Source: Marsupella aquatica
Lineage: Eukaryota; Plantae; Marchantiophyta
Direction: 5' to 3'
NCBI GenBank assembly: GCA_973895155.1
Contig: OZ316891.1
Coordinates: 11,099,875 to 11,163,874, forward strand
Length of the DNA stretch: 64,000 nt
A model generated the notes under the pieces. That model searched no databases, was not told the DNA's origin, and saw only the letters and a list, made by a program, of their open reading frames with translations. The position numbers were made by a program, and so were the translations under genes. This document shows, piece after piece, positions 1 through 64,000 of the stretch (position 1 is the stretch's first letter; every line of letters begins with the position of its first letter).

Positions 1-276
1 TAGGAGTGTTGAGTACAAAAGAAGACAGTTTGCTGTCTTTGTGAATGGAATTCAAAAAGATCTTTCAAGGCAAATTAAAAGAAAGATCAATTTGATTGAA
101 AACTAAGTCAGTAACAGTAGCGAGTCAGTAATGCAAGCAAGCAAGGAATCAAGGAGACTAACCCAGCTGATTTGGGCCTGCTCAATATTGGTACCTGCTG
201 AGAAGATACTCTAATTTCTTATGCCCGAAGAGCTACAAAGCTAAAACCAGGATGTGGACCTGTTGATGACGTGCAG

Positions 277-3200
277 CTGAGGAATCGGTTCCACTTCTGA
301 AGAATGAAGCTCGACACGATGGTGAGGAGGAGGAACACGTGCAGCACAGCAGGGAAGAAGAAAAAGGAGAAGACGATCCGGACCAGTCACCGGTGGAGCA
401 AGTAGCTCTAACTGTGCCCACCACGGACGACCCAACACTCCCCGTGTGGACATTCCGAGTCTGGACTCTGGGCATAGCGTCATGTGTGGCCATCTCCTTC
501 CTCAACATGTTCTTCGATTACAGGACCGAGCCCCTCACCCTCACTTCCGTGTCAGCACAAATTGCAACCTTACCCATTGGGCACTTTATGGCTGCGACGC
601 TGCCTCGGAGCGTGCGTGTGCCCTCTCTGCGGGGCGGCAGAGGCTGGGACATAGAGCTGAACCCGGGTCCGTTCAATGTGAAAGAGCATGTTCTCATCGC
701 CATCTTCGGCAATGCAGGAGCTGCATTTGGATCCGGTGAAGTGTACGCTGTCAATACCGTGAACACCATCAAAGCATTTTATCATCGCAACATCAGCTTC
801 TTCGCTTCCTTCGTCCTCGTCGTCACATCACATGTGAGTCCTCCTAATTCAATTCAATTCAATTCAAATTGACGCTAGCCCCTTTCCAAATCAGTTCAAC
901 TTAACTCTCTCTTCAAAGTTTAGTTGAGCTTGATTGAAATCTCTCTTTAATTTCACTTCAATTTGATTTAATCAACTGCATCTCTGGTCTAAGGTACTGA
1001 CTATGGGCGGTATGGATTAAGGTAGATGGTCCTAGGAAAATAGTCTGATCTGTTCCCTTGCTTTTTGAGCTAGCATTAATTATGTCTTGAGTTTGCTCTG
1101 AGGTCTCTCAAAAGTAAATGCTAGAATCCCTGGCCGATGTTTGGTAGCATGAATTACCGAGTGCCCTATTTTCGTAGCACAAATCATTTCCGTACTTCAC
1201 CATAAACTTTCATTTTAGCTCGTCTGCCTTTTACTTTTTAATTAGTGTAAGGCACTTCGCACTAGTCGTCGCTTTTGCTGGCTTGCGTTGTCGCTCCTTT
1301 CCTGCTGAGTGCATGGCAATGAAAGGAGCTTTGCTTTCGTGAAATTGGTGAACTGTAATCCAGGTACTTGGATATGGATGGGCAGGGCTGTTGCGAAGGT
1401 ATGTAGTAGATCCTGCTCAGATGTGGTGGCCTTCTCAATTGGTGCAGGTCTCGTTGTTCAGGTATGAGTACGTCTACTTCAGAATTTGCAAAGTCCTTTT
1501 TTGGGAATTTCAATGTTTAGACTAGCTTGGTCGTTTCCTCGTCTGCTACTTTTTCTAATCGTCTCCAGCGCTCTGGGAGGCCAACGTTTAGTACAGCCTG
1601 TGTAACAGCAGAATTTTTTCAAACTAAGTGGGACAATAATTTACTGAGTGTTATGTTTAAGAGGGCTTTGGGACAAATGAATGGAATGGCTTTGGGACAC
1701 TTGCAGGACTCTTCATGAGAAGGAACCGGTGAAGGGCCTCACTCGCAGTCAGTTCTTCATCATCGCTGTGGCTGTATCCTTTGCTTACTATCTACTGCCG
1801 GGCTACTTGTTTAAAGTGGTGACATGCATTTCGTGGGTATGCTGGTTATGGCCGCACTCTGTCACTGCTCAGCAACTGGGCTCAGGCCTGAGAGGCCTTG
1901 GAGTTGGGGCCATCAGCTTGGACTGGGCAGGAATGGCTGCATACTTTGGGAGTCCTCTGGTATCACCTTGGATGAGTATCGTGAACACGGCAGCAGGGGC
2001 GGGAGTGTTTCTCTACATTATCATGCCACTTGCTTATTTGGGCAACGTTTACGATGCAAGAACTTTCCCCATCTTCTCCAGTAATCTCTTCCAAGCAAAC
2101 GGCCTGGAGTATGACGTTAATAGTGTTGTGGGCGATGATTTCAAATTGGATGTCGCTGCATATGAAAAATATGGACAAGTACACATCAGCACCTTCTTTG
2201 CACTCACTTATGGACTGGGGTTTGCTACACTTTCGTCGACTCTCACAAACGTCCTACTGTTTCATGGAAAGTAAGCAACTTTCTGGCAAACATCTCTGCC
2301 TCACCTACACTGGGGTTGGTAATTGTTAAGAAGCATGTCCAGGAGATCAGTCACTAAATTATTCCGCTCTACTGTCTGGTTCAAAAACAGAGGTGCTCTA
2401 AGCTAATCCTGTCGAGTAGAATAGGATCAAAAGGAAACGACTTGTTTTAGAAATCATAGCTACACTTAGTTGTAGGACTCAACTCTAACAGTATAGTTGA
2501 GTCTCACAACAGTCACTCACAGTACAAGACAGATAATAAGAAGAACGACTCTGCTGACAACCACGCGTCCCTTTGGAGTGCAAGCTGAACTGTAGATACT
2601 CTGACATTTAGATGGGCAAGGTGTTATAATGCAGCTTTGATGACGAGGTGGGGCTGAATGTTTGATTTTCTGTTTCTCGTCTGACGTTGATGAGGTCTCA
2701 CGCACTTTTGCGCATTAGTGACGTGCAAGTTCAAGAAGACCAGTCAGGTTTACGAAGCTTTAGTTAAATGCGACGACTGTTCTGATGATGACGAGTTTAA
2801 CGAGTAGGAGTCTGCTCCATCAGCCGCATAGCCATGCTGTGCTTCTGCAATAAAATGTAGAGCCGAATTTGATAAAAGTCAGATGTTGAACTTTCGAGAA
2901 TTATGATATTATGCTTACTTTTCCTTGTTCTTCAGGGAAGTCTGGCGACAGAGTACAGCTGCAGTTCACACACAGAAGTTGGACGTGCACACTCGTTTAA
3001 TGCGGAAGTATACAGACGTTCCGCGGTGGTGGTTTGTACTGGCTCTAGTTAGTAGTGTCACGCTGGCCATGATGGTGTGTGAGCCCTACAAAGCAGAGCT
3101 CCAACTACCGTGGTGGGGCATCCTCTTGTCTGTCTCGCTATCCTCCATCTTGACACTACCCATTGCTATGCTCACTGCGACTACTAACAAGGTATGGAAA

Positions 3201-4727
3201 TGATTAAGCCCTATGTTAGAATTCTCTTGTCAGATCACAAGAGTTAATATAGGATCTTCAGTAAGGACTGCACTGGACAGGTGGATGGCTTAATTTGGTT
3301 GTGACAATCAGATGCTGAAGAGATGCCCCTTCACCAAGTAACTTGATTAGGGCCTTATAACCACTTCTTCTACTGTAATCCTCTTAACTGTGCAGACACC
3401 AGGATTGAACATCATTTCCGAATACATTATAGGACTTATTTTACCGGGTCAGCCTATCGCCAACATGTGCTTCAAGACTTATAGCTACAGTGGAACGAAA
3501 CAAGCTGTCAATTTTCTGGCGGATTTCAAGCTGGGACATTACATGAAAATCCCTCCACGCTCTATGTTTACAGCTCAGGTGTGAAGAACAATCCAATAAC
3601 CCCCACCTCATATTTCTTGTTCCAGTTTGGACGGTATGAACTGTTGAGCTAATTATCTCTGGATTCCAGATTATGAGATCTTCCTCAGTGGGAGCTGTTG
3701 TAACCCACCTTTTTCCAGTAATAACAATTTAATATGAAATAACTAGCCGAGGTTTTTCTCAGCATTGGGGATGCCTACTTGTCCAACCTTGTGGCACTGA
3801 GCTGCAAGGTGACCAGTAGCACCAGTCTATTTGACTAGTTGGGTGCAGCATGGTAGTTGTATTATTTCCTTTGTAAAGATTTGTGTACTACCAGTTGCGT
3901 GTTATCGCAGTCCTTGGCAAACAGATTGCAGCTTACTTACTTTTTACCCCTAAACCCTAAGCTTACTTACTTTTTACTATAACTCCTTTTCTCAAAAATT
4001 AAGTTTCTGTACCTTGCTATCAGTAATAACAATGTCCCTGATGCTTGGTAGCAAACGTGCTTCTGGCTGTGTTGTTCAACATGAAAAGGCTGACGACTAT
4101 GATGATCGGCAGGTGGTTGGAGCACTTCTGAACGCGACAGTAAACTTGTTGACAGCTTGGTGGATGCTTGCAACGGTGCCAAATATTTGCGACCTGCATC
4201 TGCTATCCCCAGCGAGCCCTTGGACTTGTCCCGGAACCAGAGTCTTCTATGATGCTTCTGTGATTTGGGGTCTTGTTGGTCCTGCAAGAATATTTGGGTC
4301 TGAAGGGATATACAGTAAACTAAACTGGTGGTTTCTGGGTGGAGCACTTTTGCCAGTCCCCGTGTGGCTTCTGACTAGACGGTACCCAAAATCAAAATGG
4401 ATAGCGATGATCAACGTACCCATAATCTTCGCAGGGGCTGCTGACATGCCTCCTGCCTCATCGCTGAATCTGGTGACGTGGGTGATTGTTGGCACCATCT
4501 TCAATTACTTCGTCTTCAACTACAGGAAGAGATGGTGGCAACGCTACAACTACGTCCTTTCGGCAGCACTGGACGCTGGGACAGCATTCATGGCTGTGGC
4601 ACTCTACTTTGCCTTGGAACTCCAGGGCCACAGCTTGGATTGGTGGGGTAATCAACCCGACCATTGCCCTCTTGCTCACTGCCCAACTGCTCCTGGTGTC
4701 GTGGTGGAAGGCTGCCCTGTTTTCTGA
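277..4727 (+). CDS. OPT: Oligopeptide transporter (OPT family), spliced; the exon carrying the start codon was not identified and may lie upstream of the window
   Basis: Exons inferred from GT-AG boundaries that keep the frame: 277-833, 1364-1461, 1707-2270, 2936-3191, 3396-3578, 4113-4727 (about 757 codons). OPT signature motifs [10 protein letters not shown] and [11 protein letters not shown] are present, as are [24 protein letters not shown], the C-terminal [11 protein letters not shown]...GCPVF and many hydrophobic segments. The in-frame ATG at 252 is closed by TGA at 264, so 277 is an acceptor (gtgcag|), not a start. Confidence 0.93.
3930..3977. repeat. Short telomere-type tract (CCCTAAACCCTA) between two copies of an 18-bp direct repeat, in an OPT intron
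   Basis: AGCTTACTTACTTTTTAC at 3930-3947 and again at 3960-3977, with CCCTAAACCCTA at 3948-3959. Confidence 0.85.
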
Positions 4728-5975
4728 ACTAGCTACTCACACTGTCACATGCAGCTTCGGCTCAGGACCTCCTAAGCTGAGAAATCATATCGGAAATCAG
4801 ATGATGAAGCATTCTCTTAGAATTAAATTTATTGGTCAGTTCCTTGGTACCTAGTTGTGATCAGAGAACCCCATCCTCCGTGTAAGCAAGCCCTGCAATT
4901 GCTGTCTGCTCACGTGCTGTGGTTCGTTTAAAGTTACGGGATTAGCAGGGCCTTGTACGATTCCTCGCCTCATGCTACTATTGAGCCTATTGTAAAGTCC
5001 CATTCATACAATCATTGCATTTAATCTAACAGAAGCTCATTCTGGGCCACAGATATCCCTTTCATGCAACCGTGTAGTTGCTCTTGAAATAGGCCTATTT
5101 TGCCCCGAAATTGTTTCAATGTAGCAATCGCACAATTCTACTGTAGCCAAACCCCGCGTTGCGTCACAGATTTTCCTTAAGTGCAATTGTTCAATTCTAC
5201 GATCAAACTTGCATGATTTTGGTTTACAAGGACTCCAATCAATGAAAGCTATTGAAACAGAAACGCAATTTGCAATATTGCATTCCTTCCGGAAATCGAC
5301 TCTGAAGCGCCGTAGGCACATTTTAAAAACTCCATTCGGTCATTCAGTCCTACTCAGTACAGTACAGTAGAGGACGTTTTGGGTTCGCTACACCCCTTCC
5401 AACATATATGCGTGAACGAGGTACTGGCAACTGGAATTAAGATGAATTACAGAAGGGGCCAGCCTGGTAAAAGTAAGTAATTTGTACAGAAATCATGATA
5501 CTGTAGGAAGAACTGCCTAAGCTATGAAAACTTCATTTTTGGGGGGAATGGCTTCGTGGGCATTATGTCAACCACATTTCAGTCACATATTTACAGCAGT
5601 ACGAACTCGTATATTTCAACTTGACCCATTCCTGCGCTAGCATCGTCTAAAAACGTTCCATACTCTTGTAGGTTCAAACTTAACTATAAAATCCCACCTG
5701 CTACGTATATCAAAGTCCGGTTCAACAGCAGAGCTGTAACGTTGCCTACATTCACAACGTTAATGTGTGCAAAACTACAATGCAGTATGTCATTAGGAAT
5801 CCCAAGAGGAACTTCATACCGTCCACGTCATGAAAGCACCTTTGCAAAGTCAGGAAATTATTGGCAGTGTAATCATTCGGTGCCCAGTTCTCGGATTTCA
5901 AAGGAGAACCCCGACGGGCCTTGAAGAAGTGAGAGATGGTCGCTAGTCTTGAGCGACGGAGAGGTCGTCAATCAG

Positions 5976-6986
5976 CTACAGTATTGAACAGGCACCTCGT
6001 TTCGCATCCTTCATGAACTCCTCTCGTTCCCTGTTGGCGCGCTCGAGTGCTTCCTTCAAACTTTTAATATCTGCATCAGACTTTTCCCTGTCTTCCCGAG
6101 CCCTCTGCTCCACTTGTTCACGTGCTCGCTGCTCCGACTTGAGACATTCCTCCAGCCTCTCTGAACTCAGACGTAATTTCTCTTCCACCATTACCTTAAC
6201 CTGCTCAAGCTGCTTTGAATATGCAACCTCCAACGACTCTTTCATAGCTTGGAATTCAGGACTGTGCAACCCTAAACCTCCAGCGGGTCGAAGTTGCTCA
6301 TGACCCTGTTCCCTGATTGCAAGCTCCTGGGCTTGTTTGAACAGGTCATTCGAGTAGGGAAAGCCACCATTGGCTGCAACCATATCATCAGTCACGGACA
6401 GCAATTGACTCAATTGCTGTTCCTTTTTTGCCTTATCACTAGTCTTATTATCAAAGAGCACCATCCGATTACCACACTTCTTAATTAAAGTCCTTAGAGA
6501 TTCCGGAGCGCCCTCTCGAAGGTAGCCATCTAAAGTCTCATCAGCGTCTTCGAGTTCATCCCCACCGGTAAAGATGAGAATCATGTAGTTGACAACCTTC
6601 TCCCCAAATATAGTCTGCAGGCTCTCCATCGCTGCCGCCTCTTCTGCCGTGAACCGACTTCTCACCGATAGAACCAGCAGCAGAGCATGAACGCCATCCT
6701 TTGCCAGATCCAGACACTTCATGATCTCCTTCATCACAAACTCGGCTGGCAGTGTTGGGTCAAACAACCCGGGAGTATCCACCACCCGGATGCAGCGGTC
6801 ATCTGGCCGTGTCGTGGATTGGAGCTCACAGGTGCTCGTGACTGCCGCAGAGCCCAATTTGGACTTGAACAATTTCTTCCCCAATATCGAATTGCCACTG
6901 GCGCTCTTCCCATTTCCTGTGCGGCCAACCAGCACCATGGTGGTCGGCGTCGTCAGCTCCCAATCACTATCCTCGCTCCCACCCAT
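5976..6986 (-). CDS. AIG1/IAN (GIMAP-like) immune-associated nucleotide-binding GTPase, 336 aa, intronless CDS, C-terminal coiled coil and CaaX
   Basis: ATG at 6986 (MGGSEDSDWEL). G1 is GRTGNGKS followed by GNSILG, G3 is VVDTPGLFD; GVHALLLV, FTGGDEL and LFDNK are also present. A helical E/Q/R/K-rich tail ends in CSIL. An acceptor-like ttcttacag near 7032 suggests a 5' UTR intron. Confidence 0.93.
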   Translation of the reverse strand: MGGSEDSDWELTTPTTMVLVGRTGNGKSASGNSILGKKLFKSKLGSAAVTSTCELQSTTRPDDRCIRVVDTPGLFDPTLPAEFVMKEIMKCLDLAKDGVHALLLVLSVRSRFTAEEAAAMESLQTIFGEKVVNYMILIFTGGDELEDADETLDGYLREGAPESLRTLIKKCGNRMVLFDNKTSDKAKKEQQLSQLLSVTDDMVAANGGFPYSNDLFKQAQELAIREQGHEQLRPAGGLGLHSPEFQAMKESLEVAYSKQLEQVKVMVEEKLRLSSERLEECLKSEQRAREQVEQRAREDREKSDADIKSLKEALERANREREEFMKDAKRGACSIL

Positions 6987-8371
6987 CGTTCTTCCTCCGG
7001 AACCCAAACGCAAATAGCAGAGCTACAACCACTGTAAGAAAAACAGAATCAAATATGTCATATCCCAACTCCATACGATACCTCGCTTAGAAGGACTTTC
7101 GTTACTTGATTCCCTAGTGGAGTAGAATAAATTGAACGAATGCCATCGCCAGCCACACAATTCCCTCCATGGAATCTCTCTAAATATCGTTTTTGAGAGG
7201 AAAATCGATTCTCACTACTCCCAAAACAAGGAATCTCGTCCTCGAAACTCTTTCAAGCAAATCGAATGTCCATCTCTCTCAAATCTTACTTTGTTCCTTC
7301 GTCCTAAAGAAATAATCGTTCTTCACCCCCACCCAATCCCCCAACATCCCACGGGACACAGAAATTGTTGTTTAAGCTCTTGTCACCACATTAGTTGTCT
7401 TACTTGAAAATCTTTCAACCGTCCCATCAAGAATCATCTCCATGGCATTTCCTACCTCTCCGGTATATCTCTACATCTACCAGCACAGTCATCGATACGA
7501 ATTCATAACTTTTCTTAGCAAATCCTTCTGGCATTTCCTAATTCTCAAGTGACCGTTTTCAACGAAATCCCGACATCACAGAAGCAAACCAAATCCATAC
7601 AGAGTTATGGTGGCCAGCCTGCAGTCCACAAAACGTTCTCAACACCTGCACGGCGACATTCACCAGAGTAACAACTTTGAAACTCGAAATTGTCCAAAAC
7701 CATCCACAGTGGAGGGAATGGAAGCAAGGAATGCCTAAATGCAACCATGAAAACAAGAGAGAGTGAACAGCGAACCTAGCGTGGACACAACGAAGGACGC
7801 GTGGAGAGCAATATAACGCAATCGTATACTCTTCCAGATCCGCAACACCGGCGCCAAGCAGAGGCAATTCGGAGCAGTCTAGGGTCTGATAACGAACGCG
7901 CCTTCAGGGCTCCACATCGAGCTTGCTCATCATGACGCTCTCGTCCCCATTCCAGTCCAAGCGAGAACACGTCTCAAGCAGCAAAATGCTTCCCTCTCAC
8001 AACTAGATATGATGGGGTTCAACACATCAGGAAACCCTCAAAAACACTCTCCTCTCTTTCTCTCAATTCCCCTCCCGTCCCCTCCCGTCTCAGTACAGTT
8101 CAACGAGACAACCGACCAACACCAGCACAATCCACGACACAACGAGGAACAGAAATGTCAAAAGCAACCCATGAAGCAGTGCTTGCAGCATGAAGCAACC
8201 TGCTTTGCGGTGCGGCGGGCTTGCTTCTGACTTGCTTCCAAATGTTTATCCTTGCTTTGTCCACAAAGCCGGGATCGGCGAATGGCGAATCGACCCCACA
8301 GCAGAGGCAGCAAGGCAGGCGGAGGGCGCACCAGGCAGAGCAAGCCAGGTTGCCAATTCTCCGCCTCGTCA

Positions 8372-8416
8372 AGCCCAGCCCAGCCCAGCCCAGCCCAGCC
8401 TAGCCAAGCCAAGCCG
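8372..8416. repeat. (CCCAG)n/(CCAAG)n pentanucleotide microsatellite
   Basis: agcccagcccagcccagcccagcccagcctagccaagccaagccg read directly. Confidence 0.85.
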
Positions 8417-8576
8417 AAAAGCAATCGGAAAAAGCGAACGGAAAGACTTTCTAAGAATTGTTTTCTATGGCGATGCTGCACCGCTTTCTCTCTTTCTGCC
8501 ACATTGGCCTCCGCATTTGGACAGTGCTGCTGGAATGCATTATTATTATTCCGTCCTTTCTTCGCGGCGACTCCTC

Positions 8577-9830
8577 CTCTCCTCTGTTGAGCTTTGTAGA
8601 GGCTCAGCCACATTCTCCTCTCTTCTCCTCTCTTCTCCTCTCCCCTCTCCTCTGTTGAGGAGCTTTGTAGAGGCTCAGCCACATTCGGTGTCGAGAATGG
8701 CTGGGCAGTTGGCTTTGTGGTAGGTAAGGGTGAGGTTCCATGCACCAGGAGCCAGGAGTACTGAATTCTGGTGCCCACTTCTTTTTTGCTTTTTGTTTTG
8801 TGTTTTGGTGACCAGGGGGGGACAGGGGGGCAGGGGGGCAGGGAGCCACTAGCAAAATATTGAGGTTCAATACGCACCAAAGTTGTATAGGTTCACACTT
8901 AGCAGTGGGTATTGTCAAAATATTCAAGAGCTGCCCAAAGAGGCATGGCTGTGTGATAACTCACTTGACTTGAGACTCACAAATCTAGAGTTCAAATGTT
9001 CTGGCTGACTGTTCCCTTTCTATGGGGTTTCATAGATTTCACATTTTAAAAAATAAAATAAAAATATTCAAGAGTTGAAGTGCAAGCTAGGCAGTTGGCT
9101 TTGTGGTAGGTGAGAGTCAAGTTCCATACACCAAGGAGTATTGCACCCTGGTGCCCACTTCTTCCTTATTTGTGTGTTTTTGGTGACCATGGGCATGGAA
9201 GGAGGCAACAGCAAAGATCATGGTTCAAAGCGCATCAAAGTTGTCTGGGTTTTGCACTTGGCCACAAGTATTGTCAAAATATACAAGAGTTGAGGTGCAG
9301 GACGGGCAGTTGGCTTTGTGGTAGGTGAGGGCGAGGTTCCATGCACCCGGGCTGAGGACTGCTGACCCCTGATGCCCAGGCACTTCTTTTTTATTTGTTT
9401 GTTTTTTGGTGACTGTGGGCATCAAGGGAGCCACTAGCAAAAAAATCAGTTCAAATCACACCAAAGTTGTCTAGGTTTTTCACCTAGCCACACTCGTGGT
9501 ATAACGGTCAAATATTGACAAGGTGAGGTGCATGATGGCACTTGCGTTTGTGGTTGGTGAAGGTGAGGTTTCATGCACCAGGGACAGGAGTACTGAACCC
9601 TGGTGCCCATTTTTGTATTTCTTTGGTTTCCTGGTGGCCACAAGCACTGCGGGAGGCCCTAGCAAACATAATTGTTCACCAAAGTCATCTAGGTTTTTGC
9701 ACCAGCCTAGCCCTGGGGAAGTAAAAAAGTGTTGTCAAAATATATAAGAGTTGCACTTCAGTACATGTAGTTGGCTTTGTTTGAGGTAAGGATACTATGG
9801 TTAGATGCACCAGGGGTGAGGAGTATTGGC
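8577..9830. repeat. Degenerate tandem array of about 215-240 bp units (about 5 copies), preceded by a 40-bp duplication
   Basis: The motif GCAGTTGGCTTTGTGGTAGGT...GGTTCCATGCACC...GTACTGA..CTGGTGCCCA...GGGAGCCACTAGCAAAA...CACCAAAGTTGT...TTGTCAAAATAT.CAAGAG recurs near 8705, 9091, 9306, 9545 and 9767. CTCTCCTCTGTTGAG..CTTTGTAGAGGCTCAGCCACATTC occurs at about 8577 and 8646. Confidence 0.85.
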
Positions 9831-10069
9831 AGTCCCTGATGTATTGATAACATTGTAAGCTGGTACTCTCCAGGAGTGGATGGAATAAGATACTCTCTCC
9901 TCCCCATATACCATAGCAACTGCAGCTGCAACCTGATTCACTCCAAGGTTCCTGGACTATTTTCCTAATTATTCCACTTCCCACCCGTGGAACCTTGCTG
10001 TCTTTCATTGGTCAGGTCCTTAGTTTTCTGGTCCTCAACCCCACAGATGATATGAATATATTGATTGAG

Positions 10070-10870
10070 AATTTTATGGAGGAACCTACTTTTCACGTAG
10101 GTTGTATGGCATACAAAGTGGAGAACAATGGGCAAGGGTTACAAACTTTGCAAGGTCTTTGGTACACGTGCGGTACGTAGGAGGTGGTGCTCGAGCTATG
10201 TGGTCCTCCACCACAACAATTACAGGTTGATCTGACCATGGTCCATGATTGTTGGCATACTTTGACGGATGTTGTGGTAACAAACCCTTTGCGCTAGGAC
10301 CTTATTGAGATAGCGACAACAACGGCAGGGGCAGCAACATCTTGGGCGCCCATGACAAGGAGGCAAAATATGCCACTTGAGTGTCATCTGATACATTTCT
10401 CCCCCTTGCAATTGAGATATTTGGGCATCTTCATCATCAGTTTGATGGGCTTCTTCGACAGGCTGCTCGTGATATTCATAGAGTGACAGGTGGGTCTCTC
10501 GGGACCCCCATCATCCATCTTGACCACACTTTTGTCAGCACAATTCAATGGCTTTACAACATGCACAAACTCAAGCAATTTATGCCAATCCCTCATAGTG
10601 GGCGCCTCCGCAAACACTAGAAGACATTCTCATCCCAATTGCTGATTTAGTTAGTAAAGTGGATGTGAACCATTAACTCTTGTCACATTGTCCAATGTGT
10701 ATACTAGTTCTTGAGTTTGCACTCAAGTAGTGTTTGACACTTTTCCCTTTATCTTCTTCCTTTTTTTAGGATTGCACTTGTTTTTTTGTTTTGCTTGTTT
10801 GGTGTTTGTTCTCTTAAGTTTGGACCTCTTTCTCTTTCCTTTCATTGTACTTTTGTTTTTTCCTGATTTA
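10070..10870 (+). mobile_element. Decayed 3' end of a non-LTR retrotransposon with a restriction-like endonuclease (CRE/R2-type RLE domain)
   Basis: Manual translation across stops and one frameshift gives QVDLTMVHDCWHTLTDVVVTNPLR*DL...HDKEAKYAT*VSSDTFLPLAIEIFGHLHHQFDGLLRQAA. This fits the RLE layout (D...DV...K..KY...F.P.A.E.FG). A T-rich low-complexity tail follows at about 10740-10870. Boundaries are approximate. Confidence 0.6.
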
Positions 10871-13127
10871 TAAATTTTGGTGGAAGTTTCTTTGAGGTCC
10901 ACTCCTTGAAAATCAGAATAAAACAGACAACACAGTCAAGAAATGACCTAAAAAACACAAAAATTAGAACGAAGAGAAGGACTTGTGCACCTCACAGATA
11001 GCATGACTATAATTTAGATCCTGCAATTTAGGGAGTGGTAAGGGGCACTTTTTCCAGGACAGTCTACATGCAAGGCTGCCCTAAAGCTCTCCTATGAGGG
11101 AATTGTCTTAAATCACAGCCCTGGAGCTTTCATGTTCTAACAGGGAGACCATTAACTTACTTTGGTCCTTACTTTCAAAATTTCCCAAAACTAGTGTCCA
11201 GACAAAGCCAGAATGCCCCTGCTGGTGATGCTTCTAGTTGCTTTGTTATTTTAGGTAAAGAGCTTTAGATTTACAAACTAAATAATATATATTTAATGCT
11301 CATGAACTAATTGTGGATTTTGCATGGTGCATGGATTGGGTTCATATCCAAGTGGAAGGATTCTTTCCCCCTTTTTCGCCCAAGTAGAAAGATATTAAAA
11401 CTGCATATTAAAACCAGTGTAGGCCAATGGAGCTGATTCTACTTGCCGAATAATCCTTCATCCAGGTCATAAGATTGCAGAATCAAACTACAATATGCAT
11501 ATGGAGCAATTTTTTAATGGAAAGTAATCGATTTTCTAATTCTAGTGGTGAATTGAAGACTTAATTTAGATGGAAATGCTTGGGGTGGCTTGAGAGGAGG
11601 GTCATCAACCGCCCACAATCCTGTAGCCCACATTGCAGCCCCATGTCAAGCAACCGCCCTTTTCTTATTGTAATGTTGTAATGTAATGTTCAACGTGGGA
11701 CTAATTCTTTTACTCGTTTTTCTCTTTTTTCAGTCGCTGGCTTTGAGACTGAAATTTTCCCTTTCCTTAGTCTTTGGGTTTGTACTCTTCCCATTGCTTT
11801 GCATTATTTCCTTCTAATTTAAAATGGGTACCCATATCTTCTTCTGAGCTCCCAAGTAGTGGGTGCCATCGAAAGAAATTGCCTAACCTGGAAAACGTTT
11901 ATGACTTCCACCCTTTCCTTGGGTTTTCGCCAATTTAAACTTGCAAAGCCACACAGACAAACCTTCGCTAAAAAACACTTTAAGAACAAAAGCCCCCCCA
12001 AAAAAACTAATCATATCGAACAGAGTCTTAAAAACAGAAGGAAAAAAAGTAAGCACATTGGGAACATTGCATCCCATGCGGCAAAAGGCCTCTCAAAAGC
12101 CTTTTGGAGTGAGTGTTGAATGAAAGTGAAACGTGGGGGATGAAGGTGTGTTTCTATTTGTGTGACTAACTTGACCGACCCACAAGTTTTGTTGATTTAC
12201 AAAGGACTTCGCTGGCTCCATCTTTCCTGTGCGATCCCAATACTTGTTCCCTATTTTTTCAGCCATTTGAGTGCATTTGATTAATTTGAGTTGTCTTACA
12301 TCACATGATGGATGCGAACCATCAATCCTGATCGTGATTTCCTCCAGTGAGATTTAACAATCTTGTTCAACGCGTGGTTGCTCATGCAAAGCTCTCTAAT
12401 GTGACAAACCAGCACGGCTAGTTTGATTTGGACGAATCTTACATCAGCTTTTCCACTTAAGCAGGATTCCACTGAAGAGATCACACGAAATCTTGAGAAA
12501 AGGCATGTAGCAGCTCACAGTCGATAGCATGATACCGAACTTAGCATTAGAGTTGGGTCGTAGCACCCAACAAAGGACTCAACTTGCCCATTCAAATGCT
12601 TGTTGAAGCAGACTTCTTTATTGTGAAATGCCTCAGACACTGCTCTCATTGTTGAAAACGTATCAATCAATTATGTACACGGCTTGCTCAGGGTATCCCT
12701 TTAATCGCATGCAAAGGTGCCATCTCACCAGACGAACATCGTGGGAGCTTTTCGGCTACTTTCCAGTGAGCGGATCATCTAGTTCGAATCGAAGAAAAGA
12801 GAGATGAAAATCCACTTTGAAGCTCTTGTGTACCACAGGTAAGAAACCATATTTCTACATTTGCCAGCCGCCATTCCCCCTTCGTTTTCATCAGTATTAC
12901 GGGCTTATTCCTTGTCAAATAAGAACCCGCAATCTGACCTTGCGACATTAACTTCGTATTTTATCACCAATAATGTGCGATGTAAATTAATCTAATTTCC
13001 TGTTGATGTCTGATGACTTTCCTGGGTCAAACTTGAAGATGTGACATCTTAAAGAGAATCACCGCGAAAGAAAGAACCCGGGCCACAGATGGGAAGGGAA
13101 AGATTGTGAGGGTGGCACCGAACCAGG

Positions 13128-16100
13128 TTAGTTTTTATTATCAGTTTCACTGCCATGCGCCAACTTGGACTGCAGCTTCTCACTCCGAGCACACTCTTCC
13201 TGCCATGGGTAGCCAACGGATCAGTAGAAGTTTTTCACCATGTCAACAGTTGTTATAAGGAACTTTTTTCCATAAAGTTCATGGCCTAAAACAAATGGTC
13301 ATAAGAGGCTGGAGCCTTGGCAAGCCAAACTTAAGCCAGAGCAAAAAGCACACAAAACTCGGCAGCAGACATAGGCAGATTATGCCTACTTGGAACAGTT
13401 TGACGACAGCGTAATATTGTCGCTGTGCTGTCACTGCAGCTGTGTGTTTTTCCTTCAATGAACTGTATGTGCTTTGTTCTGCCTCAAATCGTTTTTCTAT
13501 TTGATGGAGTTTCTGCAAATTCAGAAAATGGAATGAGAAACAAATTGAACATGTATAGTACTAAGCAGGATAAACTGGTTGCAAGCTTGTCGTTCAGGAA
13601 CAGGGATGTTGACTAAATTGGTAACCACTTAAAACAGGAGGACAGAGCCAGATTAATTCACAAGAATGCCAAATTTTTAGGCAGTATGGTGCCGAAAAAA
13701 TCTCAAAGACAATATACCTGTTGCACACCCTTAGCAATTCCTTCCAAGGATTCAACAAACTTAGACCGTCCACCTGGGGTCGTCATCGCTAATTCGAACT
13801 GAAACACAGATTGAGAGGTTAGACGAAGTTCATCCCTCCTTCCTTCGGAAATAGTAAAATCTCGAAAAGAAATACATCTGCATGCTCTGTTCCAATTAGT
13901 CTGGATAACAGCAACTGAAAAAGGTATGAAAGGAAAATCTACTTTTCAGTCCTTTCCTTTTTTTCGTTCTTCCAAGTTTAGGTTCACCTTTATCGTGGCA
14001 ATAAACGAATCAGAGACTAAAATAAAACCATGAAAAACATTCGCTTCAGAGCAAAATTTCACAATTAGATCCCAGAGAACCCATTGTTATGCAAGTGGAC
14101 AAAAGCATGGATGATGATATACCCCATTCGGCTCTTGCACAAAACTAAATTTAAAGCCCATTTGGAGGCCAAGAAATGCCCTTGCACGAAGATAATTGGT
14201 TGTTGACTGAAATGACAACAGCATCATCAAGTTTCTTCTGAAAACTTTTGTTACCATATTCTTGCCTTCTCACAAAAAAAGTACCTGAGAATGGATGGAA
14301 TTGAGTAGTGACAGCTCCTTCACAGTAAGCTCTTGTGCTTCTGCAAGGGCGTTGTATGTTGCATAGTACTTCCTGGTCTCCCTTAACTTCCTCTGTTAGA
14401 ACAGCGACAAAATATTTAGTGTCGACTGTGATCCTAATGCAATTGACGAGTGCCTCCTCTACAACGAGCCTGCCCGATACAATCAACATAATTGCGACCA
14501 AGGCAGTTGTTTGGCAGTGGACATTACCTGGATATGTAAATACAGTTCCACAAACCGGCGCTCGTATCTGCCCCAAAATGCCACAATCTGTCAAATTCTC
14601 CAAGACCTTAGAGGGTAGGAAATCGTACAATCTGCTGAGTGTTAAGAACCGCTACAGGATACATCAGTTGATGATTAAAAACTGCCGAGGCAACTTTTCA
14701 CCGAGTTGCAGAGGTAGGGCCATTCAAACATACTGCATGAGCTCAGTCTGTGAAGGCATGTCATCTAAGCGCCTCTGGAGCAAGGCAACAGCACGATTTC
14801 TTCTCGACAGCTCCTGCAAGCAGCCGAATGTCATGAAAACTTTGTCCAACTTGCTCACAAAGGGTAGTCATGAGAAATAATTCAAAGTCAAATGTAACAT
14901 CCTAGAATCATGACATTAATCTGAACAAGTGCTGAGGTGTAGGTCGTTTTATTACACTTCGCAAGGTGCTCCATTTTTGTAGATCGACATTATATGCACT
15001 ATTGATTTCAGCACTATGATCATCATCCTCTGCAGCCACTGCAGATGGATCCTTCTGCTGCTTGATGTGGGCCTGCATTTCAGCCCGTTTCCTCCGACAC
15101 TCTGCTCGAAAATCTGCCTCTTGCTTCTCCAAAGTCTGTCCACAAACTGCAATCTATCATGTAGAATTCATGGGATACAAAATTTCTCATACATCACACA
15201 GTACACGCCCTATTTAACAGATTTGTAGTAAAATTCAGTATAAAGTACTCACGAAGTCGAGACAAATGCAAGTGAAATCACTATAGCGAAAATAGTTTAA
15301 ATGTTCAATGCGCACAGGCCGTCTCAAGTCCTTGTTGTTACACTGCCTCTGACAACATCTTAAAAAAGAGCTTACTGTATGTGTATTACCTTAGATTTCT
15401 CCAAAAGATCCATCAGCTTTTGCACTACAGGTTCTGCACCAGCTACTTTGGCAGTGATTTGAAGCTCGTCAATAGCAGCTTGTGCTATGGCATTACGTTC
15501 ATCCTGCTATTCAAATATCGGAGGAACACTTTGCCTCGTAAGAACCTGCCGACAGGAGTCCAAAGTGACCTCTGTACAACAGTATTCTGATAAATACACA
15601 TACAAAAAACAGCACCTGCTGTATAACAGTCTGCTCCAGCTCCTTAATCGACTGTGTCGCACCATCTACTTCAGTCTGGAGATGTGCAATCTGCGCACTT
15701 TTTGCATGTATGTGCTTCCCTAAGATTTGAACCTACAAAGCAGGCCAAGAGAAACAATGATGGATGAGAGGAGTTTCTACATTATTGTACCTGTTGACAA
15801 TATATAGAAAGGGAGCGTAAATCTCTACCAAAAGACAAATTCCATTAAGTTGGTGTAGATTGTACCTGTTGATCATGTTCTGCATTATCCTCGTCACCTC
15901 TGCACCATATACCACAACAATAATCGTTTAAAGTCTCTTCCACCCTCCTCAAATCGATCTAGTAGCTATTGAACCAAAGGAGTTGCCTAAGACTAGATTG
16001 CTTCTCATGAATTGGGTACTCACATATCTGAACCAGGGAAGGAAACTCCCATAACCTCAGCTGCTGTAGACTGAACAGGTGAAAATGAGGCTGTGCTTCC

Positions 16101-18697
16101 ATCCTGTGCAGAGGTAAAGGCAAAAACACGAAAATCCACTGATCACCCACATGCACAAATGCAAAACCCAAATGAATGCGAAATGGACGGAAACTAGACA
16201 ATGTTCTTCAGTTAAGACACGTGTATCTCAATATATCTTCTACATTGTTCCCTGACCAGACATCACAATGGCTTCAAGGTGACAACATAGTTCACTAATA
16301 AGGAAGGCAAACGGAAATGCCCCTTCGCCTGACTAGATCTGAATCGAAAAGCCTTCAGCGATTCCCACGACAGTGGATGTTAATCCAGAACACTCCAAGA
16401 AGCAGGATCTCTCTCATAAATTGCCACCTCAACTTTCGTTTGTCTCAGAAAACGGAATCGAATATCAATAATAGTAATTTGACCGCTTACAGTGAAAGAG
16501 AATTCGTGGTGAAGAGCTTCTGCTGGTACGAGATTCTCCGCAGATGCTGAAAGAGAATCGCCCCTGCACAATCAGACCAATTAAGATTGCTTAACCAAAA
16601 ACTGTATGAACGATAGATATAAATTGCTAAAAGTGTCAAGAAAGGAATGGAATGTGTTTTCTGAAGAAAAGTATCACCATAGCAACATGATTGCAGCCCA
16701 TACCCGAAAAAGCTATTGAAACATTAAGCTTTTTACGTAAGTAGTTCACTGTCAGTTCATGTCTTAGAGGCTTAGAAAATCGAGAAAAACTAAACACAGT
16801 GACCTGGCGATATAGTTATGCATTTGCACATACTTCGACCCATCAAGCACTTCACGCACACGCTCCTGAACCGATGCTTCCAGTATTGCTTCAATGTTTT
16901 CCTGCATCCAAATCAATCGACTGGTAAAGTAAAAATTGAGAATGAGCCTCTACTTTTAAGCTTCTGTCCTCATTGAAAAACTAGAGCAATTCAAATTTAT
17001 CAAAACGGAAAGACCAAGGTATCAGACATCGTTCTACCCCTGAACATCCAGATTACACAACTTAATGATTACACACCTAGCAGCAGTACAACAATCTTCT
17101 TTGATTGACTAGTTTTTCATTTCATTTTCTAGTAGAAAAATCTTGGGAGAATCTTGATTGGATGATTGAGACTAAGAAACCAAACCAGACGGGCATCTTG
17201 TATTGAACTTTCATAGGGTAGCTTGTAATTCTTCTGATACTGCAAATGTGCGTATCTCCTTGCCTGACAAACATATTAAGAAATTCAGGTGTCAATGACA
17301 ATTTCCTCTTGTTCATTAAAGTATGTCAAGCAAAATGTCATGGAGGGCTCAATGAAAAATTTCAGAAAACTGGAAGAAAAAACCTACTTCACTGCATACA
17401 TCACTGTTGTGGTTATAAGTCTCCTCGAAATAAGAGGACAATGTACCTGATCCCCAAACTCTTCTAGTGTAGCCAAAACCCGCTTTACTAGCCACTGAAC
17501 GACAGGGAGAACGGCCTGGTAATCAAGACCTTGAATCTGGTGAGCTTGAAGTGGATGAGGGCAGGCCATTCTTTGCAACGCCTCTTCAATTGCCTCCCCT
17601 ACTTTTCTGACATCTCAGAAAATGAACCATCAGTGTACATCTTTCAGAGAGAGCACCAATCTGCCCTGATGGACAATACAATACGTGACGCTTGAATGTC
17701 CTCCATCATGGAAAGAACTGCCCTACTCCCTAACTTCCCTCGATTGAGCAAGCTCACAATTTGAGCCTTCACATTTTCTCAAAGTTCATAGTAAATAAAT
17801 TAAGAAAACTGACGTCAACGCCGCAATTCAAAAGCAATGATTACACTATATTGTACATTATACCCACATAATAGTAATCTTAGTATTTTTACGGCTGATT
17901 AGACCCACTACCAAATGAGGTCAAACTAAACGGCGAGGCCAGCCAGGCATGCTCTGAACTACATGGAATAGAGAATCTCCATGTAACGCAGATCAATTGT
18001 CCGATGAGGAGCAAATTTGCAAGGCCCCCTTCTGCATGCCAATAGTCGGGACCGTAAACCTACGACGAAGAAATTCCTTGAACATTAATTATCTGATCCA
18101 GACCCCTAAATAGCATAGGTCTCTCAATCTCGGTCGGTGTCCCATCTGATATAATAAAAAAAGAAGTCTAACTAGTCCACCACGTCCAGGGATCGGCTCG
18201 AAGGGTCAATGCTACTGTTAAATTCCAGATGGCTGGACTCACAAATTGATCTACAGTGCCTTGCAAGAATAGCGTGCAGTCCCAATTCTACGGCCAGACA
18301 CAGAATTTAGTCGCAATAGCTCTGCCTTGCATCGACCATTCGCTGTATACCTTTGAATTTAAGTATCGAAATTAAAAACCCTTAAGGGCGCCCGTAGAAT
18401 TGCTTCAAGGGCAGTGACTGGTAACTCGTCAGCGGATTCAAAGTGAAGTTCGGAGAAGGGAGAGAACATAGGAGAGGACGGGTTAAGTACGTACATTTTG
18501 TAGTAAAGCGTGGCGTCATCGTCGTAGAAGATGTCGAAATCCACGTCCACTTTGCTGAAAGTGATGCACCAAGCCAGTCCACCAGTCAACTTGTCAAAGG
18601 CCGAAAGAGATGAGATGTGCGCCCTGAAATATCCTCGCGCCAGCAGCAGATCCAGGATCGATTGCAGCAGCTGCGTTCTCTCCCCATCGTCCTCCAT
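13128..18697 (-). CDS. CCDC93: Coiled-coil domain-containing protein 93 (CCC/Commander complex subunit), multi-exon
   Basis: Exon 1 (18697-18495) encodes MEDDGERTQLLQSILDLLLARGYFRAHISSLSAFDKLTGGLAWCI. Exon 2 (from 17606) encodes CPHPLQAHQIQGLDYQAVLPVVQWLVKRV. Both match the conserved CCDC93 N-terminus. Coiled-coil exons lie at about 14957-15146, 14734-14814 and 13390-13512, and the last exon 13199-13128 reads EECARSEKLQSKLAHGSETDNKN*. Not all internal exon borders were resolved. Confidence 0.9.
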
Positions 18698-20370
18698 TCG
18701 GCTCTCCTCCTCTGCTCTGCTCAGTTTCCTCAGCTTTTTTGAAGGCCTGAAATCGCCCCTACACCAATTCACGACATCCCATCGACCACCTTGAGTCCCT
18801 GAGCTGGGATTGCCAAGCGTCTCGACTCCGGCTTCCCCGATTTGCTGTTTTTCAAAAACCTGGTCATGCAACGCGGAATCTCAAAGGAATACCGTCCACT
18901 GTAAAACCCGCTCTGTTCGCATTACACTGTATGGCCTGCGTCGTTACTGTACCGATAAGATCGGGCATCCTGTAAGAAGCAAAAGATATGACTGTGTAAG
19001 AAGGAGTCAAGGACCCTTCCGTTCTGACTGAACTGCGTCAGTACGTGCGGAAACAACTGTAACTACTAGACTGCAGTAATGGCACTACGTAGTAGTTGGG
19101 CTTGCAGCGAAGGTACAGCCCATGGTATTTATGGAGGGGCACCAAGAGTCGCAGGATGGGCGACGGTCTCTAGGAAAGTCTTCACGGTCAATCTTAATTC
19201 TTATATTACTCTCCCCACAGTAGTACCGTCGTGTAGTCCAGGTTGGCCTCATGAATAAATATTATTATTATTAAAATTTATATTTTTGAGTCCAACAAAC
19301 AAGGTTTGGGTGTTCGTGAAACCTGCAAAGGCATTTTATTCAAGAAATTTCGAGAATACTCTACTATAGGTATCCTGGCGTAAACTGTGACTGGCAAAGT
19401 AAAGAAACATTTGAAGAATAATGATGGGTGGGAGCATTTAGACTTGAATAAGGTGTTGCACAAGATTGTCCATAGGCAACTAGTGTTGACTGAAGTGTTA
19501 CTGAGAGTAAGGTAGATGGCCACACACTGAGACACTGAGAGTCAGCTAATCAGTATGACAATTGGATCTTGAGAAATTTGTGAGGTGCTGAGAGTGTGAC
19601 CCCTATAGGCACTTATCATAGTTAAGAAACAAATGTCGTCCTAATCAACTCCCATAATCAACTTGCTTAATGCCCAATGCCAACTTCCAGGATACACAGT
19701 GTAAGGGTCAATCCCTACACTGCTCTTGTCTGTGAGGTTGTGAGAATGATCAGGCAGTGAAGCTTGCTCTTTCTCTTTGGTGCAGGTTTGGTTTGCAACC
19801 CCCCCCCCCCTTTTTGTTCTTTCTGGCCCTGCAGGTTCTCTTCATCCATGAGGTTCAAGGGTTATACAATCGAATTTACAAAACAAAAAAACAGCACAGA
19901 AAAATGTCTATAATCAAACACCTCCATAATGAAATTTTGGAGACAGACCATGAAAACTGAAGAGTGTCATAGTGTCTTGGCTGGAAGGCTGGAAGGCAGG
20001 ATGTTTTTGAAGCTGCTATATTGGTGAATGCAACTTTCAGTATTTTGTCTTATTCAAACTTCTTTTTTTATACATTTTTATTTCAATGTGTCATACCAAG
20101 GTGCATCCGTTGTATAGTTTAATTTCCAATTTATTTGGGCACCCCTCTAATTTTTTAAATCTTTGCTATATTTTAAGATCATCTACCCTATAACAAAGCT
20201 CGTTGAATTTCTAGCCCTTATTCTCATGAGTACAGAAAAAATGATCTAAATAATGTGCACATTTTATGTCTTTAAATACTACTCATGGTTTTGTGTCCTA
20301 AATTTATGGTTTTAATTATTTTGAATGTCATTACCTAAAGTAAGTACATAAATATCTTTACTCATGTACA

Positions 20371-20496
20371 TTATGTGCACATCCCAATATCATAAACTAT
20401 AAACTTTTTTATTTTTGTTATGTGCACATCCCAATATCATAAACTTAAACTTTTTTTATTTTTGTACCTTATGTGCACAAGTTTCAATATCATAGA
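20371..20496. repeat. About 48-bp AT-rich tandem repeat, 2-3 copies
   Basis: TTATGTGCACATCCCAATATCATAAACT at 20371 and 20418, with a degenerate third copy at 20469. Confidence 0.8.
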
Positions 20497-21418
20497 GTGT
20501 AGTCTTCTTAGTCAATGTATTATTTATATTTTAATTAGAATATCTATATATCACTAAAAAACAAAAAAAAATGAAGCATGTTGGGATGAGCATGCTAGGC
20601 TGGAAGGCAGGAAGGCACTCTGCATACGTGTGTTGTGTAATTTACTTTTTCCATTAAAGGAGCCAGAGACAACCCACCAAGGGTCAATCTCGGCAGTACC
20701 TTTCTTTTCATAAATGTGAATCAAACCCATGGAGTTCATGAGGGAAGTAAGTGTATGTAACATTCAATGAGAGGGACAGGTGCAGGAAAAGTTTGTACTG
20801 TAGATACTCAAAAACCACTTGTTTCATACCTAATGTACTGTATTGTACTGTATTGTACAAGTCTTTTTGAGTCAACTTCGGTAGAATATACCTTATTTTA
20901 ACAACATGGTCAGGTTCAAACAAAGGAACATGATAATCGGATGGCTCACAATGCGTAATTACCCAACTCACATGGATGTAGCAGCATTCGAGACCTAAAA
21001 CATGTGACCATCTATATAAAGAAAGATCCTATTCGAGTTCAGAGAGTAACATAATGATCCATCCAGGCTGTGGTGGCCCATGTGAGTTGTTTGCCAAACA
21101 TTGTCGTGTGTCTGTTTTGCTCAAACGAACACTTTATGAGGAGAAAAGATCTGACTCGTTGTTAAGATTGACTTAATCTCCATCTCTTGATTGTGGAGTT
21201 GCAAATCACAAGAGTATTTGTAAAACTGCTAACGACATTATACTGGAGTTCATTACAATTGCAGGAATGCACAATGAATAGCCAGCATGAACTAGCATTA
21301 CACAACAATGTCCTGCAATGACGATGAGCACTGTGCAACAACTTCTTGCATGCACAAGCAGGACTTTTCCTTGAAACAATTCACTTCCTGAATAGTTAGG
21401 GATCTCTTAACAAGCATG

Positions 21419-21695
21419 AAGTAATCGTTAGGATTTCAGTGATCAAGCAACACTGGCAGCAACACCATAGATTGTAGAGATCTGTAGGAAGATATAAATC
21501 TTGGAGTTCGCAAGTCCCAAACAAGCATTCTCAGCGACAGGATACATGGAAGATCTAAAGTAATCGTTAGCATTTCATTGATCAAGCAACAATGACAGCA
21601 ACACCATAGATTGTAGAGATCCGCAGGAAGATTCAAATCTTGGACTTCTCAGTCCCAAACAAGCATTCTCACCGACAGGATAAATTGGAGATCTA
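21419..21695. repeat. 139-bp tandem duplication
   Basis: AAGTAATCGTTAG.ATTTCA.TGATCAAGCAACA...CAGCAACACCATAGATTGTAGAGATC...AGTCCCAAACAAGCATTCTCA.CGACAGGATA begins at 21419 and again at 21558. Confidence 0.9.
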
Positions 21696-23696
21696 ATTCT
21701 TCTCCTCGTCCCTGAAAATTTGGTTGTACTGTACACGTAAGGATGACCATTACAGCCCTAAAAATAAATACTGACTTATCCGAGTATAGATAAATATTGT
21801 TGGCAAACGGAAAAGTGAAGTCCAGATAAATTTCTTTCGACATTGCTCGACATTTTTAAAGCAAAAAAACTCAGCTTTCTCCCACACCGTGTGCGAACTT
21901 GATTGTCCACGACACTTTAGTAAAAATCGTGGAGTATATCTCTCAATTGGAGGGTTTTATGTTCTTAACTGTTCGTGGAAAGTGGACTGTCAATCATAAA
22001 CCCAAACAATCATAAGAGTGTGACCTGAGTCGTAAACCAAAACGATATTAAGAGTCTTGTAAAATAATTGACCTCCTGCTCTCTACTCTTGCAAGCTCAC
22101 TTCTCTCTCTCCCGACTTTCCCTCAACACTACACTCCTGTTTGAGGAGGTTTTCTAAACAGCTCAAGTAAGCATCTGCACTGGTGCCCTCCTCCATTGGC
22201 TCCTCTCCTCTCCCTTTTCTGACTCTGTGCCCCCACCGTCAGCCCATGCTCCCTGTGCAGGGAGTGTAAGGGAAGTATGCACTCTGCTAGGGGAGATGAG
22301 GGAGGCTTTAGGAGGGTCTACTGACAATCCAATCCTTTGCCAGCCAGAATAATTCATTGCTTAATAATCTATTGATAAATTACACAATGTTTGTATTTTA
22401 TTAATTTAGACATTAGTGATTGTAAACAAGCATAGGTCAAGGGATTTGTCTAGAGGTCCCAGGTTCAATTCCCCCACGTGGAACGGGTGTCAAGGGTATA
22501 TGTGGGTGAGTTGTAGTGGTGAGAATACTGGTTGCACTTCAGTCCCTGGCTAGTCAGCTTTGGAGCCCTCGTTTAATCCTTACTCACTCCTGGTCGGATC
22601 CCTGGATATTGCCCCTCTTGGGATTCCTTACAGACTGTAATGCTCCAAACCAAGAAGTCTATCCTATTTTGGATGGGTCTTGTGTTGGCATTTTAAGGCA
22701 AAATAAAATAATTTTGATTTTAATATCATAGTAATGACTAGAAAATAATGATAATACAAAAACAAATAATACGTCCACTTGACTTTAAACTTCCCTTCTT
22801 CATTCATTGAATCTAGTTGCCCCATTTAGAATCATAGGAAATTAAAATTTTAAAAAAAATTCAAAGTTTCTGTGATTCTTTAGAAATGATTAATGGAGAA
22901 CTACCTGAGGAACTTCGAGAACTGTCCTTAGCAACAAGCTCTGCCTGAAGTACTGGACCGACAACCTCGTATGTAAAAGCCTTGTGAGAATGTAGACATG
23001 ATTGTCGTATCAATAACGTACAGATAGACAGTGTCCCATCCAATCATAGAGAGACAACTCCAACTCCTCCCTGGGCAAGTTGACACTGGAAATAGTCCTA
23101 CCTTCCAACGATCAAGTACCATATACTTGAGTCGTTATGGTGCAATATGTAGTCCTTGAATTAAAGACCCCATCGATGGAGTCAAGGAGCTGGTTGTGAG
23201 TTCTCATGTACAACGGGAAATTGCTGCCACACACACACTGGGGCATGACACGCCCACAATTTGTTTGCGCACTCAGTTTGCATTCACCAACTCACAAGTC
23301 ATGACCATGATGTGTTCAACATGCAACCTTCGTCGTCCAGAGTCCTTCCTCAACTGCACTTATGAAGATATTCAGGAGATCAATTTGAATAATTATGAGG
23401 TTCCCCCATAAAAGCTAGGGTTTGGGCTTTGACTCTAATGTTCACCCCCCAGCCTCACCTTTTTGTAACGAGAATTAGGTGTTAAGTTGACATTTACCCT
23501 ATTTTCAGAACAAAAACTAAGATATATCATAACTATCTTGTCGTGGTCACCAAAGAGAATTACTTGTTGAATTTACATTCAGTTTTCAATTGAAAAGAAA
23601 ATTATATGTTAAATTTACATAAGCCATATTGCCAGAACACAAATTAACTAAGACACATTCACTCCCATAGTTTGGTTTGTAGGTCATAAATATTTT

Positions 23697-23753
23697 ATCT
23701 TGGTTTATGTTCTGGCTGTACCAGGATCACATAGCCAGAACATAAACCAAGAT
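23697..23753. repeat. Perfect 21-bp inverted repeat (hairpin)
   Basis: ATCTTGGTTTATGTTCTGGCT (23697-23717) is the exact reverse complement of AGCCAGAACATAAACCAAGAT (23733-23753). Confidence 0.9.
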
Positions 23754-26700
23754 TTAACACCAAGTGGAAATTCAAACAGCAATTCCTTTGCATTTTCAAA
23801 ATGTCAAAATATTATATGACTTTTGGGTGTACAGTGATGCATTGTGTTACACAGTCCATGGGGATAGGTTTAGGGTTCTCTCCATAAATGTAGAATTAGA
23901 TTAGAACATGTGTTTCTGGACAAAATGTCAGCTTTACTCAATTGTCTCCATGGGTTCTCCTATTTGCCCACCAAACCAGACTTTTGCATTTAATCCAATT
24001 TGCTCAAACCTTGCTCTTGTGTATGTTTTTCAGCTGCATGTCTTACTTTATATTTGTTTGTATTCTTCTATTTCCCTCCACATACCAAAACCCCAAAATG
24101 CTGTCCCTTGTTTTCCCCTCTTTCCAAATTTCATTCCTTACATGTTTCGTCTCTTGAACATAAATTATATTAAAATTTTCAATCTAAACACCTTGGATAA
24201 CACATTAATGTAATGCTAGTTCTAGTTAAAAGAGCAGAAGTCAAAAGCTAGTTTATGGCTGGTACCAGCCCGAATTACATCTTGTGCCAATGAGGGAGAT
24301 GATAAAAGTAATTATCAAAATATTTATTTTCACTGTTTGGATCTCCTGAGATTTAAGGAGAACCATAAGCTTGTGGGAAATAAGCTGTGCACTTGGACTA
24401 CCTAGAGAAACAATAACTGTGGAAAATCTGCACTATAGGTTGTGATCAAATCAAAGTCTGATGTGCATAACCTATTCAGTAGATGCCATAGGCTATGGCA
24501 TAAATTCTAGTGTAACAGAAAAAATTGATAATTTGACTATGCTTGTGAGCATGGACTAAAATGTGGAGTCTGGGTCTCGGTCTGGGTATAAGGAGCCCTT
24601 CCTATGCTTACTATGGGTATACTTAGGCTAGTTCTACTCAAAATTGAGTAAAGTTTTGGATGAGATGAAACATGCACCACTAAAACAACTGCCCAATGAT
24701 AGAGTGTGGACAGATTCACAGAGATGGAAAAGGAATCTGGTTACATACTGCAAAGTGTAAAAGAGATGGTCAGGAGAAGGGGAAGAGGAAATATTTGAGC
24801 TCACAGATCCCTGGAATGTCATTTACTACATTGTCAAGACACCTGTGCATGCTTCCCAAACTATGCGCGAATGATGTCAAGATAAATACCGGTCCAGGAG
24901 TATGAGCTCTATTTCTGTCCAGTGGCTATGAGTGTTGCAGTAGATTATCTGTGTTGGAAGGCAGATGCATATTCAAATCACCCTTGAGGCACAGTGCTTT
25001 TTACACATCCCATTCAAAAGTGGGGTTGAGACTAAGTTCCTTATGCTTAGATGAAAAATGATAGTCACTCAAGTCTTTATGGGCAATAGACGGATAGAGG
25101 ACAGTCAGATCCAATAAAGACTTTCCAGGGATGCATATCGCTGGGTGAGGAGATCCCTCTTTACATTAGGGGAGACAAGTCCTTGGAAGTGCCTTCGTTG
25201 CACCGTCAGGTTACAACCCCACTGCTTGCTGGCCGAGCCCTAGGCTTATAATAGTGATATGCATACTAGTGATAGGTGGTCTATTTTATCCACCAGGCTA
25301 TGGGCCAGTGGCATACAGTCTGAGTGGGGTGGCAAAGGTCAAATCCCCCTGGAGACATCCTTCGTTTGACCCAAACCCCCACCCAAAAAGTGGGGATAAG
25401 TTGCTCTTAACACTTAGAATCAAATGGAACACTTTAGTTGGTGCCTTCACAGCTTGACTGCCATAAAGACACTTCCCAGGACTACAGTAATCTTGGTGAA
25501 TATACAAACCATGACTGTGCCAGCTACATTCTGTTGTGGAAAATTGGCCAAAAAACACCTCACCGAGAGTATTAGATATTTATAGTGAAAATTTGTCAGG
25601 CTTTTTACTGACCTCATTTCCGCATTCAGTAACGCATTTGCCAGAATTGTACTGTTCTCCTTGAACATAGAGAAATCTATAGTGATGATCAGACATTGAT
25701 AGAGGAAAATCAGATGGAATACTCTTACTTTAGTGTAAAGATGCACCACCTTTCTGATGAGAAATTTCCAGATGTTTTGTCTTCATTAGCCAAAACTCCA
25801 CTACAGTAGGTAGAATGTGAAGGATGTCTTTATTAAATCTAGAGACAATTAACGGTCAAAAATTAACATAATGAAAGTAGAACACGAATCGTCTTAGCAT
25901 CATGTCCTTCATACAAGCCTAAGTAGCTAACATTCGTCACCCCGACAAACCCTTATAAATTAGCATGACAAGTACCACCCTCCAATCAGCCGCCAAAACA
26001 TCTCGCCGGTATCTTTGTTTTCAAGCCAAGGCCATTTCCGCAAATAAGGTACAATAGCCGTTTGGTCCGTTTGGGGCCCCACGGTAAAGGCCACGGGGAA
26101 AGGGCTGCAATCAAGAATTCAAAGCCCAACTCGGGCCAGGGCCAGCAGCAGCCGCCGGCATCTCTGTCGGCCCTCGCCTGACGGATGGAAGCTCCAGTAC
26201 TCCAGTAGTGTACCGGCCCTTATTACCAGCCCTCGGCCAACTCCGAACATGCGCAGCAAATCAACGTACCGACACGCGGATGGTGGAAACTCGTCTGTCG
26301 TCACACTGTACCGGACTTTTTCGGTCCGACGTGGATGAATGTCGCTCGTTAGAGAAGTGCAAGATTAAATGAGAAATATAATTTTGGGGGGTCTTCTTAC
26401 AATCATCGATAGTAACGAGTTTCAAAAGTGTTCTTCGATGAATGCAACAAGAACAATGAAATAGAAGAATTTGACTATGAATGCACCAAAGTCACAGTAT
26501 ATGCATTTTTCTAGTGAAATATTACAATATCAGATGAAATTGCACTTACCAAATCGTACCTCCTTCCAGCCACCTACCTTGTCATCTGTGTTCGGAAGAC
26601 ACTTCGATCCTTTCTTCGTAAAGCCTAGAAAGATCTTAGATCCTGAAGGGTTGTGCAATTAGATGATTACTCAGCTGGTATCTGTGTATAGTGCCCCACA

Positions 26701-29556
26701 TTCTTCCATGGACTCCGTCCTGTCATGAGCATCTCCCCTCTCCCAACCCTTCTCCTCAGCTCTCCCGTTCCTGGTTTCCCCTCTCCCTTGCCTAAAGTGA
26801 CCTGCTCACCCCAACACAGGCACCTAAGGCTGACTGTGTAGAGCCGCCTCACCTCGTGCTTGCCTCCCAATATTGGACCCCCTCCTAGCAGTATTGCACT
26901 GCCATAGAAAGATGGAATAGAAATCCCATGGCTGGCATGAGTTCCTGTCCAAAATGCATTTATTTGATGGTAGGTCTATAGGAACTACAGTAGATCAAAT
27001 AATAAAGAAATAACATTATATTGAAACTGAAGGTCTTCCTTTATGATGAAAAATTCAGGTTCACACAGATAACAAGATTGCAACAACCCTTTCATGGACT
27101 GTTCAAGCTCTATGGTCCAGAGTGGAACTTCTAGACTATGGATGTGGGGGTGTAATTGTGCAGGTGGGAAATAAGGACCAGGGGCAAGGTGCGTCTTTGA
27201 GAATGGTGCAGTTTGTGAGTTTAGCATCACTTGAATCAAGGTGAGTCTGTGAGAATTGGCGTAACTTGTGAGGAGTCACTAGAACCAATTGAATGAAAAT
27301 CAGTAAACAATCAACCAGGCTTTGAATCTACTCACCTCTATCGTCGCCCATGAAAATCCTCACCCCTTTCCAGTTTCAAAGAACGAGCCATCGCATTCAT
27401 ATAAATAGGCCTTGCACTTATCACAGGATTGCAGTTACGCTAACGAGGTTGCAGTTCTCGCAAGGGCCGACTGCACCGCCTCGTTTAGCGGTTGGCCAAC
27501 GGGGAACCAACCCACCGGAGCATTTAGCGGACGGGAACTAGCCCACCGGACTACCGGAGCGTCATCCGGCGTCGGAGAGTCGACGGGAACGAGGTACACC
27601 GGCCATTACCGTAGTTCGTGCAGTGCTCTGGCAGAACGGCCGCGAAGGACGGGAATCACGGACGAAGCGACCATAGGAGACCGAAGACTCCGGAGGAGAG
27701 GAGAGGAGAGGAGAGGAGAGACTGGATGAGGAGAGAGGAGAGGAAGAAGAGAGGGTGGAGCACGAACGACGAAGGTGCATCGGCTCGTGCAGGTCTGCAG
27801 CCTGCATGCATGGCTGCTTTGCCTTGTATACAGTAGTTGTATAGCCCCCTTCTGACGCGATTCGATGGTACTCCTGGATCATGTGGACAATCTACCTAAA
27901 GAGTTTATGAGGCGGGCGGGAGGGGGTAGGTGCTCGGATTGGTGCACTCTAGCTATCTCGTTATTAATTAGGGAGTGACAGAGTGAATGCAACAATTGTC
28001 CCTCCCGCAACAGAACAAGCCGGAGATCGAGAGAGAGAGAGAGACAGTGATAGGTTCTTGTTCTTTGATGGGTTTGCGGGCGTCTCAAGTTTAGTGGGGG
28101 ATCAGTTCATGGATTCTGATTCCGTTGCTTATAAGCTCGCTCTATTCCTTTTGGGGGAGATTGACGATAGGCATCGAGTCGTCCGGAGTCTCTCTTGGCG
28201 AGGGCGCTAGAGGAGACCGAGGATCTAGTAGTGTAGAGACAGACAGACACGGGCTTGCAGCAGTGGCAGGGTTGAGGGTAGGACGCTTCGAGAAATAATC
28301 TGCCGATCAAGTAGAGAGGTACGGCGGAATTAATAGGAGGGCCGTACTTTCGTGTGGAATCAAGTTTCAATTGAAATAATATGCTTCGTGGAGGGAGAGG
28401 GGAGGACGAGTAATGTTGTAGCGGAGTGCGATTCGAATCGATGGACTTGCTTGGCCATTTCCGTGTTGAATGTGTGTGGGGGCTATGATTGCGAGTATAT
28501 GGTGGTCAGGGGTGTGTAGAGATTATATTAGTACCTAACCAACAGTACCACCACCACCACCACCAGGCAAATAGCGAATGGTCAAGTTGGCAGCTGTGCC
28601 GTGCTTCCGAAAGTAAGTTGCCGTTGCCTGCAGCAGTGCGGTGCAGTGCGCGGTGTTGATGTTGGTAGCTGACAAGTGCATACCTTCAAATGTAGAGCGA
28701 CCTGCATACGTCTTCTATCCATCTACAGCCTGTCTTCCAAAAGGGATCTTACCATTGTGTGTAAAAGAGGTTGGAAAAGGGAGGGAGACGAGAGACTCTC
28801 CGTAGAGCGAAGGGGTAATACGGAATTTCCAAAGAAGTCATAAAGAAGGTTAGATCGCCAATTAATATCGCCTGTGCGGCATCTACCACAAGGTTCAGGG
28901 CCATTTATATCGTTGTCCGGCCCCTCCACATCTCTGAAGCACATCCCTCTCGGAGTCTCGTCTCTTTTCTTATAACACTGTACACTCATTAATCTGCCTT
29001 CAATATTCAGTTCGAGTCTCGTTTCCGCTACTGTACAACTTCCAGGATATCGCCCACTCTCAAGGAGATATATTTTTGAGAAGAGAGGCTATGGTGCTCA
29101 GTTTAGCTCGTGTCGCACGTATCGGCGGTATTGAACCTCGTCAACTGCAGGACCCTATCGCACCAGGCTTATTAATCATATTCGAGTATCCTGCCTTCTT
29201 GAGCCCCCCTTGAGCTGGAGGACGGCCTGATAGTGTCGTCCATTTCTGTCTGCTGGCAGAATGATGTTCTCGATGGTTTAGGCAATGTTAGTGAAGTGGC
29301 AGAGTGCGGAGGAGCTGAGGTCTTCCTGGCAGTGTAGGGAGGTTTGTGGTGATTTGGTGGGCAAGTGCGCTCGCTGCTCCTTGTTCGTGGTGTTTATTGA
29401 CTGCGGGATGCTCTAAAACGTTTCAGTTTCTTTTTCGAGCAAAGAGCTCGGTGAAGGAGGAGCAAAGCAAGGGAGGGGCGGGCGAAGTACATTGTCTCGC
29501 GCGCCCTTACCTTGAAATTGGCAGTTGCCGAGGGTGCTGGTGATAAATTTTTCGAA

Positions 29557-31188
29557 ATGGCGGTACATGAGCAGAATGGGGTGCACGAGGAGGTGCAAAA
29601 TGGAGAGAAGGTTTCTTCTACTGAGGAGAATGTGCCGTTGCTGAAGGGTGTAAAGTGGATTTCTGCTGGTGGAAATCCTGCCATAGCAATCAAGATCAGG
29701 CAACGACTTCCGGATTTCCTTCAATCGGTCAATCTCAAGTACGTCAAATTAGGTTACCACTACGTGATGACCCACGCCATGTACCTCTTGATGATTCCTT
29801 TGCTCATGGCCGTGGCAGCTGAGATAGGTAGACTGGGGCTGGACGACATTGGGCAACTGTGGGAGCACTTGCAATTCAATCTTGTTAGTGTTCTTTTGTG
29901 CTCCGGTGCCCTCGTCTTTGGAGGCACGCTCTACTTCATGAGCTGCCCAAGGCCCGTCTATCTTGTGGATTTCGCATGCTACAAGCCGGGCGATGAAAGA
30001 AAGTGCACATTCCAGTTTTTCACATCCCTGTCAGCGAAGATCGGAGTTTTCAATGAGAAGAGCTTGGATTTCCAAAGGAAGATTTTGGAAAGATCGGGCT
30101 TGGGTCAAGATACTTATCTACCCAAGGCCGTCATGAGTGAACCTCCTACCCCGTGCATGGCTGCTGCGAGGGACGAGGCCGAGGCTGTCATGTTTGGCGC
30201 TTTGGACGAGCTGTTCGAAAAGAGTGGTGTAAAGCCCAAAGAGATCGGTATCCTGGTCGTGAACTGCAGTCTCTTCAACCCCACTCCCTCGCTCTCGGCG
30301 ATGATCGTCAATCATTACAAGATGAGGGGCAACGTGAAGTCGTTAAATTTGGGAGGCATGGGTTGCAGTGCTGGAATCATTTCCATTGATCTTGCCAAGG
30401 ATTTACTGCAATTACACGGAAGTACATACGCCGTAGTCGTGAGCATGGAGAATATCACACTGAACTGGTACCTGGGCAATGACCGATCAAAAATGCTGTC
30501 GAACTGCATTTTCCGCATGGGCGGTGCTGCAATTCTCCTCTCCAACAAAAGGAAAGAGAGGAGGCGAGCAAAGTACGAATTGGTCCACACCGTGAGAACT
30601 CACAAAGGCGCCGACCCCAAGTGCTTTTCTTGCGTCGTTCAAGAAGAGGATGTGAACGGAAAGATTGGCGTGACCTTGTCGAGGGATTTGATGAGCGTCG
30701 CAGGAGACGCATTGAAGGCTAATATCACCACGTTGGGACCTCTAGTGCTCCCGTTCTCGGAACAGCTCCTCTTCTTCGCAACTCTAGTCGGCAGGAAGTG
30801 GCTTAACATGAAGATCAAACCTTACATCCCAGACTTCAAGCTGGCTTTCGAGCATTTTTGCATCCATGCCGGTGGCAGAGCCGTCCTGGATGAGCTGGAG
30901 AAGAATTTGAATCTCACTCCCTGGCACATGGAGCCGTCCCGGATGACCCTCCATCGTTTCGGTAACACGTCCAGTAGCTCGTTGTGGTATGAGCTGGCCT
31001 ACACGGAAGCCAAGGGGAGGGTAAGCAAAGGCGATCGGCTGTGGCAAATTGCTTTCGGTTCGGGCTTTAAGTGTAACAGCGCTGTCTGGCGTGCTCTCCG
31101 GACTGTGAAGTCTCCTAAGAGGAATCCATGGGCCGACGATATCTATAAGTATCCGGTTGAAGTTCCAGATTTTACGAGCGCTCTTTAG
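29557..31188 (+). CDS. KCS: 3-ketoacyl-CoA synthase (FAE1/KCS very-long-chain fatty acid elongase condensing enzyme), 543 aa, intronless CDS
   Basis: ATG at 29557. It contains [19 protein letters not shown], two N-terminal TM helices, [11 protein letters not shown] and [14 protein letters not shown]. The catalytic motifs [18 protein letters not shown] and FGNTSSSS are intact, followed by [15 protein letters not shown]. Confidence 0.97.
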
Positions 31189-33977
31189 ACGATGGTCTGC
31201 GATTGACACCATCGAAGAGTCGCCCTTATGAGTGATCGTAAGTGTATACGTTGTTCTCTGCCGTGCCATTTAATCAGCCAGCGAAAGCAAAATTGCTTCA
31301 TTTCTCGTCAAAGTTCCAATGTTTCGAGGAATCGTCTCTCATTGTTCATCCGTTCATTTCAAGACGGGCCTTGTTTGTTCTGTTGGAGTTGGTAACCAAG
31401 GTGACAGATTAAGCTAAGTTCAATTCAGCTCACCTCCGTCTATGAACTTTGGCGTCTAACACTTCAATCGTCCAACAATAAAAGCTTCCATTGCTTCCCC
31501 TCCTAGCACTACGTTCTATGTTATCTCGGTCGTGTGCATCACGATAGTTTTCTCACCCCTGGCTCCACATTAATTCTCCTTGGGTCACATCCCCAAACTG
31601 AGACTTCAGGTCAGTTCGGTGTCTGCTGCTTCGGTTTCCGTTAAGTTATTAGACGCTACTCCTTCACAGCCCGATCCTTTTGAATTGAAGGAGGACGTCC
31701 TTTTTCGGACTTGGAGAGAGGAACGACACACTTTCCACATGACCGTTAGGGTCTGTTGACGCAATGTTCGGGAAGAGTAAAGCAGGAGCTTTGACTAACG
31801 GCGAAAAGTTCGTTTTTTGCTTTGGGCGAAAGGAAGATTATTGGGAAGTAAAAAGTCGACGGAAAACCACTCGGCATAGGCTCTTGAGATGCGATCCAGA
31901 TAGCATGATGAGGACATACAGGGAAGGACCGAATCATCTCCTGAGAGTTGTTTTCGGTTATACTGCATGTGTTGCATGTGTTGTCCGGGGAGCACAAGCG
32001 GCAACTTTTTACGGGCATGGGCCGAATTTGTATGTGGACGCTTTTGCTGCTCTCTCCTTCCCTTCCCTTTCATGTCTCTTGTCGGTGTCCCGACCTCGAG
32101 AAGGGCGAGCCCAAGGGTGAAGTGGGATTGATTGGGGCCTACCTACCAGGACCAGTTTGGGTTGTCACAGCTATCCAGCTGTTCGTTTCAAGAAGACGCC
32201 ATGAGCTTCCAGTGAAAGCCGTCCCGAAAAGAGGTGGAGACATGAGGGTGGATTGGCCCAGGCAAAGGGAGGTGGGAAAGAACTCTACAGAAACAGCCTC
32301 CCCGGGCCCCAGCCTCCTCTTTGGCTCTCTTGTTGTCGTGCATGTTTTCTTTCCTGTCCCCTTCGCAGCTGCCAGTCCGGGAGGGTCGTCGCACGGTCTC
32401 ACTAAGTGCGTCAAGAAGCAGTGCTGAACGTGCGATTTGCAGTGGCGATTTGCAGTGGGTCCTCGAACCAGAAGGTGCTTTCGGTCGTGCGCGGCGACTG
32501 CTCGTCCGCTTCGCTTCCGCTGCGCTTTTAGCCAGACGGCATCATTTTTTTCCCGTTCTTGCGCTTCCCGATCACGGTGACGAGATTTGAAATTTTGTTC
32601 TCGGTCCCCTTGTAGTTTAAATTGGCCCAGCGATATGATGCTGGATTGCCCTCCCTTTCTAGAATTTGACAGTGAAATTTCACGATCTTGTAATAAAATT
32701 ATGAAGGCTGGCGACCGTCAGACGGCGGATGCTAGCCGGAATATAGGTAAATGCATGCTACCGCAAACGGTTCTATCATATTGCTGATTCGCTCGAGTTG
32801 TCTGATCGACTCGGCTGAACACTGCACTTAAGCACTCATGAACTCTTGACCTGCCTGGCGTCTTTGGATGGTTTGGGTCGTCAGCTAGATCCATCCAAAT
32901 TAAGGAATGATCTCATTTGGATCTGTTCCCTTATATGTGACCCGCTAATTGGCACTCAGCATTACTGGTCTTCAATTCTTCTGGTGATGAAGGGTTTAAC
33001 ATTCATTTCTCGTTCTCGGTCTAGCTTCTGTTCGCAGTAGCTTCATTCATAAACGTTGTGTTCGCAGTTAAGGTTCGACTCTACTGCTTATGTGTCTCGT
33101 GAAAGGTCCTTCGCTCGATCGGTGACCATGCGAGAGACCTTGGGGATCCCGAAGTGTACTTTCAACAACAATCGGCGATGTTTGTTTACACTCCGAGCAC
33201 TTTCTCAATTTCACAGTGATCTCATGACAACGACCTGATTCGAACTGTTTGATTGCAATCTCGAGGAATTTTCTTGCCGGGGAAGACATATTTTATGATA
33301 CAATCAAGTTCTAGAGGATTCTGCCAACGAAAGACGAACATCGCCCATCTTAGGACTGCACTCAATTCCGTCCCTGCGCATCCAATCTGGGTGGTGGATC
33401 ATTCGCATCACCTGGACTGCCCTTTCTAGCTCGTTTTCCAAAGTAGAGGCTGGTGAATGGGGTTAATGCGTCTTTCCATCTGGTTGGCGTGATTCCTGCC
33501 CAAGCTGCACTGTACACAATTGACATCCACTAGATCTCAAATCTCACTGTACATAACTTTTTCCCAGATCCCAGCTAACAATTCCTTCCGCGGACCGGTG
33601 AGGGGTGAAGCACTTCTACTCCTTTGATAATTGATATGTATGAGTTACCGTTCTAGTGAAGCGAAGCGGTCAGACAATGAGTAAGGTCCGTAATGAGCTG
33701 TCGATCAAACTGATTTCTCCTCGAGTAACGCGACATGTTGAGGGAGAGCCAGCAATGAACTATCAATAATGAGCTACACGAGGGAGCTCATGACCAGGCG
33801 TGCTAGAATGCTGTAGCGTCGACCGTCTGGTACGTAAACCAAGTCTTCCTGCAGTCTCATCAATTTTCGTACGATAACGTGACCGTAGTTATTATACTAT
33901 CATCGATCGACCTTCGAGAACAGACAGCCCATCTGATTATCTTTCCTTCGTTGCCAAGGACTACCGTCAGTCCCTCA

Positions 33978-34680
33978 CTGCCTTTAAACCACTGCTAGCC
34001 ATGACAAAAGAGTATTACAATGTCTCACGGCCTTTAAATCACTGCTAGCCATGCCTTTAAATCACCACTACGGTAGCCATGACAAAAACCTGGTTACACC
34101 AGGTTTCACCATAAATAATATCATTTTTTAAATTTGTGGAACAATATGGAACTGGAGAAGAGAAGACAGAGACTGAGACTAATATCATTTTTAAAATTTG
34201 TCGAGCAATATGGAACTGGAGAAGAGAAGAGAAGACTGAAACAATGAGGGGAAGAATGAGACTATGAGACCATTTCCTGAATTATTTGTGGAGCAATATG
34301 GAATGGGAGAAGAAAAGAATGAGGAAGAATTTGTGGAGCAACATGGAACTGGAGAAGAGAAGAATGAGAGGAAGTGCAAAAGAGAGGTCTTGGACACTTC
34401 CTCCTTTTATATGGCTAGTGGCAGTTTAACTACCACTAGCCATTACAAACCCTGGATCCATAGCCATGACAAAACCTGGATTTCACAAGGTTTCACCATA
34501 TATAGTTAATTTCCTGAATTTGTGGAGTAAAATGGAGGGGGAGGAGAAAAACGAGTGGAATGTATATACAGTGCTTTTCCTGAATTTGTGAAGCAAAATG
34601 GTGGGGGCAAGAGACAAATGAGTGGAATGTGAAAACGAAAGAAGTCTTGTACACTTTCCCCTTTTATATGGTCTGTGGCA
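33978..34680. repeat. Composite degenerate repeat (non-autonomous element-like)
   Basis: GCCTTTAAA.CACTGCTAGCCATG recurs at about 33980 and 34030. TAGCCATGACAAAA.CCTGG...AGGTTTCACCATA occurs at about 34075 and 34461. TTTGTGGA.CAATATGGAACTGGAGAAGAGAAG-like units occur 4 or more times in 34133-34363. Confidence 0.7.
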
Positions 34681-35194
34681 GTTTTAGAAGAAACTTGAAG
34701 TTTTCCAAGACCTGGGGACCCCTCAATTTGTAAGAGGAGGCTTTTGCAGGAACTTGGGGACATTGCTCTTTTCAGTGTTTTCAGTGGCAAAATTTGCTAG
34801 ATTCCACCTCTCCTAATAATTTTGGCCAGGTTTTCTGTCTCCCATGGTAACCAGTTTTCCTACTAGCCACAGGCCCAATCAGAATCCAATCATCCTCAAA
34901 TCTAAGGAGATTTGATGGTCAGACAATAATGGAGGATTTTCAGACAAGGAATGTTCTTAGCATTTCTTCTTCACACAAGGTGACATTTGCCACTCGTGAG
35001 AAAGAGAAAACCTTAAATATTAGGTGGCCCTTGTATGGGGCTTTACAAGAACTTGGGCATACAAATAAACCTTAAAGATTACGTTGCTTGCCCCCCCCCC
35101 CCCCCCTAGTCATCTCATGGTGCTTTACAAGAACTTGGGGATACAAACAGTCACTGTTCACCCGCTGTAAAAGTGAGGTCCATACAACACACTT

Positions 35195-35940
35195 TCCATG
35201 TTTATCCATTAAAAGCCAGGTCCACAGATACACTAGTGTTCAATGCCTGAGTCAAAAAGTGTCATGTCTGTGCAGAAAATAAATGCAAGACCCTGAATGA
35301 ACATGGAGTATACACTAAAGTAAAGTGGAAAAATAAATGCAAGATCCTGAATAAAAATAGTCATGGAATCTAGATTAAAGTCAAAGTGGAGAAAATCAAT
35401 AGAAGGCCCTGTAGAGAATGGAATCTACACTAAAATTTAGTGGAGAAATGAATGCAAGACCGGAATATAAATGAACTTAAAATGCCTCAATCAGGTCCAT
35501 TGCAGACACTATAAATAAAATGTAGCCAAAATGTGTCAGGTACTTGGGGGTTGCTAGTCTCATGACCAAACCTCCCTTTCGGGAATCCATTGGATTTACC
35601 CTGTTGGCACCTCGACTCTATTACAAGGTTCACAATCCTGTGCAATACTCCAATGCTCTTTTGCAGATGAAGGCACGCATGCCAACTTGTGAATGGAAAG
35701 GGCCTAACCACCAAACTCAAAGAGCCAGGTCCACTACATACACTAAAGTTAAAATGCTTAAACCCAAATATGTCAGATTTAGAGAAAATAGCAAGACTTT
35801 GAATGGAATTAGACTATAGCCTAAAGTTAACAAGCCAAGTCCATTACATATACTAAAGGAAAAATGCCTGAGCCAAAATGTGTCAAGTAGGGAGAAATAA
35901 GTACAACACCTTCAACAGAAATAGACTCTACACTAACGTT
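35195..35940. repeat. Degenerate array of short units (AAATGCAAGACC..GAAT / TACACTAAAGT)
   Basis: The motifs aaataaatgcaagac(c/t)ctgaat, tacactaaag and ccaggtccac(a/t)acatacacta recur several times at irregular spacing. Confidence 0.6.
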
Positions 35941-36415
35941 TGGACGCTGAGCCAACAGGTGTAGAGATTAATTGCAAAGAACTTTCAATAGAATTAGTTC
36001 TTGGACCCCCTACTTATATTGTTTATTGTTTACTAGGGTATTGTACCTCATCCATATTACACCAGTCAAATATTCAAGCCCACTTGTGGAAGGAGATCAA
36101 ATGGGTCATCCCTGCATATATTCATGATTGGCCTTTTGAGTTCATAACCTTACCATCAAATGAGTTCAACAGGGCGTCTCAAAGCTGACAATTTGATGGA
36201 CCTTAACTCCCTAGTTACAGGTTATGGACACAAAAAGTTAAAGACCACAAAATTCACAATTCATAACTTGCCATAAGGATTGGTCATATGCCTTTATCAT
36301 TAGTCAGTGTAGAGGCTGGTGAAAGAAAAAACAAAGGAAATATTTACATAACCTTGTGAAAAAGTTATGATCATTACTTTAATTTAATTTTGAGGTACAC
36401 AATATCATCAGTTAT

Positions 36416-36755
36416 TGTTAAACATAGATGGCAACGGCAAGCCCATGAACCATCCAACGCACAAGAGTCGACACAGAGAGATACGTGGTTCACCTCCACA
36501 TGAGGCTACATCCATGGGAACACACAAGAGCTTTACTGCACTCTAGGCCGACCGGCCATACCAAGCATCCACAGCACAAGCTCTCCCTATCTCTCAACTA
36601 GCTCCGTAACAATGAACCTAAGTTCCACCAGGGTCTGGCATCAGCCCTGGCTATATGCACAATAGCACTACCGCTAACATTAGCTAAGTCCTAACCCGAG
36701 TTAGACTAACTATAGTTAGCTCATGAGTCAACAAGACTAAGAGCAATATCTAACA
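36416..36755 (-). repeat. 3' LTR of the copia element
   Basis: Starts TGTTA and ends TAACA, adjoins the PPT, and aligns to 42700-43045 with 17 substitutions and one 6-bp indel (hand count). Confidence 0.96.
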
Positions 36756-36951
36756 AACTCCCCCTTGACTCTTGTCTTGGGGATTGGACTAAATGCTACC
36801 ATATGGAATCCTCAGCGGGAAGTTCTTGACAATCACCAAACCAGGTCTCCCCCTAAAAACCACAAGGGTTAACTAGAACTAAGTTGTAGCCAAATAGGAA
36901 TGAGTAATCCATATACAAATAGTCACACATTGCTAAATAACTCTACTTGCA

Positions 36952-39900
36952 CTACAATTGCAAAACCTGCAAAGTAGCAGGGTGTCTTGAGAAACTCTCC
37001 AAAGGAATCACTTTGGTAAAAGCATCCGTGGGATTGAGCTTTCCATCAATCTTGACTAGCTCAAAAGTTTTATCAGACACTGCTTGCCTGATAAAATGGT
37101 ACCTGATATCAATGTGCTTCACCCTGCTATCCATCACCTGGTTAGCAGCCAAGTGAAGAGCACTCTGACTATCACAGTTTAGAGTCATTTTGCCATGCTC
37201 TAAACCCATCTCCGCAATCAACGTGTCCAACCAAATTGCTTCCTTTGCTGCTTCTGCTGCTGCAACATACTCTACTTCTGTAGTAGACTGAGATATACAC
37301 TTCTGCAAGGTAGATTTCCAAATGATACATCCTCCTCCAAGAGTAAATACAAACCCAGTTGTAGACCTCCTTGTATCCAGACAGCCACCATAGTCAGAAT
37401 CTACATAGCCAACTAACGTTCTATCTGATCTGGCATCAAATAGTAATCCATAGTCCTATGTTCCCTTCACATACCTGAGAATCCACTTCACAGCTTCCCA
37501 ATGTACCTTCCCTGGATTTGACATGAATCTGCTAACCTTACCCATCGCTAGGGCCAAGTCAGGCCTAATACAAGTCATCAAATAAATCAGACTGCCTACT
37601 GCCATTTCATAAGGACTCTTAGTCATCAGACCTTTCTCCACAGCATCCGTAGGAGAGAAAGCCGATGATAACTTGAAATGTGAAGCTAAAGGAATACTCA
37701 CTCGCTTACAGTTTTCCATGTTGAATCGTGCAAGTACTTTTCCCGCATACTGGCCTTGACTCAAGCACAACTGTCCAGAATCAGAGTTCCTAAAAATCTC
37801 CATCCCTAAGATCCTCTTGGCCTTACCAAGATCCTTCATCCTGAATTCAGCACTCAATTTTGCCTCGAGACTGTCAACCTCAGATTAATCTTTAGCCACA
37901 ATCAGCATGTCATCCACATAGATCACCAGAATGATGAAACCAGATACATCATTCTTGATTGATTTTGTATACACACAAGGATTATACACCATCCTTGTAA
38001 AACCTTGAGCAAGCATGAAATCATCAAACCACTTGTTCCATTGTCTGGGAGACTACTTCAATCCATACGAGGACTTGAGCAATCTGCACACTAAGTTCTC
38101 TTGGCCCTTCTTCATAAAGCCTAGTGGCTGTCTCATGAAGATCAACTCTTCCAAGTTGCCATAGAGAAAAGCAGTAACAACATCTATCTGATCCATCACC
38201 AGACCAAAGACCAAAAAACACAACAAGTTGACACAAGATCCAAATTATGGAATACTTAGCCACTGGTGAAAAGACCTCATTGTAATCCACTCCTTTCTCC
38301 TGAGTGAATCCCTTGGCAACAAGCCTTGCCTTGTAGATCTTATCTCCACCCTCTGAAGGACTGTCCTTCAACTTGTAAATTCACTTGCTGTCCACCACTT
38401 GCTGACCTTTTGGAAGCTCCATCAGCTCCCACATCTTGTTGTCACTCAAAGATTGTAACTCCCTCTGTATTGTTGCATTCCACTCATGCTTCTGCTCTGA
38501 AGCACAAGCCTCACTGTACAAAAAAGGCTCTCCTTCTTCCAAGATCAAAGCCATGTCATCATCATCAGGTGCAATGTCAATATCATCTAGCTTAGATGAG
38601 TATGCCCATTGACCATACCTGGTAGGAGCTCTAGTAGAACGACTGGAAGTTCTTCTAGTAGATGATTCAGGTTGATCTGCTGCTGCTGGTTGAATTTGAG
38701 GTACCCCAACAACAATCTGCTGCTCTTGTTCCATCACAAGAACCATCTCCAAGCCCGAAGCTTCTCCATCTCTCCTCTCATGAATTGCATCATGACTAAT
38801 CTCCCCCTCAACCCGGTCTGGGATGGGAGATTTCCCTTTGTCAGTATGGGAGTCCTGAGAACTCTCCCCCTCCTTTGATGATCTGGACTCATTAAAGGAC
38901 ACATCTCTACTGACAATTAGTTTACAGGTTACTGGATCCCATAACCTGTAACCATTCACACCTTTCTGATAGCCAAGGAAAATGCATTTCTTTGACTTGG
39001 ACTCCAGCTTGGATCGAAGCTGGAAAGGTGTAAGGACATAAGCATCACATCCAAAAATCCTCAGATGTGAGTAATCTGCTGGACACCCGTACCTCATTTC
39101 AAATGACATCTAGAATCCAATAGAACTAGATGGAGAAAAATTTACCAAATAAGCTGTAGTGTTGATAACTTCAGCCCAAAACTCATGTGGTAAGCATGAT
39201 TGACTCAACATACTCCTTGAGCGGTCCAATAGTGTTTGGTTGAGTCTCTCAGAAACACCATTATGTTGAGGAGTATAACTTGTTGTGAGATGGCGGGTAA
39301 TTCCCTGCTCCTTACAATATGTTCCAAATTCCCCGGAACTGTATTCACCGTCGTTATCCGATCGAAGATATCTCACCTTATTACCAGTCTGATTCTCAAC
39401 TTGGGCTTTCCACTCCTTAAAAGTGGCAAAAATATCAGACTTATTGTGTAGAAAGTATATCCATACATACCTTGAGTAATCATCTATATATGACCGTGAC
39501 ATAGTATAACCGTCCAGAATGTGAGGGAGTAGGGGCTGGACCCCACACATCACTATGTACATACTCAAGTACCTCCTTGCTGGTGTGAGTTCCAACTCCG
39601 AAGGGTTTCCTGTGCTGCTTCCCTAGCACACAGTGCTCACTAAATTCCAACTTACAAGATTGTAAATTAGAAAGTAATCCTTTCTTCTGAAGAATAACCA
39701 AACCTTTTTCACTCATATGACCCAAACGGAAGTGTCACAGCCGGGCCGTCTCCTCATGAGATAAGGTTACATTGGCTTCATCACAAACTACACTGCCCTA
39801 CAAAACGTATAGATTGCTATATCTCTTTCCCTTCAGTACAACTTTAGTACCAGTTGAAACCTGAAGGACACCATTAGCAGAACTCCATTGATGGCCATTT

Positions 39901-41243
39901 GCTTCTAAAACTCCAAGTGAAATGAGATTTCTCATCATGCTGGAAATATGTCTCACATTCCTCAACGTTCTCACAGCACCATCAAACATCTGAAATCTAA
40001 CAGATCCAAGTCCAACAACTTGACATGGGATTCCATTTCCCATCAACACTGAACCATTGCAATCCGTGTAAGAACTGAAAAAATCTCTCCTAGAGCAAAT
40101 GTGAAAAGTACATGCACTATCTAGAATCCAGTCATCACTACTTGGATTTGACACTACGTTGAGAGCATAACCTAGACATCACAATATGTCATCATCATTG
40201 AGTAAATCTACCTCATGCGAGCTCGATGCCGTATTAGCAGATGCAATAGGGACCTTTACTCGATAATCCCTTTTCATGTGGCCAGGCTTGCCACAATTCC
40301 AACATGCAAGAGGCTTCCTCTCTTGCGATTTCCCTCTGGATTTAGATCTTTCACGTGATGTAGATCTAAATCTGTTATGTCCATTTGTGCGCTGCGCTTG
40401 TCTTCCCCGGTTCACGTTCAACGCAGTGCCAAAAGAAGATGTTGTCTGTGATTGACCCAACTTCTTCTGAGCATCATCAGACAATAAAGAGCTCACCACC
40501 TCTTTATACAAAATGGACTTCAGATCTCTATACAAGAGCACCTGTTTCAAGCCCTGATATGACAGCGGTAAGGAGCTTAGCAGAAGCAAGGCCTTATCCT
40601 CATCTTCAACTCTTTTTCCCAAGTTTGACAGATCCACTGCAAGACTGTCAAACTCATCCAGGTGATCCTGCATCTTGCTCCCTTCCTTGAGCCTGAGGCT
40701 CATCAAGAGAGACTTATTGTACAGCCGGTCTGACGCATCTTCCCGATAGTACCTCTCTCTTAGAGCCTTGAACAGTGACGTGCAATCTGCATAATCATCC
40801 AGCTGCTTGATGATGTGCGGCATGAGATATAGCATCACTACATTGACAACAATCACCTGCTCCTGTCTCCACTATCTTACAGAAATCTCCTCCTCACCAT
40901 CATACTGCTCTCGCGATGAAAGCAGATGAGCTAAGCCCATGGCCCAAAGAACACCCTTCACTTGCTTCTCCCACAGCAAGTAATCAGTACGACCATCGTA
41001 CTTCTCCACCTCAAACTTCACTCCTCCAAATCTAGCCATCTCCCTCTTCTTTCCAACTACCGACAGCTCTGGTAGTAATACAGCTTCTTCCACTGCACGC
41101 CGCACCGGTGATCGTATCGGTGACACAAGTTCTTCCTCAAACGGTAGCAGCTCCTCCTTAGACTCTCCGTCTAACCGTCGCGATCCTGAAGCTCCACCAA
41201 CGCCAATTCTTCCAGTATCCTCCAAGTCACTCATATGAAACAA
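36952..41243 (-). pseudogene. Disrupted copia gag-pol polyprotein
   Basis: Fragments are gag (KFEVEKYDGRTDYLLW; zinc knuckle CWNCGKPGHMKRDY with the last Cys lost), protease (WILDSACTFHI), GAG-pre-integrase (GHMSEKGL), integrase (YVHSDVWGP, LRSDNDGEY, TPQHNGVSER), RT ([32 protein letters not shown]) and RNase H (SQSTTEVEYVA, CDSQSALHLA, KHIDIRYHFIR). Several in-frame stops and frameshifts interrupt them. Confidence 0.95.
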
Positions 41244-42699
41244 TCACGAAAAAATGTCTTTTTTCAAAACTTCTCATAAAACTCAAAACTCAACACCGCC
41301 GCGTAGCCCACGAAGCTAGGAGTCCAATACTGAAAGTCAAAATAAAAATAAAAATCTGACGGAAAAGTTATTCAAATTTTGGTCGGGGTGGGTAAAACCT
41401 TGGGAAACTCCCCCGTTTTGACCACCTCGGAGAATAACCAAAATACCAAGTACAACCCATTGTCGGAATCGCGATGTGATTGGTGCGCCGTGTTGCTAAC
41501 TCCAGTGGCAACGTCCTCGCCAAAAAAGAACCAAAAAAGTTACCGTTGGGCGGACAGAATCTTTGTCGGATGGCCGAAAAACAGCTGTCTGTTTTTTGGG
41601 AATATTCCCACACAGTCCGACAGGTCTCACAAGGGGCCGTTCCCCCTGTCCAAGCGGTTAAAATGGAGGGCGGCAGGTCCTGGCACCAAGGAGAACCAAA
41701 AGAGGGAAAGAATGGTTAAAAATAGGCCCTTAAAGGGGGTGATAAGCCCCTTAAACATAAATACAGGTATATAAAAAAGGTGCATAGGCGATGCGAGGCG
41801 GGCCAGGGAATATACGCGTATCAGGCCGGGTTCGGGCCGTGGGCGCAAGTGCGCCTCGCGCCGGGGAGGAGTGCCGGCGAGAGGGAGGGTTGCGAAGGAG
41901 GGCGGGGTGGCAGGGACGGCGAGGGAAGCGGGAGGGGCAAGCAGCTGAAAAAGCGCCGGCCGGCGCTGCGTGGGGAGTCACGGCCGCGGCTGCGGACTCG
42001 AGTACGCGGGAGGAGGGTGAAGGAAAAAGGGACGGGGTCCGGGAGGGGGTATGAGGTGTGTTACCGACGGGATATGTTGTCGAATCACACCGGCGCCGTC
42101 TGCAACTCCAACATTGTAAAAGCTTCCGCTGCATCGTCTTCACTCCGCGTCAAGTGCCAATCCTGGGCTCAAAATGACCGCCTCGCCGCGATCAAACTGT
42201 TAAGCCATAACGCTTTGCGTTTCTTCCACCGAGTCGGACGTCACGAAGAGAAACCCGGTTTAGATGAGACCAAGCTCCATAGCTTGTGAAAAAACCTGAA
42301 CGCCTCCTTCACTCGTCACGTCGTATTCGGTAACAACTCGACAACAATCCAACTACCGAAACGACCAGCTCGCTTCAACCTTCAACTTGAGCTATAATAT
42401 GCGATCCCTCCCGCACCGCACAACTCACACCGTTGAAAAATGCAAACTCTGGTCTCTCCCCCGAAATACCGTCGAACACAAATAAACCCTGAACGGCGCA
42501 AACTTCAATTCCTCTGCACCACGGATACCGATCAGCGAGTTCTAACTATCGTTAGAAAGCCCTCTCACTAACCTATCCGCACAGCCACACACATTTGAGT
42601 CTAAAGCGACAAAACTCTGAATGTACCATCGACAATGAACGCTGGAAAAACTTGTCACAAAAAAACCTTGTGACCTCCCAGGCATGCTCTGATACCACT

Positions 42700-43045
42700 T
42701 GTTGAGCATAGACGACATTCACAACGGCAAGCCCATGAACCATCCAATGCACAAGAGTTGACACAGAGAGATACGTGGTTCACCTCCACATGAGGCTATG
42801 TCCACGGGAACACACAAGAGCTTTACTGCACTCTAGGCCGACCGGCCATACCAAGCATTCACAGCACAAGCTCTCCCTATCTCTCAACTAGCTCTGTAAC
42901 AATGGGCCTAAGTTCCACCAGGGTCTGGCATCAGCCCTGGCTATATGCACAATAACACTACCGCTAACATTAGCTAAGTCCTAAGCCGAGTTAGACTAAT
43001 TGTAGTTAGCTCATGAGTCAACAAGACTAAGAGCAATATCTAACA
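42700..43045 (-). repeat. 5' LTR of the copia element
   Basis: TGTTG...TAACA, next to the PBS. Confidence 0.96.
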
Positions 43046-43050
43046 GTTAT

Positions 43051-43525
43051 CAATAGCTGAATTTTAGAATTTCAGCTAAGGAATTGAGATGGGGACTTCG
43101 AACCACGTTGACTCAATCTCAGCTGACCTCGCCGAGATGGGCATAAGGACCAAAAAAAACCGGAAAAAAAACCAAAAATTTTCTCAAAAAAAAAAAAAAC
43201 TCAATTTTTTTTCTCTCATCTTGGCTGGCCTCTATGAGATGGGCGTATGGACTGAAAAAAACCAAAAAATAAAAAACCATAAATTTTTCAAAAAAAATAA
43301 AATCTCAAAATGTTTTTCTCCCATCTCGGCTGGCCTCACCTAGATGAGGTGTTTGTACGGTACAGACTCCCCATGGCGAAAAAACTTTTTTCCTCAAATT
43401 TGAAAAACAAATTCAATTTTTTTTCTTCATTTTTTTTCTCGCACTGTAACTTGGCGGCCTCTTTGAGATGAGGTGACAGTTGATATCAAATAGATTGATG
43501 AAAGTGATTGATAACTGATGAGATT
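43051..43525. mobile_element. MITE-like DNA element with internal repeats of about 100 bp; its left TIR (starting at 36401) is split by the copia insertion
   Basis: Removing the copia element restores AATATCATCAGTTATCAAT, which matches the reverse complement of ATTGATAACTGATGAGATT (43507-43525) at 18/19 positions. Internal units CATCT(C/T)GGCTGGCCTC...AGATG followed by A/T runs occur at about 43116, 43217, 43322 and 43450. Confidence 0.7.
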
Positions 43526-43822
43526 AACTATCTCCTTAATTTCTTAGCTTTGAGACTCCCTAATGTATGACCTCGGTCAAGTGTACTAGCATGGTTTGAA
43601 TATACTCACAGGAAAATCTATTGAAGATACCGTTCTATGTGGGCAGGTTACTTGGTGGAATTCTCACTCCTAGGTTCTCTCCCATGTGTCACATTCCTTC
43701 CACCAGGCTGGGTTTGTGCCCAATAGACACTCCATTGATTGTGGTGCAGAACAAATGTGCTTATGGCTGTTAATTCAGCAACATTGGAAGAACATCATCC
43801 TTCACACACATTTGCATAGTGC

Positions 43823-44169
43823 TGTTGAGCAAAGATGATATTCATAAGAGCAAGCCCATGATCATCCAATGCACAAGTATTCAACAAAAAAAACATGTGG
43901 TTCACCTCAATTGAGGCTACGTTCACGGGAACAGACATGAGCTCCACTGCACTGTAGGCCAGTCAATCATACGAGTCTCTACAATACGAATTCTCCCTAT
44001 CTCACAATTGACTCTATAACCATGAGAGCCCGAGTTCCTCTTATCTAGACAAACACTGCTTGGGGATATAGTGTGCAATATGACTAAGTAACCTAACCAA
44101 GTTTGTGATGAAGTTAGCCCTTACTATATTTACAGTCGTAACTCTAGACTTACGAGTAGACGCCTGACA
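43823..44169 (-). mobile_element. Solo LTR related to the neighbouring copia LTRs
   Basis: 347 bp, TGTTG...TGACA, with TSD AGTGC at 43818-43822 and 44170-44174. It shares GCAAGCCCATGA.CATCCAATGCACAAG, GTGGTTCACCTC, TGAGGCTA, CACGGGAACA, ACTGCACT.TAGGCC and TCTCCCTATCTC with the copia LTR, while the other half is diverged. Confidence 0.9.
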
Positions 44170-44784
44170 AGTGCTTGTACAGATTAGGATCATCAATTGA
44201 TGCCTTCATCCATTCAGTCACATTCATGCATCAGCCAGTCTTTGTTTTCCCATTTATTATGATAATTATAGTCAATTTTAGTCCCAATGACTACTTATTG
44301 GCTCCAGCAGTCATGATAGTAAGTGCCTCTCAATCACTTCAGAAAACACTAGAGCTAGCTTTGGCAGATCGAATCCCTCCTGGATTTTTTGCTTTGTATG
44401 TGTGTACAAGTTTATGAGGCATTCGCCCCGTGTGAAGCCACGGAGCAGCCTAGCCTGGGGATTCTGAAATTTTAAGAATGAGAAATAGAGTAAAGTGTAA
44501 GGGGCGGACACTGACGGATGAGACCTTTCCTGTGTAACACTAAACTAAATGGTTAGAAAAAATCCACCCTCTGGAATTACATCTCAGTACCCCCTCTTGG
44601 AGGTGGGTTACCCTACACATTATGTCGACACTCCGGGTTTGAACACCAAGTTGCCTTGACCACCCGCTTGACCATAAAGGAAAGTTCTTGTAATGTCTCA
44701 CATAATGTACTTTGCAACTCTTACAAAAGTATAATGGTCTCTTCCTTCAGGTCAATGCAAGAGCTTATTCAAAGGAGACATTCC

Positions 44785-45028
44785 CTGACATTCCCTACAT
44801 ACTAGTGCGCTCTACCACTGAGCTACAGGCCCTTGATGCCTGCATCCCTCATCAGTTTGAGTGTGGTTCATTTTCAACATCCTCCCTTGAGCCACACTCG
44901 CTACAAGGGAAACTCCTGATCTTTGGCTCTAATGCCATGTTGGAATTGTCAACAGCATGGACCAGCTAGGAATTGAACCTAGGACCACCTGTGTACATCG
45001 TAGTGCTCTACCACTGACATCCCCTACA
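44785..45028 (-). mobile_element. TRIM-like miniature LTR element fragment whose LTR contains a tRNA-like sequence
   Basis: On the - strand the order is an LTR 3' part ending ...TTCCAACA (to 44938), a PBS-like TGGCATTAGAGC (44926-44937), a 58-bp interior, PPT AAGGGAGGA (44880-44888), then an LTR 5' part starting TGTTGAAAATGAACCACACTCAAA (from 44879). The LTR parts carry GGGCCTGTAGCTCAGTGGTAGAGCGC and GGTCCTAGGTTCAATTCCTAGCTGGTCCA. Confidence 0.7.
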
Positions 45029-45339
45029 GTAAATCCAAATAGACTCCAGAAATTGTGCGGCAAAAATTGTGTGCGGCAAAAATTGTGTGCGGCTGGCCTT
45101 TCTATTGCAGTCCCCGGTCCCTTCACTTTGGGTTCTCAGAATTGGCCCTCAATTTCCAGCTTCCCCAAAGATTTAAAACCAACTCCAAAATGTTCAATTA
45201 GCTGAGGCTAGGCCCTCAGCAGTGGAACTTCAATTTTGGCTCCAAAGGTTCACCATTGGGAACACCGCTTCTGGCTCTTCAATTCTGGTTCTCAAAATTT
45301 CAGAACTCCCTGAGTCTCCGAACTCATCCTGAAAGATTT

Positions 45340-45835
45340 CTCGCTCCCTAATGTTTGGATTACTGAATTGGCCCTTGATTCCCAACTTTCCCTACTTTCT
45401 CTGTCAACTGAATTCCATCTCATTCACCGTCATCGAAGCTCGGATTTTCCAAACTGATCCTGTTATAATTCTTACTCCCTAATCTGTGGATTCCTGAATT
45501 GGTCTTCGATTGCTCAATTTTCTTGGTAGACTGGATTTCATTCACCGTCATCGGAGCTCAGACTGTCCGAAATGATCATGTAATAATTCTTTCTCCCTAA
45601 TCTGTGGATTACTGAATTGACCGTCGACTCCCAGCTCCCAGACAAAAACATTTTAACATAAGCATCGTTTAGTGATATCCAAATGATCAGATAGTCCCAC
45701 TATTCTATCTAATCGTGTAAACCAGCCTCAATTTGACTCCCAGCTCCCAGACAAAAACATTTTAACATAAGCATCCTTTAGGGATATCCAAATGATCAGG
45801 TAGTCCCACTATTCTAACTCATCGTGTAAACCAGC
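45340..45835. repeat. Two adjacent tandem duplications (about 120-130 bp x 2-3 and 109 bp x 2)
   Basis: CTCCCTAAT.T.TGGATT.CTGAATTG occurs at about 45345, 45475 and 45593. GACTCCCAGCTCCCAGACAAAAACATTTTAACATAAGCATC...ATCGTGTAAACCAGC occurs at 45626 and about 45735. Confidence 0.85.
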
Positions 45836-47141
45836 AGGGGAGGCCTCAATCCAATACTTCAGGGTTGTCTAATGTGGATCGAGGCCTCAATCCGATTAGA
45901 CATTTCTTCCAGTCCATTCACATGTGGAGTTGATAACCGAACACGAACTCCAAGTAACCATCACCACAAAATAGCATTTTAACCACAATACTGTGCGACA
46001 CAATACTCTGCGACTCAGTATTGAAAGTTGAGTAGAGTGAAGCCACTAGGCAGTGGATTCGATTTTGGTGCTATTTCTATCCATAGCTTTGGGCAGCTCA
46101 GGAGGATTAATGATCTCATGCTCAGTAGGATTCATTGGCAGCCTTCACCTCGATGAAGCCTGTGGCAATTGAGAAGTACTAGATTTACCGATTGAAACTG
46201 TTTTGCAGTGAGCAAATGCGCTTTGGGGTGGCACCTGGACCTTCCCTCTCTTCCTTTATAATACACCATTGAACGACCACAAACCAATACTCGCAATCCA
46301 GAGGGACTCGTCTGCAAACTGAAACTTGTACATTGAGTCTCCTTTGAATGGCTTTTTTGTCGAGTTATACTGGTATGTAGAATCGAAGCAATAAGAACAT
46401 CCAATATTGAAACCACTCTTTGAGACATCACTGCTTCACGCTACCAAACTTTTCCAGCATCCAGTGAAATCCATTGCCTGCAAATAAGCGAAGTGCTTGT
46501 GTGTGCTTGTTCCAGATCAAACTTTACCACCACTGGACACAAGAAACAGGGAGTTCAAACAGTGTACAAACTGACTTATGGCCAAACACCAAAATTTGGA
46601 ATATGGAGCTCAACAGGCACTGAATTTACGAATACACTGGCAGGACATTCAGATTAGAAGGATTTGCATCCGCAATTCATGAGTACAAACTTCAAACCTA
46701 TCTTTCCAAAGTGCGACCAGGAGGTCCTTTCGACCATCACCCACCGATTTGTAAAACAAAATCTCAGAGCAATACAGTACAAGTCAAGACAGGTTTCCAG
46801 CCTCCGGTGGTCTCCCAATTGGGTGAGCCATCTCCCGATTGTCTCCAATGGCTCTCCTCTATTTACGATCATCAACCTGATTCAACTAATTAAGCCTCTT
46901 GGAGCCTCTAGGATTGTAAACAATGCCTTCAACATTCCTTGCAGAAGGCCAGTCATGTGTTCCGCTGGATTTATTTCAACTCAGGCCACAGCATATAATC
47001 AATGGTAATTTAATGTAAACTAATGATCTGTGGGATTTTGCAGTAAATAACCGTACCATGTCCCCTCAAAACAGAACAAGGCTGTAAAAATTGTAAGCGA
47101 CACCTTACCACCTTCTCATAGGAAGAAGGAGCCTCGTATTT

Positions 47142-50100
47142 CTACGAACTGCTAGAAGAGGACGCTCTGTCTCTGCGTGTCAATGGTGAGCCATCTCTTG
47201 AAGAGCTAAATGACACTCTATTAGTCTCTGACAAGTTCTCCTTTTTGGGAGATACGGGGAGTTCCTTTCTCGCGCGTGGGGGCAACGGGGCATGTACCAT
47301 AATGGGCAATGACCACTCCCCCTTTTCTCTCTCTTCTATCAAAAGAGGATGTGCATACTTGCTCCAGTCCACCTTTGGAGGTGATGCTACAAACTCAAAT
47401 CGAAGGATCCATTGCACGGAGATGAGAGGAGTACTAAATGAAGGAGGGCCATCCATTGGAATTGAAAATATGAAATGAGACTGAATCATGTCACATACAG
47501 TTTCAAAGTACTCTGATTGAACCTGTAAAAGCCCAAACAAAGTGAAATAATCATCAGAAATCCTCTCTGCTTTCCTCGTCGTTCTTCAAGTAGATCCTTT
47601 TCATTTAACGGGAGCCTTTGAAGGTATCCAAGTGCTGAGAAGTACAAAAATGTAATTACCTTACTAATCATTGAAGAATTTTTCCGTGACGGATGAATGT
47701 AGGATGGATTTAAGATCTCTCGCGTCTCCAAGACAGCTGACACCTGCAAAGTTATTAAGAGAATTTGAGCCAGCGATTCTGACAAAACTAGGAAGTCTCA
47801 TATTCTGAAGTGGGTAGAGACATATTCTTGACATGTTCCATGGAAGAAATGAGCTTTTTGATTGCAAAGTCAGTCATCCCCAACTGTCCAAAGACAGGAA
47901 TTATGACTACTAGCTCAAACTACGTACCCAAAGAACATAGGTGATGACCAGGTCGCAAAACCCCGTACATCTACTGATCCTAGGCTAGTGGATTAGCACT
48001 ACTCCATCTATGCACATTCTATATCAAGCTAATTAATGTCCACACGCTCATGAATGACTGTTTTCTCGCGAGCAGGCTTTCGCAATTAGCGAGGAATTTG
48101 TTTGTCTAGAGCTCCAAATAGATTCACACAGGCAACTGAAACAAAAGACAGAAGAATATACTTGAGGATTAACTTCAGTAGTGCTAGAAATAGGGAATGG
48201 AATTTGTCTACGTGGTTTCAACACACCTCCAAGCATCGCCTTGCACCTTCTTCTCGTACAAAAGATAATGTCCCAGAGACCTGCTAAGAAGAGGAGTTTA
48301 GTAACCACGGGGCACTAATACTCTAGTCCGCCGTGAATTCCAGAACCCACATAGTCTCTCGGGAAAGAACTGAGTATCAAAGTACACATCTATGTGTCGA
48401 ATACTCTATTGTTAATCTTTGGGCAGAAGACGACGGTGTGTAATAACTACATTTGACATGTGCAGATGTGAGACAAAATGGACCTTATAGCTTAGTGTGA
48501 ACACGCAAATTGAGGTGTAAGAGGTAGTGTTTAGTACCGTATCGCCATAGTAGTACACTGACTCGGGATTTCTTGGCCCGAATCGAACTAAAATCTGATC
48601 ATTGATTCTAATGTTGTAAGTCTTGCCTCGCATGTATCTCACTGAAAAAATCATAACAGCCAGAAGGTATCTTTCAAAGTCATGAAAGTCACATCTCAAA
48701 CGCTTTACTGCTGTACATAGTGCCAGACAATTTGCAAATCATTTAGGTCAGGAATAACATACTTGAGGGTGATGATGGTGGTGAGATCCCCCTTTCTTCT
48801 TCTCTTGCTCCAATAAAACCACCGTCACTCCCATTTTGGTAACTAGATAGCTGTCCATTACTACCCTGTGCCACAGCTTGGAATGAGCCTGAACCTTCGG
48901 ATGCCACTTCCCATGATCCTATCCTTTTATCAAAAGATCTGGATAGTACATCATCCTGTGCCACTGTCATACAATCAAGTTTAGAAAAGTCATACGGCCA
49001 TACTAAGAAGTTACGACTGTGAACAGACCTGAATGTAGATAAATTATTACCAAAAGGACTCGCGCAAAGTTGGGTCAAACATCGAAGATGCTGTAAGCTC
49101 AGCAGATCCAAACACTCCAAATGATGAACGTGCAGGAAAGGACAGTACTAGAATGAGTGAACTCGCTTTCCAAACACGACATCCTATAGCAGCCACCACC
49201 AGGCAACTGCTGAGCGAGACTCCAAAATTACAAAAACCCTAGCCTTACATATGTATGCCTCTACTGAGCTAACATTTGCAGGAGACCCATATCAGTTGAG
49301 ATCCAAGTACAGATGACACACGTCTCTTCAAGACTACTACAAAACTAAAAAAATTACCTTGCTTCTCAGATAGAAAAGCTGCTGGAAGTGCAGAATGAGA
49401 GAGCGCTTTTCGTAACGATGTACTAGCTACATTCTCCTTAGAAGGTGCTCTTGGAGAAGAAACCAATAGAGACCGTTCGAAGTACTGCTCGAAATTCCCC
49501 TTGACAGGGCTACTTGTAGAACTTTCAGATTGCCTACTAATTTTGTCATCATCGGAAAGCAAATCTGCAACATCTGCTTGAGCCTGTGACACGGCCAAAG
49601 TTTAAATATATAAACGATTACAATTTTATAAACTTGAACGTATACAGCGCACAGACATCACAAAACCAGATGCTCAGAATCACTTCCAGGAAACGGAAGA
49701 GTTGTGACCAGAGGATGATACCCAATAAGAATATTCATCTTTCTCTCTCCATTGTATTTCGATCTTGATTGATGAAGGAGGAACAATACCTAGGGAGAGC
49801 CATCACAATTCATTCGTCAAGAAGACTGAGCACAAAACCTAACTAGTAGTAGATTGTACATTAAGGGACAACACGCTCAGCTGAAGCTTCCACAGTTGGT
49901 CAAGTTGACAATCCTACTCGGCCACACGAGCTTTTCCAACAATACTGAGATTCGTTCTTCGAGGTAAGACTCACTGCGCTTGTCCTGAATCATAACCATG
50001 GTCAACTGAGGTTAACGAATGTATTGGCAGCAGTGTTACGAAGGTTTACCAGAAAAGCCATAATGATCCTTGGAATGTAGCTCATCTGCAGTAAGACCAC

Positions 50101-52413
50101 TGCTATATGGCAGAGTCCATACTTGAAACGGAGTCCGCAACTCCTACAAAATTTCCAAAAACCTTTGTTGGCATTTAGAAGACCTTAAAGTAGAAAGGAA
50201 CATAACTACCTACAGAGAAACCTTCATGTTACAATCACAACAGGAAGAGCATTTCACAAATTGCTCCTGAGAACTTGACCTAGCCAAAGGTAAACCTTCC
50301 CCCTCTGACATGCCAAACACACTTAGTATAGAAATTCCGCTGAGAATTCCTCAGGGACTGGCTAGCTTACCACAGGAGCCGTATGTGGCTGGTGCGATGG
50401 TCCATGCCCATTCTCAACGACTGTATCGGTCCATTGTACGCTAACAGTCATATAGTACACATATCGTACAGCAGTACCCTTATAGGACGGTGGCAATACT
50501 TTTGGTAGCATTGTCCTCACCATATCTGATGCGATGACACACGGATATCGAAATTAGAGAGAATTTGATCATGGGTTCAGTTAAAAGATAGCTTTTCAGA
50601 CCCGTACAATCTGCTCCTCAGAGATCTGGGCCTCTGTTTTGCTGTGAGCAAAGAATCATACAATTGCCTGCTCGAAGTACTTGCATTCATTGGGTTTCAC
50701 CAAGTTCACAAATAAAGGAAAGGTTTTTCTCCATACATTTGAAACTACCATCACTGAAGAAACTCAAAACATATCAGCTAAATTCTATCCCTAAGTCTTT
50801 AAAAAGTCTTACCAAGGCACAAAGGAAACACCACAGTAAACCTTTAACTGGTAGAAGTCAAACCCTACGTTGACATGTCAAAGTTGTCCTTAACAATATA
50901 TAACTCAGCCAACTCAGCCAGCTCAGCATTCTCTGACACTGACGCGAACAGACAACAATTCTAGTTGGAGTCACAGAGCTCTGCGAAAAGACTTTCTATG
51001 GTCACTCAGAGACTGAAGTATCATTAGACTCCAAATTGCGGAATTGCTGAAAGATTCAAAAGCATCCAAGACACTCTTTGATTTATACGCCAGAGTTGAG
51101 ACTACCTACATGTTTTGCTTTCACCCAATCCAATCAAGACGTTCGAGATGACTGATGTAGATGATGTCTCCAAAATGGTTCGCTCTCCTGCCACAAACTA
51201 ACAACACGTTAGGAAATAACTTTAAAAAACAGACAAAAATAGAGAAGGGACAACAAGATGTCTTCATGGGACGTGCCCATTCCCTCTCATAAATTTGAAA
51301 GGACTCTAAAGCAACAGTGGTATTAATCCCAGAAAAGGCTAAATGCAAGAGTAATCATAATGATAATTAGCTGGTCGACAGTAGCAGCATGAATATCTGA
51401 GACAAGGGAAAGTTTCCAAGGATGTTGTCCAGACTTCTAACGACAGGGTTTAATATTGCAACCAATTGTGAAATGGATCTTTTCCCAATGTAGGCACCAC
51501 AACAAGTCGCCCCAGATAACATTTTCATTCTGTCCCAAGGCAACCAGTAGCAACTAGCGACATAGAACCTTTGTCCCTGACATCTAAACACGATTGGTCG
51601 TAACTCCGCTCAGGGTGCATTCCCCTAACTGACCCACATCAGAGAGTAGCGGATTTAGGTTGCGTTTTGGAGACAACATTGCTCTTTTTCTACCTGAGGT
51701 CATCAAATGTCCAACAAGAGACTAATCGTTAATACCCCTTAATGAACGACAGGTTCAATGAATCGTTGAAGGAATGAACAGCAACGATGTACTTCGTTCG
51801 CACAATCATTCTTTCCTCTGACTGCTTGGGTTGAGCAACCAGAAACTAAATCAGAAGACATTTCATACAAACCCGAGGAGAATGCGGTAAATCCCGGACA
51901 TCAATTGCGACAATTGAAGATATGAGATGTGGTTCGGTAGAATGGCGTGCACTAATCTGGGATACAGCATTGCGTGACATTAGGAAAGCAGGGACCGAAG
52001 AGGAAAAGCAGACAAAAAATGACAATGGAGTATAGACCTCTGCGTTGCTTCGAGCCAGGAGGTAAGCGGGGGGTGACAAGCCATTGTGGATCAACTCTCT
52101 CGATTCCTTTGACTTCCACCCTCAAATCCTCCATGAGAACTGCATCTGCAATGCTCCTCCCTCCAGATTCAGAGGCCCCCAGCTTACTTGAGGCACGGAC
52201 ATCGTTACCCAAATCGATTGTAGCCACAACCACGTCTCCGGGTCTATAAGCTACTTTGTCCATTGTGACTTGAAGAGTTGGTGGAGTGCGTGGCAACATT
52301 CGTGAACCAGGATTCCGCCTCGGAGACGACGGTGCTGGGGTCTCCAATCCATCCTGAGATTGAGATCTCCCCCTCTTGAAAAAGGGGAAGACCTCCGGGA
52401 TCGAATTCCACAT
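47142..52413 (-). CDS. RGP1: RGP1-family protein (Ric1-Rgp1 RAB6/Ypt6 GEF subunit), multi-exon
   Basis: ATG at 52413. Exon 1 encodes an arrestin-like N-terminus (TLQVTMDKVAYRPGDVV...EVKGIERVDPQW). An exon near 50372-50525 encodes VRTMLPKVLPPSYKGTAVRYVYY. Later exons encode YNIRINDQILVRF, RRCLEVSAVLETRE and FSIPMDGPPSFSTPLISVQWILRFEF...WSLPIMVH. The stop is at 47142. Not all internal exon borders were resolved. Confidence 0.85.
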
Positions 52414-53641
52414 CTCCAAGAACCTCTATAAGTCCATTCCCTGTCTTTCTATCTACTGCCCCTTTGATCACTGAAACGCTTTCCCCAGCCAGGCGAATCA
52501 AAGCTTCTTCCTCTCCATAGTGAAGACAAAGTGAATCGCTCGCTTGCTCCCCGCATTACCCAATGCTTACACAGCAACAGGCTCCGAACGCAGTGAGTTA
52601 GGTCTGAAATCCTCGATGGTCATTACCTCTCAATCGAAGTAGTGCAGCAGACCATCCTGTCTCCTCTCCGCTACGACCAGCTAGATTCCGACAGGCGACG
52701 TAGACTGGACGATCACAGATCTCGACCTTTCCTCGCGCAAGACTCCACATATCCATGAATCCTGCATCTTGCAAATCTGTGCGCCACCTGATTCTCTTCG
52801 CACCACCTGATTCTCGAAGCCAGAAAACAGCAGCAGCAGCTGCATATCCCGCGCTTCCTCAAACTTCAGATCAAAGTAGCATATACCAATGCTCCAATTT
52901 CTCCCTGGAACAAACCCACTCACTGAAAACTCTGCCCCTCAATCCAATATGCCTCCTTCCGTCCGCAACCAGATTCTCCTCAAAAGATAGCTGATCACTA
53001 GCTCCTCCTCTATGTCCTGCTCTACCCGTCGCCCTCTTCCCTGGCTCTCTCCCTCCACCTCGTTCGTCTCCTCCTCGCGGACTTTCGTCCCTTTCTCCCC
53101 TCCAAAAAGGAACAACAGCAGGACGATAGGACAGCTTACTGATTGGCTACAGTACCTACTGATTAGCTACAGCTGTGCGTTGTCACACTACTGAAACCCT
53201 CCGGGGCGATCGTCAGTCATCACTCAACCACCGCTTCTTTCAAGTGCGCTGGGAGTTCCTTTCCGAAAGCGCTATGCAGTGTAGTCCTTACCCAACACAA
53301 CCAGCGACAATAATAAATTCCCACCAAAGAAACAATTCCTCTCGCCGAGAAAGCACGATGCACAAATCGACAAGTATCATTCTCTCTGCGACTTCACACC
53401 ATTTCTCTTCTGCATTTGACACCGTCAGCTCACTGCACGACGAGTTTGACCATCTCACACGGACCACCGACAACTCTGGCGAAACCCTTGCGATTTATGT
53501 CCCATCATATTATATCACTTCATATCATATCATATCATATCATACCGCACACTAGTTAAAACCGGGCTCAAGGCTCAGGATTTCCTCTGGCAGAATGATG
53601 AGACCTCATGGGAAGAACGAAGACGACCACCACTGCCCCGA

Positions 53642-53674
53642 GAGGAGGAGGAGGAGGAGGAGGAGGAGGAGGAG
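53642..53674. repeat. (GAG)n microsatellite
   Basis: About 10 consecutive GAG units read directly. Confidence 0.9.
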
Positions 53675-54255
53675 AGGCCACAAAGAGCACCATCGCCAAC
53701 GGCAGCCATCGCCCTGCTTCGATTCAAATTTTATTTAATTAAGCGAGCACGAGAGCACGAGAGCACGAGCTGCAGACCAGATCACACGACCCACGGTGCT
53801 GCTGATTCTGCTGAGCTCGACTGACTCGATTCGATTCGAATCAACTCAAATCGAAAAGCATGAATGCTCAAAGCCCCGCAAATAGCGCAGTGACTGTGTG
53901 AACGGAGTTTAGGAGCAAGCACAATAAACACATAAAAAGAGACTTGTTCTTCCCCCTCTTCATCCCTCGTTGAAGAATCAATCAATCCATCCATTAATTC
54001 AGTACAACTCAGATTTCTTATTTCAGATAGCAAGCGTGGAGTCAATGGGCCAATCAGAGCCAATGATATTTATGACGTCCATGGGCCAAATCAGAGCCAT
54101 TGAATATAATTATGACTGCTAGCCCAGACTAGCCCAGATATGCACACGAAGGGCTGTACCCTTTCCCATCTCATAAGCATAGAATTAATATCCAAAACAG
54201 AATTCCAGAAAATCATAGTTTACACTTCATCTCATAATTAGTTCCATGACCCCTT

Positions 54256-54610
54256 GTTTATGTAAGTTTGATGTTGTTCAACAAGTTAGAGACCACCATG
54301 AAGAGTTGAATGTTGGAATAATTATGAATATGTTGATAATAGTAAAAAAGTTGGTTATGTAATGTTTGATGTTATTCAACAAGTTAGAGACCCAGTTAGA
54401 TACCATGAAGAGTTGCAACTTGGAATAATTTTGAATATGTTGATAATAGTAAAAAATTTGGTTATGTAATGTTTGATGTTATTCAACAAGTTAGAGACCT
54501 AGTTAGATACCATGAAGAGTTGCAACTTGGAATAATTTTGAATATGTAGATAAAAGTAAAAAGTTGATTATGTCAGCTTGATGTTATTCAATAAGTTAGA
54601 GACCATGCAA
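54256..54610. repeat. About 100-109 bp AT-rich tandem repeat, about 3.5 copies
   Basis: TTATGTAA.GTTTGATGTT.TTCAACAAGTTAGAGACC...CCATGAAGAGTTG....TTGGAATAATT.TGAATATGT.GATAA.AGTAAAAA begins near 54258, 54355, 54462 and 54568. Confidence 0.9.
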
Positions 54611-56586
54611 AGTTGCAAAATAGTTTTGAATTTATAAATGAGAGTGAAAAAAGGAGATTATTCATGGTAGTAGTCCATGCACAATGTTCCCTTGGTACTC
54701 CCAGGCATGTCGATAGTCCCGATCCAGTCCATCCATGTAACATTCCAATCATATAGTCCAATCATGCGAATGTTATATTAGCCTAAGGGTTTCTTATGTT
54801 TCTTTGGTATTCCTCTATCTATAGCAGTTGAAAGGTTTCTTATGTTCTTTTGGTATTCTTTTGTCCATAGTAGCCAAAGGGTTTCTTATGTTATCTTGAT
54901 AAATGTTACAATAGCTGAAGAGTTTCTTTCAACCCATGATTATCTCAAAAATTTGTTAGCTAAATAAGAAACCCATAGAATTTATTGTAAAACATTGATA
55001 TATCAATCACAACCCATCAAAATGGTTGTTAACTCCCTTTTCGCCTGTTTTTGTTTATTTGAAATATTATTTTTCAAATTTTCATTGTTTCTACAGTTAA
55101 AAAGCCTAGCTGTTTTTTTTTTTTGCCTTCTCTCAACACAAATAGTCTCGTTTAGTTACTTTAGTATAACCAGCCCTTAGTTCGTGTTTGTGACCAAGTG
55201 TTATGTGGCTACACGTGCTTTCAAGTATTTTGGAAGGAGCTTTCCATGGGGATCAGTAAAACATATACTCAATATTAAATTTTCTATTTCCCGAAAAGTT
55301 ACAACCTATACCCATCCCATCTCACAAACATGATCCACATATAAATTGTTCTCTGCTGCCGGAAAAAGTAGGGCCCATGGCTTCATTGAATAGAGTAGGT
55401 CATGCAAGATAAACTTATATCACAAATTATGGTACATATGTATGTACCATAATTTATATTACCACAGAAATTACCGCCTACAGCTTCACTCTTACCGTAG
55501 GCTGTAATTTTTATGGTAACAGAAAATTCATAATGAAACTCATGAAGAGTCCATGAACAGTAGGCTTGATTCTTGAATTATAGTATAGATAATATAGATG
55601 TGATACTGTTATGAACAAAAGTGGCCTACCTACTAGCTAGTTGTCATGTCCATGCAGCAAGGGAAAGTAATGAGTTGTGTTGCCCATAAACCACAACTGC
55701 CCCTATAAAGGGCTACGGGTAATGAGAATGGGTCAAGTCCAACTCATACCTGGTGGCTGTTAAGGTGTTTGGTCACAAAGAGTGAAGGAACATCAATGGG
55801 TCAATGATAGCCATGGAAATGACGATGTAATATTGTCATGTTTTCTTCTTTTTGTTGCTCTGAAAGACTCCACTTAATCCATGAAGAAAATTAGCCTACC
55901 TACAGCTTGGCATGCCTTTGTGGTAAGCCAAATTATGAGATCTGTTGCCCTGTAAGGAAACCTGACTAGATAATAAACAAATACCTGGTGTACCACCAAG
56001 AATGAGGGAACATTTCCCATACCGTCATTAGTATGTACTCATGACAATGAGACCCAACCATGGCTATCCTAACGTTGGTACACACTCTACGCAATGGAGT
56101 CCCACCACTGAATTTCACTTGGTTGAGTCAATCTAGCATGCTCATCCTGGAACATGCTTGATATTTTGTCTTGTAGTGTTATGTAAGTAGATAAAATACA
56201 AGAATATAACTTGAATACATATTAAGTGTGAGTGGGATAAAATAATATAAGTAGACACATGCAAAGAAAAGCATATAGTGAATGACCAATGAAAAGTACA
56301 GTCAAATTCTATTCTTCATATGTACTTTCTCATGAACTATGGATCCTTCATGAGTTTCTCCACTCGTTTCTCCATTGTGGTGTCTTGTGAAATTGAGTGG
56401 TCTTATGTTGTGCATTTGCTGTCTAGTCTGAGATACCGGTTTTTTACACCCAGGTTTGTGGGAACTTGCTACACTATAAAGGTAGGTTGTATGAACCCCT
56501 CTGCCTACCCTTGAGGTTGCCTGAAACTATCTTGCGGATTAGAAATAGGCCTACATAAATTGGATTCTTGTTCCATCAAAAAGTAA

Positions 56587-57204
56587 CTTTTTATTAACCT
56601 GTACCCAAACTGTTTGGATTTACTAACTACTCCCCAAAACTAAATTAATTTTCAAGTGCACCCCCATGTATATATGGGGTTACCCTAAACTCAACAAGTA
56701 ACCCAAGGTCAGTTCTCATTGGTCCAATGTCACATGGTGAGGCGCTACTGGCCCCACATTACCCTGGTCTCCTGCCTGGTCTACAGCGCCCTATGTTGGT
56801 AGCTGTCTACCTTTCATTGTGAACTGGGTTTTTGATGCCTTGCAGGCCTGACAACCCTCAAAGCCAGACGTCCACCCTGCCAGCCTGACAATTGCCCGCA
56901 ATGCGCCAACCCGGGTTGGACACGGGGTGGGCAAGCACAGGCAGGATTTGGGCCTGCAAAGGCTTGACGACCCAGTTTGAGATGGGGGATGGAGAGCAGC
57001 CCAACATAGGGCACTTTTGAGGTAATCCGCGGCCAGTAGTGCCTTGCCACACTTATGGCATGGCATCAATGAGGGCCTCCTGAGGTTAGCATATAACCCC
57101 ATATACCAAATGGGGGAGCACTTGACAATTAATGTAGTGTTGGGGAGTAGTTAGTATATCCCGTCAGTTTGGGGGACAGGTCAGTTTGGGGGTTAGTAAA
57201 AAAG
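56587..57204. mobile_element. MITE / non-autonomous TIR element with long (about 100 bp) inverted repeats, upstream of the AAE3-OXC gene
   Basis: TACTAACTACTCCCCAAAACTAAATTAATTTTCAAGTGC (from 56621) matches the reverse complement of GCACTTGACAATTAATGTAGTGTTGGGGAGTAGTTAGTA (from 57118) with 3 mismatches. Pairing extends both ways (TATATGGGGTTA / TAACCCCATATA; CCCAAACTG / CAGTTTGGG). No TSD was resolved. Confidence 0.8.
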
Positions 57205-58032
57205 CTGAAAATAAGAATGCCTTCCTCTTGATATTTCTTGGCTGTCCGAATGGTCAATTTGGGTGATTAGAGAGGTTGGGACTTCTTGTAAAGCCACCCT
57301 AAAGAACTGGCATGCTTCTCTCTCCCTCGTAACCATGGCGCTTGCAGGGAGGGACACGAGAGCAAGGCTCTGACAACCAACGTGTCGATCCCAAGAGATG
57401 TGGGTCCACCGATAATGCCTGGTGTCTGGTGGTGAGACATGGTAACAAGAACAAACAAAGAATCAGCGAGACTAGAACAGAGTTGAGCTGGGTTTTGGTT
57501 AGGTGGGACTCGAGTCTCAGGCTGTTCAGATCTCAACTTCTGAAGAAGAAAGAGTGCACCGTAAGCAGAACTCTTGCATCATCACACCGTATTCTACAGT
57601 AGCCCCCGCCTTTCCGTCCTTCAATAGCCAGCCATTCAGAAACAGGAAAGGATACAATCATACCCGTGTGAAGGATGACTGTGTGATTCCCTACAGCGCT
57701 GCTTACATTCGGATGCACAGATGCAGTGAACCTCCGCATTCAGCGCAGCACTACCGTAGAAACCCAGAATCGCTTCGGGTGTGTAGGTGATTGTTTCTCG
57801 AAAACCATATTTGGAGGAGTCATCTTTGTGGGTGATCGACTCCGTTGTGTCTCTCGTAGAGCACGTTTTGTCGAAGTCACATCCAAAGGGGATTTGATTG
57901 AACGTCCGAAGAGGATTGTGTTGAGGCAGGAGAGGGAGGGGTACGAGAACAGGGTGACATAAGATCATCCTGAACGAGCTCACAGCTCAATTGGGTTTGT
58001 TTGTGGACTTCTAGCTGGTTGGGTTTGTTTTC

Positions 58033-60509
58033 ATGGCTCCTCTCACAGTCCACGCTTTGCTGAGCAAAGCAGTGAGTGAATATGGGGACAGTCTGGCGTT
58101 GGGTGTTCCCGGAGGAGCACAGCTGACGCATGCAGAGTTGCAGGTTGCCATCGACAAGGCAGCGATTCAGCTCAAGGGCGTCGGAGTCAAGCCTGGGGAT
58201 CTCGTTTCTCTGGCCTTCCCTAACTCTTTGGAGGTATGGAAACACCCAAATTAGAAAATTGAGCTTAAGCACTCCATTCACTTTGATGTGACAGTCTTCC
58301 AATAGGGGTTTTTGGGGGTGGGTTGGAAGCAAGTGGGGCGTACTCTGTAATGTGTTGTCAATTTGGTTCTTTGCTGTGTATGTTTCATTCTAGTCTTCTC
58401 AAATCTATTCTCTGCCTTCTGGGAACGTCATTTTTGTTCCCATGAGCAGGGAAGCTTTTCCTTATTTGTTACTCACTCTTACTGGAGCTCGTGCTGCCCT
58501 CAAATATAGCAAATTGCCATTCACAATCCTCATGTGTTCATGGATGGACTAAATGTCTGCAGTTTGTGGTCGTATTCTTGGCCGTGATTCGAGTTCGTGC
58601 GATAGCAGCGCCTTTGAACGCAGCTTACACAGAAGATGAATTTCAATTCTTCATGGAGGATGCGGAGTCCAAGTTGCTGCTCGTGCCTGGGAAGGAGGGC
58701 AATGGGCCAGCGGAGGCCGCCGCAGCAAAGCTGAAACTGCCGGTGGCAGGTGTGCATTGGGAGAAGGGCGAATCCGGGCCAGGGGACGTGGGATTCATTC
58801 CGAAAGCAAGATTAGAATCAGGTCATGCAGAGTCAGCGGGAGAGGCACCAGAGGAGGACGATGGGGCACTTTTTCTCCACACTTCAGGGACTACGAGCCG
58901 TCCGAAGGGAGTTCCACTCACAAACAAAAATCTGGCCTCCTCAATTGAGCATATCAAGGCCACGTACGAGCTTTCTTCTACTGACCGGACTGTAATTGTA
59001 ATGCCACTTTTCCATGTGCATGGGCTGATGGCGGGGTTGCTCTCATCCCTGGGCGCTGGGGGGGCTGCTATACTGCCTTCTGCAGGTCGGTTTTCTGCAT
59101 CAACGTTTTGGAAAGATATAAGGGAAAGTGGGGCAACATGGTACACTGCTGTTCCAACTATCCACCAAATTCTTCTCTCATTGCACAAGAGCAAACCCGA
59201 GGCAGAGTATCCCAAGTTGCGATTTATTCGGAGTTGTAGTTCTAGCCTTGCACCAGCTACATTGCGTTCTCTAGAAGAAGCATTCCACGCCCCTGTTTTG
59301 GAAGCTTATGCAATGACTGAGGCTAGCCATCAGATGACTTCCAATCCGCTTCCAGCTCATGGTCCACACAAACCTGGTACTGTCGGGAAGGCCACTGGAA
59401 TTGAGCTTGCAATTTTGAGCCCTGGTGGAGAAGTGTTGGCTGCGGGGCAAAATGGCGAAGTCTGTATCCGCGGTCCAAATGTGACCAAAGGATACAGAAA
59501 CAACCCTGATGCCAACAAGGCAGGATTTGAGTTTGGCTGGTTTCACACTGGTGATCAGGGAATCATCGATCAGGAAGGTTACCTTTCTCTGACTGGACGG
59601 ATCAAGGAGCTCATTAATCGTGGGGGTAAGTTTTTGTTGGCATTAGCCATTGGAGACCGCAATGAAGTAATCATGGCATTAGTTCCCACTTTTCCTTCTG
59701 CAGTGTTTGTTGTGACGTGACGTTGATAAGCTTCATGTTGGGACGGGGCAGGTGAGAAGATTTCACCTATCGAAGTCGATGAAGTGCTTCTATCACATCC
59801 GGCGGTATCAGAGGCTGTGTCATTCGCTGCCCCCGATGAGAAGTATGGTGAAGAGGTAAGTTTAATTATTCAACCATCAGCTGAATTTTATGGAGAGCTT
59901 AAGGTCGGGAAGTTGCACAAATACTAAATACTTTTGCTCAATCTAGTACTATAACTTCTGGGTTTATTCGTATTTTAGTGCACCAGTTCACCTCACTAGC
60001 ATTAAGCGTGGGTAGAGTAGCTTGTTTACTTTGAACGACTCTTGTGTCAGATTTAGAAACTTTTCGTCAGGGGTGTTTCTGTCTATCGGTTTAGATGAGA
60101 GTTGTGCATGGGACAATAGAGTCAAAGTTACAGCTCTCAGTAAGTCTCACTCACCAATTAACCACCAAACATGTAGCGTATATGTGACAGCAAACGGTCT
60201 CTAGACAAAAATGATTCTTAAGGACCGGATTCTTAGGACAAGGATGTTAGTTTCGCATTTGATGACATAAGTGTGCTGGTCTTACAGGTAAATGCAGCGA
60301 TTGTTCTGTATCCGAACCAGAAAGCAACCGAAAAGGACATTTTGGATTTCGTCAAGAAGAATTTAGCTCCTTTCAAAATTCCAAAACGAATTTTTTTCGC
60401 AGACACACTTCCTCGTACTGCTACTGGAAAAATTCAGCGTCGATTCGTTGCGGAGCACTTCCTCTCAAAGGACAACGGATCAACAAGCAAAAAGGAAAGC
60501 TCAGGTTAG
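58033..60509 (+). CDS. AAE3: Oxalate--CoA ligase (acyl-activating enzyme 3) module; 529 aa if it ends at TAG 60507-60509
   Basis: AMP-binding motifs LFLHTSGTTSRPKGVPLT, PLFHVHGL, WYTAVPTIHQILL, LRFIRSCSSSLAP, VLEAYAMTEASHQM, WFHTGDQG, GRIKELINRGGEKISPIEVD and LPRTATGKIQRR. HTSGTTSRPK, RSCS and EAYAMTEA are typical of the AAE3/Pcs60 oxalyl-CoA synthetase clade. Confidence 0.93.
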
Positions 60510-62932
60510 CATGCATTGTGGAATATGTCTTTGCTTGCAGAATAGCTATCAAGGGGAGTTTCCATTATGAGATCATAAAACAGGGGGAATGCCCTCTTTC
60601 AGTTGTACAGTGATTACAATCTATCAATACCGAGATGAACATGTTCATACCTTCAGCTTTACTTTTGATTGGAGTTTCTACTATCTTTTATCAATTTTCA
60701 ACCTTTGTCACCAGAGAACACCACGAAGGTCTAGCAACAGTCCCAAGAATCCTGTTTGAATCCGATTTGAATACACTTTCAAGAATTGAATGGTCTCCAA
60801 AGTTGGAAAGCTGGGATGGAATTGTTTGAAGGGCGTACTTTTACTGTCATGTATGATGTTTGTTTCTGCAATTCAGTGACAGCAACTCAACAGGAGAAGA
60901 CAACACGTCTTTTAGATGGGAACCTTTTCGCAGCCAAAGCCCTCGCTAAAGCTGGAGTGGAACATATGTATGGTGTAGTTGGTATACCTGTAACAACTTT
61001 GGCTAACTGTGCCATGAGAGAAGGCATTCGTTTCATCGCCTTTCACAATGAGCAATCAGCAGGCTATGCAGCCAGTGCTTCAGGCTACTTGACTGGGAAG
61101 CCTGGAGTACTTCTGACTGTGTCAGGACCAGGTGCTGTACATGGTCTTGCTGGGTTGAGTAATGGAATGATCAATACATGGCCGATACTCATGGTGTCAG
61201 GGTCAAGTGTACAAGCTGATGTGGGAAAAGGTGACTTTCAAGAATTGGACCAGGTTGAAATTGTGAAGCCATTTGTTAAGTACTCGGCGAAGGCAAAGAG
61301 TATAAGGGAAATTCCAACTGCCGTGGCTGAGGCTATTTCCGCTTCTGTCAGCTCTAGGCCAGGTGGTACTTATGTTGACATACCTTCAGATGTTCTGCAT
61401 GAAACCATCAGTGAGGAAGAGGCAGAGAAACTGTTGGAATGTGTGAGTGAATATGTTCCTATCTGGGGTCGAGCAGACATTCCCAAGGAGTTGCAAGCTC
61501 CAAAAACTGATGTCGGTAAAGCGATTTCTTTGCTGAGACATGCTCAAAAACCTCTCATTGTTTTTGGAAAGGGAGCTGCTTATGCTCATGCGGAGGAGCC
61601 CATCAAGCGTTTAGTTGACATCACACATATACCTTTCCTAGCAACTCCAATGGGAAAGGGTTTACTTCCAGATTCCCATTCCCTCTCTGCAGCTGCCGCC
61701 AGATCTCTAGCAATTGGGGAGAGCGATGTAGTTTTGGTCGTTGGTGCGAGGCTTAATTGGTTACTACACTTTGGAGAGCCGCCTCGGTGGTCGAAAACTG
61801 TGAAGTTTATTCTTGTGGATATCTCAAAAGAAGAGATAGAATTTCGCAAACCCACGCTTGGTCTGGTTGGAGATGCAAGAGTGGTTCTGCAGCAGATTGC
61901 TGCTGACGTTAAAGACGATCCATTTTGTTTTGGTGATCAGCACCCGTGGTTGCAGAAACTTAAGGCGAAGTCACAAGCAAACATTGAGAAAATGGCTGCG
62001 TCTTTGGCTAAAGTTGTTGTACCCTTCAATTATCTCACTCCATTGCGGATAATCCGTGATGCAATATTGGCCGAGGGCTCACCAGCACCAATACTTGTAT
62101 CAGAGGGCGCAAACACGATGGACGTTGGGAGGTCAGTCTTGGAACAAACAGAGCCCCGAACGAGACTTGATGCAGGGACATGGGGAACAATGGGAGTAGG
62201 TCTTGGGTACACAATTGCTGCAGCTGTGACACAACCTGGGCGGCTTATTGTGGCCGTTGAAGGAGATTCCGGGTTTGGGTTCAGTGCCATGGAGGTCGAG
62301 GTATTATTATCATTACTAGTTGTGCATTTTTCTTTTTGTTAAGCTTAATGACAAGGGCAGGCAAATGTCGAGGGATGTGATATGCAGTGGCGGCATTCAA
62401 GCTGGAAGTGCCGGATGTATGAGACAGCCAGACGCTAGAATTCCCGATTTTGCCAGAATGATGTTCAGTTTCCCTGAGAGTGAAGATTTTGAAGTAGTGC
62501 ATGGTGCCTTTTCTCATAAGAATGATATCTATTCAGAGTCATTTCGGGTATATGAATCAGTGAGAGTGGATCATCATCGTAAGATAACTAATGCTATTTT
62601 TTGTTTTCTTTGTGTAGACTTTGGTGCGGTACAGACTGCCAGTGGTGATCATTGTCTTCAATAACGGAGGTGTATATGGTGGGGACCGAAGAACGCCCGA
62701 GGAAACCTTGGGTCCTTATAAAGATGATCCAGCTCCAACTTCGTTCGTACCTGGTGCACGCTATGATCTTCTCATTGAGGCTTTTGGCGGCAAAGGATAT
62801 CTAGTGGGAACTCCAGAGGAACTTCAAAGTGCTCTGAAGGAGTCTTTTGCAGCTCGGAAACCTGCAGTCATAAATGTCACCATAGATCCTTTCGCCGGCT
62901 CAGAAAGTGGCCGAATGGGGCACAGGAATTGA
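58033..62932 (+). CDS. Predicted bifunctional oxalate--CoA ligase (AAE3) / oxalyl-CoA decarboxylase (OXC/HACL-like) fusion protein, 1107 aa
   Basis: Six exons: 58033-58233, 58563-59625, 59752-59855, 60288-60504, 60877-62300 and 62618-62932. They total 3324 nt (1108 codons including the stop), and all introns are GT-AG and phase-consistent. The joining intron 60505-60876 (TCAG|GTTAGC ... TTTGTTTCTGCAATTCAG|TG) is phase 1 at both ends and gives ...KKESS-V-TATQQEK... Confidence 0.75.
60877..62932 (+). CDS. OXC: ThDP-dependent oxalyl-CoA decarboxylase / 2-hydroxyacyl-CoA lyase module
   Basis: Motifs DGNLFAAKAL, YGVVGIPVT, FHNEQSAGYAASA (catalytic Glu), VSGPGAVHGLAGL, GDFQELDQ, PFLATPMGKG, GARLNWLLHFG, VSEGANTMDVGR and LDAGTWGTMGVG. 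The ThDP motif is VEGDSGFGFS...VFNNGG, and the end SESGRMGHRN is like plant OXC/HACL proteins. One intron at 62301-62617. Confidence 0.93.
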
Positions 62933-63632
62933 TGGCAGAATGACATACTTGGGCATTCATCACTCCGGGCTGAAAGATCAAAGTTGACACATGTGCTGTG
63001 TACGAGCTGTTGTGGAGAGGTGGGAGATGGACATCTGACATTTCATTAGAAACCCTTTCCAGGAAGCCACACGATGTATTTTCCGGCCATATGTCCATAT
63101 ATGCCACAGACTAAATTAATGGATTTCTAAGTCATGAAAGGAAGCGCTGGCCAGGGAAGAACGTTGTGATTACTAGTAAGGGAACAATATCGACTAAATG
63201 GAAGATAACTTTTTAACACTGGAACAGGCTATGGACAGGAGACGGAATTGGGGACAAGGGAAAAATATGATGTTGCAGTGCATCCCAAAATCTATCGTAT
63301 GTGAGATACCGTGGAGAGGGTAACGATGACCCTACATCCTGAACACGTTGGCTTACTGGATTGGAACTTCACGACATTAGCCTGCAGAACAATTCAGAAA
63401 ACACATCCAAACTGAAAGATTCGAATGGGCGATTCTTCAAGTACTGCCACCATTCTTGCCTAAAATTTACCGAAATGACCTGCAAAGGTCCAACCAATTC
63501 ATCTGGTAAAAGTCTTTGTCTCGACTCACCTCATCGAAGGACTTTTCATGGGTGAATCTGAATGAGAACACAAAGTGTTTACGAATACTGAAGTTATCGA
63601 CTTGGGTTGCCATAAGCTGGGACTACCTGGCG

Positions 63633-64000
63633 CCCCCCCCCCCCCCCCCCCCAAACTATTGGAATTTTCTAAGGTTTCCCCAAACAAATTTATTTACTAA
63701 CCTGACCCCTTGTGTATATGGGTTAGTATTGCCTCAGTAGATGCCTTTGTCATCATTGGTGTAGGGTCTCCTGCTGCCACTTGGCAAGGTTCCGTTGACT
63801 GTGAGCTTGACCCGGGTTATCTTGGCAGAACCATTGAATGGTCAGGTTCAGGGCCTTTGAGACCCAAGGTAGGTTGACTTTACAAGTTGGCCGGAGTTTT
63901 TACCAGGCATGAAACTGAGCCTGGATTTTAGGTGTCTGATTAGATGCCATGCTTTGAGGTGGAAAAACCTGCACACAGATTCACACTTCTTCTAAAGAGA
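63633..64000. repeat. Poly-C run followed by a degenerate element related to the MITE at 56587-57204
   Basis: A run of about 20 C at 63633, then CCCAAAC...TTTACTAAC...GTATATGGGTTAGTATTGCCTCAG, which resembles the TIR-proximal GTATATGGGGTTATATGCTAACCTCAG of the upstream element. The right end was not seen. Confidence 0.45.

What the first reader, a model, noticed from the sequence alone, without database searches (positions are those of the whole stretch)
58033..62932. AAE3 oxalate--CoA ligase and oxalyl-CoA decarboxylase appear spliced into one bifunctional oxalate-catabolism enzyme
Seen in sequence: a complete AAE3-type ligase is followed on the same strand, only about 370 bp later, by a complete ThDP-dependent OXC/HACL. 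The ligase frame ends TCA G|GT TAG, a canonical donor at 60505. The decarboxylase frame is entered through a pyrimidine-rich acceptor, TTTGTTTCTGCAATTCAG| (60876). Both sites are phase 1, so splicing gives one 1107-aa frame with a polar linker (SKDNGSTSKKESSVTATQQEKTTR). There is no Met between the acceptor and the conserved DGN start of the decarboxylase. Established knowledge: in flowering plants AAE3 makes oxalyl-CoA and a separately encoded OXC/OCD1 (HACL family) converts it to formyl-CoA + CO2; these are consecutive steps of CoA-dependent oxalate breakdown. Inference: this is a gene fusion coupling the two steps, possibly channelling oxalyl-CoA, and it supports oxalyl-CoA rather than 2-hydroxy fatty acyl-CoA as the substrate of this HACL-like domain. 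I cannot check whether such a fusion has been described before.
Basis: partly seen in the sequence, partly recalled or inferred. Interest (0 to 1): 0.92.

Follow-up and report, generated by a model that had tools for sequence, protein, structure and literature searches.

The report
Ancient oxalate enzyme fusion, optionally split
A liverwort gene joins two consecutive oxalate-breakdown enzymes that are separate genes in flowering plants, through an intron that related species splice out only part of the time, so it likely makes both a two-in-one enzyme and the first enzyme alone, and the fused form is likely the ancestral state from which true mosses and vascular plants each split.

Summary
The fusion is real but is not special to this genome. 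Six exons give one open 1107-aa frame: oxalyl-CoA synthetase (AAE3) plus oxalyl-CoA decarboxylase (OXC). Spliced contigs from 4 related organisms confirm introns 1, 2, 3 and 5. The linker intron is skipped in 2 of 4 runs but also covered, unspliced, in 4 of 4; retention stops AAE3 one codon later (529 aa). Sphagnum-like loci carry the identical donor and stop (4 of 4), and Sphagnum is annotated both as one gene and as two. The same fusion occurs in Calypogeia, Marchantia, Riccia, charophyte and chlorophyte algae and Galdieria. True mosses and vascular plants have separate genes nested among fused ones in trees of both halves; one origin of the split forms is rejected (AU p=0.012). Oxalate-specific residues are intact; the decarboxylase half is OXC-type, not HACL-type. 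Channelling is unsupported: the linker is predicted disordered. Databases already hold the fused proteins; 10 paper searches found no description, but three key papers were unavailable. No RNA of this species itself was laid. The scan's earlier notes hold no such fusion on other DNA.

The parts
58033..58233 (+). Exon 1, start of the oxalyl-CoA synthetase (AAE3) half
   Evidence: AMP-binding profile positions 3-58; intron 1 (329 nt) skipped in 4 of 4 runs
58563..59625 (+). Exon 2, AAE3 core with P-loop and oxalate pocket
   Evidence: AMP-binding E 4e-63; best PDB match Arabidopsis oxalate-CoA ligase 5ie0, E 2e-150
59752..59855 (+). Exon 3, start of the AAE3 C-terminal domain
   Evidence: introns 2 (126 nt) and 3 (432 nt) skipped in 4 of 4 runs
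60288..60504 (+). Exon 4, end of AAE3 with the catalytic lysine, and first part of the linker
   Evidence: AMP-binding_C
60505..60876 (+). Linker intron (intron 4), 372 nt, phase 1, alternatively spliced or retained
   Evidence: skip of 372 GT..AG in run X1 and 378 GT..AG in X4; covered unspliced in X1-X4; same position in Sphagnum-like loci L002-L005
60501..60509 (+). Donor TCAG|GTTAG; its TAG (60507-60509) ends a complete 529-aa AAE3 when the intron is retained
   Evidence: identical nine letters in 4 of 4 Sphagnum-like loci
60816..60851 (+). Two in-frame ATGs inside the intron (60816, 60849): possible, unproven starts of a stand-alone OXC
   Evidence: single-base gaps at 60817 and 60820 in runs X2-X4 argue against conservation of the first
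60877..62300 (+). Exon 5, rest of linker and most of the oxalyl-CoA decarboxylase (OXC) half
   Evidence: TPP_enzyme_N, M and start of C; 93% identical to the Calypogeia fissa fusion
62618..62932 (+). Exon 6, end of OXC with the OXC-type C-terminal lid; no peroxisomal tripeptide
   Evidence: TPP_enzyme_C; intron 5 (317 nt) skipped in 4 of 4 runs

Best explanation
This is one liverwort gene whose six exons join an oxalyl-CoA synthetase to an oxalyl-CoA decarboxylase in a single frame, and whose linker intron is both spliced and retained in related species, so it likely makes a 118-kDa two-step oxalate-breakdown enzyme and, from retained transcripts, a 56-kDa synthetase alone. [quoted passage not shown] Retention or 3'-end formation inside the intron would supply extra synthetase (inferred). 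Shown: frame, domains, residues, both RNA forms in relatives, wide spread of the fusion, nesting of split forms in trees. Inferred: activity, cytosolic location, translation of both forms, ancestral status, and at least two independent splits (true mosses, vascular plants).
For: Open 1107-aa frame. Junction contigs skipping 372 and 378 nt with GT..AG ends in runs X1 and X4, and a third skipping 396 nt with 95 letters on its shorter side in X1; intron 4 covered in 4 of 4 runs while introns 1, 3, 5 are at depth 0-4. 43 of the 120 listed long homologs carry both AMP-binding and TPP domains, led by Calypogeia (93%), Marchantia, Sphagnum fallax, charophyte and chlorophyte algae and Galdieria; none is named as a vascular plant. 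The S. fallax fusion is also on record from Logan contigs, which for a full spliced sequence implies a transcript. Sphagnum-like loci: same intron position, same TCAG|GTTAG donor and stop in 4 of 4, in-frame ATG 7 nt before the exon in 4 of 4; three other Sphagnum species are annotated with a 581-aa stand-alone OXC, and two of them with a 522-aa AAE3 under the consecutive accession. Retention stops after 1 codon for intron 4, against 6, 31, 23 and 13 for the others. AAE3 pocket residues listed in PMC8905533 all kept; 13 of 14 AtOXC residues listed in PMC8004701 kept. Trees of both halves place Sphagnum (fused) with Physcomitrium and Ceratodon (split); AU p=0.0117 against one clade of split forms.
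Against: No RNA of this species was laid; X1-X4 are relatives at about 82-96% identity, and they are contigs, which cannot rank levels or show ends. The two GT..AG junction contigs have only 26 and 27 letters on the shorter side, below the tool's 31-letter bar. No junction is listed for X2 or X3 (3 joints not shown), and X3 has one 3590-nt contig running unspliced through intron 4. Intron retention is common in plants and may be unproductive. A stop soon after a phase-1 donor is not rare by chance. Galdieria's place relative to green fusions and bacterial OXC is unresolved, so one origin for red and green fusions is inferred only. A few unnamed stand-alone OXCs fall inside or beside the algal fused clade. 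The AU test used a simple model and a group named after a first tree was seen. No activity was measured.
Confidence: 0.72

Rival explanations
1. The gene makes only the fused enzyme; intron-4 retention is slow or incomplete splicing at a weak donor and gives no useful protein.
For: GTTAG departs from the usual GTAAG donor (recalled consensus) and no branch-point-like word was found in the last 60 nt of intron 4, though none was found in intron 1 either. Calypogeia, Marchantia and Riccia are annotated only as fusions in what was listed. A long 3' tail with a downstream intron would invite nonsense-mediated decay (established knowledge).
Against: Only intron 4 is covered in 4 of 4 runs; the stop is identical in Sphagnum-like loci; an unnamed liverwort-like 524-aa AAE3-only protein is on record from a 2040-nt Logan contig; Sphagnum-cluster metagenome proteins are spliced at intron 3 yet end at the intron-4 stop.
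Confidence: 0.13
2. In this species the two halves already work as two tightly linked genes; OXC has its own start inside the intron (ATG 60816 or 60849) and the spliced fusion is minor.
For: X3 shows no junction and an unbroken contig across the intron. Two open in-frame ATGs exist. Sphagnum has an ATG 7 nt before the acceptor and is annotated with a stand-alone OXC in three species.
Against: Junction contigs in X1 and X4; gaps at 60817 and 60820 in X2-X4 break the first ATG's context; splice phases and linker length match annotated fusions; the ATG position is not shared with Sphagnum.
Confidence: 0.1
3. The C half acts mainly as a 2-hydroxyacyl-CoA lyase in alpha-oxidation, as many database names say, and the fusion is not a two-step oxalate pathway.
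For: Many database names read 2-hydroxyacyl-CoA lyase; the half has Phe/Gln where bacterial OXC has Tyr/Glu; PDB scores for HACS and OXC are alike; 17 of 21 chlorophyte-clade fusions end in a PTS1-like tripeptide.
Against: 69% identical to the Arabidopsis-type OXC, which has the same Phe/Gln and was shown to decarboxylate oxalyl-CoA; groups with bacterial OXC apart from animal HACL1 (support 100, 85 with more long branches); 37 of 37 fusions have the OXC-type ES(G/A) lid, not the HACL-type RKxQ lid.
Confidence: 0.05

Closest known systems
Arabidopsis AAE3 / grass pea LsOCS / yeast Pcs60 oxalyl-CoA synthetases (PDB 5IE0, 6QJZ, 8AFF)
   Same: Best sequence and fold matches of the N half; oxalate pocket and catalytic lysine kept.
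   Different: Those are stand-alone proteins; here the synthetase is the N half of a longer frame and becomes stand-alone only if intron 4 is retained.
Arabidopsis AtOXC (At5g17380), maize OCD1, bacterial OXC (PDB 2C31, 2Q27)
   Same: 69% identity and 13 of 14 listed residues shared with the Arabidopsis-type sequence from locus L008; same C-terminal lid type.
   Different: No start codon of its own in exon 5; entered by splicing from the synthetase.
Annotated AMP-binding + TPP proteins of Marchantia polymorpha (BBN15885.1), Calypogeia fissa (CAM6097231.1), Sphagnum fallax (KAH8952087.1), Coccomyxa, Chlorella, Galdieria
   Same: Same five domains, order and linker position; this gene is their orthologue.
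   Different: They are named after one half only; no paper describing the fusion or the optional split was found; most chlorophyte forms end in a PTS1-like tripeptide, this one does not.
Animal HACL1 and bacterial HACL/HACS
   Same: Same ThDP fold and family.
   Different: Separate clade and RKxQ-type lid (lid residues from passages of PMC11271303).
Algal CER1/CER3 bifunctional protein (PMC13326499; search listing and start of abstract only)
   Same: Same kind of story: one algal protein corresponds to two land-plant enzymes.
   Different: Unrelated pathway; nothing seen there about an optional split by intron retention.

Membership tests
Oxalyl-CoA synthetase (AAE3/OCS) | AMP-binding plus AMP-binding_C domains with P-loop and catalytic lysine | tested here: met
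Oxalyl-CoA synthetase (AAE3/OCS) | Oxalate pocket V215-H216, C288-S289, A313-M314, H319, K500 (AtAAE3 numbering, PMC8905533 passages) | tested here: met
   all present in the alignment with 5ie0 and the exon-4 motif
Oxalyl-CoA synthetase (AAE3/OCS) | Orthology with plant AAE3 in a tree | tested here: met
   (bacterial outgroups only; no fungal rows)
Oxalyl-CoA synthetase (AAE3/OCS) | Forms oxalyl-CoA in vitro | not testable with these tools
   needs an assay
Plant oxalyl-CoA decarboxylase (OXC/OCD1) | PYR, R and PP domains with ThDP, Mg and ADP-site residues listed for AtOXC | tested here: met
   13 of 14 identical, F379 is Tyr; TM-score 0.94 to bacterial OXC for the Calypogeia model
Plant oxalyl-CoA decarboxylase (OXC/OCD1) | Groups with plant and bacterial OXC and carries the OXC-type C-terminal lid | tested here: met
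Plant oxalyl-CoA decarboxylase (OXC/OCD1) | Decarboxylates oxalyl-CoA; dimer; cytosolic | not testable with these tools
   no PTS1-like end fits cytosol; activity untested
2-hydroxyacyl-CoA lyase (HACL1/HACS) | RKxQ-type C-terminal lid and placement in the HACL clade | tested here: not met
Channelling bifunctional enzyme | Fixed interface or tunnel between the two active sites | tested here: inconclusive
   monomer model of the Calypogeia orthologue: linker 517-535 pLDDT under 50, pTM 0.56; dimer not modelled
Single spliced fusion gene | Transcript across the linker junction in this species | tested here: inconclusive

The most novel reading that the evidence does not exclude
The first two steps of CoA-dependent oxalate breakdown were one polypeptide from the red-green algal ancestor onward; bryophytes put an intron with a built-in stop at the domain border, giving a regulated switch between a fused enzyme (commits oxalyl-CoA to breakdown) and a free synthetase (frees oxalyl-CoA for other uses), conserved between liverworts and peat mosses. 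That switch is a living intermediate of gene fission and explains why true mosses and vascular plants split the gene independently at the same border.
Probability: 0.4. Interest if true: 0.8.

Novelty: new variant of a known kind. Interest (0 to 1): 0.6.

Why it matters
It would reverse the textbook picture of the plant oxalate pathway: the separate AAE3 and OXC of crops would be the derived state. It gives natural evidence that the plant and algal proteins labelled 2-hydroxyacyl-CoA lyase are oxalyl-CoA decarboxylases. It offers a gene caught between fused and split, testable in Marchantia, where one can delete the intron or the stop and ask what each product does. It also supplies a ready single-gene, two-step oxalate-degrading enzyme of the kind sought for lowering oxalate in food crops.

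Tried and rejected
No whole genome is held for the window, so paralogues could not be counted. Run search: no RNA holder listed; the four small-share runs were laid and proved spliced. Depth over the AAE3 exons is higher than over the OXC exons in those runs, but contig depth cannot rank parts of a gene, so it is not used. Intron 4 shows no sequence likeness between the window and Sphagnum-like loci beyond the donor. Upstream DNA of split moss OXC transcripts gave no sign of an intron remnant. A haptophyte label on one fusion was set aside: the protein falls among chlorophytes and may be a contaminant. In the 1.84-billion-protein search, 8 of 147 new hits matched both halves; five have a ThDP part only 26-37% alike and were not counted as this fusion. 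No complex prediction was run. Neighbouring genes are unrelated to oxalate. Paper searches without a description of the fusion. Not held: Shockey and Browse 2011, Foster 2012, Yang 2018.
Full report
Observation. The region holds six exons on the + strand. Joined at GT..AG sites they give 3324 nt and one open frame of 1107 aa, 118 kDa. Pfam, run on five of the six exons, finds AMP-binding, AMP-binding_C and TPP_enzyme_N, M and C in that order. The linker intron is 60505-60876, phase 1 at both ends, with TAG at 60507-60509; if it is retained the frame ends as a complete 529-aa synthetase. Retention of the other four introns would stop after 6, 31, 23 and 13 codons inside a domain. Two open in-frame ATGs lie in the intron at 60816 and 60849.

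RNA evidence. The run search listed 8 runs, none on record as RNA. I laid the four small-share runs, from four related organisms and three studies. All four skip introns 1, 2, 3 and 5, so they are spliced transcripts. For intron 4, X1 has a contig skipping 372 nt with GT..AG ends (depth 50.7) and another skipping 396 nt (depth 47.3, 95 letters on the shorter side, ends not resolved), and X4 has one skipping 378 nt with GT..AG ends (depth 72.4). The two GT..AG contigs have only 26 and 27 letters on the shorter side, under the tool's bar of 31. No junction is listed for X2 or X3, with 3 joints not shown. All four runs also cover intron 4 itself (depth 26.5, 56.4, 180.1, 23.7) while bins inside introns 1, 3 and 5 are at 0 to 3.9. 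X3 has one 3590-nt contig that runs unspliced through intron 4 and spliced across intron 5.

Spread of the fusion. Among long homologs of exon 5, 43 of the 120 listed (147 found) carry both AMP-binding and TPP domains. They include Calypogeia fissa (93% identical, so the window is probably a leafy liverwort), Marchantia paleacea, Sphagnum fallax, Closterium, Trebouxia, Coccomyxa, Chlorella, Chlamydomonas eustigma, Chloropicon, Ostreobium and Galdieria; Mesotaenium, Chlorokybus, Chromochloris and Botryococcus are read from JGI codes by recall. Cluster look-ups add Marchantia polymorpha, Riccia and Spirogloea. None of the 43 is named as a vascular plant. Searches at single-enzyme length return separate OXC and AAE3 proteins for Physcomitrium, Ceratodon, Diphasiastrum, ferns, gymnosperms and angiosperms, and a separate AAE3 for Selaginella. 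Locus tags put the two genes on different chromosomes in Ceratodon (3 and 1) and Diphasiastrum (9 and 10), which is my reading of the tags. Hornworts, Klebsormidium, Chara, glaucophytes and other red algae did not appear by name, so their state is unknown.

Sphagnum mirrors the window. Four Sphagnum-like metagenome loci among the 80 kept hold both halves with introns at the same positions (checked for introns 2-5 in L002). The linker intron is 830-832 nt, its donor is the same nine letters TCAG|GTTAG with the same in-frame stop in 4 of 4, and an in-frame ATG lies 7 nt before the next exon in 4 of 4. The four loci are close relatives, so they count as about one independent case. S. fallax is annotated as one 1102-aa protein, also on record from Logan contigs. 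S. jensenii, S. troendelagicum and S. balticum are annotated with a 581-aa stand-alone decarboxylase, and the first two with a 522-aa synthetase under the consecutive accession. Metagenome proteins in these clusters include forms spliced at intron 3 that end at the intron-4 stop, and forms that read intron-4 sequence into a decarboxylase spliced at intron 5. The intron bodies of the window and Sphagnum share no detectable likeness.

Direction of change. In the OXC-half tree of 84 rows, split land-plant enzymes nest among fused algal and bryophyte ones, and plant, algal and bacterial OXC form a clade apart from animal HACL1, fungal and HACS rows (SH-aLRT 100). On 31 streptophyte rows, fused Sphagnum joins split true mosses (91/92), the state changes twice, and one clade of the 20 split rows is rejected (AU p=0.0117; LG+G4, group named after the first tree). 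The AAE3-half tree agrees (Sphagnum with true mosses 98, vascular plants 94). With distant representatives added (29 earlier rows dropped), support for the OXC clade falls to 85, Galdieria is unresolved, and a few unnamed stand-alone OXCs lie inside or beside the algal clade. So fission in land plants, at least twice, is well supported; one origin of red and green fusions is inferred from shared order and linker position only.

Function. The pocket residues given for AtAAE3 in passages of PMC8905533 (V215-H216, C288-S289, A313-M314, H319, K500) are all present. A sequence from locus L008 matches AtOXC numbering at 14 of 14 positions named in section 2.3 of PMC8004701; the window is 69% identical to it and keeps 13 of 14. 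AtOXC was shown to make formyl-CoA, to be cytosolic and to be a dimer (PMC8004701, abstract and sections 1 to 2.3). All 37 fused and 20 split plant rows have the ES(G/A) lid seen in bacterial OXC, whereas animal HACL1 and HACS rows have an RKxQ-type lid (lid role from passages of PMC11271303). AlphaFold on the Calypogeia orthologue folds both halves (mean pLDDT 86; TM-score 0.94 to bacterial OXC, 0.77-0.79 to AtAAE3) with a disordered linker and pTM 0.56. This fits a flexible tether and gives no support for a tunnel. By a loose pattern from my recall of PTS1, 17 of 21 chlorophyte-clade fusions end in a peroxisomal-type tripeptide against 0 of 16 others, including this one.

How it most likely works. 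Spliced transcripts give a cytosolic enzyme that activates oxalate to oxalyl-CoA and decarboxylates it to formyl-CoA on one chain, dimerising through the OXC half. Transcripts that keep intron 4, or end within it, give the synthetase alone. Whether a free OXC is also made from an internal start is open; it is more plausible in Sphagnum than here. Activity, protein products and regulation are all inferred.

What is known. Ten searches found no paper describing the fusion. PMC9090294, read through its main text (supplement not read), includes Chlamydomonas and Physcomitrium OXC in its tree and does not mention a fusion. Term searches in PMC12537018, PMC4945632 and bioRxiv 10.1101/2022.08.30.505785 found nothing relevant (passages only). 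Shockey and Browse 2011, which I recall surveys algal and moss acyl-activating enzymes, Foster 2012 and Yang 2018 were not held, so an earlier mention cannot be excluded. The fused proteins are already in public databases under one-half names. The scan's own notes hold no such plant fusion.

Verdict. A real, apparently undescribed variant of a known pathway: an old fusion of two known enzymes, with an optional split at the domain border in liverworts and peat mosses, and repeated full fission later.

Noticed in passing
protein P0033: A 920-aa eukaryote transcript protein fuses a formyltransferase (Formyl_trans_N and C) to an OXC of the plant-algal clade. It hints that formyl-CoA may be passed to folate chemistry; the third step of the plant pathway is unidentified according to PMC9090294.
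   Followed up: partly
proteins P0014-P0042, P0062: 17 of 21 chlorophyte-clade fusions end in a PTS1-like tripeptide, 0 of 16 streptophyte, Galdieria and other rows do: the pathway may have moved between peroxisome and cytosol.
   Followed up: partly
protein P0125: A 549-aa OXC-only protein in the Marchantia cluster, from a 3739-nt Logan contig, starts at an internal Met and has a spliced C terminus; it may reflect intron-4 retention in Marchantia-like RNA.
   Followed up: no
proteins P0529, P0536, P0562, P0563, P0572: Unnamed proteins with an AAE3-like ligase followed by a distant ThDP enzyme (26-37% to OXC): a separate ligase-ThDP fusion, probably bacterial.
   Followed up: no
proteins P0524, P0526: Two divergent unnamed AAE3-OXC fusions of 1233 and 1256 aa on long branches; they may extend the fusion beyond the named algae.
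   Followed up: partly
window 270-4727 +, 5976-7022 -, 18359-18880 -, 29455-31188 +, 38381-40871 -: Other genes in the window: OPT oligopeptide transporter, AIG1 GTPase, CCDC93, a KCS/FAE1-type synthase and copia-type retrotransposon remnants; none belongs to oxalate metabolism.
   Followed up: no
window 63631-63652: A run of about 22 C downstream of the gene.
   Followed up: no
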